A stretch of DNA of 64,000 nucleotides, from positions 160,001 through 224,000 of the forward strand of contig JBBTCT010000024.1 in assembly GCA_038060895.1 (NCBI GenBank), in the 5' to 3' direction. Shown here piece after piece: positions 1 through 64,000 of the stretch. The first letter of the stretch is position 1. Each line of letters begins with the position of its first letter. The stretch is from Planctomycetota bacterium (lineage in GTDB: Bacteria > Planctomycetota > MHYJ01 > WSZJ01). The notes under the pieces were generated by a model. That model was not told the DNA's origin and searched no databases. It saw only the letters and a list, made by a program, of their open reading frames with translations. The translations under genes and the position numbers were made by a program.

Positions 1-54
1 TCCTTCCGCAGATAGTAGAATGGCCTCTCCCGGCCGTCTCTCCGCCGGCACCCT

Positions 55-2214
55 ATGCAGACATCGAGCCACGACCCTGCCCTGGCGGACAATCAAGGAT
101 CGCCGGCCGAATCGGCCTCGCTGGTTCGCATCCTGATCGTCCTGCGCCGAAGGTGGCGTGTGGCAACAGCGGTTTTCGTGCTTACGACGGGGTGCGCAGC
201 GATGTACTCGTTCTCGCTGCCAAAGCTTTACCGCCCCCAGGCGACGCTCGAGATCCGCCCCGAGCGCAGCACCATTGCGACCGTCGACGATCCGACGCAC
301 TACGCCGACACGTACCTCTGGGAGAGCTACTACCGGACACAACAGAACATCCTGAGTTCACCCGGCATCGCTGAAGCGGCGATCAAGGCCCTGCCTCCAT
401 CACTAAAAGGTCGGTTCGAAGGAGTGTCTGGTGTCCAGGCGTTCGCCGGGAACGTCAACCTCGAGCAGGTCCGCGCCAGCTTTATCCTGAAGGTCGGTTT
501 TCCCGACCCTGATCCCGAGGCCTCGACCCAAATCGTCAATACGCTCATCTCGGTCTACCTCGAGGACGCCAACCGCCGGATGAGGGAACTCAAGTCGACG
601 GTTTCCGACACGCTTTCCAAGGAAACCCTTCCCGACCTCCGAAATTCGATCACCGTGGCCCAAGCGAAGCTGGCAGAGTTCCAGCAGTCCTCAGGGTTCG
701 TCGATTTCGAAGAGCGCTACAAGGCCTACCTCTCGGGCTGGAAGAAATCGGATGAACGCCTCACGGACGTCCGCCTGACGCGAATCCGCCTTGCCGCCGA
801 GTACAAGTCGCTCGTCGACTACGGCTCCGACGGCGCCACGGGCTTGTTCAACCCGACTTTCCACAAAACGAGCGTCCTCTCGCAACTGGGCGAGGAGCGT
901 GCCCGCATCGCCGAACTCATCGCCGCCGGGAGTCAGCGCCTGAAGGAAGCCCACCCGCACTTGATGGAGCTGAAGGCGCAGCTGGCGGCAGTCGAGACCA
1001 AGATCCGCGAAGCGGTGCAGGGCTGCCTTCTCGCCCTGCAGAACGAGCTTAAGGCCGCCGAGGCCGAGGAAATCGCCCTGACAGAAGAGACTACACGCCT
1101 CCAGGCCCAGATGGCGGAGACGCGGACCTTTCTGAACAACTACAGGACGCTGGATCAAGAGTTGCTGACCCTGAAGGAGCTCTACGCTTCCTACTCGAGG
1201 CGGCAGGGTGAGACGAGCGCGACGGCGGGAACGGGCCTCCAGAGCGTGCGCGTGCTGGACCCCGCCAAGCCACCGCCTGCGCCTTGGAAGCCAAACACTC
1301 GCCAGAACCTGATGCTGGGAGCGCTCCTGGGCCTCCTTCTTGCCGGCGGCTCGACGCTGGTCGCCGAGCAGCTTGACAACCGGCTGCTGTCGCCCGACGA
1401 AGTGAAGGCTTTCGTGGGGATGGACGTGCTGGCGATTGTGCCGCGATTGAAGGGCGCCGGCGGCGAAGGGGTGTACGTGCTGGGTGAAGATGCCTCGATT
1501 GCAGACCTGGAGGCGTTCCGCGCCATGCGGGCGCAAGTCGTCACGAGGCTGGAACGTCTGGGTCCGCCCGCATCCGGCAGGGCGTACGTCCTGTCAGTCC
1601 TCTCTCCGCTCCCGGGCGAAGGCAAGACCACCGTCGCCGCAAACCTTGCGCGCGCCTTGGCGCTCGAAGGCAGAAGGGTTCTTCTGTTCGACGCAGACCT
1701 GCGCAAGCCGCGCCTCCACGCGCTTCTCAAGTCTCCCGGGGGGCTGGGCCTCGGGGAGGTCCTCGCCGGGAAGGCCGACCTCCAGACTGCGGCGCGCCCG
1801 AGCACGATCCCAGGCGTGGACATCGTCGGGGTCCGCGCGGGTACATCCAGCGCCGCGGAGCTCGCCAGCTCGCCGCGGTTTGCGGAAGCGTTGAAAATCG
1901 CGCGCGACGCCTACGACTTCGTCATCCTCGACTCCGCACCCGTCATCCAGGCATCCGAGTCTTCGCTCATCGCCCGCCGGGCCGATGCGGCCGTCCTCGT
2001 GCTGAGGGAGGGAAAGACCGGGCGAGGCGCAGCGCGAGCCTCCCTAAGCGCGCTTCTCGAGATGGACGTAAAGGTGCTCGGGGCCGTGCTGAACGCGTCG
2101 GAGCCGAAGCGCGGCGGATACGGATACGGCTATGGGTACGGTTATGGGTATGGGTACGGATACGGTTACGGGCCGGAAGCGAAAGGCAGGAAGGCGAAGG
2201 AAGGCTCCGAGTGA
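55..2214 (+). CDS. wzc: Polysaccharide co-polymerase / BY tyrosine kinase (Wzc/GumC family)
   Basis: N-terminal TM, long coiled coil, second TM, Walker A PLPGEGKTT, DADLRKP and ILDSAP motifs, C-terminal (GY)9 tyrosine cluster. Confidence 0.93.
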   Translation: MQTSSHDPALADNQGSPAESASLVRILIVLRRRWRVATAVFVLTTGCAAMYSFSLPKLYRPQATLEIRPERSTIATVDDPTHYADTYLWESYYRTQQNILSSPGIAEAAIKALPPSLKGRFEGVSGVQAFAGNVNLEQVRASFILKVGFPDPDPEASTQIVNTLISVYLEDANRRMRELKSTVSDTLSKETLPDLRNSITVAQAKLAEFQQSSGFVDFEERYKAYLSGWKKSDERLTDVRLTRIRLAAEYKSLVDYGSDGATGLFNPTFHKTSVLSQLGEERARIAELIAAGSQRLKEAHPHLMELKAQLAAVETKIREAVQGCLLALQNELKAAEAEEIALTEETTRLQAQMAETRTFLNNYRTLDQELLTLKELYASYSRRQGETSATAGTGLQSVRVLDPAKPPPAPWKPNTRQNLMLGALLGLLLAGGSTLVAEQLDNRLLSPDEVKAFVGMDVLAIVPRLKGAGGEGVYVLGEDASIADLEAFRAMRAQVVTRLERLGPPASGRAYVLSVLSPLPGEGKTTVAANLARALALEGRRVLLFDADLRKPRLHALLKSPGGLGLGEVLAGKADLQTAARPSTIPGVDIVGVRAGTSSAAELASSPRFAEALKIARDAYDFVILDSAPVIQASESSLIARRADAAVLVLREGKTGRGAARASLSALLEMDVKVLGAVLNASEPKRGGYGYGYGYGYGYGYGYGYGPEAKGRKAKEGSE
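2116..2169 (+). repeat. (Gly-Tyr)9 tyrosine cluster at the Wzc C-terminus
   Basis: Nine GY dipeptides encoded with mixed synonymous codons. Confidence 0.9.
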
Positions 2215-3455
2215 GCCCACAGACAGGAATCTACCTCGCCCTCTATTTCGCGGGCATCACCGCCGTGCTTGCCCTGCTGCTAACTCCGCTCTGTATGCGG
2301 GCCGCCCGCCGATGCGGCGCGATCGACGTCCCGGGCGAGCGCTCGCTCCATAAGAACCCCGTCCCCCTGCTTGGAGGAGTCGCGATCGTCGGCTCCCTCT
2401 CGCTGGTCGTCTGGTTCCACCTCGCAGGCGCCGCCCTGATGCGAGCCAAGCCCGAGTTTCTCCAACTCTTCACCGCGGACCTCCAGGGCTCAGTCCAGGG
2501 TTGGTCGGGAAACGAATTCCGCCTGGGGGTCGTCTTCATCGGCGGCGCGCTCATCGCCGCTCTCGGACTGATCGACGATCTGAAGGGACTCACGGTCCGG
2601 CAGCGCATTTACCCGCAGTTTGCCATCGCCGCTCTCGTGGTCGCGCTGGGCATCCGCCCTGAACTCGGGTTCTTCCCGGCATGGCTGACTTTCATCATCG
2701 CGGTCGTCTGGCTCGTCGGCATCACCAACGCCTTCAATCTCATCGACGGCGCTGACGGCCTCGCCGCCGGGCTCGCGGCGATTTCCGCCTTCCTGCTCGG
2801 CATCACAATGCTCCTCGCCGGCCACGCCGCTTCCGCCTCCCTTTTCTTCGCCATCGGCGGCGCCTGCTGCGGATTTCTGGTCTTCAACTGGCACCCGGCA
2901 AAGGTATTCATGGGAAGCGCAGGCAGCCTGTTCCTGGGTTACACGCTCGGCGCCACTACCATGGTCGCAACGTTCATGAGCGAAGGGACGGTGTGGCTGT
3001 TCCCGCTCCTGATCCCGGTTCTCGCCTTCGCTGTGCCGCTCTACGACACCGCCAGTGTTATCCTGATCCGCGCCGGCGTCCGGGCCTCCATCTTCGCGGG
3101 CGACCAGCGCCACTTTCACCATCGCCTGATGCAGATCGGCTTCAGCCACCGGCAATGCGTGGTGTTCATGTACCTCCTCGCCATGGCTTTCGGGACCTCG
3201 GCGGTGCTGATCTCGAAGTCGAACATGCTGCAAGACGTCATCCTTATGATCCAGGCGGCGATTCTCGTCGGCGTAATCGTGCTGATGGAGCGGGTTGTGA
3301 ATCGAGTGGCGGCCAAACAGCCGGCGCCTTTGGAGGAAAGACTCGAAAGCAGTATCCCGTCGCCGCCGGCAGCAATGCCGCCCTCCGCGGCGGAAGTTCG
3401 GACCGCCGCTCTCGTCGCCGAAATCGGGCAGGCTGAGGCAAAGGGTCGAAGCTGA
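2211..3455 (+). CDS. Undecaprenyl-phosphate GlcNAc-1-phosphate transferase (MraY/WecA/TagO family)
   Basis: Polytopic membrane protein with GLIDD, NAFNLIDGADGLA, FNWHPAKVFMG and HFHHRL motifs. Confidence 0.9.
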   Translation: MSPQTGIYLALYFAGITAVLALLLTPLCMRAARRCGAIDVPGERSLHKNPVPLLGGVAIVGSLSLVVWFHLAGAALMRAKPEFLQLFTADLQGSVQGWSGNEFRLGVVFIGGALIAALGLIDDLKGLTVRQRIYPQFAIAALVVALGIRPELGFFPAWLTFIIAVVWLVGITNAFNLIDGADGLAAGLAAISAFLLGITMLLAGHAASASLFFAIGGACCGFLVFNWHPAKVFMGSAGSLFLGYTLGATTMVATFMSEGTVWLFPLLIPVLAFAVPLYDTASVILIRAGVRASIFAGDQRHFHHRLMQIGFSHRQCVVFMYLLAMAFGTSAVLISKSNMLQDVILMIQAAILVGVIVLMERVVNRVAAKQPAPLEERLESSIPSPPAAMPPSAAEVRTAALVAEIGQAEAKGRS

Positions 3456-3483
3456 TGACCATCCGTTCGACCGGTCGCCGAGA

Positions 3484-4302
3484 ATGAATCCACGCCAGCT
3501 TCCCAGATGTGCGCGAAGCCTGCTGTGGCGCCTCGGGCGGAAGATGTACTCATTCGCGCGCGGCGAAGTGCCGAACGACCCGAATTCCAATGGCGAGTAC
3601 TGGCTGCTTAAGCAGATGCTGACCGGCGCAAAGTCGCCTCAAGTACTACTCGATGTCGGCGCGAACAAGGGCGACTGGACCGCGCGAGCCCTCGAGATCG
3701 GTCAGACTCCGGGGAGTCTGAGCATCCACACTTTCGAGCCCTCGACAGCCACGCGAAACCTGCTGTCGGCGCGATTCAGGGAGAAAAGCGGGGTCAGGGT
3801 CCATTCCCAGGCGATGTCCGACAGGCCGGGTGAGCGCATGTTTTACGGCGACAAAGAGGGGGCGGGCACGAACTCGCTCGATCCACTGTCCGGGCCGGGC
3901 AAGGAATCCGTCCCGGTGACGACCCTCGACTTGTTCTTCGAATCGGAAGGGTTGGCAGCCGCTGCGATGGTCAAGATCGACACCGAGGGATTCGACCTGC
4001 TGGTGTTGAAAGGAGCGGCAAACCTCTTGCGGGACGGCCGGGTCGATGTTTTCCAATTCGAATACAACTGGCGATGGCACCTTAATCACGCGTGCCTTCG
4101 GGATGTCTTCGACCTGATCGAGGGTAAGCCCTACAGCCTCGGCAAGCTGGTCGGGCAACAGATAGAGTTCTACGACAACTGGCACTTCGAACTGGATCGC
4201 TTTTTCGAGAACAACTATGTGCTCGTCCGGGAGGGACATCCGCTTCGCGGGCTCGGGCTGAACATGAAGTTCGCGACTTCGAACGTGGCTGTTGCGACAT
4301 GA
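3484..4302 (+). CDS. FkbM family methyltransferase
   Basis: LDVGANKG, FEP, KIDTEG, QFEY motifs. Confidence 0.88.
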   Translation: MNPRQLPRCARSLLWRLGRKMYSFARGEVPNDPNSNGEYWLLKQMLTGAKSPQVLLDVGANKGDWTARALEIGQTPGSLSIHTFEPSTATRNLLSARFREKSGVRVHSQAMSDRPGERMFYGDKEGAGTNSLDPLSGPGKESVPVTTLDLFFESEGLAAAAMVKIDTEGFDLLVLKGAANLLRDGRVDVFQFEYNWRWHLNHACLRDVFDLIEGKPYSLGKLVGQQIEFYDNWHFELDRFFENNYVLVREGHPLRGLGLNMKFATSNVAVAT

Positions 4303-5858
4303 TATCCTCTGAATCAATTCCGGTGAAAACGCACCAGCGACTGCAGCACGGGGCGGAACTGGATCCCACCCGTGTACCGGGGAGCGTCCAAAAGAGGTCC
4401 ACGACCCTACCGTTGTACGTCTACGGCGGGCAGGTCCTGCTGGGTTGGATTGCGATGCTTTCGGCTGAGTTTGTAGGGCACGAAGCGTGGTGGACACTCG
4501 TGCCCTTTTGCATGGCCGGGCTGGCGCCGATCGCCCTGCTTGTCCACAGGACCTGGAGAGCCGCTCCGGCGAGCGTGCTCCAGGAAATTGGAGTCTTCGC
4601 TGCGATCTCGACGGGCGTCTACTTCATGTTCGGTCCCTTGATCCACCCGTTCGGGCCTGTGGATGCGAGCGAGTACTCCCGCTCGTGGTACCCGATCAGC
4701 GCAGGGGACGCCGTCAGGTTGACGGGAATGAATTTCGTGGGATTTGGGCTGGCAGGGCTCGTTTACGAACTGACCCGTTTCTGTTTTGTCGAGCGCTTCG
4801 CCGAGAGAGTCAGTCGGTCCTGGTCCCAGGTATCCCCGACGGTCGTGTTCCTGATGTTCGCCGTTGTCGGTGCGACGGCAAAGTATGCACTTGTTCTGCC
4901 GTTCGACCTCGCGCTGACGCTCAACGCGCCCTCCGGCATCATCCGACAGCTCGACAACCTTATCGTGATCGCCATCATGGTGGGGTGGGCCAACAGAAAG
5001 TCGGGCCCCCTGTGGATCGGGCTGGCGGCAATAGTGCTGCTCCTTCTTGAGGTTGCAACCGGACTGTTGCAGTTCAACAAGAACGCAAGCCTCCTCGCCT
5101 TGATGGCTGCTGGACTTGGCGACTACCTGGCGACACGGAGACTGCGCAACCTGATAGTAGCGGGCTTGACCGCAAGCGCGCTTTACGGGGTCATCGCTCC
5201 CATCGTTACTTTCGGACGAGCGGAGCTTGCAGCCCGGCGCGGAGGCGAGCCCTCACCGGCGGGGCTGCTGGAGCGGCGCGACATCGTTCTCCGCTTCTAC
5301 CAGGGCGGGGAGTCAGCGACGAGTGATGACCCGATTCCGAGCGGATGGTGGGTGCGCCTGTGCTACCTCTCGCCTCAGCAGGCCGCGATCGACATGTACG
5401 ATTGCGGTCTGGGAGGTGATGACTTTGCTCGATTGCCCTGGATTGTGATGCCCCGATTTCTTTACCCGGAAAAACCGGAGATGACCATTTCGGGAGTCGA
5501 CTTCAATGAGAAGGTTGCGGGTATTCGGACAACGTCGACCGGCACGGGCGTATTCATCGACGGATACTACAACCTCGGCTGGCTCGGGTTCCTCTTCACC
5601 TCGATCTCCTTCGGCATGGCGTTGCGCGTGTACGCGAACATCGCGAAACCCGTCCTGAAAAACCGGGCCTTCATCATGTTTCCCCTCGTATTCAAGGCAA
5701 TCCACGTTGCACTCCGAGTCGACGGCTGGTGGCTGGCGGACGTCGCCGGAACCCTGGTGTTCGTCCTTGCAGCGCTTACCTTGATGGGGATGTCCTCGAG
5801 ATGGCGAATACTGGTGGCGCCTGCAGGCTCCCCTCACCGCGCAGGAGCGCGAGGGTGA
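4299..5858 (+). CDS. Putative Wzy polysaccharide polymerase
   Basis: About 10-11 hydrophobic segments, large periplasmic loop, MPRFLYPEKP and DGYYNLGWLG motifs, operon context. Confidence 0.65.
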   Translation: MISSESIPVKTHQRLQHGAELDPTRVPGSVQKRSTTLPLYVYGGQVLLGWIAMLSAEFVGHEAWWTLVPFCMAGLAPIALLVHRTWRAAPASVLQEIGVFAAISTGVYFMFGPLIHPFGPVDASEYSRSWYPISAGDAVRLTGMNFVGFGLAGLVYELTRFCFVERFAERVSRSWSQVSPTVVFLMFAVVGATAKYALVLPFDLALTLNAPSGIIRQLDNLIVIAIMVGWANRKSGPLWIGLAAIVLLLLEVATGLLQFNKNASLLALMAAGLGDYLATRRLRNLIVAGLTASALYGVIAPIVTFGRAELAARRGGEPSPAGLLERRDIVLRFYQGGESATSDDPIPSGWWVRLCYLSPQQAAIDMYDCGLGGDDFARLPWIVMPRFLYPEKPEMTISGVDFNEKVAGIRTTSTGTGVFIDGYYNLGWLGFLFTSISFGMALRVYANIAKPVLKNRAFIMFPLVFKAIHVALRVDGWWLADVAGTLVFVLAALTLMGMSSRWRILVAPAGSPHRAGARG

Positions 5859-5879
5859 TGGTAAAGACAGGGAGAAGCG

Positions 5880-6599
5880 ATGAGTGAACCTGGATACCGA
5901 GGGTATCGTGAGTGGAAATCGTGGGAAGCGGCGCGATTTGGCGAAATCCGTCCTGAGGAAGGGGCGTACTTTGACGCGGAGCTCACCAAGTCGGGAGCGG
6001 GTGCTCTGGCAGGGAAACGTGTGGTAGAGATTGGCTTCGGAAACGGCGGTTTCGCGCAGTGGGCTCGCAAGAATGGAGCCGACTATGCGGGCACCGAAGT
6101 TATCCCCGAGTTGCAGGCTCTCGGGCGAGAGGCGGGGATCAGGGTTCTCGACCACGAATCGCTCCTAGCGGCGCAGGCCGGGGCCGGGACAATCGACTTG
6201 ATCGTCGCCTTCGACGTGTTCGAGCACATCGAGGTGAATCAACTTCGTGTTTTGCTGGCCGACCTGAAGGCGTGCCTTCGGCCCGGGGGACGCCTGATTG
6301 GCCGCGTTCCTTCGGGTGACAGTCCGTTTTCCAGGGCGATTCAGCACGGAGATCTGACGCACAGGACCGCGTTTGGAAGCTCCGCCATCCTGCAGCTCGC
6401 GATGGCGGCCGGATTCGCCGATGTCACAACACGGGAGCCTGCGTTTCCCTTGAACGGCGCCGGTTGCCTAGGGGCGATCCGACGGATGATGGTCCGGGCA
6501 GCGCGAAGCGTGCTCTACCCCCTCATCTCGCGCGTTTTGATGGGTGGCGGGAGACCTGTCCTCACCCCGAACATGGTCTTCGTGCTGAGGCGTTCGTGA
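5880..6599 (+). CDS. Class I SAM-dependent methyltransferase
   Basis: VVEIGFGNG, FDVFEHI, LRPGG motifs. Confidence 0.85.
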   Translation: MSEPGYRGYREWKSWEAARFGEIRPEEGAYFDAELTKSGAGALAGKRVVEIGFGNGGFAQWARKNGADYAGTEVIPELQALGREAGIRVLDHESLLAAQAGAGTIDLIVAFDVFEHIEVNQLRVLLADLKACLRPGGRLIGRVPSGDSPFSRAIQHGDLTHRTAFGSSAILQLAMAAGFADVTTREPAFPLNGAGCLGAIRRMMVRAARSVLYPLISRVLMGGGRPVLTPNMVFVLRRS

Positions 6600-7831
6600 G
6601 CCGCTCCGGCCAACGAACTACTATTGCGCTGATCGTGCCTGACCTGGCTGGGGGCGGCGGCGTACCCGCAGTCGCCCGGTTCCTGAAAGACACAATCCGT
6701 GAAACCGGGTTGTACGAACTCAAGCTCATCTCTCTGGCTACTTCTTCCGGAGACGCCACTCATTCCCGCATTACGCGACCATCAAGCTGGTGGCGGGGCC
6801 CGGTTTCGACGCCTCAGACGTGGGAGGGCCTGCCGGTCGACCATGTCGGCGCCGTGGCCGGAGAGATAGAGTTCCAGCGCTATAACCCGCGAAAAGTCCT
6901 CGCCAGGCTCCTGGCCGACTGCGACATCTTGCAAGTCGTCTGCGGGTCGCCGGCCTGGGCGTGCGCCGTGTGCGACCTCGGAAAGCCGGTATCCCTCCAA
7001 TGCGCCACACGCGCGGTCGTCGAACGCAGGCGCCAGCACTCCAAGCAGGGTGGGCTGAAAGAATGGTGGCGTAGAAGAATGACCCGCTTCACGGACAAGC
7101 TCGACGATCGCGCTCTGAAATCCGTGGCGGCGATCCAGGTCGAAAATCCATGGATGCTGGAATACGCGCGCAAGATCAACTCAGGACGCCAAGTGGACCT
7201 CCGGTACGCCCCGCCGGGGATCGACGCGGGAAAGTTCCGACCGAATGGCGATCGAAGTGCCGGGCGAGGTGCCCCAATACTCTGCGTCGGCCGATTGGAC
7301 GACACGCGCAAGAATGTAGGGCTCCTGCTGGAAGCGTTCGCGCGAATGTCGCCGGAGGACCGACAGGGATTGAAGCTCGTGCTGGCCGGCCAGGCCGGCC
7401 CGCCCGATTCGTTCTGGGAGCAGGCCACGGCGCTTGGCGTCCGTGACCGGATAGAGTTCGTCAACCGCCCTTCCGAAGAAGCGCTGATCGCGCTCTACCA
7501 GCAGGCCGGCCTCTTCGTGCTTCCTTCGGACGAAGAAGGACTAGGCGTCGTGATTCTGGAATCGATGGCTTGCGGCGTCCCGGTAGTGTCCACACTAAGT
7601 GGGGGACCGGACGGGATCATCACGGACGGAGCGGACGGATTTCTGGTGCCTCGGAACGATGCTGGAGCCCTGGCGGAGCGGATTACACAGCTGCGCGGCG
7701 ACGCTGTGCTGAATCGGGCGATGGGCCTGCGAGCGCGCCAGACGATCGAGGCGCGCTACGCCTCGGAGGTCGCGGGGCGGCCCTTCCTAGAAGTCTGGGA
7801 TCTCCTGGCGCGAAAAGCAGGGGGGCGCTGA
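6596..7831 (+). CDS. Glycosyltransferase family 4
   Basis: CVGRL..KN and EEGLGVVILESMACGVPVV motifs; start moved to GTG 6596, which overlaps the upstream TGA. Confidence 0.88.
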   Translation: MSRSGQRTTIALIVPDLAGGGGVPAVARFLKDTIRETGLYELKLISLATSSGDATHSRITRPSSWWRGPVSTPQTWEGLPVDHVGAVAGEIEFQRYNPRKVLARLLADCDILQVVCGSPAWACAVCDLGKPVSLQCATRAVVERRRQHSKQGGLKEWWRRRMTRFTDKLDDRALKSVAAIQVENPWMLEYARKINSGRQVDLRYAPPGIDAGKFRPNGDRSAGRGAPILCVGRLDDTRKNVGLLLEAFARMSPEDRQGLKLVLAGQAGPPDSFWEQATALGVRDRIEFVNRPSEEALIALYQQAGLFVLPSDEEGLGVVILESMACGVPVVSTLSGGPDGIITDGADGFLVPRNDAGALAERITQLRGDAVLNRAMGLRARQTIEARYASEVAGRPFLEVWDLLARKAGGR

Positions 7832-7832
7832 C

Positions 7833-9650
7833 ATGTGCGGACTTGTCGGCGCCTTCCCTATCCCTGGGCGGTCTTTCCGCTCGGAGGACGTAAAGCCGGC
7901 TATGGACCGGATGAATCGCCGTGGCCCCGACGCGGAGGGAGTGTGGCAGGACGCAGGAGTTGTGCTGGGGCATCGCCGCCTCTCGATTCTCGATCCCGAC
8001 CCGAGATCGCACCAGCCGATGGTCTCCGCGTGCGGCAGGCACGCCATCGTCTTCAACGGTGAGATTTACAACTTTCGCGAACTTCGGCGCGACCTCGAGG
8101 AAATGGGAACGGCGTTCCGCACCACCTCGGACACGGAGGTGCTGTTGGCCATGTTTGCCGCGGAAGGCGAAGCAATGCTCTCGCGCCTCCGGGGGATGTT
8201 CGCGTTCGTCATCTGGGACCGGATTGCGAAGCGTGGGTTTGCAGCGCGGGATGCCTACGGCATCAAGCCGCTGTACTACGCACAGACTCCCGAAGGAGCT
8301 TTGCTCGCTTCACAGGTCAAAGCCCTGCTCGATTCCGGCAAAGTTTCCGCGGCACCCGACGCCCGGGGGCAGGCCGGCTTCTGGCTGCTTGGAAACGTGC
8401 CTGAGCCTCGTACGTGGTACCGCGACATTGTTCACCTGCCTGCGGGGTACTTCGCCTGGATAGAGAACGGGCGCGTTGAGACGCCACGCCAGTGGTGGGA
8501 CATCGGCGCCGCCTGGCGTGAAGCGCCCGGCCCGAAGCGAGCAAACGCCGAGGTGTGTGAGAGTGTCCGCCAGTCTGTTCTCGCTTCAGTGAAGGCCCAT
8601 CTTGTCTCGGACGTCCCGGTGGGTGTATTCCTCTCTGGAGGCATCGATTCAGGGGCACTGGCCGGGTTAATTCAGGATGCGTGCGCCGGGTCGATCAAGG
8701 GTGTGACGATCGCATTTCGGGAATTTGCCGGACGAGACGAGGACGAAGCCCCAGCGGCGGCACTTGTCGCGAAGCACCTGGGCCTCGAACACCATGTCAG
8801 GGTAATAACGCGTGGAGAATTTGACGCCGATCTTCCGCGCATTCTTGAGGCGATCGACCAACCGAGCATTGACGGGATCAACACCTGGTACGCCGCCAAG
8901 GCAGCCGCGGAACTGGGGCTGAAAGTCGTGGTGTCTGGAATCGGAGGAGACGAACTCTTCCAGGGGTACTCCACGTTTCGAAAGCTCCCCCGCCTGGTCT
9001 CCACGTGGCGGAAGCTTTCGCTAGTTCCTGGGGCCATGTCGGTAGCGCGCGCGGCAGCCGGGCTAAAGGCCAGGCGAAGCGGCAATCGGCGGTGGAGCCA
9101 ACTGCCCGAAGGAGCGCGGACGATCGCTGGCGCCTGGTGGCTCAGTCGGGGGCTGTTCAGCCCTGAGGAATTGACCGCTCTCATGGGAGATGATCTGGCG
9201 CACCAGGCGCTGCGCGACTTCAGCCCGGGGCGATGGGTCGAGGAGATGAGCGGGCCGCTTCCGGATGACCTACGGCTGGCCCTGGGACAGATAGAATCCA
9301 CGACTTACCTGCGGAACCAGCTTCTGCGCGACAGCGACTGGGCGAGCATGGCTCACGGCGTCGAACTGCGCACTCCCCTGGTGGATACATGGCTTCTGCG
9401 AGAGCTACAGCCGCTTCTTGCGAGCTTCGGGAGATTCCCGGGCAAGTCGCTGCTGGCCGGGTCGCCGTCCCGGGGTCTGCCCGTCGAGGTGCTGAAGCGC
9501 CCGAAGACGGGATTCGGGATCCCGTTGGGGCGTTGGCTCGGAGGTGATGCGGTTACGAGGTCGCCGGGATCGGACAGCCGGGAGTGGTCCCGGCGAGTCG
9601 TGCGGGATTCCCTGAGTGGTTTGTCCGGACGCAGGAATCCGGAAGCGTGA
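7833..9650 (+). CDS. asnB: Asparagine synthase-like glutamine amidotransferase (polysaccharide amidation)
   Basis: MCG N-terminus, HRRLSI, FNGEIYN, SDTEV, LSGGIDS, GIGGDELF. Confidence 0.9.
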   Translation: MCGLVGAFPIPGRSFRSEDVKPAMDRMNRRGPDAEGVWQDAGVVLGHRRLSILDPDPRSHQPMVSACGRHAIVFNGEIYNFRELRRDLEEMGTAFRTTSDTEVLLAMFAAEGEAMLSRLRGMFAFVIWDRIAKRGFAARDAYGIKPLYYAQTPEGALLASQVKALLDSGKVSAAPDARGQAGFWLLGNVPEPRTWYRDIVHLPAGYFAWIENGRVETPRQWWDIGAAWREAPGPKRANAEVCESVRQSVLASVKAHLVSDVPVGVFLSGGIDSGALAGLIQDACAGSIKGVTIAFREFAGRDEDEAPAAALVAKHLGLEHHVRVITRGEFDADLPRILEAIDQPSIDGINTWYAAKAAAELGLKVVVSGIGGDELFQGYSTFRKLPRLVSTWRKLSLVPGAMSVARAAAGLKARRSGNRRWSQLPEGARTIAGAWWLSRGLFSPEELTALMGDDLAHQALRDFSPGRWVEEMSGPLPDDLRLALGQIESTTYLRNQLLRDSDWASMAHGVELRTPLVDTWLLRELQPLLASFGRFPGKSLLAGSPSRGLPVEVLKRPKTGFGIPLGRWLGGDAVTRSPGSDSREWSRRVVRDSLSGLSGRRNPEA

Positions 9651-9660
9651 GGGAAGGCTC

Positions 9661-10539
9661 ATGAGTGCTGAGGACAACCCTGGCGGAAAGCAGACCTGCG
9701 GCGAAGTGCCGCTGGCAGTGGTGCTGATTTCGCTGAACGAGGGTCACAACCTCGAGGGGGTCCTTGAGCACCTGGCAGGCTGGGCGCAGGAGATTTTCCT
9801 GGTCGACAGCTACAGCGAAGACGAGACCGTGGACATTGCTCTGAAGCACGGAGTGCACGTCGTTCAGCGGCGATTCCGCGACTTTGGCGACCAGTGGAAC
9901 TTTGCCCTTCGCGAACTTCCGATTACCGCTCCCTGGACGATGAAGCTGGACCCGGACGAGCGCCTGACGCCGGCGTTGAAAGCGTCGATCGCGGCGGCGA
10001 TGAAATCGCCGGAGACGGAGGGGATCCGCTTTAAGCGGCGGCTGTGGTTCATGGGCCGCCCGCTGCCGGCTAGGCAGTCGATCCTGAGGGCCTGGCGTAC
10101 CGGGCGGTGCCGGTTCACGGAAGTGACGGTGAATGAACAGCCTGTGGTGCAGGGCCGCGTCGTTGCCGTAAGTGGGGATCTAGAGCACCACGACAGCCCG
10201 GACTTGCACCACTGGTTTGAAAAACAAAACGCCTACACGACGGCCGAGGCCCGGGCTCAGTTCGAACGACGCGCGGCGAAGGGGCCCGTGCCGGGTACCT
10301 GGCAGCGGCGGTATTTCTGGTGGATCCCTGGCCGGTACTTCCTCATGTTCCTCTACCACCTGGTGCTATGCGGCGCGTGGAGGGCGGGCCGCGTCGGCTG
10401 GATCTGGGCGCGGCTGAGGACCGACCTGTATCGCGCCTGGGAATACAAGCTGCTTGAGATGCGCCTCCGCGGGCGTGGGCCCGCGGAGAGGCCGGCCCGG
10501 CGCGGTCAGCCGGATCCAAGGGTCAAGCAGTACGACTAG
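9661..10539 (+). CDS. Glycosyltransferase family 2
   Basis: LNE, VDSYSEDET, QWNFAL, LDPDE motifs; ATG 9661 preceded by a GAAGG RBS. Confidence 0.87.
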   Translation: MSAEDNPGGKQTCGEVPLAVVLISLNEGHNLEGVLEHLAGWAQEIFLVDSYSEDETVDIALKHGVHVVQRRFRDFGDQWNFALRELPITAPWTMKLDPDERLTPALKASIAAAMKSPETEGIRFKRRLWFMGRPLPARQSILRAWRTGRCRFTEVTVNEQPVVQGRVVAVSGDLEHHDSPDLHHWFEKQNAYTTAEARAQFERRAAKGPVPGTWQRRYFWWIPGRYFLMFLYHLVLCGAWRAGRVGWIWARLRTDLYRAWEYKLLEMRLRGRGPAERPARRGQPDPRVKQYD

Positions 10540-10619
10540 CCGGGCCTTCGGGAGGCGCTAATCATCCGGGAACCTGTTCCGCAGGAAAAAGCCGCTACCA
10601 GGGCCACGGAGGCCGGCGC

Positions 10620-11786
10620 GTGCGTGTAATCCACATTGTTCCGGGTATCTCCGAAGAGGCCAGCGGGCCTTCTTACTCTGTGACCCGGCTTTGCCAGGCG
10701 CTGATCGAAGACGGTGACGATGTCCGCCTGGCGACCCTGGCACTGGGACCCGTTCCCCCCGGGCTGCCGTTCGTGAAAACCTTCCCGCTGGGAGTCGGAC
10801 CGCGAAGGCTCGGTCGTTCACCCGAAATGAAACGCTGGCTGGAGGATCAGGTTCTTTCCCGGAACGCGGACATCCTTCACAACCACGGGATGTGGCAGAT
10901 GAATGCCGTGTACCCGGGGCGCCTGGCTCGGAAAGGAAACGTGCCCCTCGTGGTTTCTCCCCGTGGCGCGTTTTCGGAATGGGCCATGAAGCACGGATCT
11001 TCGGCAAAGCGAGTCTTCTGGCCGATGTTCCAGCGCCCCGCGGTCAAGGCGACCGCTCTCTTCCATGCCACCGCGGAATCCGAGTGCCGTGACATCCGGA
11101 AACTGGGGTTTCGGCAACCGGTGGCCGTCATTCCCAATGGAATCGATGTGCCTGAATTCCTGCCGAAAGTCCCTCGCGAAATCCGGACGATGCTCTTCCT
11201 CGGCCGAATCCACCCGGTGAAGGGCCTGGACACATTGCTGCGCGCCTGGGCGGCAATCCAGGAACGCTTCCCGGACTGGAGATTGCTCATCGCCGGGAGC
11301 GACAGGGGGTATGAAGGCTCGACCGGGTATCTGGACGAGCTGCGAGCGCTGTCGAGGACGCTGCATCTGAAGCGCTTCGAGTTTGTCGGCGAACTCAACG
11401 GACCGGCGAAACTGCAGGCCTACCGGGATTCGGACCTTTTTGTTCTGCCGACCCATTCCGAGAATTTTGGCATAACCGTGGCGGAGGCGCTGTCCGCCGG
11501 GACGCCGGCACTTGTGACGAAGGGCGCGCCCTGGGCCGACCTACCGCGAAGAGAGGCAGGCTGGTGGGTAGAGGACGGCCTCGATCCGCTCGTGGCAGGC
11601 GTCGAGACGGCGCTCGCAACACCGCCAGAACGGTTGGCGCGGATGGGCGGCATGGGAAGAGACTGGATGCTTGCCGAGCACGGCTGGAATTCCATCGCGG
11701 GAAGAATGCGGAAGACGTATGAATGGCTATCGGGGTCCGAAGCACCGCCGCCTGAATGGGTTCGCATTGATGAACCGTTGAGGTAG
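10620..11786 (+). CDS. Glycosyltransferase family 4
   Basis: FLGRIHPVKG, HSENFGITVAEAL. Confidence 0.9.
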   Translation: MRVIHIVPGISEEASGPSYSVTRLCQALIEDGDDVRLATLALGPVPPGLPFVKTFPLGVGPRRLGRSPEMKRWLEDQVLSRNADILHNHGMWQMNAVYPGRLARKGNVPLVVSPRGAFSEWAMKHGSSAKRVFWPMFQRPAVKATALFHATAESECRDIRKLGFRQPVAVIPNGIDVPEFLPKVPREIRTMLFLGRIHPVKGLDTLLRAWAAIQERFPDWRLLIAGSDRGYEGSTGYLDELRALSRTLHLKRFEFVGELNGPAKLQAYRDSDLFVLPTHSENFGITVAEALSAGTPALVTKGAPWADLPRREAGWWVEDGLDPLVAGVETALATPPERLARMGGMGRDWMLAEHGWNSIAGRMRKTYEWLSGSEAPPPEWVRIDEPLR

Positions 11787-11792
11787 GTCAGC

Positions 11793-12485
11793 ATGAGTTG
11801 GCGTACAAACACAATCCTGGTGGCACTGCGGAGCGTCTCCCGGAAACTCGGCCTGAACCGGTGGATCGCATCGAAGTTCTCGGCCGGATACGAGGCCGCC
11901 TACGAAAGAGAGCTGTCGGCCGCAATCAAGGCCGGGGACTGCCTCTGGGACGTTGGCGCCAACGTGGGTTATTACACCCGGCTATTCGGGGAGCGCACCG
12001 GCACAGGAGGAAGGGTCTTCGCCTTCGAACCGAGCCCCGTCAACTTCTCTCGCCTTTCGGCGGCGTGCTCTGGGCAGGGCCATATCCGGCTTCTGCCGTG
12101 CGGACTCGGCAAACAGGACGGCACCTGTTCTTTCCAACAGGGCTCCGACGACCTGGGAGCGTCGAGCCGGGTCACCGGGAACAGTTCCGGAGGAACCGTG
12201 GTCCCGATCCGCGCTGGCGACAGTCTCGTGGCGGATGAATCGGCCACCGCCCCCGCCGTGATGAAGATCGACGTCGAGGGTCTGGAGCTGGAAGTCCTGA
12301 AGGGAATGCCGAAACTGCTGGCTGACCCGCGTCTTCGCGTGATAGGAATTGAAGTACACTTCGGCATCCTGGAAGGGATCGGCCAGGCGGGCGCTCCCCG
12401 GGAAATCGAGAACTTGCTCAGGGCCGCCGGGTTCCGGTTCACCTGGCCGGACACAAGCCACATCCTGGCGGTAAGGAAACCCTGA
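11793..12485 (+). CDS. FkbM family methyltransferase
   Basis: WDVGANVG, FAFEP, KIDVEGLE, EVH. Confidence 0.88.
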   Translation: MSWRTNTILVALRSVSRKLGLNRWIASKFSAGYEAAYERELSAAIKAGDCLWDVGANVGYYTRLFGERTGTGGRVFAFEPSPVNFSRLSAACSGQGHIRLLPCGLGKQDGTCSFQQGSDDLGASSRVTGNSSGGTVVPIRAGDSLVADESATAPAVMKIDVEGLELEVLKGMPKLLADPRLRVIGIEVHFGILEGIGQAGAPREIENLLRAAGFRFTWPDTSHILAVRKP

Positions 12486-13285
12486 TGAGGCGCGTCCAGC
12501 TCGAGAATACTGCGCTCCAGGTGTCGCGCCTCGGGTTCGGGACCGCCCAACTCCACCATGTTCACAGCCGGCCCCAGCGAATCCGTCTCCTTGAAGCGGC
12601 CTTTGACGCGGGATTTACGCACTTCGACACTTCGCCCTACTACGGTTTTGGCATGGCCGAATCGGATCTGGGTCACCTCCTTCACGGACGGCGAGACCGG
12701 GTCACGGTGGCGACCAAAGTTGGGCTTTACGCGCCCGGCGACGGATCCTTCGGCTCTCCCGGGGTCTACGTGAGAAAAGCGCTCGGCAAGCTGGCGCCGC
12801 AACTCTCGGCACCTGTCGTTGACTGGAGCGTCCAGGCAGCGGAGCGAAGCCTGAACGAAAGCCTGAAGCGATTGCGCACCGACCATGTCGATGTTGTGTT
12901 CCTGCACGAGCCCGAGCCGGGCCTGGTTCCCGCGCAGGAATTCCTGGCCTGGCTCGAAAGAGAAAAGTCTAAGGGAAAGCTTCTGCACTGGGGTCTTGCG
13001 GGATTGAGGGACGCCTTGGACGGTTGGCTCACCTCCTGTCACCCGCTCGCCATGATCCTTCAATCACAGGACAGCCGAGATCGCAATGAGGCAGACCTCG
13101 TCCTGAAGCACGGGCGGAAGCTGCAGTTCACGTACGGATACCTCTCCGGGATTCCCTCGGCCGATCGCCCTGCCAAGGCAGAAGCAGCGCTTCGGTGGGC
13201 GCTTCAACGAAACACGGGCGGGGCTGTTCTTGTGTCGACTCGAAAGCGGGAACGCGTGGCCGGCCTTGCGGCGATCGCAGGATGA
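12485..13285 (+). CDS. Aldo/keto reductase
   Basis: SRLGFGT, HFDTSPYYGFG, VATKVG, SLKRLRTDHVD, LHEP. Confidence 0.87.
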   Translation: MRRVQLENTALQVSRLGFGTAQLHHVHSRPQRIRLLEAAFDAGFTHFDTSPYYGFGMAESDLGHLLHGRRDRVTVATKVGLYAPGDGSFGSPGVYVRKALGKLAPQLSAPVVDWSVQAAERSLNESLKRLRTDHVDVVFLHEPEPGLVPAQEFLAWLEREKSKGKLLHWGLAGLRDALDGWLTSCHPLAMILQSQDSRDRNEADLVLKHGRKLQFTYGYLSGIPSADRPAKAEAALRWALQRNTGGAVLVSTRKRERVAGLAAIAG

Positions 13286-14880
13286 GCGCAGATCCAGCCA
13301 TCGACCTGCTCACGACGGGCAAGACGAAGCTCGAAGTGAAATGCAGCGTCGCCATTGTCGGCGCCGGGGCGGCCGGGATTTACCTGGGAGTCCAGTTGGC
13401 CTCCCGGGGAGTCGAGGTCGTCCTACTCGAGGCGGGCGGCCTCGTTTGTGGAACAGCGGCGGAAGTGGGGTTTGAGGCCCTGTTTCCGGGCGACACCTAT
13501 CGGGGCGCGACGGAAGGCCGGGCCTTTGGCCTGGGCGGAACAACTTCACGCTGGGGTGGCTTGCTGATCCCGCATTCGAACGGAGACTCTCGCGACCCGA
13601 AGAACCTGAACCGGTCCGCGTGGCAGGAGATTCTCCGGGCGACCACCGAGAATTCGGACAGGGTCATGAAGACCCTGGGTTTCGCAGGGCCGCCGCGGTT
13701 TGTCGAATTTGCGATCGACAAGCTCGGCCTCGCAGGAACAGAACTGAATGCGGCAGGATTCGGTTCACAGGCGAGCCTCTTCCTTCCCGCGCGCCGCAAG
13801 AACCTGGCCTTCCTCCTCAAGGGAAAGTCTCCCTCCCGTTCCCGGCTACAGGTGTATACAAACGCCGTCTGCTGTTCGTGGAGAATCGAGGAAGGGAGCG
13901 AATCCGGCGGAACCGCGCTGGTGGAACTCGAAGCCAAGGCTTCGAACGGAAACCGGCTCGTCGTCACGGCGGGTCGGTTTGTCCTCGCAGCGGGAGCCAT
14001 CGAGTGCGCGAGAATCCTGCTGGAAATGAATGCGACGGCGGCGCGACCCGTTGTAAGGCACTCCGCGGAAGTCGGTTGTTCCCTCTCCGATCACCTATCA
14101 GCCTCCATCGCGGACGTCGAGGAAACGGGCCTCGACACTGCGGTGAACCTCTTCGCCCCGCGCTTCAAAGGTAGCTGGATGCGCAGTTTCCGCCTCCTTG
14201 AGAAGGATTCGCCGGCATCGGCTCCCCGGGCATTCGCTCATTTCATCTTCGAAAACACAGATCCGGGCTTCCTCCTCGCCAAGCAGGTGCTCGGTTCAAT
14301 TCAGGCACGCCGTTGGCCCGCCGTTTCGGGCGCACAATTGGTGGCCGGCGTCGGCGGACTCATGTCCCTGGCGGGCGCGAGATACCTGCGCTCCCGGCTC
14401 CATGTGCCCCGTGGGACACGGTCTCATCTGCAACTCGACATCGAACAGGAACCCTGCCTCGACAATCGCGTAGGACTGGCCGATGAGCGGGATAGATTCG
14501 GCCGCCAGCGCGCCGTGGTGAACTGGAAAATTCGCGCGAACGACACGGACAACATCCGGGCCACGGCCGACCGAATTCTGTCGAAGTGGCCCGGCACGAA
14601 GGCCGGCCTGCCCGGATTGATCCCCAGGGGCATCGGCGATGCGTCGTCAAAGCCACACGATTCGTACCATCCGGTCGGGACCTGTCGCATGGGAAATGAT
14701 CCCGGTGCGGTGGTGGACTTCAACCTGAAAGCCTGGGGTGCCCGGAATCTGTGGGTCGTCAGCACAGGGGTGCTACCGAGCGCGGGAACGGCCAACCCGA
14801 CATTTACGATGCTCTGCCTCGCCGAAACTCTCGCAGGGCACCTCCTGGGCGGCCGGGGAACGGAAGGACTTCGAACGTGA
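13282..14880 (+). CDS. GMC family FAD oxidoreductase
   Basis: IVGAGAAG, GLGG..WGG, LAAGAIE, HPVGTCRMG, ANPTFT; ATG 13282 overlaps the upstream stop. Confidence 0.87.
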   Translation: MSADPAIDLLTTGKTKLEVKCSVAIVGAGAAGIYLGVQLASRGVEVVLLEAGGLVCGTAAEVGFEALFPGDTYRGATEGRAFGLGGTTSRWGGLLIPHSNGDSRDPKNLNRSAWQEILRATTENSDRVMKTLGFAGPPRFVEFAIDKLGLAGTELNAAGFGSQASLFLPARRKNLAFLLKGKSPSRSRLQVYTNAVCCSWRIEEGSESGGTALVELEAKASNGNRLVVTAGRFVLAAGAIECARILLEMNATAARPVVRHSAEVGCSLSDHLSASIADVEETGLDTAVNLFAPRFKGSWMRSFRLLEKDSPASAPRAFAHFIFENTDPGFLLAKQVLGSIQARRWPAVSGAQLVAGVGGLMSLAGARYLRSRLHVPRGTRSHLQLDIEQEPCLDNRVGLADERDRFGRQRAVVNWKIRANDTDNIRATADRILSKWPGTKAGLPGLIPRGIGDASSKPHDSYHPVGTCRMGNDPGAVVDFNLKAWGARNLWVVSTGVLPSAGTANPTFTMLCLAETLAGHLLGGRGTEGLRT

Positions 14881-15683
14881 CCGATCCGAAGAAACAAGTT
14901 CACGACTTCTGGAACGAGGCCTCCTGCGGGGAGCAGCTGCTCCTCGATGCCGCCGACAAGGCCGGGTACGTCGCTCAACTGGAAAAACGCTACGCTCTCG
15001 AGCCGTACATTGAGCCGTTCGCGAAATTCCCGGAGTGCAGGGACCGCGACGTCCTTGAGATCGGCATCGGTCTTGGCGCCGACCACCAGCGATTCGCACA
15101 GGCCGGAGCGCGGCTGACCGGAATTGACCTGACGGAACGCGCGGTAGTACACACCCGGAAGAGGTTTGACCTGTTCGGCCTGAAATCGGAGCTGCGCGTC
15201 GGCGACGCCGAAGCACTTCCCTTTCCTGATGGCACCTTCGATGTCGTGTACTCGTGGGGAGTTCTGCACCACAGCCCGAACACGGCGCGGGCCGTCGATG
15301 AAGCTCTGCGAGTCCTCAGGCCCGGGGGCAAAGCGCGCATCATGATCTACCACAAGCATTCGCTCGTCGGGACCATGCTCTGGCTGCGGTACGCGCTCCT
15401 GAGGGGAAATCCCTGGCGAAGCCTGAAGTCGATCTATTCGTCGCACCTCGAAAGCCCGGGGACGAAGGCCTACACGAAGCGCGAGGCGGGCGAACTCTTC
15501 CGGCAATTCTCCGGCGTGAAGATCTCAACGGTGCTCACCCACGGCGACCTGCTGGAATCCGGCGCGGGACAGCGACATCGGGGGTGTCTGCTGTCGCTCG
15601 CCAGAGTTCTTTGGCCGCGCCCGATTCTGCGTCTCCTGTTCCCGGGGCGCGGCCTGTTCATGCTGGTCGAGGCGACCAAGTGA
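14877..15683 (+). CDS. Class I SAM-dependent methyltransferase
   Basis: VLEIGIGLG, DAEALPF, FDVVYSWGVLHH, LRPGG; GTG 14877 overlaps the upstream stop. Confidence 0.87.
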   Translation: MTDPKKQVHDFWNEASCGEQLLLDAADKAGYVAQLEKRYALEPYIEPFAKFPECRDRDVLEIGIGLGADHQRFAQAGARLTGIDLTERAVVHTRKRFDLFGLKSELRVGDAEALPFPDGTFDVVYSWGVLHHSPNTARAVDEALRVLRPGGKARIMIYHKHSLVGTMLWLRYALLRGNPWRSLKSIYSSHLESPGTKAYTKREAGELFRQFSGVKISTVLTHGDLLESGAGQRHRGCLLSLARVLWPRPILRLLFPGRGLFMLVEATK

Positions 15684-15699
15684 AGCGGGAGCAGCGCTG

Positions 15700-17610
15700 A
15701 TGTGCGGCATCTCCGGATTCGTGGGCGCCCATGTACCCGGGCTGGGGCCGCGCATGAACGTGGCGCAGGCCCACCGCGGGCCGGACGGAAGCGGCGTTTT
15801 CGAGGATCCTCCCGCGGAAGTGCTTCTTGCGCACGTGAGGCTGGCTGTGCTGGATCTCACGTCGGCGGCCGCGCAACCCATGACCTCGGCCAGCGGCCGA
15901 TTCGTGCTCGTCTACAACGGCGAGATCTACAACTTCAGGGACCTGCGCGAGGAGCTCATCCGCGCGGCTGCGACTTTCCGGTCCGCTGGCGACACGGAGG
16001 TCCTGCTCGAGGGAGTCGCGCGACACGGCACTTCTTTCCTGGCACGACTGAACGGCATGTTCGCGTTCGCGCTCTGGGACCGGCAAGAGCGAGAGTTGCT
16101 GCTGGCCCGCGACCAGGTCGGCGTCAAACCGCTCTACTACGCGCAGCCGCAGCCAGGGACATTGCTGTTCGCGAGCGAGATCAAGGCGCTCTTCGCACAC
16201 CATCAGGTTGCTCGCGAGCCGAACTTCGCGGCCCTTCAGGAGCACCTGGCGCGGGGGCACTCCAGCGGAACGCACACGGCCTTCACGGGAATCCAGCGGC
16301 TCGAGCCCGGCGCCTTCCTCAAATGGCACGCGTCCACGCGAACGATCGACGTGCAATCCTACTGGCGGCCATTCACCGCCCATTGCGAACAGTCGATGGA
16401 CGAAGCCGCCGAGGCGCTTCGCGCAAAGTTCAAGGCGGCGACACGGCGACAGATGGTCTCGGATGTACCCGTCGGCTTGTTCCTGAGTGGCGGGCTGGAC
16501 AGCAGCCTGGTCGCAGCCTGCGCGGCTTCCGAGACCGCGCTGCGCTCTTACACCATTACGTATCCACGAAGCGAAAACACGCTCGACCAGTTCGACGACG
16601 ACGCGCCGTTTGCACAGGAGATGGCGGCAGCGCTGGGGCTGAAACACACCGAAATCGAGATCAAGCCCGAGGTCGCGTCGCTGCTCCCCCGCCTGCTCCG
16701 GCACTGCGACGAGCCGATCGCCGACCCGGCGATCATTGCAGCGTTCCTGGTCAGCCAGCGCGCCCGTGAAGACGGCATGGTGGTCATGCTGTCGGGACAG
16801 GGGGCCGATGAATTGTTCGGAGGATATCCCCGGTACCGCGCCATCGCCGGGACCCAGTGGATGGAGGCTCTGCCAGGCGCGCTGAGACGCGGAATTGCGA
16901 GGGGCGCGGGGCTCCTGCCGGGCTCGCGCGAAGGCCGCGCCGGCGGGATGATGAGGCGCGGGAAACGTGTGCTGGCCGCGGCCGGAATGGACGCGCGCGA
17001 ACGCTTCCTCGCGTATTGTTCCTCGACTGCCGATGCGGACATCGGGCAGGTTCTCAGCGCTGAAGCACGGGCCACGCTGGCCGGGAGGCAGTCGATCGAC
17101 ACGGACCTCGCGCTCATGGAGGCCAGCGGTCTGCCGCAGGACGATGCGTTCCTTTACCGCGACCTCATGGCATACCTTCCGAACCACAACCTGTTGTACA
17201 CGGACAAGATGGGGATGGCCGTCGGCATGGAAGCGCGGGTGCCGCTTCTCGATCTCGACCTCCTGGACACCGCGACGGGGTATCCCGCAAAGTGGAAGTT
17301 CAACAGCCGCGGGACGAAGCGGATCATGCGGCTGGCGGCGCGGGGGCTTGTGCCGGAGAAGATCATCCGCCGCCCCAAGGCGGGTTTTGGGGCGCCCTAC
17401 CGCAAGTGGCTGCGCTATGATCTTGGGACGCTCTGGAACGACGTGATGTCGGAAGCGTCGGTCAAGCGCCGCGGGTGGTTCGATTTCGCAGGGCTGAACG
17501 AGGCGCGGAAACGCAGCCAGGACGGCAGCGTGGACCTGTACATGTTGCAGTGGGCTGCGCTCGTGATCGAGCTGTGGGCGCGCGAGTTCATCGACCAGCG
17601 ACAGGCGTAG
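15700..17610 (+). CDS. asnB: Second asparagine synthase-like glutamine amidotransferase
   Basis: MCGI, HRGPD, YNGEIYN, LSGGLDSS, GQGADELFGGY, EARVP. Confidence 0.9.
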   Translation: MCGISGFVGAHVPGLGPRMNVAQAHRGPDGSGVFEDPPAEVLLAHVRLAVLDLTSAAAQPMTSASGRFVLVYNGEIYNFRDLREELIRAAATFRSAGDTEVLLEGVARHGTSFLARLNGMFAFALWDRQERELLLARDQVGVKPLYYAQPQPGTLLFASEIKALFAHHQVAREPNFAALQEHLARGHSSGTHTAFTGIQRLEPGAFLKWHASTRTIDVQSYWRPFTAHCEQSMDEAAEALRAKFKAATRRQMVSDVPVGLFLSGGLDSSLVAACAASETALRSYTITYPRSENTLDQFDDDAPFAQEMAAALGLKHTEIEIKPEVASLLPRLLRHCDEPIADPAIIAAFLVSQRAREDGMVVMLSGQGADELFGGYPRYRAIAGTQWMEALPGALRRGIARGAGLLPGSREGRAGGMMRRGKRVLAAAGMDARERFLAYCSSTADADIGQVLSAEARATLAGRQSIDTDLALMEASGLPQDDAFLYRDLMAYLPNHNLLYTDKMGMAVGMEARVPLLDLDLLDTATGYPAKWKFNSRGTKRIMRLAARGLVPEKIIRRPKAGFGAPYRKWLRYDLGTLWNDVMSEASVKRRGWFDFAGLNEARKRSQDGSVDLYMLQWAALVIELWAREFIDQRQA

Positions 17611-17625
17611 CGGAAGCGGAGGCGA

Positions 17626-19764
17626 ATGCAGCAGGTCCTGCAGAACATCCGGAACGGCCAGTTGCGGGTGACCACGGTCCCTGATCCGGTCGCGCGGCCC
17701 GGGCAGGTACTGATCGCCAACGTGTGTTCGCTGATCTCCGCGGGCACCGAAAAGATGATCATGGAGCTGGCGCGCAAGTCGCTCATCGGCAAGGCGCGCG
17801 AACGCCCTGACCACGTGCGTCGCGTCCTCGAGAAGCTGAAGAACGAAGGGTTTTTCAGCACGGTCCGTCAAGTGCTGGAGAAGCTCGACGAGCCGATGAC
17901 CATGGGCTATTCATCCGCAGGCGTCGTGCTGGCGTGCGGAGCGGGGGTGCAGGAGTTCAAACCGGGCGACCGCGTCGCTTCGAACGGCCCGCATGCAGGA
18001 GTGGTGAGCGTCGCGAAAAACCTCTGCGCGCGTATCCCCGACAAGATCCCGTACGAACACGCGGCGTTCACCGTCGTCGGCGCCATCGCTCTTCAGGGCG
18101 TGCGGCTGGCGCAGCTGCATCTCGGCGAGACCGCGTTCGTGATCGGGCTCGGATTGGTGGGGCAATTCACCGTCGGCCTCCTCAAGGCCGCCGGGGTGCG
18201 CGTCCTGGGGACGGATCTGGAAGCCGCGAAGTGCGAGCTGGCGAAGAAATTGGGCGCGTACGAAGCACGGCCCGGTCTCGGTGCGCGCGACGTGGCAGCG
18301 CTGACAGGCGGGCTCGGCGCCGATGCGGTCCTCATTACGGCATCCACAAAGTCTGACGAGCCGGTGGAACTGGCCGGCGAGGCAGTGCGCCAGAAAGGGC
18401 GCATCGTCGCCGTCGGGGCCGTCGGCCTGAACCTGCCGCGCCGGCCGTATTACTTCAAGGAAGCGGAGTTCGTCGTGTCCTGCTCGTATGGGCCGGGTCG
18501 GTACGACACGCGATACGAGGACGGCGGGCACGACTACCCGGCGGCGTACGTGCGGTGGACGGAGCAGCGCAACATGCAGGCGGTGTTAGATCTCATGGAG
18601 AGCGGAAGGCTCGACGTCGCGCCGCTGATCTCGCATCGCTTCGGCATCGCGAATGCGGAAAACGCGTACGACCTGATTACCAAGGGCAGCGAGCCTTACC
18701 TTGGGATGTTGCTCGAATACCCGGAGGTCGATCCCGCGCGTCTCGCGCGCAAGGTGGTCCTGAAGGCCTCCGAGGCGGGAGGCCGGATCGGGATCGGATG
18801 CCTCGGCGCCGGGAATTTCGCGCGGATGGTGCTCCTCCCTGCCCTCAAGGCGCAGCCTCGCCTTCAGCCTCTAGTGCTCTGCTCCGCGGGCGGGATGTCG
18901 GCCTCGAACAGCGCTGAGAAACTAGGGTTTGCTGCGGTCGCGACCGACGAGGACGCGGTCTTCGCTGACCCGCAGATGAAGGCGGTGTTCATCCTCACAC
19001 GGCACGACCAGCACGCGCGGCAAGTCGTGAAGTCGATTCGCGCGGGGAAGCACGTGTTCGTCGAGAAGCCCCTCGCGCTCACGGTCGAAGAGATCCAAGA
19101 GATTGAATACGCCCTTCTCGCGCACCCTCAGCCGCCACTCCTTGCAGTGGGCTTCAACCGGCGGTTTTCACCGGCGGCGATCCAGGCGAAAGCATTCTTC
19201 AAAGGCGTCACGGCGCCCCTGACGATCTCGATCCGCTTCAACGCAGGTGAAATCTCTGCCGAGCACTGGACGCAAGACGACGCGGCGGGGGGCGGGCGCA
19301 TTATCGGCGAGGCGTGCCACGCGATCGACCTCGCAACGTTCCTTGCGGGCTCTCCGCCCGTGCGCGTATTCGCGGAGTCGATCGGCGGCCCCGCGGCCCC
19401 TTCGATCCGCGACGATCAGTGCTTCCTCCTTCTCCGCCACACCAATGGCACAGTCAGCAGCATCGGCTACCTCGCGGGCGGCGACAAGGCGTACCCCAAG
19501 GAGCGTATCGAAGTCCTCGGCGGCGGAAGGATCGCCGTGATCGAGGACTTCAAGACCCTGATGACCTGCGTCGGCGGGAAGCAAAGGGAGACCGGGCTCG
19601 GTGCACAAGACAAGGGTCACCGCGCGGAGATCGACGCGTTCGCGAAGACGCTCGTCGCCGGCGGCCCGGCGCCCATTCCGTGGGAAGAACTGCGCGCCGT
19701 CAGCCTCGCGGCCATCCTCGCCGTGCGCAGCCTGCGCGAAGGCGTTCCGTTCGAGATCGCATAA
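17626..19764 (+). CDS. Bi-domain oxidoreductase (MDR/Zn-ADH-like plus Gfo/Idh/MocA)
   Basis: SLISAGTE, GLGLVG, SYGPGRYD in the N-half; GAGNF, VFVEKPL, GFNRRF, GEACHAID in the C-half. Confidence 0.9.
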   Translation: MQQVLQNIRNGQLRVTTVPDPVARPGQVLIANVCSLISAGTEKMIMELARKSLIGKARERPDHVRRVLEKLKNEGFFSTVRQVLEKLDEPMTMGYSSAGVVLACGAGVQEFKPGDRVASNGPHAGVVSVAKNLCARIPDKIPYEHAAFTVVGAIALQGVRLAQLHLGETAFVIGLGLVGQFTVGLLKAAGVRVLGTDLEAAKCELAKKLGAYEARPGLGARDVAALTGGLGADAVLITASTKSDEPVELAGEAVRQKGRIVAVGAVGLNLPRRPYYFKEAEFVVSCSYGPGRYDTRYEDGGHDYPAAYVRWTEQRNMQAVLDLMESGRLDVAPLISHRFGIANAENAYDLITKGSEPYLGMLLEYPEVDPARLARKVVLKASEAGGRIGIGCLGAGNFARMVLLPALKAQPRLQPLVLCSAGGMSASNSAEKLGFAAVATDEDAVFADPQMKAVFILTRHDQHARQVVKSIRAGKHVFVEKPLALTVEEIQEIEYALLAHPQPPLLAVGFNRRFSPAAIQAKAFFKGVTAPLTISIRFNAGEISAEHWTQDDAAGGGRIIGEACHAIDLATFLAGSPPVRVFAESIGGPAAPSIRDDQCFLLLRHTNGTVSSIGYLAGGDKAYPKERIEVLGGGRIAVIEDFKTLMTCVGGKQRETGLGAQDKGHRAEIDAFAKTLVAGGPAPIPWEELRAVSLAAILAVRSLREGVPFEIA

Positions 19765-21434
19765 TGGACGCCCTTCTGACGTTTCGAACGGTGCGCCACT
19801 TGTGGCTGTCGCAACTGAAGTGGCGCCTGAAGTATCGGCGGCTGCGGCAGCGGGAAGAGCAGCCCGGCTACGACCTGGCTGGCCGGCTGCACGGCAGAAC
19901 TTCCGGGCTAGCGCTCGACCCGACTTTCCCACGTCCTGAAATTGCGGCGATGCGGCCCGAGGGGACCTCGAGCTGGCACGAGGGAGCGCTGACGCTTCTT
20001 AACGAAATGCGTGGCTTTGCCGGCGGCGACGACTGGGGGCTCGGACGCCAACAGGCGAAGGACCGCCTCTGGATGGCGACCCTGCACGGACACCGATGGC
20101 TGCTCGACCTTGGGGCCGACGAGCAGCACCGCTTCCTCCGCGACTGGATCGCCGTCTGCCGGCCCGGGACGCCGGGGTTCGCGAACTTCGCGTGGAACAG
20201 TTACGACATTGCCACTAGGCTCCTCTGCTGGGCCTGCCTGCCTCCCGACGTGCTGGACGCGTCGGCGCTCGAGAGCTTCGCGGCCCAGGCGGAATACCTC
20301 GATGACCACGTTGAATGGGACCTTCGCGCCAACCATCTGCTTCGGGATGCCGCGGGGCTCGCGTGCGCCGGGAGGTTCCTCAAGGGTCCGGCTGCGGAGC
20401 GCTGGCTCCAGGCCGCGACGGCCGTTGCGGACAGCCAGGTTGACGAGCAGGTGCTTCCGGACGGCGGGCACTTCGAGCGCAGTCCGATGTACCACATCCA
20501 CGTGATGGAAGACCTGCTGCGGCTGTGGTTCCTGGTCCGGGACGAAGCGACTCGCTCGAAAATCCAGCGCGCCATCGGGCAAATGGCGGAGTGGATCGCC
20601 TGGATGAGGCACCCGGATGGAAGGTTTCCGCAGTTCAACGACGGCGGATTCAACGGCGCATGCGATGCCACGGGAATCATCGCTGTGGCTGTCGTCTCGG
20701 GAACGGTCAGCCCGGCGAAGCGCCATGGAGGGCGGCGCTTCAGGGACACGGGCCTGGTTGCGTGGCAGGGGGACCCATGGACGGTATTCTTCGATGTCGG
20801 GCCGATCGGTCCCGACTACCAGCCGGGGCATGCGCACGCCGACACCCTCTCGCTGGAGGCCTCGTTCGCGGGCCATCGACTCTTCATAGATCCAGGCTCC
20901 TTCTCCTACGACAACGACGCGCGCCGCCGCTACGACCGCTCCACCGCGGCCCACAACACGGTCTGCATCGACGACAGAGACTCGAGCGAGGTCTGGCACA
21001 TTTTCCGTGTCGGCCGCCGCGCCTACCCGCTGGACGTGCGCGCCGACTTCTCCGCGGACGGGCTTTTTGCTTCCGCCGCCCACGACGGCTACTCAACGCT
21101 CCCGGGCAGGCCGAAGCACTCCCGCACAGTCACCGTCACGGGCGATCGTATCTTGAAAGTTACGGATCTCGTCGAAGGCCAAGGAAGCCACGCGCTGAAC
21201 GGCGGGTGGCTCCTAGCACCGGGCTGGCAGGCGGAAGCGGCCCCCGGGGGATGGCGCCTTTCGATGGAGGGGGCGCGCGTTTCGGTGCACGTGAATGCAC
21301 CCGCTGGAATGGCGTTGACTGCGGAGAAGCGCGCCTGCCACCCGGAATACGGCCTGGAAATCGAAACTACGCGCCTGTGCTGGAACCTGGCAGCTTCGCG
21401 ATTGCCTGCACAGATCGTGACGGTCGTCGAATGA
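19764..21434 (+). CDS. Heparinase II/III family protein
   Basis: ANHL, QVLPDGGHFERSPMYH, GHAHADTLS, RSTAAHNTV; ATG 19764 overlaps the upstream TAA. Confidence 0.88.
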   Translation: MDALLTFRTVRHLWLSQLKWRLKYRRLRQREEQPGYDLAGRLHGRTSGLALDPTFPRPEIAAMRPEGTSSWHEGALTLLNEMRGFAGGDDWGLGRQQAKDRLWMATLHGHRWLLDLGADEQHRFLRDWIAVCRPGTPGFANFAWNSYDIATRLLCWACLPPDVLDASALESFAAQAEYLDDHVEWDLRANHLLRDAAGLACAGRFLKGPAAERWLQAATAVADSQVDEQVLPDGGHFERSPMYHIHVMEDLLRLWFLVRDEATRSKIQRAIGQMAEWIAWMRHPDGRFPQFNDGGFNGACDATGIIAVAVVSGTVSPAKRHGGRRFRDTGLVAWQGDPWTVFFDVGPIGPDYQPGHAHADTLSLEASFAGHRLFIDPGSFSYDNDARRRYDRSTAAHNTVCIDDRDSSEVWHIFRVGRRAYPLDVRADFSADGLFASAAHDGYSTLPGRPKHSRTVTVTGDRILKVTDLVEGQGSHALNGGWLLAPGWQAEAAPGGWRLSMEGARVSVHVNAPAGMALTAEKRACHPEYGLEIETTRLCWNLAASRLPAQIVTVVE

Positions 21435-22720
21435 GGCAGTCCTCGCGGCTACGCATCCTGTACGTCTCCCAGTACTTCCCTCCCGAGATGGGCGCGCCGG
21501 CTGCCCGAGTCCACGAGCTGTCGCGTGAATGGGTGCGCCTCGGGCAGGACGTAACCGTGCTGACAGGGTTCGCTCACCATCCGACCGGCGTCCTCGCGCC
21601 GCAGGACCGCGGCCGCTTCACGCGTCGCGAACGGATTGACGGGATTGACGTCATCCGGAGCTACGTCTGGGCGACGCCGAACAGAGGCACCGTGAAGCGG
21701 ATGGCCTCGTACGCGTCGTTCATGCTGTCCGCTGCGGTGATCGGGGCCGTTCGTGCGAAGCGACCCGACGTCGTGATCGCCACGTCGCCGCAACTTCTTT
21801 GCGGCTGCGCCGGATACGCCGTGGCCCGCCGCTTCAATGCACCGTTCGTGTTCGAAGTCCGCGACCTCTGGCCCGAGTCCATCATGGCCGTCGGCGCCAT
21901 GGACGAAAACGTGATCATCCGAACGCTGCGCGGTGTGGCTTCCTTCCTGTACCGCAACGCCGACCAGGTCGTCACCGTCGGCCACGGCTACCGCGATGAA
22001 ATCCACGCGCGCTATGGACTGCCTGTGGAATCAATGCAGGTCGTCCCCAACGGCGTGGACCCGAATCTCTTCGTCCCCGGACCCCGCGCGAACGCGGCGC
22101 GCGAGAAGTACGGCTGGGGGGACCGCTTCGTCGCGATGTACCTGGGCACTCACGGCATGGCGCACGCGCTGGGTTCGGTGCTGCAGGCGGCGAAGCGCCT
22201 CGAGTCGAAGCGTGACATCCTGTTCGTGCTGGTGGGCGAAGGGGCCGAAAAGGAGAGCCTCAAAGCCCAGGCCGCCCGGGAGAACCTCACCAACGTCCAG
22301 TTCATCGACCAGCAGGACAAGGAACACGTCCGCCTGCTCTACGCCGCCAGCGACGTCGGGTTGGTCACGCTTCGCAATACTCCGCTGTTCCAGGGCGTGC
22401 TGCCCTCGAAGATTTTCGAATGCCTCGGCATGGAGCGCGGGATCATCCTCACTGTGGACGGCGAGGCGCGCCGGCTGGTCGAGTCGGCGGGCGCCGGAGT
22501 GTTCGTGGCGCCGGAGGATCCGGCGGCGCTGGCGGCCGCGGTGGCGGATGTCGCGACGAATCGCGAACGCCTCGACGAGATGGGCCGTCGAGGGCGTAGC
22601 TTTGTCTTGGCGCACTACGACCGCGCGAAGATGGCCAGCCGCTACCTCGAGATCTTGCAGGGCGTCGCCCGGGGCGGTGATTTCCGCCACCGTATCCCCT
22701 TGGTATCCTCGGGGAAATGA
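21431..22720 (+). CDS. Glycosyltransferase family 4 (WbuB-like)
   Basis: SQYFPPE, TSPQL, EVRDLWPE, PSKIFE. Confidence 0.9.
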   Translation: MRQSSRLRILYVSQYFPPEMGAPAARVHELSREWVRLGQDVTVLTGFAHHPTGVLAPQDRGRFTRRERIDGIDVIRSYVWATPNRGTVKRMASYASFMLSAAVIGAVRAKRPDVVIATSPQLLCGCAGYAVARRFNAPFVFEVRDLWPESIMAVGAMDENVIIRTLRGVASFLYRNADQVVTVGHGYRDEIHARYGLPVESMQVVPNGVDPNLFVPGPRANAAREKYGWGDRFVAMYLGTHGMAHALGSVLQAAKRLESKRDILFVLVGEGAEKESLKAQAARENLTNVQFIDQQDKEHVRLLYAASDVGLVTLRNTPLFQGVLPSKIFECLGMERGIILTVDGEARRLVESAGAGVFVAPEDPAALAAAVADVATNRERLDEMGRRGRSFVLAHYDRAKMASRYLEILQGVARGGDFRHRIPLVSSGK

Positions 22721-23814
22721 CGCCCGTGAGGATCATGCACATCGTGGGCGCTCGCCCCAACTTCATGAAGGTCGCGCCGATCATGGCCGCGATGGCGAAG
22801 CTCCGGGGGGAGTTCAGGCAGATTCTCGTCCACACCGGGCAGCACTACGACCGTAACATGTCGGAAGTCTTTTTCGAACAGCTCGGGATGCCGGCGGCCG
22901 ATGAAACGCTCGGCGTGGGCTCAGGAACTCACGCGGACCAGACAGCGCGCGTGATGCAGCGGTTCGAGCCGGTTCTCCTCAGGCACAGGCCGGACTGGTT
23001 GCTGGTGGTCGGCGACGTCAATTCCACGCTCGCCTGCGCCCTCGTCGCCGCGAAGCTCGGCGTGAAGGTGGTGCATGTGGAAGCAGGGCTCCGGTCCGGC
23101 GACTGGTCGATGCCCGAGGAAGTTAACCGTGTCCTTACAGACCGGCTTAGCAACCTGCTGCTGACGCCGTCGATGGACGCCAACCGAAACCTCGCCCACG
23201 AGGGAATCGCAAAGTCGCGCGTCCGACTTGTCGGAAATGTGATGATCGATTCGCTCGTGCGCCTGCTCCCGGCGGCAAGACGGAGCCTCGTGATCAGGAA
23301 ACTCGGCCTGTCGCGCGAATCATTCGTTCTCGTGACGCTTCACCGGCCCGACAACGTCGACGAGCCCGCCACGCTCAAGGTGATCCTGTCGGCCCTTGCC
23401 GGGATGGCGAAACGGATACCGGTTGTCTTCCCCGTTCACCCCAGGACTCGGAAGGTCATCCAGGCGTACCACTTCGAGCGATCCGCCGGCGACGTCCGCC
23501 TCCTGGAACCGCTGGGGTACATGGATTTCCTGGCCCTCACGGATTCCGCGCGTGTCGTCTTGACCGATTCCGGCGGCATCCAGGAGGAGACCAGCTACCT
23601 CGGCGTTCCCTGCCTCACCGTGCGCCCGAATACCGAGAGACCGGTCACAGTAACCCGAGGCACGAATCGACTCATTCCTGCGAGCGGAATGGCCATAAAA
23701 GCGGGGTTCGAGAGGGTCATGCGCGCCCCTTGCCGGAAGAAATGCACCATTCCCATGTGGGATGGCCAGACGGCCCCGCGCATAGCGAGGACACTGGCGC
23801 GGCATGAAAGCTGA
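22717..23814 (+). CDS. wecB: UDP-N-acetylglucosamine 2-epimerase (non-hydrolysing)
   Basis: GARPNFMK, HTGQHYD, GDVNST, HVEAGLRS, TDSGGIQEE. Confidence 0.93.
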   Translation: MTPVRIMHIVGARPNFMKVAPIMAAMAKLRGEFRQILVHTGQHYDRNMSEVFFEQLGMPAADETLGVGSGTHADQTARVMQRFEPVLLRHRPDWLLVVGDVNSTLACALVAAKLGVKVVHVEAGLRSGDWSMPEEVNRVLTDRLSNLLLTPSMDANRNLAHEGIAKSRVRLVGNVMIDSLVRLLPAARRSLVIRKLGLSRESFVLVTLHRPDNVDEPATLKVILSALAGMAKRIPVVFPVHPRTRKVIQAYHFERSAGDVRLLEPLGYMDFLALTDSARVVLTDSGGIQEETSYLGVPCLTVRPNTERPVTVTRGTNRLIPASGMAIKAGFERVMRAPCRKKCTIPMWDGQTAPRIARTLARHES

Positions 23815-23820
23815 CGCTTT

Positions 23821-25023
23821 ATGGAACAACCCCCGATCCGCCTCGGAATCTTCGTCACACACCCAATCCAGTACTTCGCTCCCGTCTGGCGGCTCCTGGC
23901 AGCAAACGAGAATTTTCAACTCTCGGTCTATTTCTTCAGTGACCACAGCGTTCGCGGCGGAGTCGACCCGGAGTTCGGCGTCAACGTCGCATGGGACATC
24001 CCACTCCTGGACGGCTATGCGCACACGTTTCTCGAGCGATCCGCCGATCTCTCGAAACCCTGGTCCGTTGCTCTTCCGAATGCCCGCGAGATCCTGACCA
24101 GGGACCGCCTCGACGTTGTTCTGGTCCACGGCTACACCCACCGTTTCGAGCACAACGTGGTCAAGGCGGCGCGCAAGAGCGGCGTCGCCACGGTCATTCG
24201 CGGTGAATTCAGCGACTCGAGACCGCCTCGCGGGTGGTCCGCAATCCGAAACCTGATGAGGGACACCTTTCTGAAGCGCTTCTACCGAAAGATCGATTCC
24301 TTCTGCTATATGGGACAACTCGGGAAACAGCACCTGGAAAGGCTCGGTATTCCGGGGGACCGGATGTTCTTCGCGCCCTACTCAGTCGACACCGCGCTTT
24401 TCGAGCGGCAGAAGCAGCAATTTCAGCGCGTGCAGGTTCGCGCCGACTTGGGAATCCCTGCCGACGCGACCGTGCTTCTCTTCAGCGGCAAGCTTGTGCC
24501 CCGCAAGGCTCCCCTGCTCCTGGTTGAAGCCGTTCGTCGCCTCGGCAACCCGGAAAGTATCTTTCTCGTCCTGGTTGGCGAAGGAGAGCAGCGCGCAGAA
24601 GTCGAGGCCGCGGCGCGCGCGGCGCTGGGCTCTCGCTTTCTCATGCCGGGCTTCGTGAATCAGAGCGGGATCGGCCGGTACTACGCCGCGGCAGACGTGC
24701 TTGTTCTGCCGTCCCTCTTCGACACGTGGGGGCTCGTGGTGAATGAGGCCATGCAGTTCGGGTTGCCAGTAGTCGTGAGCGATCGCGTCGGCTGCGCGCC
24801 GGATCTGCTCGTAGAGGGGACCACCGGATACACTTTCTCGAGCTCAGACGCCGCGTCACTAGCGAAACGTCTGAACTTGCTCATCGAGGATCCGGAGCGA
24901 ATTCGGTCCATGGGACAACACGCCAGCCGGCATGTGGAAAGGTACAGCGCTTCTGCCGCAGCCGCAGGCATTCGCCTGGCGGTGCTTGACGCTTTCCGAC
25001 ACGAGGACACCTCATGCCGATGA
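23821..25023 (+). CDS. Glycosyltransferase family 4
   Basis: THPIQY, FSGKL..RK, TWGLVVNEAM. Confidence 0.9.
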   Translation: MEQPPIRLGIFVTHPIQYFAPVWRLLAANENFQLSVYFFSDHSVRGGVDPEFGVNVAWDIPLLDGYAHTFLERSADLSKPWSVALPNAREILTRDRLDVVLVHGYTHRFEHNVVKAARKSGVATVIRGEFSDSRPPRGWSAIRNLMRDTFLKRFYRKIDSFCYMGQLGKQHLERLGIPGDRMFFAPYSVDTALFERQKQQFQRVQVRADLGIPADATVLLFSGKLVPRKAPLLLVEAVRRLGNPESIFLVLVGEGEQRAEVEAAARAALGSRFLMPGFVNQSGIGRYYAAADVLVLPSLFDTWGLVVNEAMQFGLPVVVSDRVGCAPDLLVEGTTGYTFSSSDAASLAKRLNLLIEDPERIRSMGQHASRHVERYSASAAAAGIRLAVLDAFRHEDTSCR

Positions 25024-26126
25024 AGCCGGAGAGCGGGCTCGCCGATCTAGGTAAGCTGTCGAATCTGCGCCTTCTCTTCGTAGGAGAGAGCTGGCGCGGA
25101 TCCTGCGCCCGCAGCCTCCGGGAAGCGATCTCTCGGCGTCCCGACGTGGTGCTCGACGAGGTGGATGAAGACCATTGGTTCACGAAACCACGCTCGCTCT
25201 GGCTTAGAGCGGTCAACAGGCTCACGGCAGGTGCATTTCAAGGCGAGTTCCGCGAACAGGTGTTCGCTCGGGTGCGTGAATTCCGGCCTCAAGTGTTCAT
25301 GACTTACAAGGGTACCCTGACTGACGCATCCAGCTTGGCGGCGCTCAAGGCTCTCGGGCTGGTAACGGTAAACGTTTATCCTGACTGCTCCCCACACAGT
25401 TCGGGTGACTCGCACCAAAAGGCAGTGGGGGAGTACGACCTGGTAATTTCGACAAAGCCCTTTCACAAGTCGCGCTGGAAAGAAGTATATGGCTACGACA
25501 ACCGGTGTGAATTCGTCCCGCAGGGGTACGACCCTTCCCTCCACCTCGTGGAAGGACCCGCCCCTGAGTCGGATTTCGACGTCGTCATGGTTGCAACCTG
25601 GCGCGAGGAGTACGCCAAGCTGATGCAGGACTTCGCTCGGAATCTGGGCATTGACGACCTCAAGGTGGCGATAGGCGGGACCGGCTGGGCGGCCCATTCC
25701 GGCTCGTTCCCCCGCCACTGGGTGTTCCCTGGCGGACTGCACGGCCCGACCTATGTGGATTGGCTTCGCAAAGGTCGCATCTGCATCGCGCCTCTGACGC
25801 GCAGTGTCGTTTTCAAGGGGCGCCAGCAGCCCGGAGATGAGGACTCCACCCGAACTTACGAATTGGCCGCCGCTCGCTGCTTCTTCATTCACCGGCGAAC
25901 AGACTACGTAAAGTCCATTTTCGACGAGGTCACGGAAGTCCCCATGTTTGGAGACTCGGAGGAACTGGCGCTGCTCGTCAGGCGCTTCCTGGATCAGCCC
26001 GCGGAGCGCGCAAAGATGGCAGCGGCTGCCCAGCGCCGAGCAGTGCCGGCGTACTCCCTCGACATGCGTGCTGCACAAGTCCTCGACATCCTGAGGAAGT
26101 TCCTACTCGGCCAGGCGTCGCGTTGA
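25014..26126 (+). CDS. Glycosyltransferase (CgeB-like GT-B)
   Basis: YPD, GYDP, RTYELAA motifs and GT-B C-terminal pattern. Confidence 0.75.
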   Translation: MPMKPESGLADLGKLSNLRLLFVGESWRGSCARSLREAISRRPDVVLDEVDEDHWFTKPRSLWLRAVNRLTAGAFQGEFREQVFARVREFRPQVFMTYKGTLTDASSLAALKALGLVTVNVYPDCSPHSSGDSHQKAVGEYDLVISTKPFHKSRWKEVYGYDNRCEFVPQGYDPSLHLVEGPAPESDFDVVMVATWREEYAKLMQDFARNLGIDDLKVAIGGTGWAAHSGSFPRHWVFPGGLHGPTYVDWLRKGRICIAPLTRSVVFKGRQQPGDEDSTRTYELAAARCFFIHRRTDYVKSIFDEVTEVPMFGDSEELALLVRRFLDQPAERAKMAAAAQRRAVPAYSLDMRAAQVLDILRKFLLGQASR

Positions 26127-27436
26127 CCGCGTCACCTCTGAAGCGATACCACAAAGTCCTCGGCGAGGGGGCGTGGGTAATACTCGGTCAGGCCGCCGTT
26201 GTCGCCGGGGGACTTGTGGGCATGCGGTTACTTACCCACTTTGTGGCGCCCGAAGCGTTTGGCGTGGTGTCTCTCTTGCTGGGTGTGGTTATGCTTGTGA
26301 AGAACTTCACATTCATGCCGCTCGGACACGCGGGCGCCCGCTTCCTTCCCGACCTTGCGGTCGTCAACGGCGTCGGGTTGCTCCGCCGGGTCATGAATCG
26401 ATTCCTGAGGTGGAGCTGGCTGGCCGCGGGACTTGGCTTGCTTGCGGGAACTGCGTGGTGCGTGTGGAACGGTCAATCCGCCTGGCTGGCTCCGCTTGTG
26501 GTCCTGCTGTTTGTTCTCGACGTCAAGCGATCCGCGGAAGCGACCTTCATGGGGGCGGCGCGGCGCCAGAGGGCATTGAGCCTCTGGAACGTCGGAGAGT
26601 CCTGGCTACGACCCGGGCTCGCGATCGCCGCTGCCTTCTGGCTTGGCCCGTCCGCCGGGTCGGTACTTCTGGGTTACGCCGCGGCCAGCACCGTGCTCCT
26701 GCTGTTGGTCCTGGCACGTGAACCTAGCGATTCGGGCGTCGACGTCGCTGGTAAGTGGACCGAGGCAAGGCTTTCCGCCGAAATCCGGTCGTATGCCGCA
26801 CCCTTGATCCCGCTGGCCGCGATCGTATGGGCCAACACGGTCGGGGACCGGTACATCATCGGGTGGCTGCGCACCCCGGAGGAAGTCGGAGTCTATGTCG
26901 CGACGTATGGCCTAGTGAATACACCTTTCCTGATGGCGCAGGGCATCCTGACGCAGACGCTCCGCCCGGTGTACCTGCAGAAGCTCGCGGCGAATCACGA
27001 GGCAGACGCCCGCAAGACGTACGCAGTCTGGATCGGCTGCACGACAGCCGTCTGCCTAGTTGGGTTTGTGGCTGTCCTAGCGCTCAAGGACGGGATCGCT
27101 TGGCTCCTGCTCGCACCTGAGTATCGTTCCGGAGCTTTGCTCATGCCATGGATCGCGGGGGGAGCAGCCATCTACGCGGCGGGACAGGTCGTAGCTTTGT
27201 ACCTGCTGGCGCACAAGCGGTCGAGCTGGTGGGTGGCCTGTGAAGCGGCCGGCGCAGCCGTCTCAATTCCTGTGACGATCCTGCTGGTCCGGCGACACGG
27301 AGCCTTTGGTGCAGCAGTGGCGTGCCCGATCTACTTCGGCGTGACTTTCGTGCTGCAGTCAATCCTAGCAATGGCGCTTTCGGGTGCTCGCCGTGCCACA
27401 GTTGTCTCTCAGGAAGAGGCCGGCGGCGGGTCCTGA
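26123..27436 (+). CDS. wzx: Oligosaccharide flippase (Wzx family)
   Basis: About 12 TM segments, GDRYII, EVGVY, GAFGAAVA. Confidence 0.82.
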   Translation: MTASPLKRYHKVLGEGAWVILGQAAVVAGGLVGMRLLTHFVAPEAFGVVSLLLGVVMLVKNFTFMPLGHAGARFLPDLAVVNGVGLLRRVMNRFLRWSWLAAGLGLLAGTAWCVWNGQSAWLAPLVVLLFVLDVKRSAEATFMGAARRQRALSLWNVGESWLRPGLAIAAAFWLGPSAGSVLLGYAAASTVLLLLVLAREPSDSGVDVAGKWTEARLSAEIRSYAAPLIPLAAIVWANTVGDRYIIGWLRTPEEVGVYVATYGLVNTPFLMAQGILTQTLRPVYLQKLAANHEADARKTYAVWIGCTTAVCLVGFVAVLALKDGIAWLLLAPEYRSGALLMPWIAGGAAIYAAGQVVALYLLAHKRSSWWVACEAAGAAVSIPVTILLVRRHGAFGAAVACPIYFGVTFVLQSILAMALSGARRATVVSQEEAGGGS

Positions 27437-27899
27437 GGCCAGCCTGAGTTCGTTCCCTGTTTCGCCAGCTGAAACCTGGGATTGCGGAGCTGCTCAGGCG
27501 TGTCGGTGCGCCCAGCCGGGAATCGTCTCCCAAGGCCGGACCAGAGCATCCCTTCGTCGCTGTTTCCGACTGCTTGCAGGTCTTGAATGTCACGCCTGGC
27601 CTGGGCCACGCGCCATGTGCCGCCAGTTGAACAGACAAAGCTTTCGTGAAAAGCGGGGTATCCCCTCTTGGCCGGGTGAGGTGACATTGCTTGGCATCAC
27701 GGGCCGGTGGCATTTAGCTTCATTCCCGTCGATTCTTGTCCGATGGATTGAGGGAAGCTTACCCCCAGGCCGGTCCGTTGTTTTCGAGCTCGCCCACCGT
27801 CGCAAGTTACACGACGGCTCGACTGTGGCGGGGCCCTGAAGAGACCCAGGTAGAGGGGCCGCGCAGGCGCGACGGGCTGCTCTATGAGCAGGAGTTGAA

Positions 27900-28688
27900 A
27901 TGACGCTGGCCACCCTGATCACCCTTGCCGGAAAAGTCCCATTGCTGGGCTCGATACTGAGGCGCATTGCGCATTCGTACCCTGAAGGGTCGATCACAAC
28001 AATCCGCTCGGGCGTGGGGCAGGGCCTGAAGTGGCGGCGATACCACCGGTACGTTAACGGGTACTGGCTCGGCCAGTACGAGTTGCCTCTTCAGCTCGCG
28101 CTCCGGAACGCCATTTCCCCCGGTATGACGGTTTTTGACGTCGGGGCGAACGCTGGTTTCTTTTCCGTCATTGCGGCAGGCCTCACTGGACCTACCGGCA
28201 AGTGCGTTGCATTCGACCCACTCACGGAAAACGTCGCATCCATCCGCGAACAATTCGCGCTCAACGGATTCGCTCACGGGCAGGTGTTCGAGGGAGCCGC
28301 CGGGGAGGAGAACGGAAGGGCCAGTATCGCGTTTCAGGAGTCCAACAACGCCATGGCCCACCTGGGGACACCCGGGCGCGACGAGAAAGTCATCGAGGTC
28401 GAGTTACTTACCCTGGACGAAGCAATGCGTCGCTTCGGGCGCCCTCATGTCGTGAAGGTGGGCGTGGAGGGGGCGGAACTTGCCGTACTGCGCGGGGCTG
28501 CTCGACTCGTCCAGAACTTCCGCCCGACGTGGATCCTGGAAGTGCACGATCCGAATTTGTCGGGTCGGATCCGCGAGGCACTGGGTATGTCCTATGGACT
28601 CTTCACCCTTGAGGGCGACCCCATCCCGCTGGGCGATCCGTTGGCCAGCCACGTGATCGCGCGGGACAACACTTCACCTTCCTCCTGA
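27900..28688 (+). CDS. FkbM family methyltransferase
   Basis: YWLGQYE, FDVGANAG, EVH; the KxDxEG motif reads KVGVEG. Confidence 0.8.
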   Translation: MTLATLITLAGKVPLLGSILRRIAHSYPEGSITTIRSGVGQGLKWRRYHRYVNGYWLGQYELPLQLALRNAISPGMTVFDVGANAGFFSVIAAGLTGPTGKCVAFDPLTENVASIREQFALNGFAHGQVFEGAAGEENGRASIAFQESNNAMAHLGTPGRDEKVIEVELLTLDEAMRRFGRPHVVKVGVEGAELAVLRGAARLVQNFRPTWILEVHDPNLSGRIREALGMSYGLFTLEGDPIPLGDPLASHVIARDNTSPSS

Positions 28689-28727
28689 ACCCCAGGCTCG
28701 GAGCTGCCCTACGTGTACTCGTAATGA

Positions 28728-28976
28728 TCACAGGTAACCAGGCACGCCTCGACACCGCGGCCCGTGCCCGCTCATCCTCCCCACGCACCGCGCCAACGCG
28801 GCGGACTCGGCCTGGAACAGCAACTGCCCGGTCAACATCACGCGGTGATTGAACTCCTGCATCTCCCGGACGACGGCGGCGGCTTCTTTGGCCGTCGTGA
28901 CCGTGTCGAGCTTCTTCGAGAGTTCGGGCACCCGGCCGGCGAGGACCTGGTGCAGTTCGCGGATCAAATTGATCAT
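28728..28976 (-). CDS. Small hypothetical protein, possibly 3'-truncated
   Basis: ATG overlaps the upstream gene stop (ATGA); helical-looking first 60 aa, then a C-terminus that looks non-coding. Confidence 0.45.
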   Translation of the reverse strand: MINLIRELHQVLAGRVPELSKKLDTVTTAKEAAAVVREMQEFNHRVMLTGQLLFQAESAALARCVGRMSGHGPRCRGVPGYL

Positions 28977-29416
28977 TTCGGTTCTCCCTTGTCTGCGACG
29001 CGGGGGCTCTGGAGGAGCTTCGCCACGAGCGCGACCTCGTCGTGCAGGAACGCGAGCGTGGCCTCGGCGTCCACGGCCCTTCTCTGGGAAGCAGCCGTGT
29101 GCGCGTCGGCGAGGTCGAGGAGGGTCTTGCGGACTGCGGCGAGCGCCTCGAGCGCGCGATTCCATTCGGCGATTGACGCCGGCGAGAGCGCGGGCGACAC
29201 GTCGGATTCCTTGAGCATCACGAGCGTCTCGACCCGGTCGAGCTGCGCTCTTCGCGAAGCCCGGTTCACTTCGAGGAAAGCCGCGTTGCTTTCCTTCTGC
29301 ACCGCGTAAAGCCCTTTCCGGAAACTCGACAGCGATACCGGGGCGGGGGTGGCGCAGCCGGCTGCGGCGAGGAGAACCCCGGCGAGCCACAGTCGGAACG
29401 GTCCTCCCCTGATCAC
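28973..29416 (-). CDS. Hypothetical lipoprotein
   Basis: Signal peptide with lipobox AAGC, followed by amphipathic helices. Confidence 0.65.
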   Translation of the reverse strand: MIRGGPFRLWLAGVLLAAAGCATPAPVSLSSFRKGLYAVQKESNAAFLEVNRASRRAQLDRVETLVMLKESDVSPALSPASIAEWNRALEALAAVRKTLLDLADAHTAASQRRAVDAEATLAFLHDEVALVAKLLQSPRVADKGEPK

Positions 29417-29462
29417 TTCCAGATGGACCGGAGCCCCATGTCAGAAAGGAATTCGGAGGATG

Positions 29463-30608
29463 TCAACTCCATCTCCCCGAGATCCTCGAAACGCGGGCCA
29501 GCGCTTCGCGCCGGCCCGGAAACCTTGCGGGAAAAGCTTCCTGCACGCGCTCCGCGATCTCGGCGAGCGAGTTCATGCCGTCGATCAGGGAGAGCACCAG
29601 CCGGTCGATACGGACGTCGTCGTCGATGACCGGGATGTAGGCCGCGGATTCGCGCCGGAGCGACTCCAGCGTCACAGGATTTCCGTGAAACGTGGACTGG
29701 CGGAAATCCGCCTTGGGCGGCTGCCCGGGAGCGGCCACACGCGTGTCCCACCGGAACAGGTACTCGTCGCCGATGAGGCGGGCGTCGAGCGCGATGCGGA
29801 AGACATCGCCGGCGGCGACGGGAACGGGGCCGGAGAGGGGAAGGAACATGCGGCCCCAGACGAGCTCGGGCTTGTCGGGCGCGTTGGAAAAAGAAATCCC
29901 CTCGGCGAGCTCCGCGTCGAACCAGAGGAGCAGGCCGTGGGCCATGCCCGCACGCTCGGCCTGGGCGTCGAAGGCGGCGGCCACGTCGGGACTTTCGACG
30001 GTGGCGTAGTCGAGCGTGCCCCAACTGACCGGGGGGGCGAGAAGCCGAAGCGGGCCCGCGAGGTTTGTGCCCGCCAGGACACGGTTCGTCACGATCCGCT
30101 GCCCCGCGCGCAGATCGAGGACGTGCGGGCGCGCTTCCCAGGGCCCGATGCTGGCCGCGTGGTGCCCCGGGGCTTCGACGGGCGCGGCCCACAGCGTGTC
30201 GCGCTTCCCGATCAGGACGCCGCCGGGGGCCAGGAAACGCCTGCGGGCGTCAACAATGGCGGGGATGTGATACGGAGTGAGGGGAAGGAGGCCGCGCAGG
30301 TCGGACACGATGACCTCGGCGCGACCGGGCAGCTCGACGCGCGCGGATTCCTGGTGGAAGAACTGGATCCGGTCGCCGAAGCCGTTCGCGACCGCGAGGT
30401 CGCGCCCCACCTGGATCGCTTCGTTCGGCTCGATCGCCCAGACGCGCGCGGCGCCGAGTCTGCAGGCGATCAGCGACATGATTCCGGCGCCCGCGCCGAT
30501 ATCGAGCACCGTGGTGTTCGGCGTCACGACGCGGAGCAGCGCCTCTTCGTACGCCTTCATCCGGACGGCGTCCGCGAACATCCGGCCGTAGTCAACGAGG
30601 TTGTAGAT
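29463..30608 (-). CDS. PRMT/PrmA-like SAM methyltransferase with a C-terminal winged-helix (PqqD-like) domain
   Basis: MFADAVRMKAY, VLDIGAGAGI, AIE, VIVSD, HG..LWFD motifs; first ATG is 30581 but the frame extends to an ATC at 30608. Confidence 0.8.
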   Translation of the reverse strand: MYNLVDYGRMFADAVRMKAYEEALLRVVTPNTTVLDIGAGAGIMSLIACRLGAARVWAIEPNEAIQVGRDLAVANGFGDRIQFFHQESARVELPGRAEVIVSDLRGLLPLTPYHIPAIVDARRRFLAPGGVLIGKRDTLWAAPVEAPGHHAASIGPWEARPHVLDLRAGQRIVTNRVLAGTNLAGPLRLLAPPVSWGTLDYATVESPDVAAAFDAQAERAGMAHGLLLWFDAELAEGISFSNAPDKPELVWGRMFLPLSGPVPVAAGDVFRIALDARLIGDEYLFRWDTRVAAPGQPPKADFRQSTFHGNPVTLESLRRESAAYIPVIDDDVRIDRLVLSLIDGMNSLAEIAERVQEAFPARFPGRREALARVSRISGRWS

Positions 30609-30619
30609 ACGGGAGGATC

Positions 30620-31699
30620 TTACCGGAGACCGCGGACCCTGCGCAGTGCGATTCCCGGCAGCCCTGCCATCGTCCGAGCCACTCCTCGTGCTCCGTCCTG
30701 GCTCAGGATTTTGAGCGCAAAGCGCGCCGTGGTTCCCTCGGCCAGCTCCGGCTGCACGAGGAGCCCGGGCCGCAGGAGGCGCCGGAAGAGAGCGCGCTGC
30801 CAGCGCGGAAGCGCGAGCGCACGGGCAAGCGATTCCGGGATTGCGGCGCCGAAGATGGCCCCGGCGAGCGCGAGACCGGCCGAAAGCGCGGCGGCCGTGC
30901 GCGTCTCCGCGGCGCGCAGGGCGAGAACGGCCGGGTCGGCGCGCAGAAGAAGCTCTCGAAAGTCGAGGATGTTTCCGAGCGGACGGAAGCCGTGGCGCAC
31001 GAGGTTGACGGCGGCAAAGACGAGAGCGTCCTCGGCGGAGGGGAAGCGGATGCCGGGAAACGCAGCCACGGAACGCGCGCGCGTCCCCGCGTCGTCGGGG
31101 CGCATCTCCCGCACGAGGCTCAGCTCCCCCATCAGCGTCCAGTGCAGATCGACGTCGAGCACGACGCCATGCCCCAGTTCACGCAGGAACGATTTCTCCA
31201 TCGCCCCCGCCCCCGTCTGCGCCGGCCCCCTCGAGAAGCCGAGAGCGATCAGGGCCTCCTCTGCGGCCGCGAGATCAGCCGGACCGACCAGCAGGTCCAC
31301 GTCTCCGAAGGGGCGATCCGCAGGCTCGCCGTAGATGCCGTACGCGAGGTGAAATCCCTTCAGGGCCACCGCCTCGAATCCGCGGGCCGCGAACGCTTCT
31401 CCTGCCTCCCGCACCGCTCCGGCCTTGATCGAATTCGAGTGCCCGTAGGACAGCACCCTCGCTTCGAGCGCCGGCCTGAGTTCCGTGGCCCAGGAGGGCA
31501 CGGTGCCGGCGGCAGCGATGCGGCGGCGCAGTTCACCCGCGACTCGGTTCTGGACGGCCAATACCTCGACCCGCCCCCCCTCCGCCCGCGCGGGCCACGC
31601 AGACGCGGGAAGACCTCGCAAGACGGCCAGGAGAGCACGCGCGCCTGGGTCCGCAACGGACGCCAGGTCCGCGTCAACCCAGGCGGCGCATGTGCTCAT
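30620..31699 (-). CDS. Nucleotidyltransferase family protein (NTP_transf_5 type, lasso-cluster associated)
   Basis: ALKG, RPFGDVDLLV, VDLHW motifs. Confidence 0.85.
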   Translation of the reverse strand: MSTCAAWVDADLASVADPGARALLAVLRGLPASAWPARAEGGRVEVLAVQNRVAGELRRRIAAAGTVPSWATELRPALEARVLSYGHSNSIKAGAVREAGEAFAARGFEAVALKGFHLAYGIYGEPADRPFGDVDLLVGPADLAAAEEALIALGFSRGPAQTGAGAMEKSFLRELGHGVVLDVDLHWTLMGELSLVREMRPDDAGTRARSVAAFPGIRFPSAEDALVFAAVNLVRHGFRPLGNILDFRELLLRADPAVLALRAAETRTAAALSAGLALAGAIFGAAIPESLARALALPRWQRALFRRLLRPGLLVQPELAEGTTARFALKILSQDGARGVARTMAGLPGIALRRVRGLR

Positions 31700-31778
31700 C
31701 GCGGCTCCGAAAACGACCCGGCGCGCGGAGCTGGAGAAGCCGTCGCGCGCCGGGAGTTCCGGTCAGTATGGGCTTCGC

Positions 31779-34700
31779 CTACTTGTTGCGGCACTCGATG
31801 CGCCACTGGCCGAGCTTACTCGGAAGGTCGGTGCCGTCCGAACCTACGATGAAGACCTTTCCGAGGCCCCCGGACGTCGTGGTGACGGCCCAAGCCCTGT
31901 CCGGCATGCCAATAATGGGAGGGATCGCTGCGCGGTGTTCATAGACGGTAGCGGGGGCGGGATCTGTAAGCACCCAGACGTAAGCACCCGTCGTAGAGTC
32001 GTAGATTTTCCACATCTCAGGAACTCCCGGCACGCCGAACGAGGGATCGCTCTCAATCAAGCCTGGTTGCGCGCCCTCCGTGTTGAACAGCGAATCGAAG
32101 GCGAAACTGGACGACTTCCGCTTCTCGATTCTCCACAGCAGGTCGTCGAGGGGCGCCCTGTTGCTCCCGGCGATAAAGAGCCTGTTTGTATCGAGCACGA
32201 GTTGGCCGCATCCAAAGTCTGCAACCGAGGGCGTGCTCGGAGGCAAGTAAGAACCCAGGAGGTACATCGAAGCGGCACCGACCGGAGACTCGGCGGTCGC
32301 CACGTCGACCTTCAGCAGCGCCCAGTTGTCAAATCCCGGGAAAATAGACGGAGGAACCCAGTACGGGTAGTCGATAGCAGTCCTGTAGGTTGTCAGCGCG
32401 TACAGATGAGTCCCATCCGTGACGACCGAGTGGACCGAGTCGTCCGAAAAGGTAAAGGTGCCGGTGAAGACGTCGTACAGCGTGATGCCGTTGTCTTTGC
32501 GATACGTCCCTTGTCCGCTGAAGCCGAATCCTGGGTTAACTGACTCTATGTAGACATCGAGGCTGCCATCCGAACAGCGCCGCTTCTGCAACATCGAGTT
32601 TCGCGTTGAGCCGGTATCGCCGACCGAGTCCTTGAGCCAACCTCCAATGATCAGGAAGTCTTCTGATCCATCGGCGATCGTGACACACGTGGCGGCTGCA
32701 GGGCAATCTGTCGTAGGCAACGAATGGGGTTCGATGTCATTCCAAAAGCTGCTCTGGGTGACGACCCAGGATGATGCGCCCGTCGTCGCGTCCAGCTTCT
32801 CTACCCGTATGTTGGACATGCCTGCGATGTCATCATCCCCTACGGCGTAGAGGAAGCCATCGGTGTGGAGGGCGATGTCCCCTGCCTTCCCGTTTGCGGT
32901 CGTGGTCGTGTACACGCCGTCTACGTCGAAGGCAGTATCGAGCACGCCGGTGGTAAGAACGCGCTTTTCGACGCGCCAATCATAGGATCCCGCAGTTGTC
33001 TCCTGGCTGCCAAACAGAAACATGTGCGTGGCGTTCACCAGGATCTTTCGTGGAATCATCTCGATTGCGCCTGCCGGATTAATTTTGAGGAGCCCGGTCC
33101 CGTCCGGCCAGGATCCGACCAACGAGCCGTCTGACAGCATCCTCCGCTCAACCCGCCAAGTGTTGTTAACCCCTGTCCCCATGCCTCCTTCGTAGCCGAA
33201 GACGTACAGGAAGCTACCCTCGGTGGCGACAGAGCGAGCTTCGTCCTTCGTGCTGCTACCCGGTTCGCTCTGGATCACGCCGCCGGTGCCGAAGCCGGTC
33301 ACCAGCAGGCCGCCGGTGCTGTCCGAGAAGATCGTGTTGTTCGACAAGGTGATCGATCCGCTGGTGGCGATGACGCGCCCCTGCACGACCGAGTCGGAGC
33401 CGAGCACGATGGCCGTGGGCGACGCAGCCGTGGCCAGAATCGTTCCCCTGAAATTAGTGCTGGCCCCAAGGCTGAATGTGTCGGAGATCCAGATGACGTT
33501 GTCGGCGTTGGCGCCGCGTTCGTACTTGAACTGAAAAACTCCCAGGGCGCTGACGATGTCCAGCGCTCCGGAGTGCCTGAAGATCCAGACGCTGCCGGGG
33601 TCGTTTCGACCGTCCAAGGTGATGGGTCCGTCCACCTTCGGATCTCCCGTGAACGCAAATGAGTCGATCAGGTAGACGCCGCCGGGCAACCGCTTGCCCA
33701 GCAAGGTGTACCCCTTCAGGCTGTAGTCCGCGTCGCGCGCGAGAGCATCTACCTGGGCCAGCAAAGCGGCGGCAACAGCGTCGTCGGGGGGGTCCGTCGC
33801 CGTGCCGCTGTCCGGGTAGAAGGTGCCGGGTGCCTCCACGACGAACGGTGGCGTACCGGGATCCATGATCCCGGTAGCGACGCCAGCGCTTCCCTTGATG
33901 AGCGTATCGCCGGTGTTCGTCATCGAGTCGTAGGCGAGCGCCGCGAAATTCGCGGGGGCGTCTGGATCAGAGGCGGAACCGAGCGCCAGCGTGCCGGTTT
34001 CACCGATGGAGATCGACCCGTAGACGTTCGTGGCGTAGTACCACCAGCCGTAGTAGAGCGACGCGACGCGCCCGGTCACATTGCTGCCGGCTCCGATCTG
34101 GACGTCGCCGTTCACGAGCACGGTGCCGATAAAATTGGCGTAGCCCGTCACGTCAGGATCTTTCCAGGGAGGAGACTTCTCGTCATCTCCGATGAATGCG
34201 CCCGGCATGTTGTCGTAGGTGTAGCCGTAGGGGCCAAGATCCGGTCCTGTGGACCGGTAGTCTCCTGACGGGATCGCGACTCCCACCTGCCACCATACGT
34301 TTTCGGGAAGCGCTCCCCCGGTCATCACAACCTTGGATTTGCCCCTGGCGTAAAGGTTACCGGGAATCTGGAAAATCCAGGTGTCCGTGGAGCTGCCGCT
34401 CAAGGTCAGAGTTCCGCCACCCAGGGTGACATCTTTGTGGATGTGCCCTGTCACGGGTTCGACGATCGTGGAGTCGAATTTATATATACCTGCGGTCAGG
34501 GTTTCCCCGGAAAGGTCCAGGTCGGTACGGGTCACCGTCGGCGTCCGACCGGCGAGGTCGGTGTAACAAAGGGTGGCGGCCAGCATGGCAGCGGCGTAAC
34601 CGGTGGGGTCGCCCGAGGGAAACGCCGTTGAACCGGAATAGGAGTAGTGTTCATCGCCGAAAATCGTGGCTTCCTTGAAGGTCGGCCACACATAGCCGCC

Positions 34701-35057
34701 GAAACCATCAGAGGTGTAGCCATCAGTCATCACCGACGAGTAGTCCTCGTTGTCGTAGTCGCCCCAGTTCGCGCCCACGTCGCCCCAGACCACCGTGTCC
34801 TTCTTGTGGTAGAGGTAGTAGTAGGCCAGCGCCGCGTAGAAGTAGGCGACGCCGAGGTCCGGTTTCGGGGGAGCGGGAGGTGGAGGGATGAGGACCGGGT
34901 CTACCGCGGACTTGCTGCCTGACCCGGAAGAGCCGCTCCCGGAAGAAGTGTTTCCGGATGAGGATGATCCGCCGTCGGAGCTCCTCTTGCACCCAGCGAA
35001 AACCAGCGAGACCAGCGCGAGGACGAGGACCGGCAGCACGTACTTTTTGGAAGTCAC
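31779..35057 (-). CDS. Large lipoprotein with two DUF3494 (ice-binding-like) domains and a C-terminal repeat/beta-propeller region
   Basis: Lipobox FAGC, Ser/Gly linker, WIFQI..ENVWWQVG and WIFR..DNVIW DUF3494 signatures, repeated WRVE(K/R)R..G motifs. Confidence 0.78.
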   Translation of the reverse strand: MTSKKYVLPVLVLALVSLVFAGCKRSSDGGSSSSGNTSSGSGSSGSGSKSAVDPVLIPPPPAPPKPDLGVAYFYAALAYYYLYHKKDTVVWGDVGANWGDYDNEDYSSVMTDGYTSDGFGGYVWPTFKEATIFGDEHYSYSGSTAFPSGDPTGYAAAMLAATLCYTDLAGRTPTVTRTDLDLSGETLTAGIYKFDSTIVEPVTGHIHKDVTLGGGTLTLSGSSTDTWIFQIPGNLYARGKSKVVMTGGALPENVWWQVGVAIPSGDYRSTGPDLGPYGYTYDNMPGAFIGDDEKSPPWKDPDVTGYANFIGTVLVNGDVQIGAGSNVTGRVASLYYGWWYYATNVYGSISIGETGTLALGSASDPDAPANFAALAYDSMTNTGDTLIKGSAGVATGIMDPGTPPFVVEAPGTFYPDSGTATDPPDDAVAAALLAQVDALARDADYSLKGYTLLGKRLPGGVYLIDSFAFTGDPKVDGPITLDGRNDPGSVWIFRHSGALDIVSALGVFQFKYERGANADNVIWISDTFSLGASTNFRGTILATAASPTAIVLGSDSVVQGRVIATSGSITLSNNTIFSDSTGGLLVTGFGTGGVIQSEPGSSTKDEARSVATEGSFLYVFGYEGGMGTGVNNTWRVERRMLSDGSLVGSWPDGTGLLKINPAGAIEMIPRKILVNATHMFLFGSQETTAGSYDWRVEKRVLTTGVLDTAFDVDGVYTTTTANGKAGDIALHTDGFLYAVGDDDIAGMSNIRVEKLDATTGASSWVVTQSSFWNDIEPHSLPTTDCPAAATCVTIADGSEDFLIIGGWLKDSVGDTGSTRNSMLQKRRCSDGSLDVYIESVNPGFGFSGQGTYRKDNGITLYDVFTGTFTFSDDSVHSVVTDGTHLYALTTYRTAIDYPYWVPPSIFPGFDNWALLKVDVATAESPVGAASMYLLGSYLPPSTPSVADFGCGQLVLDTNRLFIAGSNRAPLDDLLWRIEKRKSSSFAFDSLFNTEGAQPGLIESDPSFGVPGVPEMWKIYDSTTGAYVWVLTDPAPATVYEHRAAIPPIIGMPDRAWAVTTTSGGLGKVFIVGSDGTDLPSKLGQWRIECRNK

Positions 35058-35122
35058 GTGACCCTCCGGGATTTTGAAACAAGCTGAAGAATCTGAAAAC
35101 CCCCGAAACTCTTGATCGGGAG

Positions 35123-35152
35123 AGTATAGACCAAACTCATCCGGCGGCTCAA
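35123..35152 (-). promoter_or_regulatory. Putative sigma70 promoter for the DUF3494 lipoprotein
   Basis: TTGAGC-N18-TATACT on the minus strand in an AT-rich patch; GGAGG RBS before GTG 35057. Confidence 0.4.
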
Positions 35153-35159
35153 AAGTTTA

Positions 35160-36074
35160 TTAAGAAAGTTCAGATATTTTTTTTTGCACTTCGGCCAGAT
35201 CCTCGACCCTCCGGGGATGGGATAACGCCAACGGCGGGAAGGCGGCGGAGAGGTCGCCAAGATAGCGGAATTCGGCGCAAGCGCGCCCGCGGTCCGTCGG
35301 GTCCAGCCGGAAGGCCTGCCTCACCAGCGCCAGCATCGCCTCGCCGCCGGAAGCGCGCTGGATCCACGGACGCCCGGGACGGTGGGGGGCGAGGAAGAAG
35401 AGTCGCCAAAGAGGCGCCGGAGAGCTGCTCCAGCGGGAGCCGGTGGGAACCAGCCGTTGTTTTGTTTGCGAATCCGGTACCTGCCCTCCCCCGAACACCG
35501 GTGCGGATGAGGGCCACAACCGATGGATCGGGTAAGCCGGGACGATGCGCGAGTTTTCGTCGAGCAGAACCCCATCATCCGACAACAGCCGCGCCCCCGA
35601 CGCGCAAAAACTCGCCGCCAGCGTCGACTTTCCGCTTCCGCTCTCCCCGATGAACGCGATCGCGCCCCGATCGGTCTCCACGGCGCTCGCGTGCAGCACG
35701 GTCCGACCGGATGCGGAGAGAGCGCGCGGCAGGACATCGTCGAGAAACAGGTGGCGAACGGACTCGACGGACGACCCGGGCGCCGGGAGTGCCTCGACAT
35801 GGAGTTCTCCGCGCGCGACGAGAAAGTCGGCGAGGCCGTGGAAGCGAAGAAGCATGCGGTCAGCGGCGGGTCCGATCGAGAGACAACTCGTGCCGTCATT
35901 GCCCTGCACTTCGAACACCCAGCCTTTGTGCGGCGTTGGTGGCGCGGACGGGCTAAGCCGAAATGTCGCAACGGTTCGACGGGTCGCCGGAGAACCTTCC
36001 TCATCCCAGCCTGGCAGATCGGGGAATTCGATGTCGGTGTCGAGGCGCAGCCCGAAGACGGTGTAGTGCCGCAT
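35160..36074 (-). CDS. HPr-kinase-like lasso peptide kinase
   Basis: LHASAV, GESGSGKST, LLSDD; start set at MRHYTVFG (36074). Confidence 0.85.
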   Translation of the reverse strand: MRHYTVFGLRLDTDIEFPDLPGWDEEGSPATRRTVATFRLSPSAPPTPHKGWVFEVQGNDGTSCLSIGPAADRMLLRFHGLADFLVARGELHVEALPAPGSSVESVRHLFLDDVLPRALSASGRTVLHASAVETDRGAIAFIGESGSGKSTLAASFCASGARLLSDDGVLLDENSRIVPAYPIHRLWPSSAPVFGGGQVPDSQTKQRLVPTGSRWSSSPAPLWRLFFLAPHRPGRPWIQRASGGEAMLALVRQAFRLDPTDRGRACAEFRYLGDLSAAFPPLALSHPRRVEDLAEVQKKISELS

Positions 36075-36087
36075 TCCGCCCGGCAGG

Positions 36088-36378
36088 TTACTCGCTCGTG
36101 ACGTCAATGAGGCCTCGCTGCGCAAGCGCTTCCACGAACTCCCGCATGTCCTTCCGGATCGTTTCAGGGGGCGCTTCGAATTCCTCAGCGAGGCGGTCGC
36201 ACGCTGCGGCGATCGAGGGAGAGGTGGAAAGGCACGCCCAGAAAGCGGTGCCAACGTCATCAAGGCCGTAGTACGACTCGTTCTTCAGATTCAGGATGAC
36301 GGACTCGCCGTCCACGGCCCGAATCAGCGTTTCGGGCGAAACCACGGCGCGCCTCGCAAAGGAAAATTCCGGGTGCAT
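36088..36378 (-). CDS. PqqD family RiPP recognition element (lasso B1)
   Basis: 96 aa with DGESVILNL..YYGLDDVGT..W and F...L..RGLI pattern. Confidence 0.92.
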   Translation of the reverse strand: MHPEFSFARRAVVSPETLIRAVDGESVILNLKNESYYGLDDVGTAFWACLSTSPSIAAACDRLAEEFEAPPETIRKDMREFVEALAQRGLIDVTSE

Positions 36379-36400
36379 CCGAGGTCTCCAGGAAGCTCGC

Positions 36401-36565
36401 TTAGACGATGCCCATCTGCTTCGACAGGTCGCCGCCAATAGAGCCGGTGCCCGCTGTCAGTTTGACCAGGCTGCCGTATTCGCGAAGGATAGGCGCCTGG
36501 TAGGGTTTTTTCGACGACGCCGCGACGGGCGGGGTTGCCGGTCTGGATGCCTCGGTCTCTTTCAC
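36401..36565 (-). CDS. Lasso peptide precursor (54 aa), core GTGSIGGDLSKQMGIV
   Basis: GTG start with GGAGG RBS; leader YQAPIL (YxxPxL), G..., Thr at -2; core Gly1 and Asp8. Confidence 0.9.
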   Translation of the reverse strand: MKETEASRPATPPVAASSKKPYQAPILREYGSLVKLTAGTGSIGGDLSKQMGIV

Positions 36566-36585
36566 GTGGACTCGCCTCCAAACGT

Positions 36586-38382
36586 TCACGGTTCCGTGAT
36601 ACCAGCCATCGCGCGACTGTACCAGATTTCGATGCCGCCGATCATCCAGAGTGGCCACATCAATCGGCTTTGGTCCATCCGGCCGGCGGCCTCTTCCCTG
36701 AGGAATTCGCGGTAAAGGGAGGCGGCGGGGCCCGTGTTGGTCCAGCCCCGGGCAGCGGTTGTCAGCGACTGAAAGCTCCGCTCGCCGCCCAGCGCCCGGA
36801 ATGCTTCCGCAAACAGGTGCGAGAAATCCGCTTTGGTCCTGCGGTCGCGGACGGCCGGCGGAAGCAAGTCGCGGAGTCCGCCGCGGAGGACGAACTTTGT
36901 GGCCGCTCCGCGGCGGAGCTGCTCCCGCGGAACGGTCAGCGCGAACTCAATCAACCGGCGGTCATAAAACGGCATTCGCAGCTCGAGCCCGTGCCAGGCC
37001 ATGTCGCGTTCGTCGATTTCCAGCATGTGCTGTCCCCAGCCCGTTCCGTCGATGGCGAAGCGCCGCGCAGCCTCGGCGCCCGGGACGAGGGGGCGATGGC
37101 GATCCTTTGCGTGGATGCGGTCGACAAGAGAGATGCGGCGGGCGAATTCCGCGGAGATCCAGGCGGGCGCCTTTCGTTTTCCCATCACTTTCGCAACGGT
37201 CTCGAACGCCGGATGAGGCAGGACAGCGCGAAGAGCCGCGCGCAGGACCCCGCCACGTCGCGGCCCTGGTCCCATCAGCCATTCGTCGGAGCCGATGCCG
37301 GTCAGCACCGCCCGGAATCCGCGCTTTCGCGCGAGCGGGCGGATCGGGAGGGCGACCGCCGAGTTCGGATATCCGGGAAAGTCGAGCGTCCTTGCCGCGG
37401 ACGCGGCGTAGATCCCCGGGTCCGCTGCGGCGGCCTCCTCAAAATTTGCCTGGAGCCCCCACATAGACACCACTTCATCAATGTAGGCCCGCTCGTCGCA
37501 CGGACGCCCCGGAAACGAGAGCGAGAACGTCTCGAACCCCTTCCCCTCTGCCGCGCCCTCCCTGAACAGGGCCTGCGCCATCCCGACGACCGAGCTGGAG
37601 TCCAGTCCGCCGCTGAGGTCCGCACAGACCGGCGTATTGCTGCGCAGGCGGCAAAGCACGGCGGCCCGAAAGAGTTCGCGGAATCGGTTTCCATACTCAA
37701 GATCCGAAGCGAGACCAGAGACGTCGGAGACACTCCGCGGGGCGTACTGCCGCGCACGGACTCCCGCCGCGTCCGCCACGAGCACGTGAGATGGCGGCAA
37801 CCGCAGCACGCCTTTCCAGACGGTCTCTTCTCGGTGGGTGACGGCGTTGGCGAGGAACTCGCCGATCACTCCTTCGTTTGGCTCGCGGGGGAGGCCGGCG
37901 TCGCCGAAAAGGGCGCCGGGCTCCGAGGCGAAGACAAGGCGGCCGGCGTGGACCGCGTACGCGAGCGGACGCGCTCCGATCCAGTCTCGGGCGCAGAGGA
38001 GCCGGCGCCTCGCTGCGTCCCAGTACGCGAAGGCAAAGTCGCCAAGCAGCCGTCCCGGGGCGTCTTCACCCCATTTCTCGCAGGCCAGCAACGCGAGCTC
38101 GGCGTCGCCGTCGCCGGCCGGCGCAAGCGCTTTGCGCAGTTCGTCGCGATTGTCCAGGCGTCCGTGAAAGACGATGCCGAGCTTTCCCTTCACGAACGGC
38201 TGGTGTTCGTGCACGGCCTCGGGAGTCGTGTGCATCGCCCGGAAGCCGAGAGCGACGGAGCCGTCGATCCAGGTCGCGCAGCCGTCCGGGCCGCGGTGCG
38301 CGAGACGCGTGAGAATCGATCCGAGAGGCTCCGGCCCCGCCGGCCTGCCGTCGAAATAAAAAACTCCGGCTAGCCCGCTCAC
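36586..38382 (-). CDS. Lasso peptide cyclase (asparagine synthase-related, C protein)
   Basis: AsnB fold with Ser replacing the catalytic Cys (MSGLAG), LSGGLDSS, GIGSDE, RMPFYD; adjacent to precursor and RRE. Confidence 0.88.
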   Translation of the reverse strand: MSGLAGVFYFDGRPAGPEPLGSILTRLAHRGPDGCATWIDGSVALGFRAMHTTPEAVHEHQPFVKGKLGIVFHGRLDNRDELRKALAPAGDGDAELALLACEKWGEDAPGRLLGDFAFAYWDAARRRLLCARDWIGARPLAYAVHAGRLVFASEPGALFGDAGLPREPNEGVIGEFLANAVTHREETVWKGVLRLPPSHVLVADAAGVRARQYAPRSVSDVSGLASDLEYGNRFRELFRAAVLCRLRSNTPVCADLSGGLDSSSVVGMAQALFREGAAEGKGFETFSLSFPGRPCDERAYIDEVVSMWGLQANFEEAAAADPGIYAASAARTLDFPGYPNSAVALPIRPLARKRGFRAVLTGIGSDEWLMGPGPRRGGVLRAALRAVLPHPAFETVAKVMGKRKAPAWISAEFARRISLVDRIHAKDRHRPLVPGAEAARRFAIDGTGWGQHMLEIDERDMAWHGLELRMPFYDRRLIEFALTVPREQLRRGAATKFVLRGGLRDLLPPAVRDRRTKADFSHLFAEAFRALGGERSFQSLTTAARGWTNTGPAASLYREFLREEAAGRMDQSRLMWPLWMIGGIEIWYSRAMAGITEP

Positions 38383-41300
38383 CTCCGTTCCTTCTCAATC
38401 TTCTCGATCTGGGTCATGTAGCGCAGCGCCCGGGCTTCCGCTGCATCGATCGCCAGGGCCTGCGCGAAGCACTCCTTCGCGGGGGTCAACTGTCGATTCA
38501 TGAAGTGAAACTCCCCCTTCATTCCCCAGGCCGTCGCGTTTCCCGCGTCAACCTGGACCAGCCGCTCGAAGCACTCCAACGCGAGCGCCCCCTGGCTATC
38601 CATGGCGGCGGTGACCGCGAGGTTGGCCAGCACCGCGGCTTCGTCGGGCCGCAGGGCCCTTGCGCGACCGAACATGTCGATCGCCGCCTTGATGTCTCCC
38701 TTTTGACGAAGCAGCGCCCCGAGGTTGAACCATCCGTTCCAGTGCTCGGGGTCCAGCTCGACCGAACGGCGCAGCCGCGTCAGCCCTTCATCGACGCGCC
38801 CCAGCGAGGCGAGCGCGAGCCCCGCGTGGTAGTTGGCCATCGCCGAATCCGGATCCGACAGGAGCGCCTTCTCAAACCACTTGAGAGCTTCGTCGTCCCT
38901 GCCCAGCTGGTGCGCGCGGAAGCCGCGCAGGTCGAATTCGTGCGCACCGGTTCCCTCGTCGCCGAAAGTCTCGAGGAGCGCCGCCATTTCCGCTTCTGAA
39001 ACCGCGCGGCGGAAGACGCGGCGAAGGGCTCCTTGGGCGTCGAAGACGAAGGTGGAGGGGAGCGGGGCGTCGCCGCCCGGGCCGAAGAAGGACCTGAGGA
39101 GAGGTTCGTCGGCGAGGAACTGCGGGTAGGAGACGCCGGCGGCCTGCACGGCGGCCCGGACCGCGTCGAGGTCCTTTGACTCGACGCTCACGCCCGCAAA
39201 CGTGGCGCGGTCGCGGAACTTCCCCGCGAGCGCGACGAGCGCCGGCATTTCCTCCTTGCAAGGCGCGCATGTGGGCGACCAGAAGTTGATGACCGCAGGC
39301 GTGCCTTTGGTTGCAAGCGCCGCTTCCCCGCCCTCGAGCCGACGCGCGGTGGCGTCGAACGAGAACACCGGGCGCGAACGCGGCGGCCCGGACGTCCATC
39401 GGGGCAGCTCGCGCGCTTCGAATCCCGGGCGGCCGTGACGGATCGTGACGAGACGGTCTGCGGGAACGCGTTCGACGGTCTGGACATCTCCGCCGGGCCA
39501 GGTCACCGTCACCCGTTCGGCCAGGGCGGCGTCGCCGAGACCGAAATGCAGGTCGAACGGCACCTGCGTCTGGAAACCGTCGGTGAGGCGCGTGTAGTCC
39601 TGCTGCGTGACGCCGCCGGCCTCGACTTTCACGAGCGCGCCAAGCGCGTCGGCAAGCCCGCGCTGCCCTTCAAGTCGAAGACGCAGAAATCGTCGCGCCG
39701 GAGAACTGTTTTCGACGACGCGCAGTCCCTGGAGCGAGAAGCACAGGAGGTCGAGGTCGCCGTCGCCATCGACGTCGGCAGGCGCGGCGGCGCGGCCGTC
39801 GTCGTCGAAGTCGAGACCGCAGACGTAGGCGGCGTTGGGATAGGTCTGCGAAGGGCCGTCCGCGTTGAAGAAAAGGAAATCCCGCTCGTACCCGCTCCAG
39901 GAGCCGCGGAACGTGGGGTCAACCCTGGCTTCGTAGTTGGGCTGTACTTTCTTCGACTCAAGGGCGCGTGCGTCGGCGGCGACCTGCCGCCAGAAGTGCG
40001 TTCAGAAGTCCGGGGCGTTCGCGTCCGAATTCGTCGTGAACCCGTTGGCAACCCAGATCTCGCGATCGCCGTCGTTGTCGATATCCAGGAACAGGCAGGC
40101 CCACGCCCAGTCGGCCCAGTTCAGGCCGCGGGCCACGGACGTCTCGCGCCATTCCCCCGATTTCGGGTCGCGCTCGTAGAACTGGTTTCCCTGGGCGAGC
40201 AGGAGCCCCAGCCGGCGCATCTCTGGCCCGAGGTTATCCGCGAGAAGAAACACGCGATTACCCGCATGGCTGTACATGTTCGAGAGGTACATCCCCCACG
40301 TCCCGTCGTTCTCCCAGTCCGCGATCGTCACGCCCATCGTGTAGTTCGTGTCGGCGTTGAAAATGTGCGTCTTCGCGTCGGCAAAACGCCCCTTGCCGTC
40401 GTTCTGCCACAGGTGATTCGGTCCGAAGTCGTTTCCCTCGAACAGGTCGAGGTCGCCGTCGAAATCGAAGTCCCACCATTTCGCGACATAGGAGTACTGC
40501 GTTCCGGTGATGCCGCGCGCGTCCGACTCCTCCGTAAACCGCAGGCCGCCCTGGTTGATGAACAGGTAGTTGTCCGCTCCGTCGTAGGCCACGACGCGGT
40601 TGAAGGCGTCGTTCTTCGATCCGCGATTCTTATAGCAGCAGAAGAACAGGTCGATGTCGCCGTCCCGGTCGAAGTCCGCCGGCACGATCCCCTGCACCGA
40701 CACGCCCACGGTCCCCGGCGGCACTGCAAACTCCGTCGCGCGCGTCTCCCAGCCATCTCCCTTCCGCACGTGGATCCGCAAGTTCGCCTTGTCCCGCTTC
40801 TCCCCGCTGACGTCGCCGCTCACGAGCTCGTCCACCCCGTCGCCGTCCAGGTCGAGCGCCACGTACGACCACGCCACATCGTCCGGCTTGAGGGCCGGCC
40901 CCTGCCCGCGCACGAATCCGCCCTTTCCGTCGTTCAGGAACAGCGCGAGCTCGCCGCCGCGCACCCAGGCGAGCACGTCCGGAAACTCGTCCCGGTTCCA
41001 GTCCGACACCACCATTCCTCCCGTGCTCGTGATCCCGCGGTCGTCGATCATCGACCGGCGAAGCTCCCGGTTGGCAGCGGACTCATTGAAGTGCAGACCG
41101 GTTTCATCCGTGATGTCGATCCACGGCGCGCGCCGCGCATCCAGGCGCGTCCCCTCGACCCATTCCAGCCGCTCGACCTGCCAGGTTTTTTCCGCCGTGG
41201 CCACCCACCGGCTGCGCACCGTTCCGGAGAGATCCGCCCGCATCCCGTCGGTCTTGCGCCCGGCGAGCTGGAAGTGCAGCACGACGTAGGCCGATCGAAG

Positions 41301-41759
41301 GCCGGGATCGAGCAGGAACTCAAAGGGACGCCACGTCGTTCGCTCGACCGCGACCCAGTCTTTCAAGTGCTCGCGAATCGTCGCGACGAATGCCGCGGCA
41401 TCTCGCTCGGGAAGTCCTTCAGCTCCGTACTCCCGGATTCCCATCCAGGCGTCGGGAACCTCCTTGCCATCCTGGGGCGCCGGAAATTTGCCGCGAAACC
41501 CCGGAGTGAGAGCGGCCTTTGCCTTCTCCCAGTCCATCTCGCGAAGGCCCTTCATGAAACTCCGCTTGATCGAACCGTTGGCCGTCTCGTAGGTCGACTC
41601 GGAAAGTTCGACGTCCTTGACAAAGTCCGCCGGGCGCACGAACGGCCGTTCTCCTTCGAGAATCGGCACGCGTTTCTTGAGGACCACCGCGGTAATCAGC
41701 GCTGCAATCCCCACTACTGCCGCGATGACCCCAGCGCCGCGGGCGCTTCGTCGTGTCAT
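38379..41759 (-). CDS. FG-GAP/CRTAC1 - ASPIC/UnbV - thioredoxin(CxxC) - TPR protein with one in-frame TGA (candidate selenoprotein, 1126 aa)
   Basis: ORFs 40002-41759 and 38379-39632 share a frame; manual translation of 40001-39633 has no stop and continues family motifs (SWSGYERD, DVDGDGDLD); WSPTCAPC motif; TPR repeats. Confidence 0.75.
39975..39991 (-). promoter_or_regulatory. Putative bacterial SECIS hairpin
   Basis: GGCGGC-AGGUC-GCCGCC stem-loop starting 10 nt after the in-frame UGA. Confidence 0.6.
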
Positions 41760-41768
41760 TCGCGCATG

Positions 41769-42071
41769 CTAGCCCTGACGGAAAGTCGCTTCAAGCGGAG
41801 TCGGCGCCGGCGCGAGCGTCTTGCGCAGTTCCTCGCGGTTGTCGAGGCGGCCGTGGAAGACGATCGCGAGGTCTCCCTTCACGAACGGCTGGCGCTCGGC
41901 GGCGGCCTCGGGGGTGGTGTGCATCGCCTGGAAGCCGAGGGCGACGGGGCCCGCGGACCAGCGGGCGCTTCCGTCCGGCCCGCGGTGGGCGACGCGGGCG
42001 AGGACGGCGTCGAGCGGCTGGGGGGCGGCGGGCTGGCCGTCGAAGTGGAAGACGCCGGCGATGCCGCTCAT
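41769..42071 (-). pseudogene. Truncated duplicate of the lasso cyclase N-terminus
   Basis: First ~89 aa align colinearly with 36586-38382 (HRGPDG, AMHTTPEA, VFHGRLDNR), then diverge after LAPA and stop. Confidence 0.85.
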
Positions 42072-42176
42072 GGGCGGATTCTACAACCGCGAGGAGATTG
42101 CGGCGCGAGTGGGGAGAGACGGGATGACGGTGGACTCGGTCGAAGACCGATATCAAGAATTTGCATCGCAGCGCGC

Positions 42177-42205
42177 TTGACAGTACGGTTGCCGTGAGAT
42201 ATGTT
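42177..42205 (+). promoter_or_regulatory. Putative sigma70 promoter of the dCTP deaminase
   Basis: TTGACA-N17-TATGTT. Confidence 0.55.
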
Positions 42206-42222
42206 AGTATTCTGTTAGCACA

Positions 42223-43752
42223 ATGGAACGGATCCCCACAACGAAAAGACCAAGCTCCGATACGGGAGATCCGCTTGCCTACCCGGATCCCGAACTCGTG
42301 GTGGCCTTGGTCTACCCTACGGGTACGGACGGCGACGGTTTGCGTAGCAGGATCACAAGGACGCTTCGACGCTTCTCATTCGGAGTCGATCCGATCCGCA
42401 TCAGCGAGATCATCGAGAAACGATGCGGGCGGAAAATTCCAAAACGGCCGCTTCCGGATCGGATCGAGGCGCTGATCCACGAAGGAGATCAGCTCTGTCG
42501 GCCTCCGGATGCTGCACAGCGAGGAGCCGAGTCGAGGGAGAAGATTCTGGCGCTGGCAGCAATCTCAGAAATCGCCTACAACCGGTCCTTCTCCGACGGG
42601 TCCACACCGCAGGCCAGACCAAAGTGCGCCCACCTGGTTTCATCGCTGAAGCGACCGGCTGAGTGCGAAGAATTTCGGCGAGTTTATGGGCCAGGACTCT
42701 TCGTGATCGGAGCGAACACTCCGGTACCGAATCGCGTGAAACGACTCATGCGCGGAGGGGCGAGTCTCAATCGCGCCCGGGCGCTGGTTGCTCGGGATAT
42801 GGAAGAATCCGCCGCCGGGGGCCAGAAGCTCCAGAAGACGATGCAGATGGCTGATGCGTTCATCCTGCTTGGCGACGGAGACTACGAGAATGCTGTCGAT
42901 CGGGTGTTCGACCTGATCTTTGGAGCACCCTTTGTCACCCCGGATCGTGATGAGCATGCGATGTTTCTCGCGTTTTCGGCCTCGTTGCGTTCGGCCTCGC
43001 TTTCCCGGCAAGTGGGGGCAGCGCTTCTTGACGACAATGGAGAGCTCATCGGAGTCGGATGCAACGATGTCCCTGCGTTTGGCGGCGGTCTCTACTGGCC
43101 TGGTCCGGGAGATAACCGGGACCATTGCTCTTCAGGCCTGGACACGAACAGGAAGGTCCTCGGTGAGATCATCGACGACGTCGCGGATCGCCTCGACGTG
43201 AGACGTGAGACTGTTCGCGCCAGGCTCAAGGGCGCTCCCATCGAAGACATCACCGAGTTCGGACGCGCCGCGCACGCCGAAATGGAAGCGATCCTTTCAG
43301 CGGCACGCTCGGGGGCCAGGCCCCGGGGTGGAACGCTGTACACCACGACGTTCCCTTGTCATAACTGCACCCGACACATCATTGCTTCAGGTGTGAGACG
43401 AGTCGTGTACGTGGAGCCATACCCTAAGAGTCGCGCTCGCGAGTTGCATGCGGATGCGGTCTGGTAGACGGAATTTCAGGGTCAGCCCACCGCAAAGAGC
43501 CGAAAAACGAGGGTAGTGTTTGAGCCATTCGTCGGGATCGGGCCTCGGCGATACTTCGATCTCTTCTCCGTGAGCCACGGTTCAGGAGAGCAGTTGCGCA
43601 GAAAAGCAGAAGACGGTGTTCGGAAGGTGGACTGGAGGAGAGAGGGAGCAAGAATCAGATGCCCGATGCTTCCGAATTCCTATCTTGGCCGTGAAGAGGT
43701 GGCTGCCAAGCGTTTCCTGGCGTTGCAGCATCAGTCGAGGATGCCCTCATGA
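42223..43752 (+). CDS. Anti-phage dCTP/dCMP deaminase (AvcD-like, P-loop-like plus deaminase domain) interrupted by an in-frame TAG at 43465-43467
   Basis: SLKRP.E, LSRQVGA, HAEMEA, TTFPCHNC, YVEPYPKS; after the TAG the same frame gives FEPFVGIGPRRYFDLF. Confidence 0.82.
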
Positions 43753-43934
43753 ACGGCAAGTCGAAGTCCTTGAACAAGGAGCAGGCGAAGTATCTTGCGT
43801 TCCTCAGGAGAGCGGCCGATCGGGTCGATGCGTGGCCGGATTGGATGCGCGGCGATCGACCACACCCTGCGAAAGGGAGTGGGGTCGCGAAGTCACTGCG
43901 AGGCGAAGGTTCACGCAGCCGAACGGTGACGTAG
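43749..43934 (+). CDS. Small hypothetical protein coupled to the deaminase
   Basis: ATGA overlap with the deaminase tail stop, GAGG RBS, RVDAWPDWMR motif. Confidence 0.55.
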   Translation: MNGKSKSLNKEQAKYLAFLRRAADRVDAWPDWMRGDRPHPAKGSGVAKSLRGEGSRSRTVT

Positions 43935-43978
43935 AGGCGCCGGGCACCGGAGGCAGGAATCCCACCGACGGCTCGAAC

Positions 43979-44182
43979 ATGAGCGCCGTGCAGGCGGCCG
44001 AGCTTATCGGCATCTCGCGCGCTGCTGTTCACAAGGCGGTTCATGCAGGGAAGATCCAGGCGCTCCGGATCGGCAACGTCACGGTGATCAACAGGAAGTC
44101 CGCCGTTGAATACCTGCGGAATCGTGAGTCGGTCATGCGAGCTCGAGCGTCGCGCGGGAAAGCACGTAAGGCCCTGGGATAG
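43979..44182 (+). CDS. Excisionase-like HTH protein; partial duplicate of 45332-45853
   Basis: SAVQAAELIGISRAAVHKAV; DNA similarity to the paralog begins upstream of the ATG. Confidence 0.6.
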   Translation: MSAVQAAELIGISRAAVHKAVHAGKIQALRIGNVTVINRKSAVEYLRNRESVMRARASRGKARKALG

Positions 44183-44206
44183 CGGTTCGACACGCCTGAT
44201 TGGCGA

Positions 44207-44635
44207 TCACCGTCCTCCTTCAAGCGGCGGGTAGACCGCGCGCAGCGCCGCACTCTCCCCGATCGCCTCCCCGCCGACCTCCACCCACGCGTGCGCCTCG
44301 ATCCCTTTGCCGGCGCGCTTTGCGCCGAAGCGGATGCGGCCGTCGATGCCGAGGCGGCGGAGGAGGGCGAAGAGGACGAGGGCGCGGGGGACGCAGGAGG
44401 CGCGGGGGAGGGAGCGGCGGGCGACGCCCATGGTGACGCGGGCGGTTTCGCGGGCGCGGGCGAGAACGTCCACGCCTTTCGGCCCTGCTTTTTTCAGCGG
44501 CGCGAGAGTGGCGAGCATGGACTTGACCTTGCCGAAGCCGAAGACGCGGAGGGCGGGGACGACGAGGGCCTGGAGGGCGGCGGCTTTGGCGGCGAGGGTG
44601 CGGTCTGCTGGGGAGAGATCGCGAAGGCGGGGCAT
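44207..44635 (-). CDS. Lasso peptide leader peptidase (B2, transglutaminase-like)
   Basis: SCVPRAL and AHAWVE catalytic Cys/His motifs, 142 aa. Confidence 0.92.
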   Translation of the reverse strand: MPRLRDLSPADRTLAAKAAALQALVVPALRVFGFGKVKSMLATLAPLKKAGPKGVDVLARARETARVTMGVARRSLPRASCVPRALVLFALLRRLGIDGRIRFGAKRAGKGIEAHAWVEVGGEAIGESAALRAVYPPLEGGR

Positions 44636-44735
44636 GGGGAGGATTCTAGCCCGTCTTTAGGTGGATTGGAGTGAGTGGGGATTCGCCGAGACAGGCTGTA
44701 GGATTGAACTGAATCAAATTCTTTAATAAATGGCA

Positions 44736-44763
44736 TTGACAGGACGATCCTCTGAAGTATAAC
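44736..44763 (+). promoter_or_regulatory. Sigma70 promoter
   Basis: TTGACA-N16-TATAAC with AT-rich upstream sequence. Confidence 0.6.
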
Positions 44764-44794
44764 TTAAACCGAACATTCAATCGGAGAAGGTGGC

Positions 44795-45160
44795 ATGCCC
44801 GATCGCATCGTCTTCAACGTCGCGATTCCTCGGACCGACGAATTCACAGGCCAGAGGCACAGCCCTCAGAAGTCGCGTTCCTGGTTCTGGCGAACGGCCG
44901 AGCTGGAGTTCTGCCGCGGAGGGTCTCAGATCGGCGTGGCCATCCTCGGCCTCTGGTTTGAACACGGCCTCCCTCCGGGGGCAGCGCCCGTTCAGGACTT
45001 TTGCGACTGGTACAAGTTCGCCGTGCCCCCGGACCGGGTCGAAGATCTGGGAAAGCATGTTGAACTCGCGACGCAGGAGTTTGGTCAGAAATGCATCTAC
45101 CTCGAGCGCGCTGGCGAGGCCGACTTCATCGCGAATCCGAACTATCGTTCGGCAGGGTAG
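44795..45160 (+). CDS. Hypothetical protein (121 aa)
   Basis: Own promoter and GGAGAAGG RBS; EFGQKCIY motif; protein-like composition. Confidence 0.7.
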   Translation: MPDRIVFNVAIPRTDEFTGQRHSPQKSRSWFWRTAELEFCRGGSQIGVAILGLWFEHGLPPGAAPVQDFCDWYKFAVPPDRVEDLGKHVELATQEFGQKCIYLERAGEADFIANPNYRSAG

Positions 45161-45241
45161 AAAGGCCTGGTGGTTCGACACGCTTGTTCCCTGGGGTTGC
45201 TCCCTTCAGTCGCTACTCACGGAATCAAAGCTGTCTCGCCA

Positions 45242-45290
45242 CAGGGTTGACAATATTCAACCATTGCCTTAGTATACAAAAGTCAACCTG
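45242..45290 (+). promoter_or_regulatory. Promoter with overlapping inverted-repeat operator
   Basis: TTGACA(45247)-N17-TAGTAT; GGTTGA..TCAACC and GGTTGAC..GTCAACC inverted repeats. Confidence 0.6.
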
Positions 45291-45331
45291 CTGCCAGTGA
45301 GACCTGAACCACTTCGACGGGAGCTCTTCGG

Positions 45332-45853
45332 ATGAAGACTTACACCTTGCTCGACGGTACCAGGCTCGATCTTCGCGAGCTCTCTCCGGCGGATCACGCC
45401 TTTCTCCGCAACCTGCACCGGATGGTCCGTCAGGATATCCTTTGCTTCGAGATCGAGCGGGTGGCCATCGGACCCGGGTCTCCGGCGTTGCGCGGCCGTC
45501 AGACAATCGATCGCAGAACGGCCGGTCAGCCGCTTTACCGTGTCGCGGAGGACATCGTCGACAGGGCCGGCATCCGGCAGGGGTTGACTCTCGCCCCCGA
45601 GTTCGAGCACCTGCAAAACCAGTTCCCCACGGACTGCTCTCACATCAGCGCCGTGCAGGCGGCCGATCTCATCGGCATCTCGCGGGCTGCCGTGTACAAG
45701 GCGATTCATGCAGGAACGCTGCAGGCGCTTCACATCGGCAACGTCACGGTCGTCAACAAGAAGTCGGCCGTGGAGTATCGGCGGCGAAGGGAGACGGCCG
45801 CCACGCCACCGGTCCCTGCGCGAGCGCGAAAAGCGCGCGCGGCACGAGGGTAG
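45332..45853 (+). CDS. Two-domain protein with a C-terminal excisionase-like HTH
   Basis: SAVQAADLIGISRAAVYKAIHAG..IGN. Confidence 0.8.
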   Translation: MKTYTLLDGTRLDLRELSPADHAFLRNLHRMVRQDILCFEIERVAIGPGSPALRGRQTIDRRTAGQPLYRVAEDIVDRAGIRQGLTLAPEFEHLQNQFPTDCSHISAVQAADLIGISRAAVYKAIHAGTLQALHIGNVTVVNKKSAVEYRRRRETAATPPVPARARKARAARG

Positions 45854-45859
45854 TCCGCC

Positions 45860-48271
45860 TCACGGCCCGGCCGCTTCATCCCGTAACCGCGCCGCCTCGG
45901 CATCCCCCGGCACGGACGCGAGGTAACCGCGAAGCACCTCGACCGCTTCGGCGCGTCTCCCCGCGCCGATCAACGCCCGCGCGAGGATGATCACCGCCCC
46001 CCGCCGGCCCGGCTGGGACGCCAGCGCGGCCCGCGCGTCGTCGATCGCGGGCTGCCAGAGCTTTTCATTGAGGTAGAGGTTCGCGCGGCGCGTCAGCAGG
46101 AGCGGATCGCCGGGGTGCGAGGCCAGCGCGTCCGTCACCGCCTGCGCGGCCGCCAGCCGGTCGCCCTGCGCTTCCAGGAAATCCGCGACGAGGCACGGGC
46201 CCTCCATGTTCGCGGGGTCCAGCCTGGCCGCGATCCGCGCGTTCACGAGCGCGGCGTCCCACGCTTCGAGCTTGCCCCACGCCCGCGCGGCGGCGGCATG
46301 CGCGGCCGCGTCCGACGTCACCGCGAGCCGGGCCTCCCGCACCGTCGCCTCCAGCCCCCACTGCCCCGCTTCCCCGAACGCCTCCGCCAGCGCGTCGTAC
46401 CCCGGCGCGTTTTCGCGCGACGCCGGCACCAGCCGCCAGAACACCGCCGCCGCTTCCTCCCACCGCCCGCGCCGCGCCAGGAACACCGCCAGCCTGCCGC
46501 CCGCCGCGGGCGTCGGCATCAGCGCTTCCCACTCCACCACCGGTCCGTCGATCCCCAGCCGCTCCAGCGCTTCCTCCACCGTCCCCGGCTCCCCCTCGAA
46601 CGCCCGCCGCAGACACACCCCCGCCGGCCCGCGCTTGCCCTCTATCCAGAGCCAGATCCCCGCTTCGATTTGCGTCTCCGGATTCGCGGGCCACAGCGAA
46701 GCGGCGGTCTCGAAGCGTTTGGCGGCGAGGTCGAAGTCGTCGCGGCGTTCGGCGGCGCGGGCGAGGTACCAGGCGGCGTCGGCGTCGCAGGGGGAGAGGC
46801 GGAGGATTTTGTGAAGGGCGAGCTCGGCGGCGGCGGGGTCGAGTTTCGAAGCGGCGCGGGCCTTGTCTTCGGGGTCGAGGCCTGCGAAGGCGAGGGTGGC
46901 GGCGAGGGCAAGCGTGACGAGGGCGGCGGCGGCCCAGGCGGCGCGCGGGAAGGGGCAGGAGGCGCTGGAGAACGCGGGGGCGAGGCCGAGCAGCACGGCG
47001 AACAGGAGGCCGACGCCCGTGATGCGCAGGTCGAAGTCCACGAGCGCGTGCACGGCGGCGGCCAGCACGGCGGCGACGGCGGCGCTCGCGGCCGCGCGCT
47101 CCGCGCCGTCCAGCGTCGGCAGGCCGCGCACCGCGCGCACGCCCCAGAATGCGAGCCCGGCGACGAGGAGAAGCGCCCACGCGGCGCCTCCTTCGAAGAG
47201 GGCGTTCACGTACTCGCTGTGGGCGTGCCGGAACTGGCCGGGGAGTGACGGCGGCTGGAACGGGCGGAAGGCGCGCGGGTAAGAGCCGAGGCCGAAGCCG
47301 AGGACCGGCTGGCGCGCGGCGGCGGAGAGCGTGGCCTTCCAGCAGACGACGCGCGTGTCCTGGGTGAGGTCGCTGCCTTCCATGCTTTCGAACCGCTCGA
47401 TCAGCGGCTCGGCGTTGGCGGCCCAGATCGTCACGCCCGCGGCGAGCGCGAGCGCGGCGCCGCCGGCGACCGCCGCGCCGCGCGTCCGCCGCTGCCACAC
47501 GAACGCGAGCGCCACTACGCCGGCGACGGCCGCCAGCGCACCGCCGCGCGACCGCGACAGGACGATCGCGGCCGCGAAGAGCGCGGCCGCCAGCGCCCAC
47601 GACAGCCCCGATTCCAGGAGCGCGATTTTCCCCGCGTCGCGCCGCCGGGACGTCCACCGCCCCCACGCCGCCCCGGCCGCGAGCGCGACCCCCATCGCCA
47701 TCAGCCCCGCGAAGTTGTTCCGGTTCACCAGCGTCCCGCTCGCGCTCTCCAGGTCGAAGCGCTTTCCGAAAAACGGCAGGGTCTCGAAGCGAAATCCGGT
47801 CTGGGCGACCGCGTAGGTGGCCTGGAGGGCGAGGACGACGAGGATGGAGTTCAGCGCCAGGCTGCGTCGCAGGCCGGCCTGCGTAAGCCGGAGGGTCAGG
47901 AGTGCAGCGAGCGCGTAGGCGGCGACCTGCGCGGCCTGCCGGACCGTGAGGAAGGCGTCGGCGGTCCCGGGGCCCGCGCCCGCGGCGCCGTGCGAGGCGC
48001 GCAGGGCGGAGGTCCAGGGGAACAGAAAGCCCAGGCCGGGCGCAAGCTGGAGGACGAGGAGGAGTGCGACGCCGGCGAGGAACGCGACGGCCGGGCGCGA
48101 GAGGAGCAACGGACCGGGGAGCAGGAACATCGCGGCGACGTTCAGGCACGCCATCCAGGCGGCGAGCGTCGCCACCGCTGCGGGGGAGACGCCGCCGTAG
48201 ACGGCCAGCGAGCCGGCCCAGCCGAGCAGGCCGGCCAGCCAAAGGGTTGAGACGCGCGTCGAGACCGACAT
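45860..48271 (-). CDS. O-antigen ligase family membrane protein with C-terminal TPRs
   Basis: GTLVNRNNFAG, SRSRGG, GFGLGSY, HAHSEY, HALVDF; helical repeats. Confidence 0.88.
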   Translation of the reverse strand: MSVSTRVSTLWLAGLLGWAGSLAVYGGVSPAAVATLAAWMACLNVAAMFLLPGPLLLSRPAVAFLAGVALLLVLQLAPGLGFLFPWTSALRASHGAAGAGPGTADAFLTVRQAAQVAAYALAALLTLRLTQAGLRRSLALNSILVVLALQATYAVAQTGFRFETLPFFGKRFDLESASGTLVNRNNFAGLMAMGVALAAGAAWGRWTSRRRDAGKIALLESGLSWALAAALFAAAIVLSRSRGGALAAVAGVVALAFVWQRRTRGAAVAGGAALALAAGVTIWAANAEPLIERFESMEGSDLTQDTRVVCWKATLSAAARQPVLGFGLGSYPRAFRPFQPPSLPGQFRHAHSEYVNALFEGGAAWALLLVAGLAFWGVRAVRGLPTLDGAERAAASAAVAAVLAAAVHALVDFDLRITGVGLLFAVLLGLAPAFSSASCPFPRAAWAAAALVTLALAATLAFAGLDPEDKARAASKLDPAAAELALHKILRLSPCDADAAWYLARAAERRDDFDLAAKRFETAASLWPANPETQIEAGIWLWIEGKRGPAGVCLRRAFEGEPGTVEEALERLGIDGPVVEWEALMPTPAAGGRLAVFLARRGRWEEAAAVFWRLVPASRENAPGYDALAEAFGEAGQWGLEATVREARLAVTSDAAAHAAAARAWGKLEAWDAALVNARIAARLDPANMEGPCLVADFLEAQGDRLAAAQAVTDALASHPGDPLLLTRRANLYLNEKLWQPAIDDARAALASQPGRRGAVIILARALIGAGRRAEAVEVLRGYLASVPGDAEAARLRDEAAGP

Positions 48272-48465
48272 GGGCTAGATTCTCTCCTGAAAACCCCTTT
48301 CCTGGCCGGTCCGTATTCCTCTCAATGCTCTTTCACTCGCGACTTGTCTTTGCTTTCGCTCTTCAACCGCAAGCCCCGTATGAATTACCGTTTGACTCAG
48401 GGTACCCGCGGATCATTCAATGGCCGTTCTGCACCCGGGGAATTTCACGCGGAGGGGACCCACCC

Positions 48466-49113
48466 ATGTTCAAGTCCATGTCCGCCGCAGGCGCCCTTCT
48501 CGCCGCGGCCGCTTCCGTGTCGCACGTCGATTTCACCGCGGACGGCGTCGCCGTCGGGGGCAAGCCCGTCACCCAGGAGGCCCTCCAGCTCCGCGAAGCC
48601 AACGGCAGCACAGTCCTCGCTTCACGGAATAAGGTGGAAGCCCTTTCCGGCGTGATCGAAGTTTCACTCGCCGGCGATCGCAAAATCATGCTCGAGCCGG
48701 GCGTCCGCCTCGGGCGGGCCGGAGAAGCGTGGGAAGTCTCGACGCACGGGATGCGCCGTGTGGAACTGACGACGACGGGCGGCTCGATGATCGTTGCCAG
48801 CCCGGTTCGTCTGACGGCCGCAGACGGCGGGTGGCGCACCCACGACGGCGGCGTGCTCGAAGGCGTGGACATCTCCGCCGGCCTCGCCGCCGACCTGGGC
48901 GTCCGCCGCGTCGCCGAATCCTTCGATGTCCCGCCGGACGGCGACCACGACGACATGCTCCTCACCCCCCGCCAGCGCCGGGAGAAGCTCAAGGAAAAGC
49001 TCGCCCGCAAGCTCGAAACGCGGCGCCTCTTTATGGACGACCTGATGCCCGCCGCCGAAGCCGTCGATGAGAAGGCCCTGAAGCGCGTCAAGGAAGTCAG
49101 TCCGGCCGGTTAA
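48466..49113 (+). CDS. Hypothetical exported protein
   Basis: ATG 48466 with GGAGG RBS, signal-like N-terminus, beta-rich body. Confidence 0.7.
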   Translation: MFKSMSAAGALLAAAASVSHVDFTADGVAVGGKPVTQEALQLREANGSTVLASRNKVEALSGVIEVSLAGDRKIMLEPGVRLGRAGEAWEVSTHGMRRVELTTTGGSMIVASPVRLTAADGGWRTHDGGVLEGVDISAGLAADLGVRRVAESFDVPPDGDHDDMLLTPRQRREKLKEKLARKLETRRLFMDDLMPAAEAVDEKALKRVKEVSPAG

Positions 49114-49151
49114 TAGAGCACATTTCCTCTTTCCAGGCGTCCTGCGGAGGA

Positions 49152-50354
49152 GTGATGTCACGAACCTTTGGCGCGGTGTTCTTGCTGGCCTGCGCGCTTC
49201 CGTCTTTCGCTGACAACCTCGCCACAGAGTGGATGGACCGTGTCACGCACGAGGTCCAGCAGCAGGAAGGGCCGCTCTCGACGCGCCCGGTAGACTTCCA
49301 CCTCTACGGCGGCGTGTACGGCTACTACACCGACAACCTCTTCCTCGCGAACAACCGGGACGCCGACGGCGACTCTGCCGTCATCGGCCTGGCCCGCGCG
49401 CGCATCGACTACGTCGATTCCCAGCTCGAAATCTCCGCCGACGCCATGGTCAATTTCGACTACTACATGGAGCACCACGAGGGACGCGAGGACGAAGAGC
49501 GCTTCTTCGGCAAGATCCGCTGGACCGACGGCGTCGTCGACCTGCAGCTCGTCGAAATCGCCCGGCGCGAAAGCGACCCGATCGACGCCGTCTTCGCCGA
49601 CCGCGTCCGCCGCGTCGTCACCGATACCTTTCCCCGCGCCGGCGTCCGCTTCGCCGAACTGTTCAAGCTGGAAGCGTTCGCGCAGATCGAGACGGTCTGG
49701 TTCGAGCACGACGACTTCGACGGGCGCGAGAACGAAAGCGTCCGCGGAGGCGTGGCGTTCCTCGGCGACATCACGCCGACGATCGCCATCGGCGCCGAGG
49801 CCGGCCTCTACGGCATCCACTATCGCGACGAGGACACGACCAATTCGGCGGAGGGAGCATTCGTGCGCGCCCTCATGCGCGGCGAGCCTCTGTCGAAGCT
49901 GCTCATCGAGGTCGCGGCGGGCTGGGGCGGGATCCGGTCGGACGATCCGGACGACCCGGATGACCGGAAGCGCACCCGGTCGACCTTCGACGCCGAGCTG
50001 CACGTCCGCTGGGAAGCGACATCGACGATCACGATCTTCTTCGACTACACCCGCCGGTACGGCTTCGCGGGGTTCGGCGACCCGTACCAGCACATCGACC
50101 GCGGCGTTGTGATCGCGGAGTGGCAGGTCTTTGAGAAGCTGAAACTGCGGGGGCGCGGGCAGTACGATTACGTCCACCCGTCGCAGTCGCAGGCGCGGAC
50201 GTTCTGGGCCGGGACGCTCAGCGCCTCGTTCCAGGTTTTCGAAAACATGACCGTCGAGGGCGGCGTGATCTATAGGGGCGGGAACCAGCGGGGCGTTTCC
50301 GGCGACAACTACGACAACTGGATTTTCTATCTGGGCGTCGTGTTTGGTTTCTAG
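49152..50354 (+). CDS. Outer-membrane beta-barrel protein (polysaccharide export associated)
   Basis: Signal peptide, alternating beta-strand pattern, C-terminal Phe (YLGVVFGF), near wza. Confidence 0.8.
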   Translation: MMSRTFGAVFLLACALPSFADNLATEWMDRVTHEVQQQEGPLSTRPVDFHLYGGVYGYYTDNLFLANNRDADGDSAVIGLARARIDYVDSQLEISADAMVNFDYYMEHHEGREDEERFFGKIRWTDGVVDLQLVEIARRESDPIDAVFADRVRRVVTDTFPRAGVRFAELFKLEAFAQIETVWFEHDDFDGRENESVRGGVAFLGDITPTIAIGAEAGLYGIHYRDEDTTNSAEGAFVRALMRGEPLSKLLIEVAAGWGGIRSDDPDDPDDRKRTRSTFDAELHVRWEATSTITIFFDYTRRYGFAGFGDPYQHIDRGVVIAEWQVFEKLKLRGRGQYDYVHPSQSQARTFWAGTLSASFQVFENMTVEGGVIYRGGNQRGVSGDNYDNWIFYLGVVFGF

Positions 50355-50415
50355 GTCGGGCGCCCAGCGCAGGAATCCTGTGCCTTCTCCGTTGCAGCGA
50401 TCCGCGCCCGGTCGT

Positions 50416-50583
50416 TAAGTAGCTCCACGTTGATTCTGTGCCATGCATCCGCGCGCCTTTCGCCGTCCCGCTTCGTTGTCGATCCTCACTGGAGCTCCGT
50501 TCCGCTCCAGTTCCGGTCTCCGCCTTGCGGGCCGGCGAAATTCGCGGCGGCTGCATGGCACAGAATCAACGTGGAGCTGCTTA
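50416..50583. mobile_element. MITE-like element, 168 bp with 37-bp terminal inverted repeats
   Basis: 50416-50452 versus the reverse complement of 50547-50583 match at 35/37; TA at both ends; no coding capacity. Confidence 0.7.
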
Positions 50584-51579
50584 GAACAATTTCCGCTCCG
50601 GCACCCACACCACGTCCCCCGGTTCCAGCACGACGTCCGCTTCCAGCTTCCCGCCCACCACGTCGTCCAGATCCACCGGCAGGCGCTTCGACGCCCCCTC
50701 CGGCGTCTGCCTCAACACCTGGATCCCCGACGTTGACGCAAACTTCGTGTAACTCCCCGCCCGGCTGATCGCCATCGACGCCGTCATCCGCGTGTCCGCC
50801 GGAATCTCGAACCACCCCGGCTCCTTCACCGCCCCCAGCACGTACACCACCCGCGCCGCCGACGGAATCATCACCAGGTCGTCCGGCTGAAGCTCAATGT
50901 CCGCTTCCCCGTTCCCCTTCGCAATCGCCTGCTCCACCTGCACCAGCGACAACTGCACCACCTCCCGCGCCCCTTTCGGCCCCCGCCTCACGATCTGCAC
51001 GTACTCCTTGTACGCCTTGTCCGTGATCCCGCCCGCCACCGAAATCAGCTGCAGCAGCGTGATCCGCTCCGACGGCGGCAACACATACCCGTCGGGCTTC
51101 TGCACGCCCCCCAGGATGAACACCTTCCGCGGCGCGAATTCCACCACCGTCACCGTCACCTGCGGATTGTGCAGATAATCCTTCGCCAGCCGCTCCCGGA
51201 TCCCCGCTTCCAGCGTGTTCGGCGACAAACCCGCCGCGTCCACCTGCCCGATCAGCGGAAACGAAAACGACCCGCTCTCCGGCAGCCTCACCGACACCTT
51301 CAGGTCCGGCTCGTTGTACACCGTGATGTCCAGCCGGTCCCCCGCCATCAGCACGGGATCCCGCGGCGCCACCAGCCGCCCGGCCGGAAGCGGTGCGTTG
51401 CTGAACGGGTGGACGGCCGGCGGTGGAAGCGTCGGCGGCGGACCGACGCCGCTGTCGCCCGTGCCGTTGCCCGTCGCGCCGTTGTTCGCCGGGGGCTTGT
51501 CGCCGTCAGACGTGCACGCGGCGAAGAAGAGGCCCATGAGAAGAAGTGCGGCGAGGATGGCGCCCTTCGATGACATCAT
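50581..51579 (-). CDS. wza: Polysaccharide export lipoprotein (Wza/OPX, SLBB domains)
   Basis: Lipobox FAAC, GDRLDITV, FPLIG, NPQVTV, G.V.KPG, PGDVVWVP. Confidence 0.9.
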   Translation of the reverse strand: MMSSKGAILAALLLMGLFFAACTSDGDKPPANNGATGNGTGDSGVGPPPTLPPPAVHPFSNAPLPAGRLVAPRDPVLMAGDRLDITVYNEPDLKVSVRLPESGSFSFPLIGQVDAAGLSPNTLEAGIRERLAKDYLHNPQVTVTVVEFAPRKVFILGGVQKPDGYVLPPSERITLLQLISVAGGITDKAYKEYVQIVRRGPKGAREVVQLSLVQVEQAIAKGNGEADIELQPDDLVMIPSAARVVYVLGAVKEPGWFEIPADTRMTASMAISRAGSYTKFASTSGIQVLRQTPEGASKRLPVDLDDVVGGKLEADVVLEPGDVVWVPERKLF

Positions 51580-51644
51580 CGTTCGTCTCCCTGGTTGTGC
51601 GAACCCCAAGGTTACACCAAAACCGCCCCGCAGCCGGCGACGGT

Positions 51645-53291
51645 CTACTTCGCCTCCACCTTCGCCTTCAGCCTCCCGGCCAGGCACGTATCCGCGTACT
51701 TCCTGAGAAGCGCTTCCCACGCCGCCTTCGCCGCCTCCGGCTCCAGCTTCTGCGCTTCCAGCTTCGCGATGTCCTTCTCCCCGATCACGACGCTCTTGAA
51801 CGACGCGTCCTTCTCCCATTTCGCGGCCGTTTCGAGCGTGTCCGCGCCGGGGACGTTCTTGAACACCACCACCCAGCGCTTCAGCCGGTCCATCGCGTCC
51901 TTCGGATACCCCGCGTCCCGCCGCGCCTCAAACCGGTTCATCACCACGAGGATCAGCTCCTTGATCTGCGCCACCACCCGGACGCTCACCGGGTCCGCCG
52001 CCTTCGACGCTTCGAGGTACGCCTTCCCGTACTCCTCCAGCGCCAGCAGCTCGCCGAGTTTCCCCGGCGCATGGATCCGCGCAAGCGGCGCCGAGGCCGT
52101 GACGCGCTCAGTCAGCCAGATCGCCGGATCGTGCCAGTCCTCCAGCCCGTCGCTCACCGGCTTGTACCCGTAGTTGTGATTCACCACGAACGCGCCCGGG
52201 TAGAGGCCGAAGTGCAGGTGCGCGAAGTGTCCGCCGTTCTCGATCGAGTAGCTCAGCCCCATCGTCGTGAGTAATTGTCCGGATGACACTTTGTCCCCCA
52301 CCTTCACGAACACCGTGTCCCCTCCGTGCATGTACACCGCGCACTCGACGCCGTCCCCCGCGTTGTGCTCCACCACGATCAGCGTCCCCATGTCGCTTCC
52401 CGTGTGCACGAACTTCACGATCCCCTCGGCAATCGCGTAGTACCCCGCGCCGTCGAGGCAGCACCCGACGTCCTGCCCCGTGTGGTAGACCGTCCCGTTC
52501 TGGCGGAGGTTCGCGAACGGCTGCAGGGACCCGTTGACCTCCTCTTTCCCCCACGCGCACAGCGGAAACGCCCACTTCGACGCCACCGGATACGCCGCCG
52601 CGTTCGCTCCCCCCATCCGCGGATTTGGCTTCGCCACATACTCAGGCGCGACAGCCCGCACCTTGTCCATCCCGTCCAGGAACGGCGTCACGATCAGCCC
52701 GTCGTCGAGCTTCCGCGTGAACTCCGGCGCCACCTTTTCCGGCACCAGCTTCCCCGCGATCCGCTTCGCCAGCGCCTCCATCGCCCCCCGCACCTGCTCG
52801 TCGTCCTCCTTCGAAATCAGCGCCGCCAGCGCTTCCGCCGGCTTCCCCCCCGCCACCTGCTTCGGCGCCGTCGCATCCCAGGTCTTTAGACAGTAAATCG
52901 CCGCCTTCTCCCGCAGCCGCGCTTCTCCGTGCCCCAGCCACGGCCACGCATCCCGGATCGCCGAAGCGTCGCCGTAGTACTCGAGCACATGGAGCGCCCG
53001 ATGGTTCAGCTGCCAGTCCGGGCTGCGCAGCAGCAGGAGGAACAGCGGCTTCAGCTCCGGGTTGCGGAAGCGCTTGAGCGCTTCGATCAGGAGAGGCGCC
53101 CTGTTTTCGGCGTAGGCCTTGATCAGCGCGGTCCGGTCTGCGGGCGCGGCCTTCACGATTTCCGCCAGCTCCGCGCGCGCGCCGTCGACCAGCGGCTCCC
53201 CCGCGCCCGTGTTGACGTCGGTGCCCCAGCCGCCGGCGAAGCAGGGGGTGGCGCAGAACGTGAAGGCGATGGCCAGCTGACGAAGCTTCAT
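51645..53291 (-). CDS. M23 family metallopeptidase with HEAT-like N-terminus
   Basis: Signal peptide; HTGQD (HxxxD) and HLH (HxH) zinc motifs. Confidence 0.82.
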   Translation of the reverse strand: MKLRQLAIAFTFCATPCFAGGWGTDVNTGAGEPLVDGARAELAEIVKAAPADRTALIKAYAENRAPLLIEALKRFRNPELKPLFLLLLRSPDWQLNHRALHVLEYYGDASAIRDAWPWLGHGEARLREKAAIYCLKTWDATAPKQVAGGKPAEALAALISKEDDEQVRGAMEALAKRIAGKLVPEKVAPEFTRKLDDGLIVTPFLDGMDKVRAVAPEYVAKPNPRMGGANAAAYPVASKWAFPLCAWGKEEVNGSLQPFANLRQNGTVYHTGQDVGCCLDGAGYYAIAEGIVKFVHTGSDMGTLIVVEHNAGDGVECAVYMHGGDTVFVKVGDKVSSGQLLTTMGLSYSIENGGHFAHLHFGLYPGAFVVNHNYGYKPVSDGLEDWHDPAIWLTERVTASAPLARIHAPGKLGELLALEEYGKAYLEASKAADPVSVRVVAQIKELILVVMNRFEARRDAGYPKDAMDRLKRWVVVFKNVPGADTLETAAKWEKDASFKSVVIGEKDIAKLEAQKLEPEAAKAAWEALLRKYADTCLAGRLKAKVEAK

Positions 53292-53319
53292 GCGAAAAAC
53301 TCCGTTGTTTTCTTTTCCG

Positions 53320-54075
53320 TCAATCCCACCAGAAAAACCAGCAGTGACTGCCGAGAATTCCGTGAGCCATCTTCTCGATGGTGCCGTAGCCCTGGTCCAC
53401 GGAGTCGAGGCAGTAAGTGAACATCTCCTTCGCGAGCGAGAGCGCGTCCTTTTTCGTCTCCGGTGGCCGCTCGCAGTACAGCTCGATGAAGTCGCCCCCG
53501 TCCGAAACGAGCGCCGCGCCGAAGCGGTCGTGCCACGACTTCAGCATGCAGACCTGCGCCTCAGGGTCTGGCGCGTCGTTCCACCCACCCCAATAATGGT
53601 ACGCCATCGCTTCCCAGGACTCCGTGACCGGCAACAACTGCACACACACGTTTTTCAGATCCTGGATGCTCGCGACGTGGATGCTCTTGTTCGAGAACTC
53701 CGTCTGCGGACTCTTCCCTGACGGCCAGGGACCGTGATAGGCCGGATCCCGAAGTGTCTCTTCCCGGTCTTCTTCGCTCGCGCGCTCTGCGAGCCATGCC
53801 GCTGCCTTGAGGCGCAGTCCTCGGCGCAGCACCGCGGAATACGGGTTCTTTCGATAGATTTCCTGCATGCTCCCGTCCTCGTCGTATCGGGACTTCGCCC
53901 CGAGCAACGGGTAGAAGCCCAGGGCGTGCCGACCTTTCCAGAGTGCCATCCAGGTGTCTGCGTGAGTCTTGGCGAGAATTTCAAACTCCCATGCATCGTC
54001 GCCGCCGGCGCGCTTGATCCGCTTCAGCGGTGGCAACTTCGGGAGGATTTTCCTGAGTTTCTCTTCGAGACCCAT
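53320..54075 (-). CDS. DUF4253 domain protein
   Basis: WGGWN..P, W..RFGA, YCLD.V.Q, C-terminal WFFWWD; start MGLEEK with GGGAG RBS. Confidence 0.85.
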   Translation of the reverse strand: MGLEEKLRKILPKLPPLKRIKRAGGDDAWEFEILAKTHADTWMALWKGRHALGFYPLLGAKSRYDEDGSMQEIYRKNPYSAVLRRGLRLKAAAWLAERASEEDREETLRDPAYHGPWPSGKSPQTEFSNKSIHVASIQDLKNVCVQLLPVTESWEAMAYHYWGGWNDAPDPEAQVCMLKSWHDRFGAALVSDGGDFIELYCERPPETKKDALSLAKEMFTYCLDSVDQGYGTIEKMAHGILGSHCWFFWWD

Positions 54076-54267
54076 CGGTTGCTCCCCATTTCCCGGCCTT
54101 TGTTCTACGCGCTGCGATGCCCCGCCTCCGACCTGCCGCAGGTAGAGTATCAACCGCCTCATCGGAGGAAGAAGCACTGACTCGGGCGGGACTCACCTCC
54201 TCGCCCTCACGTGCAATAAGTACGGCACGATCTGGGCGTCCTGCACTTCCGGATGGCGCCCTCGCCA

Positions 54268-54294
54268 AGAAAATCGGCCACCCGAAGGTGGCCG
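54268..54294 (-). terminator. Rho-independent terminator downstream of clpX
   Basis: CGGCCACC-UUCG-GGUGGCCG followed by AUUUUCU. Confidence 0.7.
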
Positions 54295-54342
54295 TAATAG
54301 TTTTTCTGCCCGCGGGCCCGCTCGCCCGCCTGCCCGCTGCCC

Positions 54343-55716
<1,374 letters not shown>

Positions 55717-55780
55717 CGTTCCTCCAGGAAAGCCCGGCTCGTTTATCCAGTTGGGCGTTGCGTCTGACTCCGGTCGTTCG

Positions 55781-56398
55781 CTACCCCTTCTTCTCCGGCG
55801 TCCTCATCGTCTCCACCACCTCGTCCACGAGCCCGTACGCCTTCGCCTCGGCGGCGCTCATGAAGAAGTCGCGGTCCCCGTCTTTCTGCACCTTCTCAAC
55901 CGTCTGCCCCGAATGCTTCGCAAGGATCTCATTCAGGCGCTTCTTCATCCGGATGATCTCTTCCGCCTGGATCATGATATCCGTCGCCTGCCCCTGCGCT
56001 CCACCCCACGGCTGGTGAATCATGATGCGGCTGTTCGGAAGCGCGTGCCGCTTCCCTTTCGTCCCCGCCGCCAGCAGCACCGAGCCCATCGACGCCGCCT
56101 GCCCGATGCAGTACGTCGCGACGTCGCACTGCACGAACTGCATCGTGTCGTAGATCGCCAGCCCCGCCGTGACGCTTCCCCCCGGCGAGTTGATGTACAT
56201 GTGGATGTCCTGGTTCTTGTTTTCCATCTGCAGGAACAGCAGCTGCGCGATGATCAGGCTCGACACGTAGTCGTCGATCGGCACGCCCACGAACACGATC
56301 CTGTCCTTGAGCAGCCGGCTCCAGATGTCGTAGGCGCGCTCGCCGCGCCCCGTCTTCTCAATGACAACCGGCGTCAACATCGCATGATTCGTATTCAT
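55781..56398 (-). CDS. clpP: Clp protease proteolytic subunit
   Basis: YINSPGG, AASMG, MIHQP. Confidence 0.98.
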
Positions 56399-57687
56399 CA
56401 GTTCGTCTCCGTAATTTTCGCCTTCTCCCTCAGAAACCGGCGGATCTTCTCTTCGCGCAACGTGCTCCGGAGCTCGCTCATCTGCCCGCGCTCCTCCAGC
56501 TCGCCGCGAACTTCACCCGGGTTACGCCTGTACGCCATCGCCATCTGGTCAATCCGGGACTCGACCTCGTCCTCCGTCACGAAGATCCGTTCCTTCTGCC
56601 CGATCGCCTCCAGGAGAAAGTGAGAACGGAGCGTCTTCTCCAGCTCCCCCCGGGAGCCGTCGCGTTCCTTCTCCACTATCTTCCCGGCTTCTTCGGCAGA
56701 AACGCCGCGCAACTGGAGGTCCAGCTTCGCGCGCTCCTCGGAACGCTCCGCAAATTTGCGAAGGAGCGCCTCGGGAAGCGGGATCTCGTGCTTCTTCAAA
56801 AGGTCGTCCAGGATCTCGCTTTCGACGCCGCGAAGCGCCGCCGCGTCCTTCTCCGTCGCCAGCCGGCGCTTCAGCTCGACTTTCACGGCGTCCAGCGACT
56901 CGTAGTCGAGCGACTTCGCCCATTCCTCGTTGATCACCGGCTTGTTCAGGTGCTTCACTTCCTTAACAACAGCCGAGAACGTCACTTTCTTCCCTTTGAG
57001 CTTTTCGTCCTGGTGATCCGCCGGCATTTCAACGACCGCCGTGCGCGAGTCGCCGGATTTCGCCCCGAGGAGCGCCTTGTAGACCTGCGGCGCGGGCTGG
57101 TGCGCGACCTCGATGTCCTTCGCGACGACGACGCGCATGTTCTCTTCGGACAGGAGCTGCGTTTCGCCGTCCTTAAGCGTCAGGTCCGCGATCACCATGT
57201 CGTCGTCGGCAACGACCTCCGCGGGCACCCATTCCGCCCGCGTCTCCGCGAGCCGCTCGAGCGCCTTGGTGAGATCCTCGTCCGTGACTTCGGTCTTCTT
57301 TTTCGACACCGCGACGCCAAGATAGTCCTTCGGCTTGATCTCCGGCTTCGTCTCGACCGTCAGCTCGAAATTCAGCGGCTTGTCGAGCGCGAATTCGATC
57401 TTCTCAGGATCCATGTCCGGGTCGCCGACCGCCTGGATTTTCTTCTCCTCCAGCGTCTTGGCGATCGACTTCTCGATGAGGTCGACCTTGGCGTCGGCCT
57501 CGACCGATTTGCCGAAGCGCTTTTCGAGAATCGGCCGCGGAACATGTCCCTTGCGGAAGCCGGGGAGCGAGACGTTCTGGCGGACTTCGTTGTACTTCTC
57601 TTCGACCTTGTCGCGGATCTCGTCGGTCGGGATCTCGACCTTGATCTTGATCTTGCAGGGGCCGAGGTTTTCGATTTCGGACTTCAT
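56398..57687 (-). CDS. tig: Trigger factor
   Basis: PGFRKGHVP signature; tig-clpP-clpX order; start at MKSEIE. Confidence 0.95.
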
Positions 57688-57844
57688 GGGACTCCTGGTG
57701 AGTTGAAGCGGCGCGGACCGCAAATCGCGTTGACCTAAACCATTGCGCTTCAAGGGGTTGCGACAGCCGCAAGTCCTTCTGGCGCGGGACTGCGTAGGGT
57801 AGGAGCGGAGGGGGGTGATGTCAAGGAACAGTCCTGAGTGTCCT

Positions 57845-57968
57845 GCCTTATCCGCGGCTGTTTCCGCGACATCAGCCTTTATCAGCGTATTCCTTAGCCG
57901 TTTTTCAGAAGGACAAAAGGAATACGCGGATAACGGCCGGATGCCGCGGAAACAGCCGCGGATAAGGC
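57845..57968. repeat. Imperfect ~51-bp inverted repeat (REP/MITE-like)
   Basis: 57845-57895 pairs with 57917-57968; first 24 bp perfect. Confidence 0.8.
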
Positions 57969-58022
57969 CATGCCCATCCTCGCTTCCTTCCCTCTCCTTA
58001 TCCGCCCCCTACAATGCCCTCC

Positions 58023-58382
58023 ATGCTCCTCACCCGCGAATTCACCTTTGAAGCCGCCCATCACCTCACCAAGCTCCCAACCGGCCCCGAGCCCGCCCAC
58101 GGCCACACCTGGCGGCTCAACGTCACGCTTGAAGGCCCCGTCCAATCCGACGGCATGGTCTTCGACTTCGTGAAACTCGGCGAAGTCGTCTCGAAGAAAG
58201 TGCTCAAGCACCTCGACCACGCCGACCTCAACCGCGTCATCCCGAATCCGTCGGCCGAACGCGTCGCGCTCTGGGTCTGGAAGCAGCTGAGAGGGCTGCC
58301 GCTTCTCAGCGAAGTCCAGGTCTGGGAATGCCAGGGCTGCTCCGTCACCTACCGCGGCGGCGGCGAAAAGGAAACGGTATGA
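58023..58382 (+). CDS. queD: 6-carboxytetrahydropterin synthase
   Basis: FEAAH, HGH, GMVFDF, LDH, NPSAE, VWE. Confidence 0.88.
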   Translation: MLLTREFTFEAAHHLTKLPTGPEPAHGHTWRLNVTLEGPVQSDGMVFDFVKLGEVVSKKVLKHLDHADLNRVIPNPSAERVALWVWKQLRGLPLLSEVQVWECQGCSVTYRGGGEKETV

Positions 58383-58546
58383 ACGACCCGCAGAAACCGC
58401 CCGCGTCCTCTCCCCGCGAGGAACTCGCGCCCGAGAAGTGCGAGATCGACCATTCGATCTGCGTCCAGTGCGGCACCGAAATGAACCTGATCAAGACCAA
58501 GTGGATCTGCCCGAAGTGCAAGTGGATCATCGGGTGCTGTGATTAG
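58379..58546 (+). CDS. Small zinc-ribbon protein (55 aa)
   Basis: CVQCG..CPKC..CCD; ATGA overlap with queD. Confidence 0.72.
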   Translation: MNDPQKPPASSPREELAPEKCEIDHSICVQCGTEMNLIKTKWICPKCKWIIGCCD

Positions 58547-58572
58547 TCTTCACCCATGAGATTCCTCGCCAG

Positions 58573-58974
58573 CTAGCGGTTGCGGCGCAGCACCGGCTTC
58601 GGCACCGACTCCGCCTGCGGCACCGGCCGCGGCACGCCGAGGATCGCGCGAAGAATGTCCACCGTGATCTTGCCGTCCTTCACACCGTCGGCGGCATCGA
58701 CCGCATCGATCTTCGCAAGCACTTCGGCCATCGTGACGAGTCCCTTGTCGGCGAGCGTTCGAATCGTCGCAGCGACGATCAGCGAGAGAAACCCGAGTTC
58801 GGCGTCAACCCGGGCCGCGTCCTGCTTCGCCTTCGAACCGTGGTCCGCGATGCGGGCGCTCTGGCTGGTCAGAATCGCGGTCAGGTTCCGGATCCGGTCG
58901 GCCTGCACGTAATCGTTCGTGCTGGTCATCGCGTCGAGCAGGCCCGAGACGAGCGTGTTCTGGCGGCGGAGCAT
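58573..58974 (-). CDS. Hypothetical protein
   Basis: GGAGG RBS; L..KGLVT..E..D..DG..DG motif. Confidence 0.7.
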   Translation of the reverse strand: MLRRQNTLVSGLLDAMTSTNDYVQADRIRNLTAILTSQSARIADHGSKAKQDAARVDAELGFLSLIVAATIRTLADKGLVTMAEVLAKIDAVDAADGVKDGKITVDILRAILGVPRPVPQAESVPKPVLRRNR

Positions 58975-59026
58975 CGTGGACCTCCCTGAGACCAATGACC
59001 CTGAACCACCCCAGCAAGACGCCGTA

Positions 59027-59061
59027 CCTACTCCCTACCCCCTACTCAACACTCAACACTC
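59027..59061 (+). repeat. Five degenerate heptamer tandem repeats
   Basis: cctactc cctaccc cctactc aacactc aacactc. Confidence 0.6.
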
Positions 59062-59072
59062 CCAACTGCAGT

Positions 59073-60893
<1,821 letters not shown>

Positions 60894-61084
60894 GGGGCGA
60901 GTCCTGGTGCTTAGGAGTGCGGGCCGTTCGAGGGGCGGGGACTATAGCGGCGGAAGGGAGAGTCCGCAATGGCGGCACGAATACTGCGAGGCGGGCGGAG
61001 TCGGCCCAACTCAGACAGGGCGATCTCAAACCACCACTGGGCCGACGCAGCTTGCCTCGCAGGATTTTTGCCCGGGCTCGGAGG

Positions 61085-61112
61085 TTGACTCGGACCCCGC
61101 GCTTCCTATAAT
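61085..61112 (+). promoter_or_regulatory. Sigma70 promoter of tRNA-Gly
   Basis: TTGACT-N16-TATAAT. Confidence 0.75.
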
Positions 61113-61123
61113 CCCTCCAGTTC

Positions 61124-61196
61124 GCGGGCGTAGCTCAGTTGGTAGAGCACGACGTTGCCAACGTCGTTGTCGCCGGTTCGAGCCCGGTCGCCCGCT
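61124..61196 (+). tRNA. tRNA-Gly(GCC), CCA not encoded
   Basis: Acceptor GCGGGCG/CGCCCGC, D-arm TAGCTCAGTTGGTAGAGC, anticodon arm CGACG-TTGCCAA-CGTCG, T-loop GGTTCGA. Confidence 0.97.
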
Positions 61197-61323
61197 TGAA
61201 GAGGTGGAAGGTAAGAGAAGAGCTCATCGCTCCGAAAAAAAGGGGGCCGCGCGAAATGCTGCGCGGCCCCCCTTTTTTTTCTCCGCTCTTCGCCCTTCTC
61301 TTACCTTCCACCTCTTCAAGCGG
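61192..61323. repeat. 29-bp perfect inverted repeat enclosing a bidirectional terminator
   Basis: 61192-61220 is the reverse complement of 61295-61323; inner A7-GGGGGCCGCGC..GCGCGGCCCCCC-T8. Confidence 0.85.
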
Positions 61324-61359
61324 ACTGACGACACGGACAGTCTGAACTGCGGTCCCCGG

Positions 61360-62166
61360 CTAGGTTGAGCGGCTACGCTTCAGCGCCCGGCGTGATGCGG
61401 CCCACAGACCAAACAGCAGGGGGAATTCCAGGCCCGTCAGGCCGCAGCGCTTTTTGTCGTCGTCGTCGTCATCGTCGCTGCTGCTGGAACTGCCGCCTCC
61501 GCCGGACGGGGGGGGCGGAGGAGGAGGAGGAGGCGGCGGGGGCGGCACGCCTCCTACGCCATCGCCGCCGGGACCGGTCCCGTAGAGGCCGACCATGCCG
61601 GAGATGTCGTCGGGCTGGGGGTCCAGGGTGCCGGTGAAGCTTGGGGCCATGACGGCGCCTGCCACTGCGGTGTGGCCCAGGCCGAGCGCATGGCCCAACT
61701 CGTGGAGATTGATGCCTTCGATCTGGGAAGAGGAGGCCCAGGAAATCGTCCCATTCAGTTCGACGTTTCCCTCGATGATCGTGTTCGAGCCGTCCACCAC
61801 GGAGCCGCCGAGGCCGGCGACGCCCGCGGGAGTCGTCCACGCTTCATTCCAGTAGATGACGTTGAGGCCGTCACCATAGGTGGCGTCGGCTGCCGTCGAT
61901 CCGCCGTACTCGAGATCCAGGTTTCCGCTCGTCGAGTTCTCCCAGTCGAGCAGGTCCGCAAGGATCAGCGTGACCTCGCCGTCCGTGGTCGCCGGGCCGC
62001 CCGGGAAATCCGGCGTCCCCGCGGAATTCATGAGCCAGACCACGTCCCCCGAAGGGCCGGGAATCGCGCCGGCGCCCCATTTTGCCGGTGGCGCCCAGAC
62101 ATACGTGAAGCTGCCGGCGACGGTCGCGGCGGAGAGGAGCAGGCCGAGAGTCAGGAAGCGTTTCAT
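61360..62166 (-). CDS. Matrixin (M10) zinc metalloprotease with C-terminal sorting signal
   Basis: Signal peptide, HELGHALGLGH, Met-turn AVMAP, poly-Pro linker, CGLTGLE-TM-basic tail. Confidence 0.88.
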   Translation of the reverse strand: MKRFLTLGLLLSAATVAGSFTYVWAPPAKWGAGAIPGPSGDVVWLMNSAGTPDFPGGPATTDGEVTLILADLLDWENSTSGNLDLEYGGSTAADATYGDGLNVIYWNEAWTTPAGVAGLGGSVVDGSNTIIEGNVELNGTISWASSSQIEGINLHELGHALGLGHTAVAGAVMAPSFTGTLDPQPDDISGMVGLYGTGPGGDGVGGVPPPPPPPPPPPPPSGGGGSSSSSDDDDDDDKKRCGLTGLEFPLLFGLWAASRRALKRSRST

Positions 62167-62422
62167 GAAGGTTCCTTGAAGTCGGGAAAACGACGACACC
62201 CCGGAGGACAGGCAGCAATCCACGTTCCCCGTTCGACTCAGGGCGTCAGAATAGTGAATTTCTTTAAGCTCTTCAAGCCCGCTTCTAAGCAATTGTACGG
62301 CAGGAGCTTGTGTTCCTGGGGCGCGGCGAGGCCGGGTCCGGGAGGATCGTTGTACGGATTTGCGGTGCCAATAAGCCATACAAAGGGGCCGCATTGCTTA
62401 CAGCTGGCCTCGGAGCGGGACG

Positions 62423-62449
62423 AAAAAAGGCCGGGCTTTTGGCCCGGCC
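62423..62449 (-). terminator. Rho-independent terminator
   Basis: GGCCGGGC-CAAAA-GCCCGGCC-UUUUUU on the minus strand. Confidence 0.75.
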
Positions 62450-62470
62450 TGAAGTCGGTCAAACGAATTG

Positions 62471-63268
62471 CTAGGCGCGTCTGCGCCTGGACCAGCGACG
62501 GGCCAGGCCCCAGAGTCCGAAGAGCACCGGATACTCCAGGCCCGTCAGGCCGCAGTTGCTTCCGTTGTCGTTGGAGGAGCTCGAAGAGCCGCCCGGCGCG
62601 GGCGCCGGCCCCGGAGGTGGCGGAGGAGGAGGCGGCGGCGGCCCGCCGGGAGAATCCACGCCGTCGGAGCCCGAACCCGTCCCGTAAAGACCCACCATGC
62701 CCGCGATGTCGTCCGGCTGCGGGTCGAGCTCGCCCGAAAACACCGGGGCCATCACTGCGCCCGAGGTCGTGGTGTGTCCAAGGCCGAGCGAGTGGCCTAC
62801 TTCGTGAAGCGTGATCCCCTCGATCAGAGAGGAACTCGCCCAGGAAACCGTCCCGTTCATCTCGACGTTCCCCTCGATGATCGTTCCGGCGCCTCCCACC
62901 ATCGAGCCGCCGAGCCCAAGGACGCCGGCCGGCCCTCCCCATGCTTCGTTCCAGTAGATCGCCGTGATCCCGTCGCCATACGTGGCGTCGGCCGGCGTGC
63001 TGCCGCCGTACTCAAGGTCGAGGTTCCCCGCGGTCGAATCTTCCCAGTCGAGCAGGTCGGCCCGGAACAGGTCGACCTCGCCGTCAGCCGTCGCCGGCCC
63101 GCCCGGAAAGTCCGGCGTCCCCGCGGCGTTCATGAACCAGACCACTTCTCCCGACGCGCTCGGAATCGGGAACGGTCCCCATTTCGTCGGCGGTGCATAC
63201 GTGTACGTGTAGCTCCCGGCGACCGTCGCGGTCCCCAGCAGCGCGGCAAGGGCCATGAATCGCTTCAT
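62471..63268 (-). CDS. Matrixin (M10) metalloprotease paralog
   Basis: HEVGHSLGLGH, AVMAP, poly-Pro linker, CGLTGLE tail; colinear with 61360-62166. Confidence 0.88.
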   Translation of the reverse strand: MKRFMALAALLGTATVAGSYTYTYAPPTKWGPFPIPSASGEVVWFMNAAGTPDFPGGPATADGEVDLFRADLLDWEDSTAGNLDLEYGGSTPADATYGDGITAIYWNEAWGGPAGVLGLGGSMVGGAGTIIEGNVEMNGTVSWASSSLIEGITLHEVGHSLGLGHTTTSGAVMAPVFSGELDPQPDDIAGMVGLYGTGSGSDGVDSPGGPPPPPPPPPPGPAPAPGGSSSSSNDNGSNCGLTGLEYPVLFGLWGLARRWSRRRRA

Positions 63269-63897
63269 TTCTTGCTCTCCTCCTGTCCCTGTCGGGACCC
63301 GTTGAATTTTTTCTCGGCAGCCTGTTTGTCGATTTCCTTCTGGAAGCGTGCAAGCACGTCGGCGAGCGGCTCTTCGGCTTCGCTCGGCTTGACCTCGTCC
63401 TCGTGCGTGTCCTTGTCGAGCCGCACGAAGGTCGAATCGGAGAAATCGCGGCGGGCGAAGCGGGTGCCGTCGTTCTCGGTGCGGACGATCCAGCGGCCCT
63501 GGGCCAGACCGGGGATCGGGGAATAGTGCGGGTTGGTGAGGCTGCCTTCGAGGAAGAGCAGCGCTGATTCGCCCTCGGAGAATTTCGGGAGGCCGGGGAT
63601 GCTGGTCGCGAGGTTGCCGATGCGGCCACCGAGCTGGCGGAAGGTTACGGTGCTGCCGGCGGTGGCGCCGCCTTTGAGCGACTGTTCAACACGGATTTCG
63701 ACGGTGGTGAAGATCTGGGACTGGCCGTCGCCGTCGGGGTCTTCCCAGGAAGTAGAGACCCGTGTGACGGTGCCCAGGACGATCTGGTCGCCGTGTGTGA
63801 CGAGTTCGGCGTCGCTCAGTTTGATGAGCGTGGCGGCGTGGCAGAGCATCGCCGCGGTGGCTGCGAGAACGACAGTGGTGGCCAGACGTTTGGCCAT
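63265..63897 (-). CDS. Exported protein coupled to the matrixin
   Basis: Signal peptide MAKRLATTVV; IVLGTV, LKG, GG.IG, G.PKF.EGE..LLFL; ATGA overlap with the protease. Confidence 0.75.
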   Translation of the reverse strand: MAKRLATTVVLAATAAMLCHAATLIKLSDAELVTHGDQIVLGTVTRVSTSWEDPDGDGQSQIFTTVEIRVEQSLKGGATAGSTVTFRQLGGRIGNLATSIPGLPKFSEGESALLFLEGSLTNPHYSPIPGLAQGRWIVRTENDGTRFARRDFSDSTFVRLDKDTHEDEVKPSEAEEPLADVLARFQKEIDKQAAEKKFNGSRQGQEESKK

Positions 63898-64000
63898 GGA
63901 CCCTCTCCCCGGAATCGGAATGATGACTACCCAGCAATCAATGTTCCCCCGAGTGGTGTACAGCGAATTTCGTGTCCAAGACGTCGGAGACGGCAATTGG

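Follow-up and report, generated by a model that had tools for sequence, protein, structure and literature searches.

Lasso peptide genes of the kinase/nucleotidyltransferase type are present in the main Wza/Wzc polysaccharide locus of an uncultured Planctomycetota bacterium, where they probably form a working, rearranged split-B pathway that also includes a PRMT-fold methyltransferase and occupies the variable arm of that locus. The window analyzed here is a stretch of 64,000 nucleotides, and its features are collected in Table 1. All seven lasso and tailoring genes named in a first-pass annotation were recovered by profile searches on the minus strand between positions 29463 and 44635. The gene set is real, but the clustering is not compact: the 15.2 kb span consists to about two thirds of DNA other than lasso genes and is interrupted by three extra genes or remnants and by an opposite-strand insertion. 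The flanks are as originally described, with a Wzc/glycosyltransferase operon on one side and ligase-like and Wza genes on the other. When 60 different ORFs of the window were searched against Pfam, no ABC transporter (ABC_membrane, ABC_tran) and no S9-type peptidase reached threshold, in agreement with the earlier remark that an ABC exporter and an isopeptidase are missing from the window.

Table 1. Features of the window, with positions counted from its first letter
Feature	Position	Strand	Matches and remarks
Polysaccharide operon	55..28688	+	Wzc-like, WecA-like GT4, GT1/GT2, FkbM methyltransferases, two AsnB-like amidotransferases, heparinase II/III-like, UDP-GlcNAc 2-epimerase
Wzc-like gene	55-2214	+	in the polysaccharide operon
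Glycosyltransferases and weak flippase match	26123-27436		Pfam
147-aa ORF without annotation	28973..29416	-	last gene of the minus-strand run
PRMT-fold SAM methyltransferase (tailoring candidate), 372 aa	29463..30581	-	PrmA, PRMT_C, Methyltransf_25
NTP_transf_5 nucleotidyltransferase, 359 aa	30620..31699	-	PF14907 8.4e-34; PsmN/BsfN-like by position
Ice-binding-like (DUF3494 x2) lipoprotein, 1092 aa	31779..35057	-	PF11999 7.7e-46; repeat-rich C-terminal half
HprK-like peptide kinase, 304 aa	35160..36074	-	ATG at 36074
B1, PqqD-type RRE	36088..36378	-	PF05402 3.2e-18 (above cut-off); lasso_PqqD_Bac 1.1e-13
Precursor peptide A, 54 aa	36401..36565	-	38-aa leader, 16-aa core
Lasso cyclase C, 598 aa, intact	36586..38382	-	Asn_synthase 2.3e-45, GATase domains
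FG-GAP/ASPIC/thioredoxin/TPR gene, 1126 codons	38379..41759	-	inside the operon, not a lasso gene
Second-cyclase remnant	41769..42071	-	first 89 codons and original stop region, internal deletion
Anti-phage dCTP deaminase	42223..43467	+	NF041025 1.4e-107; 360 bits (cut-off 400)
HTH_17 DNA-binding gene	43616..44182	+	PF12728
B2 leader peptidase, 142 aa	44207..44635	-	PF13471 8.1e-19; NF033537 64.3 bits (cut-off 33)
HTH_17 paralogue	45332-45853		repeat D3, 81%
Wzy_C (O-antigen ligase/polymerase-like) membrane protein with TPR tail	45860..48271	-	PF04932 2.1e-22
400-aa ORF without annotation	49152-50354		
Wza-type polysaccharide export protein	50581..51819	-	Poly_export 6.1e-21, SLBB

The precursor gene begins with GTG, nine nucleotides behind a GGAGG, and its product contains the leader motif YxxPxLx3Gx5Tx with Tyr-17, Pro-14, Leu-12, Gly-8, and Thr-2 all present; the lasso leader model NF033521 matches it with 24 bits (cut-off 19). 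The core starts with Gly1, has the acceptor Asp8, carries Thr2 and Ser4 with no Ser or Thr at position 3, and ends in Val, so that it lacks the C-terminal Ser of the paeninodin type. When all six frames of the complete 5.4 Mb genome were searched for the leader motif followed by a tail of 10-35 residues, six matches came up, and because only this precursor adjoins a PqqD gene and a cyclase, the gene pattern is not due to chance. Compared with its counterpart in G229, a genome of the same genus, the leader is kept and the core is different. The best NCBIfam match of the cyclase is the lasso cyclase NF033535 (3.3e-113), with 379.5 bits, below the curated cut-off of 525; its Pfam domain scores are well above their cut-offs, and its adjacency to A and B1 supports a role as lasso macrolactam cyclase. 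The upstream FG-GAP gene and the cyclase gene overlap, stop on start, which suggests coupled translation. In B2, a Cys protease of the transglutaminase-like kind, Cys81 and His115 are invariant in seven sequences. This gene stands alone between plus-strand genes; opposite-strand and other genes keep it 5.8 kb away from the intact cyclase and outside the transcription unit of the other lasso genes. The remnant of a second cyclase shares 74% identity with the intact enzyme over residues 1-89 of the latter (nucleotide repeat D1, 77%) and still matches NF033535 at 1e-22; its stop and spacer resemble the end of the G229 cyclase when read by eye, a stretch that the scripted alignment missed.

The kinase shows the H...GxxGxGKS...DD pattern with the same spacing as BsfK (PMC10368454), and H128, G143, G146, G148, K149, S150, D166, and D167 are invariant in seven sequences. 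The corresponding H-G-G-G-K-S-D-D residues of BsfK were mutated and found to matter (PMC10368454). Assignment to the HPr-rel-A system, in which a TIGR04352 kinase is paired with a TIGR04353 PqqD protein, was considered but is not supported, the kinase matching TIGR04352 at 4.5e-11 with 42.4 bits, far under the cut-off of 200. In the nucleotidyltransferase, K114, G115, R129, D133, D135, and H186 are invariant in nine aligned sequences; D133 and D135 form an invariant DxD pair, and the likeness to PsmN consists of this pair and the gene position.

Three described systems resemble the locus. The bsf cluster of Bradymonas sediminis FA350 shares with it the split B1/B2, the cyclase, the HprK-like kinase with its catalytic pattern, the nucleotidyltransferase, and an FG-GAP neighbor, but also encodes an ABC exporter and has Ile instead of Thr at position -2 of the leader; as described, it includes neither a PRMT-like methyltransferase nor a glycan-locus context (PMC10368454). 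BsfK requires B1 and acts on Ser3 near the core N-terminus, not on a C-terminal Ser (PMC10368454). The psm cluster of Bacillus pseudomycoides, which makes pseudomycoidin, likewise combines a kinase with an NTP transferase; phosphate is added first, followed by a PsmN-dependent hexose on the phosphate, and PsmN needs an Asp pair, comparable to the invariant DxD here (PMC6993621). Unlike this locus, psm belongs to a Firmicute, modifies a C-terminal Ser, and, as described, has the ABC exporter PsmD and no methyltransferase, the opposite of the situation here on both counts (PMC6993621). Paeninodin-type precursors are modified by an HPr-kinase homologue while still linear, and related clusters contain nucleotidyltransferase and sulfotransferase genes; the kinase and the nucleotidyltransferase genes are shared features, whereas the C-terminal Ser specificity and the exporter are not (PMC8498205). 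What the first-pass annotation stated about paeninodin and pseudomycoidin agrees with that review.

The methyltransferase is predicted with high confidence by AlphaFold (pLDDT 94.7), and the best Foldseek matches of the model are PRMT6, PRMT2, CARM1, and HMT1, with E values of about 1e-25 over about 315 columns, so that we are confident in a model with a Rossmann domain and the beta-barrel of the PRMT fold. Arg is absent from all seven core peptides linked to such methyltransferases (the leaders do have Arg), and because the linked cores lack it, the chemistry is probably new for the PRMT fold. A C-terminal Ser is present in one of these seven cores. In the region that would correspond to the double-E loop of type I PRMTs, which holds the guanidinium group, D94 is the only invariant acidic residue as read by eye. 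A comparison of the C-terminal helices with the B1 profile by hhalign gave a probability of 0.7% and so no support for leader binding by these helices. At least 1242 homologues were found at E<=1e-10, and the enzyme travels with the kinase, a homologue standing beside the kinase gene in 7/9 loci of the first set outside the genus. StspM of the lassomycin type, which also methylates a lasso precursor (the candidate role here), is an O-methyltransferase and forms a methyl ester at the C-terminus, whereas the present enzyme has the fold of arginine N-methyltransferases (PMC8498205).

In the pathway that we favor, B1 would bind the leader of the 54-residue precursor through the observed YxxPxL...T motif, and the HprK-like kinase would phosphorylate a Ser or Thr of the still-linear core, likely Thr2 or Ser4 of the ring segment if it behaves like BsfK, which acts on Ser3. 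The NTP_transf_5 enzyme may then add a sugar or a nucleotide onto the phosphate in a PsmN-like manner, and the PRMT-fold enzyme would methylate something other than arginine, as the Arg-free cores indicate. The separately encoded B2 would cleave after the Thr-Ala observed at the leader end, and the cyclase would link Gly1 to Asp8 to give a 16-residue peptide with a predicted lasso topology. The conserved residues of the kinase and the DxD pair support, by homology, the phospho/glyco-lasso product proposed in the first-pass annotation. We count as points against a working pathway the isolation of B2 by a defense gene, the cyclase remnant, the lack of an exporter in the window, the cyclase and kinase scores below curated cut-offs, and the Val at the core end.

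Several genes within the span are not lasso genes. The ice-binding-like gene lies inside the operon, encodes a lipobox-like N-terminus, and has orthologues at the same place in two genomes of the genus, G229 (54% identity) and G197 (31%). The FG-GAP gene has an in-frame TGA at 40002-40004, followed by a hairpin, and the same TGA occurs at the same place in G229; the genome encodes two tRNA-SeC genes and SelB, and exactly one TGA is present in 65/68 matches from 16 genomes. Its product is a candidate selenoprotein with TGA read as selenocysteine. The dCTP deaminase and an HTH gene, both on the opposite strand, divide B2 from the remaining lasso genes; the true start of this HTH_17 gene is probably further inside.

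According to tblastn, the locus is the sole site of Wza, Wzc, flippase, and ligase homologues in the genome. The Wzy_C gene has orthologues in G197 (70%) and G229 (82%), and the 147-aa ORF, which matches nothing in Pfam or NCBIfam, adjoins the methyltransferase gene in G229 too, at 68% identity. Two other studies yielded identical short contigs, as did two metatranscriptome libraries made from one sample, in which parts of the genes for the methyltransferase, the nucleotidyltransferase, the cyclase, and B2 are covered; this hints weakly at expression, and the library contigs may stem from DNA carry-over.

Placement of lasso genes in the glycan locus is conserved within the genus. In G229 the order from A/B1 to the methyltransferase is kept, with the FG-GAP gene upstream, at 64-81% identity, and the syntenic glycan locus of G197 contains a cyclase (61%), a precursor, and the ice-binding-like gene. 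Clusters of B1, C, methyltransferase, and kinase were found at seven loci in other Planctomycetota families, with matching precursors that have Asp at core position 7-10. The lasso subfamily with a kinase and a PRMT-like methyltransferase is widespread, and we found no published characterization of it in the literature; compared with its members elsewhere, the cluster here is split by other genes, within a Wza/Wzc locus.

Proximity to Wza was assessed for 29 kinase genes from 25 other kinase-positive Planctomycetota genomes, many of them with short contigs. For four of them a Wza gene is no more than 15 kb away, where 0.40 would be expected (Poisson 8e-4), compared with 1/86 for an AbiEii control (Fisher one-sided 0.014); the 15 kb limit was the analyst's choice, and at 10 kb the count is 2/29 (p 0.03). 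The four loci are spread over four different families, and one of them is a PqqD-kinase-nucleotidyltransferase trio without a cyclase, 2.2 kb from Wza and among glycan genes. The remaining 25 kinase genes are away from any Wza gene, and among 16 annotated loci outside the genus, 12 have no clear glycan context and five have ABC exporters. The first-pass annotation had named orthologous clusters unlinked from polysaccharide loci, together with unmodified export by a transporter encoded elsewhere, as evidence against its idea, and these counts largely fit that description. Placement of the kinase and lasso genes in glycan loci recurs in the phylum above chance, with a modest co-localization signal.

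It is possible, though clearly less probable than the favored reading, that the lasso genes are ordinary secondary-metabolite cargo in a recombination-prone arm with no functional tie to the polysaccharide. In both genomes examined, the segment from the ligase-like gene to the cyclase includes unrelated mobile or defense genes: in the window the dCTP deaminase plus a pair of HTH_17 genes, in G197 Uma2 genes, an AbiEii fragment, and a DCD-like deaminase. One cyclase copy is a remnant, G197 is without B1, B2, kinase, methyltransferase, and nucleotidyltransferase at this place, and the 12 loci without clear glycan context fit the same picture. The enrichment of the kinase near Wza in four families, which the accessory control AbiEii does not share, and the cyclase-free trio among glycan genes argue against cargo. 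Under the favored reading, the glycan-locus placement points to a common setting in the envelope, in which sugar-nucleotide supply, regulation, or export might be shared; we do not take it to prove that the peptide belongs to glycan synthesis.

A stronger claim, built on the first-pass annotation, is that the phospho/glyco-peptide serves as primer, carrier, anchor, or regulator in glycan production instead of being an exported bioactive compound. The lack of an exporter in the window, the uniqueness of the Wza/Wzc/flippase/ligase site in the genome, the kinase excess near Wza, the PsmN-dependent hexose on a peptide-bound phosphate, and the reported lack of antibacterial activity of paeninodin and pseudomycoidin (PMC6993621) are in its favor. 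We nevertheless consider it decidedly improbable: there is no direct evidence of any sort, relatives with the same enzymes have ABC exporters in the five loci mentioned and mostly lie outside glycan loci, a 16-residue lasso has no membrane anchor, and the locus already encodes a WecA-like priming transferase. Co-localization by itself would look alike for a carrier and for genes that share a sugar supply or their regulation, and a role in glycan synthesis stays speculation. The wider form of the idea, that in Planctomycetota the module of RRE, kinase, and nucleotidyltransferase, whether or not a lasso cyclase accompanies it, is a working part of Wza/Wzc loci whose phospho-sugar peptide primes, caps, anchors, or regulates the glycan, is also unlikely. 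Highly unlikely is a decaying cluster whose product is no longer made, as the truncated cyclase, displaced B2, missing exporter, and losses in G197 might suggest, given that the seven required ORFs are all of full length and retain their key residues, GC3 is high in the coding frames, the FG-GAP and cyclase genes overlap, and gene pieces appear, weakly, in RNA libraries.

The rearranged lasso pathway is of interest because no biological role is known for lasso peptides of the kinase/nucleotidyltransferase type, and the characterized pair is reported not to be antibacterial (PMC6993621). The locus also shows how such a cluster is reshaped, with a cyclase remnant and another copy elsewhere in the operon, an inserted defense gene, and gene loss in G197. 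Repeated placement by polysaccharide export genes, seen in four further families and not for the control, offers a testable lead on that role, and if the module does work as part of Wza/Wzc loci, a RiPP would there have a structural or regulatory function and not an antibiotic one.

The source genome (5.4 Mb in 47 contigs, 86.5% complete) carries lasso peptide genes in a minus-strand run annotated by Pfam and NCBIfam scans and listed from high to low coordinates in the table below, followed by the plus-strand genes that make its two breaks and by the glycan genes. The first-pass annotation had described a lasso cluster with tailoring enzymes in an exopolysaccharide locus, and the scans bear out a lasso gene set in a glycan locus; the genes are those of a cluster but they are not compact, about 10 kb of other genes, which that reading had not mentioned, being interleaved with them. 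No ABC transporter or S9 peptidase was detected at threshold among the 60 different window ORFs scanned, in agreement with the earlier remark that no exporter or isopeptidase gene is visible. In tblastn searches of the source genome, matches to Wza, Wzc, the flippase, and the ligase-like gene are confined to the window.

Features of the lasso and glycan locus (window coordinates)
Feature	Coordinates	Strand	Remarks
Ligase-like Wzy_C/TPR protein	48271-45860	minus	
B2, leader peptidase	44635-44207	minus	
Cyclase fragment	42071-41769	minus	100 codons
FG-GAP/ASPIC/thioredoxin/TPR gene	41759-38379	minus	single long gene
Cyclase	38382-36586	minus	
Precursor	36565-36401	minus	
B1, PqqD-type RRE	36378-36088	minus	
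HprK-like kinase	36074-35160	minus	
Ice-binding-like lipoprotein	35057-31779	minus	
NTP_transf_5 nucleotidyltransferase	31699-30620	minus	
PRMT-like methyltransferase	30581-29463	minus	
147-aa ORF	29416-28973	minus	unannotated
121-aa gene	44795-45160	plus	unannotated; between ligase-like gene and B2
HTH_17 gene	45332-45853	plus	between ligase-like gene and B2
HTH_17 gene	43616-44182	plus	between B2 and cyclase fragment
Anti-phage dCTP deaminase	42223-43467	plus	NF041025, 1.4e-107; between B2 and cyclase fragment
Glycan operon	55-28688	plus	Wzc-like, WecA-like GT4, several GT1 and GT2, FkbM methyltransferases, two AsnB-like amidotransferases, heparinase II/III-like, UDP-GlcNAc 2-epimerase, weak flippase match
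Wza	50581-51819		

The precursor begins at a GTG codon 9 nt 3' of GGAGG, as its orthologue in the same-genus genome G229 does, and its C-terminal stretch is KKPYQAPILREYGSLVKLTAGTGSIGGDLSKQMGIV. Counted from a cut after 'KLTA', the leader has Tyr -17, Pro -14, Leu -12, Gly -8, and Thr -2, and the core consists of 16 residues with Gly1 and Asp8. The precursor exceeds the cut-off of the NCBI lasso leader model (24 bits vs 19), and a six-frame scan of the entire source genome for the leader motif gave six matches, with RRE and cyclase neighbours at this one only. B2 retains Cys81 and His115. The kinase retains H128, G143, G146, G148, K149, S150, D166, and D167, the same residue pattern whose mutation impaired BsfK, the kinase of the Bradymonas sediminis bsf lasso cluster, in the excerpted text of its report (PMC10368454). 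The nucleotidyltransferase retains K114, G115, R129, D133, D135, and H186; an excerpt on the pseudomycoidin nucleotidyltransferase PsmN describes loss of function when the Asp pair is mutated (PMC6993621). The top family of the cyclase is the lasso cyclase NF033535, with a score under the strict cut-off of that model, and a search for related loci with the cyclase as query returned one irrelevant weak match only. The lasso parts look functional, and this is a genuine lasso cluster, more fragmented than first described, for which the proposed tailoring stands by homology to studied systems. Three further Asn-synthetase-like genes of the source genome, two in the window (7833-9650 and 15700-17610, both plus strand) and one on contig C26 (24752-25951), share 31-33% identity with the lasso cyclase; the two inside the glycan operon are probably sugar/glycan amidotransferases rather than lasso cyclases.

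The history of the locus was followed in two same-genus genomes, G229 and G197. An 11.7 kb contig of G229 holds, in order, the cyclase, FG-GAP gene, precursor, B1, kinase, ice-binding-like gene, nucleotidyltransferase, methyltransferase, and 147-aa ORF, with identities of 54-82% to the window genes; unlike in the window, no cyclase separates the FG-GAP gene from the precursor. At the upstream cyclase position the window has no more than the initial 89 codons, which share 74% identity with the intact cyclase. The stop and spacer of this fragment resemble the end of the G229 cyclase when the letters are compared by eye, a likeness missed by a script alignment. Because of the 89-codon identity and this likeness, the fragment is most likely the remnant of an internal deletion, and the intact cyclase directly before the precursor a second one. 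Identities place the intact copy at a similar distance from the cyclases of G197 (61%) and G229 (56%, for the C-terminal part alone) and from the local remnant (73-74%, 89 residues).

G197 has a syntenic glycan locus (Wzc 76%, ligase-like gene 69-70%, 400-aa ORF 60%, Wza 75%) in which the equivalent place holds only three related genes, namely a cyclase, a precursor whose leader has the same motif, and an ice-binding-like gene, next to a DCD-type deaminase, Uma2 genes, and an AbiEii fragment. This trio (locus L125, contig C5, 6791-8742 and 3536-6487) encodes a precursor with a 13-residue core; B1, B2, and kinase were not found nearby, and a different contig carries B1 and a kinase (40%). Since pseudomycoidin can form without B1 and B2, according to an excerpt of PMC6993621, the reduced gene set may still be active. 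With the window query, no flippase orthologue was found in three same-genus genomes. This arm of the locus is thus a zone of turnover, yet it retains lasso genes across the genus.

Short contigs identical to the window came from runs of two further studies and from two metatranscriptome libraries of one sample. They cover the junctions of the 147-aa ORF with the methyltransferase and of the nucleotidyltransferase with the ice-binding-like gene, as well as the ice-binding-like gene itself, the cyclase end, and the B2 start; none crosses the junction of the cyclase remnant with the FG-GAP gene, uncovered parts being uninformative. They give a weak hint that the locus is expressed, DNA carry-over being an alternative source of contigs in RNA libraries.

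Several of the interleaved genes have features of their own. The FG-GAP gene consists of two same-frame ORFs forming one gene of 1126 codons with an in-frame TGA at 40002-40004, which is conserved at the corresponding position of G229; 12 nt after it lies a GC-rich hairpin whose loop reads AGGUC. The source genome encodes two tRNA-SeC genes and SelB, and exactly one TGA is present in 65 of 68 matches to this region in 16 related genomes, the source genome alone having seven copies. The ice-binding-like lipoprotein (1092 aa) has two ice-binding-like (DUF3494) domains and recurring W-R-[VI]-E-[KR]-R-like repeats in its C-terminal half; two genomes keep its gene between kinase and nucleotidyltransferase, and in a third it follows the precursor. 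B2 is adjoined by the dCTP deaminase and an HTH_17 gene (42223-44182) on one side and by the 121-aa gene and a paralogous HTH_17 gene (81% repeat) on the other (44795-45853), whereas in G197 a different, DCD-fold dCTP deaminase-like gene with Uma2 genes occupies the equivalent place. The spot beside B2 seems to gather nucleotide-depleting defence genes.

The AlphaFold model of the methyltransferase (pLDDT 94.7, pTM 0.87, 39-sequence alignment) matches PRMT6, PRMT2, CARM1, and HMT1 (E ~1e-25, ~315 columns), and about 70 helical residues extend C-terminally beyond the matching part. An RRE-like leader-binding role suspected for this extension found no support, as hhalign against the B1 profile gave a probability of 0.7% (E 0.079) and the model has helices only, without the RRE beta-sheet. 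The family is large, with at least 1242 proteins at E ≤ 1e-10 among 8000 candidates scored, usually named arginine N-methyltransferase 1 or L11 methyltransferase in databases. Elsewhere in the phylum, in other families, seven loci combine the methyltransferase with kinase and B1, and six of these also give a cyclase match; arginine is absent from all seven accompanying cores, so that its methylation in the mature peptide is excluded. In a limited literature collection, we found no paper on PRMT-like methyltransferases in lasso clusters, on a lasso kinase with a methyltransferase in Acidobacteria or an exopolysaccharide setting, on Planctomycetes lasso clusters with a kinase, on lasso genes co-located with polysaccharide export, or naming an 'HprK-related kinase'. 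The cluster is a member of a widespread kinase/PRMT-like lasso subfamily for which no published characterisation was found.

The kinase was searched for in 301 Planctomycetota genomes, including the source genome, and matched in 26. All 29 places outside the source genome were fetched, and 16 loci from outside the genus were annotated with Pfam. A clear glycan context is present in four of these (L038, L129, L140, L035) and absent in 12, and ABC exporters occur in five (L031, L035, L038, L129, L130). As this count (4/16, vs 2.8% of source-genome positions with at least two markers) was subjective and its definition made post hoc, it serves as background, and distances to Wza were used instead, measured on shared contigs to the Poly_export matches (n = 56) of the 25 other kinase-positive genomes. 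With distance limits of our own choice, an expectation that assumes uniform placement in the genome, and draft contigs whose shortness conceals linkage, Wza lies within 10 kb of 2/29 kinase places (0.27 expected, Poisson p 0.03), within 15 kb of 4/29 (0.40, p 8e-4), within 20 kb of 4/29 (0.54, p 0.002), and within 40 kb of 5/29 (1.07, p 0.005). One control family, the AbiEii accessory genes, has 1/86 places within 15 kb (Fisher one-sided p 0.014).

The four pairs within 15 kb each come from a different family: contigs G232:C100 (2.2 kb), G119:C9 (6.8 kb), G214:C90 (11.8 kb; a full cluster with methyltransferase and nucleotidyltransferase), and G122:C65 (12.1 kb), Wza lying just beyond the annotated stretch in G122 and G214. 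On G232:C100 (L140, 6437-10477), a PqqD-kinase-NTP_transf_5 trio directly behind Wza precedes epimerase, carbamoyltransferase, and heparinase-like genes; neither cyclase nor B2 was found at the trio, which appears to be a relative of the module that lacks the lasso part and sits within a glycan locus. Elsewhere, single open frames seemingly join kinase to cyclase (L030, G252:C147, 4310-6928) and B2 to kinase (L040, G110:C41, 4154-5410), either as gene fusions or through ORF calling that merges overlapping genes.

The co-occurrence with wza raised as a check at first pass is borne out as an excess near Wza but not as a rule, most of the annotated loci outside the genus having no clear glycan context. 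Milder explanations fit equally well, among them the following: the nucleotidyltransferase may use locally made sugar nucleotides, the lasso genes may share regulation with envelope genes, or envelope machinery may serve export. The further proposal that the peptide serves the surface glycan as a carrier is speculation that draws on co-localisation alone. Most relatives are located elsewhere and have their own exporters. The kinase-Wza co-localisation signal is real but small, and the lasso subfamily has a modest, newly quantified tendency to adjoin Wza-type export genes.

Follow-up and report, generated by a model that had tools for sequence, protein, structure and literature searches.

In the 64,000-nucleotide stretch of planctomycetal DNA analysed here (hereafter the window), the TGA at positions 40004-40002 very probably is a selenocysteine (Sec) codon, read with the help of a hairpin immediately downstream, and the frame that it interrupts would encode a 1126-residue protein belonging to a large family of selenoproteins that has so far escaped annotation. 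In the proposed mechanism SelB, loaded with Sec-tRNA(Sec), would bind the GGU-containing apical loop 10 nt past the TGA, which would place Sec at residue 586. This position had been proposed before by a sequence-only reading of the same DNA, and it gains support from the conserved TGA column, the fit of the hairpin to the bacterial SECIS (bSECIS) consensus, the presence of selA, selB, selC and selD in the source genome and an identical contig from an independent study.

A single frame across a conserved TGA

The complete gene occupies 38379..41759 on the minus strand (1126 codons, with its terminal TGA at 38379-38381), and its translation is broken by one internal stop only, the TGA at 40002..40004 (-), codon 586, in the context NAPDF*THFWRQV. 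Two open reading frames had been called here, 40002..41759 (585 aa) and 38379..39632 (417 aa, GTG start), and their bounds therefore leave 123 codons after the TGA, 39633-40001, in which recomputation finds no stop and no ATG, GTG or TTG, so that the earlier description of both as one frame broken by a single TGA is correct.

Among homologous genes the TGA is found at one and the same alignment column (HMM state 114) in 98 unique genes after removal of duplicates, the set being defined as the unique TGA-carrying genes that score at least 150 bits (hereafter the Sec genes). These span the Planctomycetota, Verrucomicrobiota and Acidobacteriota, and such a coincidence in 98 non-identical genes is far beyond chance. 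The codon is present at the column in 64 of 72 unique matches among relatives and in 33 of 77 matches among named genome contigs, where the TGA genes are distributed over the Planctomycetota (13), Verrucomicrobiota (15), Acidobacteriota (3) and others (3). The source genome itself harbours seven TGA-form paralogs, and tandem arrays of family members are seen in relatives. Identity of the TGA-form homologs to the window protein goes down to approximately 27-30%, and the TGA is kept even where the flanking motif has diverged, as in DLXAEFNTGAV. All homologous matches cross the TGA in one frame. When the window is compared with its ortholog L021, the differences at codon positions 1, 2 and 3 amount to 70, 68 and 216 upstream and 83, 59 and 211 downstream of the TGA; the excess at third positions is the same on both sides, which indicates that the frame is constrained past the TGA.

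When a MAG shows a lone in-frame stop, an error is often to blame, and the frame could in principle be a pseudogene, or the TGA a fault of assembly or sequencing. The probability of this is negligible, and I regard it as refuted: 98 genes, drawn from three phyla and many assemblies, have this codon at this column, past the TGA the codon-position pattern persists intact, and an independent study supplies a contig (record 13 of run X3) that matches 39959-40135 without a single difference, including the TGA and the hairpin, so that the letters at 40002-40004 are identical in both data sets. In run X5 and in the RNA run X10 no contig was found across the TGA itself. Run X10 gave one identical contig of 152 nt, at 39552-39703; as this library possibly contains DNA, the contig points to transcription weakly at best.

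Alternatively, the TGA may be a true stop that ends a protein of 585 residues, in which case whatever lies downstream would be translated on its own or remain untranslated. Public annotation reads the gene in this way. A search with the N-terminal fragment gave 222 database proteins at E <= 1e-40; of the 119 entries retrieved, every one but that of the window itself (118) ends exactly at the TGA. In public records the TGA forms figure as truncated 'VCBS/FG-GAP repeat' or 'ASPIC/UnbV domain-containing' proteins. I nevertheless consider a true stop extremely improbable, as there is no start codon within 123 codons past the TGA, the downstream part is always in frame and under purifying selection equal to that upstream, full-length homologs with Gln, Asp or Glu at the column run unbroken through the region, and in the structural model of one of these (P0005, a Gln form) the column sits at the start of a helix, residues 589-604. 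The family of TGA forms is systematically misannotated, being cut in two in the databases.

Hairpin, selenocysteine machinery and residues at the column

As the sequence-only reading had noted, a 17-nt hairpin begins ten nucleotides after the UGA. This bacterial SECIS-like element lies at 39975..39991 on the minus strand behind a spacer of 10 nt (40001-39992); its 5' arm (39991-39986) and 3' arm (39980-39975) form a stem of 6 bp, or 7 bp when the pair U39992-G39974 is counted, around the loop AGGUC (AGGTC in the DNA, 39985-39981). It shares with bacterial SECIS elements, the classic one being that of E. coli fdhF, the location in the coding region just past the UGA, the upper stem of 6-7 bp and a loop of 5 nt whose second position is G, followed by G-U, and its apex presumably resembles that of the E. 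coli fdhF minimal SECIS. In the bSECIS consensus published by Zhang and Gladyshev, which PMC13188914 summarises, there is a loop of 3-9 nt, a stem of 4-16 bp, a G within the first two loop positions, a spacing of 16-37 nt and an MFE <=-7.5. The window hairpin agrees with the published criteria on all four counts, with 16 nt from UGA to loop, a G at loop position 2 and a dG of -12.5 kcal/mol. Its spacing of 16 nt is the lower limit of the published range.

The same hairpin distinguishes the Sec genes from their relatives with a sense codon at the column. The non-Sec DNA controls had to come from a metagenome scan, since a phylum-wide search with P0005, in which the best 3 candidates per genome were scored, gave only a single non-TGA locus (L173). 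Simplified SECIS criteria, without bulges, are passed by 70 of 98 Sec genes and failed by the other 28, compared to 1 of 21 non-Sec genes passing; a perfect stem of at least 6 bp is present in 84/98 vs. 4/21, and GU in the hairpin loop in 81/98 vs. 5/21. Of the 39 close Sec genes (group A), 34 keep an intact stem, as against none of 18 non-Sec genes coding for the same WRQV peptide. Pair 18-26 of the hairpin is G-C in 16, A-U in 17, G-U in 4 and C-U in 2 of the group A Sec genes, and the exchange between G-C and A-U is compensatory, i.e. the hairpin covaries, as had been asked of it at the outset. The Arg codon CGC, which breaks the stem, is avoided in the Sec genes (2/39 vs. 12/18 in non-Sec genes), and hairpins occur at the same place in four subgroups whose downstream peptides differ.

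Folding of the whole region was rejected as evidence for a SECIS element, as it fails to tell Sec genes and controls apart: a stretch of 71 nt around the site folds unexceptionally (z = -0.64; 45 of 200 shuffles fold as well), and dG averages -12.7 over the window analysed in Sec genes and -12.1 in non-Sec genes. Position-specific stem tests were used instead, and what is conserved is the specific hairpin and not general stability. Picking the hairpin of minimum energy was likewise given up, because it often chose other structures, and was superseded by fixed-column pair counts and scoring by criteria. A search of Rfam at a permissive E-value gave nothing relevant around the TGA site.

All four genes that the insertion of Sec would require were looked for, and all four are present in the source genome. 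The tRNA-Sec scores 71.7 bits and is called by ARAGORN as tRNA-SeC with anticodon TCA, and the profile scores of selA (541 bits), selB (344) and selD (364) all exceed the curated cut-offs; selD itself carries an in-frame TGA. Among related genomes, selA is found in 15 of the 15 with the TGA form, and the TGA form in none of the 5 without selA. However, this co-occurrence discriminates only weakly, because selA is common in the class (36 of 41 genomes). In other phyla selA occurs in 4 of 5 genomes with Sec forms and in 3 of 5 with non-Sec forms, which does not discriminate. In genome G236, which carries a divergent TGA form in an assembly whose completeness is not established, no selA was detected.

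The residues that replace Sec elsewhere are less typical. In 120 full-length database homologs the column holds Gln in 53, Asp in 15, Glu in 9 and Cys in 5, and the overall spectrum besides Sec comprises Q, D, E, S, N, H, A and C. A Cys codon (TGT) is found, for instance, in L129 (DYC-TQYW), but the Cys forms make up a distant clade without the thioredoxin (Trx) domain (all 6 of them lack it). As the non-TGA homologs thus have mostly Gln, Asp or Glu, and Cys is confined to a distant clade lacking Trx, there is no classical Sec/Cys pair; the predominance of Gln, Asp and Glu at this column is unusual for a selenoprotein. Of the two states that homologs were to be checked for at this column, TGA is kept in 98 genes and Cys is rare. 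The Gln, Asp and Glu homologs have the same domain order and length as the window protein, a core that is 40-50% identical and PDW-x-TYYWRQV around the column; they differ in having a sense codon there, an intact hairpin in 0 of 18, and a Trx-like domain with no CxxC or with CxxS only. They are annotated as 'tetratricopeptide repeat protein' or 'FG-GAP-like repeat-containing protein', e.g. in Saltatorellus ferox and Granulicella aggregans.

This tolerance for Q, D, E, S, H, N and A, which implies a chemistry that is not strictly Cys-like, and the TGA form of G236 with no detectable selA would both suit recoding of the TGA to a residue other than Sec, either by hairpin-stimulated near-cognate readthrough (e.g. 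to Trp, Cys or Arg) or by insertion of another residue via the Sec machinery. I consider such recoding highly unlikely, given the full selABCD set in the source genome, selA in all 15 related genomes with the TGA form, and a hairpin whose spacing and loop fit the consensus of the SelB type; moreover, to hold a stop in 98 genes where a sense codon would do offers no obvious advantage.

Domain layout and known relatives

From its N-terminus on, the read-through protein comprises a likely anchor, a CRTAC1-like propeller of FG-GAP repeats that is joined by UnbV_ASPIC, a thioredoxin domain of the TlpA/ResA type and finally TPR repeats, which is the architecture of the family. The composition of FG-GAP, ASPIC/UnbV, thioredoxin and TPR that had been read from the letters, including the CAPC motif, is recovered by Pfam. 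A hydrophobic segment at residues ~9-27 (41679..41735, -), read from the translation, is a likely signal anchor, and an N-terminal domain has no Pfam match. The FG-GAP_3 repeats (102.1 bits, cut-off 26.9) lie 5' of UnbV_ASPIC, with residues 430-487 as the best stretch, and the propeller region contains DxDxDG Ca-binding loops; UnbV_ASPIC itself covers residues 705-772 (39444..39647, -; 62.9 bits, cut-off 23.4). The Sec column falls within a segment of ~45 residues between two conserved propeller motifs. Upstream of it, the motif NMYSHAGNR (residues 494-502, 40254..40280, -) is specific to Sec forms: Y496, H498, A499 and N501 belong to the columns that discriminate best between the 98 Sec genes and 114 non-Sec genes; in the latter the consensus at these positions is S, E, E and M, respectively, and the motif may line the Sec site.

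The TlpA/ResA-like thioredoxin-fold domain spans residues 807-926 (38982..39341, -), with CAPC at residues 831-834 (39258-39269, -) and matches above cut-off to AhpC-TSA (43.8 bits), Redoxin (30.7) and Thioredoxin (26.3); the nearest solved structures are 3or5 and ResA. In NCBIfam no family is above cut-off for the read-through protein, and the equivalogs ResA (38.8 bits, cut-off 170) and TlpA (34.2, cut-off 230) both remain below. The domain is thus a relative of the ResA, TlpA and StoA equivalogs that stands outside the NCBIfam membership of all three. TPR repeats (residues ~950-1116, 38412..38912, -; TPR_2, TPR_1, TPR_11 and others above the Pfam cut-offs) complete the C-terminus. The hydrophobic N-terminal segment, the TlpA/ResA type of the thioredoxin-fold domain and a lipobox-like LLSGC at the N-terminus of homolog P0005 suggest that the 1126-residue protein is exported.

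With the CRTAC1/ASPIC/UnbV family the window protein has in common the succession of FG-GAP_3 and UnbV_ASPIC, both over the Pfam cut-offs. The best structural match of the AF2 model of P0005 is murine CRTAC1 (9etn_A, E 6e-22, TM 0.74 on target), which in sequence searches is also the sole solved relative outside TPR and Trx. The window protein differs by its additional N-terminal domain, TlpA-like Trx domain and TPR repeats, and by the proposed Sec. The CRTAC1/ASPIC/UnbV superfamily is not known to have an assigned biochemical function.

Among selenoproteins, the closest comparison is with the TlpA/Prx-like ones (UxxC, 'UGC-containing TlpA family') catalogued in Table 1 of PMC13188914. These share with the window protein a TlpA/ResA fold of extracytoplasmic type and probably thiol/selenol redox chemistry, but carry Sec inside the Trx motif, whereas the window protein has CAPC there and its Sec ~245 residues upstream, in the propeller; against NF041054 (WAxxUGC_long) it scores 23.9 bits, with a cut-off of 300. 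The sequence-only reading knew of no established selenoprotein family among CRTAC1/UnbV proteins, and none emerged from the portions of the literature and catalogue searched. A literature search gave no paper that ties selenoproteins to FG-GAP, VCBS, ASPIC, UnbV or CRTAC1, with the proviso that Deng et al. 2026 and its supplements may list the family. That study (Cell Rep 45:116760), cited in PMC13188914, is reportedly a deep-Sep scan of ~44,000 groundwater MAGs. Known selenoprotein families are few; the same 2026 review (PMC13188914) catalogues 119, mostly small thioredoxin-fold proteins; in its available text nothing resembles a CRTAC1-like propeller family, and no row of its Table 1 references Deng et al. 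2026. The terms FG-GAP, VCBS, ASPIC, UnbV and CRTAC1 are absent from the main texts of PMC13188914, PMC12013277 and PMC2398784.

Possible function and meaning of the probable selenocysteine

The fused CxxC tends to be present where Sec is present. Of the 98 Sec forms, 79 have CxxC, 8 a Trx-like domain without Cys, 7 no Trx match, and 4 are truncated, while the non-Sec, non-Cys forms have CxxC in 4, one Cys in 29, no Cys in 61 and no Trx match in 12, with 2 truncated. CxxC is kept in 79 of 94 complete Sec genes vs. 4 of 112 non-Sec genes. A test corrected for relatedness, however, had only 7 independent pairs, of which ~2 went the same way, none the opposite way and ~5 tied, and the sign test is not significant. 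The co-occurrence is therefore reported as descriptive, and the link is in large part due to shared ancestry. It points to a redox couple all the same, and the earlier suggestion that the CAPC thioredoxin domain could recycle Sec is supported by a striking co-occurrence, for which the corrected test, with so few pairs, lacked power.

The structural position of Sec rests on the model of the homolog P0005 (mean pLDDT 93.2), in which the Sec column is residue 589, the first residue of the 16-residue helix 589-604. Redox-active Cys or Sec is known to occupy this position at a helix start.

From these observations the protein could be an extracytoplasmic selenoenzyme, which I put at slightly less than an even chance. 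In the first step an oxidised substrate, e.g. a peroxide, a sulfoxide or a disulfide, would be attacked by its selenolate. The fused CxxC would then resolve the selenenic acid or selenylsulfide so formed, and would itself be re-reduced via a membrane protein of the CcdA/DsbD type; the source genome does encode a DsbD_TM protein. A further tentative proposal, towards which I lean rather less than half-way, is that these proteins are the first Sec-bearing beta-propeller enzyme family, with a catalytic selenolate at a helix start in a CRTAC1-like propeller, cycled by a fused TlpA-like CxxC outside the cytoplasm. In the family tree Sec is found along the backbone of one half, and a Sec or Cys enzyme may therefore be ancestral there, with the Gln, Asp and Glu homologs, whose CxxC has decayed, as repeated redox-dead derivatives.

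Alternatively, Sec could act as a ligand that holds a soft metal or a substrate of chalcogen type, with the Q, D and E homologs binding a hard cation such as Ca2+. The Q/D/E/S/N/H/C/U spectrum is typical of ligand positions, and FG-GAP propellers, including that of the window protein, bear DxDxDG Ca-binding loops. However, a ligand role leaves unexplained why CxxC is kept with Sec and decayed without it, and Sec at a helix start is the arrangement of redox-active residues, which makes this role of Sec unlikely.

The protein interpreted here as a Sec enzyme would be a large multi-domain selenoprotein, with Sec in a fold that has not been linked to selenium in the literature searched, and its family is abundant, with seven paralogs in one genome and members across three phyla. 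Since the non-Sec relatives have mostly Gln, Asp or Glu instead of Cys, pipelines that rely on Sec/Cys pairs may miss it. If the family indeed comprises the first propellers with a catalytic Sec, searches for Sec/Cys pairs would be shown able to miss a major selenoprotein family, and the CRTAC1/ASPIC/UnbV superfamily would have its first catalytic clue. If the couple of Sec and CxxC is real, it would offer a testable biochemical handle on CRTAC1-like proteins and raise estimates of the selenium demand of these widespread bacteria.

Reading frame and surroundings of the putative selenocysteine codon

The gene at 38379-41759 on the reverse strand forms a single frame of 1126 sense positions, broken only by the TGA at 40004-40002 (context NAPDF*THFWRQV). 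The ORF list splits it into 40002..41759 (585 aa) and 38379..39632 (417 aa, starting with GTG), with a gap of 123 codons between these separate calls, which therefore contains no stop and no ATG, GTG or TTG. Ten nucleotides past the TGA lies a 17-nt hairpin (39991-39975, reverse strand), in which a 6-bp G+C stem closes the loop AGGUC. Above the Pfam cut-offs, the protein matches FG-GAP_3, UnbV_ASPIC, AhpC-TSA/Redoxin/Thioredoxin and several TPR families, and the thioredoxin-like (Trx) domain, encoded on the same strand, carries the motif CAPC at residues 831-834. The sequence-only reading had described all of these elements, and each is present. The N-terminal region (41115-41669, residues about 30-215) has no Pfam match; in the structure model of P0005, a database homolog with glutamine at the selenocysteine (Sec) column, the matching region is a confident helix-plus-sheet domain with pLDDT mostly above 90.

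A glutamine-hydrolysing asparagine-synthase-like gene (36586-38382, reverse strand) overlaps the stop of the putative selenoprotein gene, beginning 4 nt ahead of its end, which suggests co-transcription. Other neighbours encode an ice-binding-like protein (31779-35057, reverse strand), a deaminase-domain protein (42223-43467, forward strand) and a Wzy_C/TPR protein (45860-48271, reverse strand).

Conservation of the TGA and of its hairpin

A six-frame search of 41 related genomes with the 350 residues around the TGA gave matches in 26 of them, nearly all strong ones with exactly one TGA. Reading the codon at the Sec column with a core HMM, I found TGA in 64 of 72 unique matches from these relatives and in 33 of 77 matches from 80 named contigs of a one-genome-per-species scan. 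Pooled, de-duplicated and restricted to at least 150 bits, the column holds TGA in 98 genes, as the proposal of Sec insertion predicted, and a sense codon in 21 DNA-level homologs. The named TGA loci belong to Planctomycetota (13), Verrucomicrobiota (15), Acidobacteriota (3, including Candidatus Multivorans) and others (3). Identity to the window gene falls to about 27-30%, and the most divergent members keep the TGA within an altered flanking motif (DLXAEFNTGAV, DGXAPLWQAVV).

Every match spans the TGA in one frame. Between the window gene and its ortholog L021, differences at codon positions 1/2/3 number 70/68/216 before and 83/59/211 after the TGA, so both sides are under the same coding constraint. 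The letters of the TGA itself were confirmed by a contig from an independent study, which covers 39959-40135 with 0 differences. For practical purposes, column conservation, frame continuity, codon-position pattern and the independent contig rule out a pseudogene, a sequencing error or two separate genes. In the metatranscriptome run X10, a 152-nt contig is identical to 39552-39703, spanning the first possible restart codon (39632); it hints weakly that the stretch just past the TGA is transcribed, DNA carry-over being possible in this run.

Including the window gene, this genome has seven TGA paralogs; five of the others lie on contig C36 and one on C30. Four stand in a row at C36:38057-51389 (forward strand), with another at C36:19447-20493 (reverse strand), and related genomes have arrays of at most five, one of them (L050, G002:C253) with five within about 17 kb; such tandem arrays suggest recent amplification of the family.

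The bacterial SECIS model, as set out in a 2026 review (PMC13188914), has a loop of 3-9 nt with a G in its first two positions, an upper stem of 4-16 bp, 16-37 nt between UGA and loop, and an MFE no higher than -7.5 kcal/mol. The window hairpin agrees with it on every point, having the 5-nt loop AGGUC, 7 bp including a U-G pair, a spacing of 16 nt and a dG of -12.5. Under a simplified, un-bulged version of these published criteria, 70 of 98 Sec genes pass, versus 1 of 21 non-Sec homologs. General folding stability is not the signal, since the 71 nt around the TGA fold no better than shuffles (z = -0.64).

The best control for the hairpin is a set of 18 non-Sec genes encoding the same WRQV peptide. 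The stem has canonical pairs at all six positions in 34 of 39 Sec genes of the window gene's subgroup versus 0 of these 18, and paired cells at the stem columns amount to 97.9% versus 54.6%. The covariation called for by the sequence-only reading is seen at pair 18-26, which among the 39 Sec genes is G-C in 16, A-U in 17, G-U in 4 and C-U in 2. Column 18, the third position of an Arg codon, can vary silently; CGC is avoided by the Sec genes (2 of 39) and preferred by the non-Sec genes (12 of 18). In a second subgroup of 38 genes the stem is offset by one nucleotide and intact in 33, one pair taking four canonical forms; in two further subgroups with unrelated downstream peptides, a hairpin whose loop is of the GGU(C) type lies 11-16 nt past the UGA. 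The hairpin is thus kept by selection on the structure itself and not as a by-product of the encoded peptide. No Rfam family matches it.

Selenocysteine machinery and annotation of the family

The machinery for Sec insertion, whose absence would have spoken against the proposal, is present in this genome: a tRNA-Sec (71.7 bits, cut-off 47; called SeC with anticodon TCA by ARAGORN), selA (541 bits), selB (344 bits over two stretches) and selD (364 bits). As selD (L018, G000:C2:48628-49548, reverse strand) has one in-frame TGA (SSCAG*ASKLGP) and a downstream hairpin, selenophosphate synthetase is a selenoprotein as well. All 15 related genomes with the TGA form have selA, and none of the 5 without selA has the TGA form. 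However, selA is common in this class regardless (36 of 41 genomes), so this co-occurrence is consistent with Sec and not strongly discriminating. In other phyla, selA occurs in 4 of 5 genomes with the TGA form and in 3 of 5 with non-Sec forms only. It was not detected in G236, a 12.7-Mb bin of unknown completeness labelled 'Proteobacteria bacterium', despite a divergent TGA form (L119, DTXPEYWRVVM); this bin may be mixed or incomplete.

A database search with the 585-residue upstream ORF gave 222 proteins at E <= 1e-40. All 119 retrieved, including the window's own, end in D-[FYW], just before the TGA (median length 586). They are named 'VCBS repeat-containing protein', 'ASPIC/UnbV domain-containing' or 'hypothetical protein' and come mostly from Planctomycetota MAGs; the nearest of them shares 80% identity, so that the genome falls in this phylum. 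Literature searches found nothing tying selenoproteins to FG-GAP, VCBS, ASPIC, UnbV or CRTAC1, in line with the initial impression that no such family was established; a scan of groundwater MAGs by Deng et al. 2026 may include the family among its candidates. The 2026 catalogue of 119 prokaryotic selenoprotein families (PMC13188914) holds nothing like a CRTAC1-like (FG-GAP propeller plus UnbV_ASPIC) Sec family. According to the same review, SECIS-independent searches depend on Cys/Sec pairs, whereas such pairs are largely missing here.

Taken together, the TGA at 40004-40002 is very probably a selenocysteine codon, and the window gene belongs to a large, widespread, mis-annotated selenoprotein family absent from that catalogue. 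TGA column, hairpin and machinery all favour the Sec originally proposed at residue 586, which I regard with high confidence. Insertion would proceed as in known bacterial selenoproteins, the bacterial Sec machinery decoding a Sec-UGA with its downstream SECIS-like hairpin to yield the full 1126-residue protein; the protein family and the position of Sec within the protein are new.

Sense-codon forms, a possible redox partner and the probable location

The sequence-only reading had expected TGA or Cys at the column in homologs; TGA is kept, but the sense forms are mainly Gln, Asp and Glu. Gln occupies the column in 53 of the best 120 full-length database homologs, followed by Asp (15), Glu (9), Ser (6) and Cys (5), other residues being sporadic. 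The Cys forms, with the motif DYC-TQYW and in some cases named 'enediyne biosynthesis protein E4', have neither the Trx nor the TPR part. In a midpoint-rooted tree built with FastTree from 212 core sequences, the 39 members of the window gene's Sec clade have as their sister a clade of 65 Gln/Asp/Glu forms. The other half has Sec forms along its backbone, the Cys clade outermost and, nested within, single forms with Glu, His and Ser, a mostly-Gln clade of 27 members and a group of 9 Glu/Asp/Asn forms that includes one Sec form. On this tree the column switches to or from Sec at least 11 times. With a midpoint root the direction of these changes is tentative, repeated loss of Sec being the simpler reading for the backbone half. 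The columns tracking Sec are Y496, H498, A499 and N501, in the motif NMYSHAGNR; no Cys column of the core alignment does so.

L060 (G008:C104, codon at locus position about 6047) is a Glu (GAG) form in which Sec was apparently replaced very recently, as it adjoins a Sec paralog and retains CxxC (CRPC) and an intact SECIS-like hairpin (GCGACG/GGUCG/UGUCGC). L180 (metagenome contig, codon at about 1895) is a lone TGA form nested among Asp forms, its Trx-like domain without CxxC; its TGA may have arisen by nonsense mutation or by Sec being regained.

The fused Trx-like domain carries CxxC in 79 Sec forms, lacks Cys in 8 and is unmatched in 7; 4 loci are truncated. The non-Sec, non-Cys forms have CxxC in 4 (including L060), one Cys in 29 (mostly CxxS), no Cys in 61 and no Trx match in 12, with 2 truncated, and the domain is absent in 6 of 6 Cys forms. 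This is the pattern that a Sec/CxxC couple would predict. However, relatives share traits, and there are just 7 independent pairs: about 2 concordant, 0 discordant and about 5 tied (sign test not significant). The co-occurrence favours the suggestion that the CAPC domain may recycle Sec; the corrected test, with so few pairs, has little power.

A structure was modelled for the natural Gln form P0005 with 77 database relatives (mean pLDDT 93.2, pTM 0.92), its best solved match being murine CRTAC1 (9etn_A, E 6e-22). The Sec column falls on Q589, with which helix 589-604 begins. Redox-active Cys/Sec sites typically have their nucleophile at the N-terminal end of a helix. The window protein probably works outside the cytoplasm, given its N-terminal hydrophobic segment, the lipobox-like start of P0005 (LLSGC), a Trx domain of the extracytoplasmic TlpA/ResA type and a DsbD_TM protein encoded in this genome. 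That the Sec site is instead a metal or chalcogen ligand site seems improbable, and less likely than a redox role. The most likely function, tentatively held, is an extracytoplasmic Sec/CxxC oxidoreductase on a CRTAC1-like scaffold, in which Sec in the CRTAC1-like part would be redox-coupled to the CxxC of the fused Trx domain.
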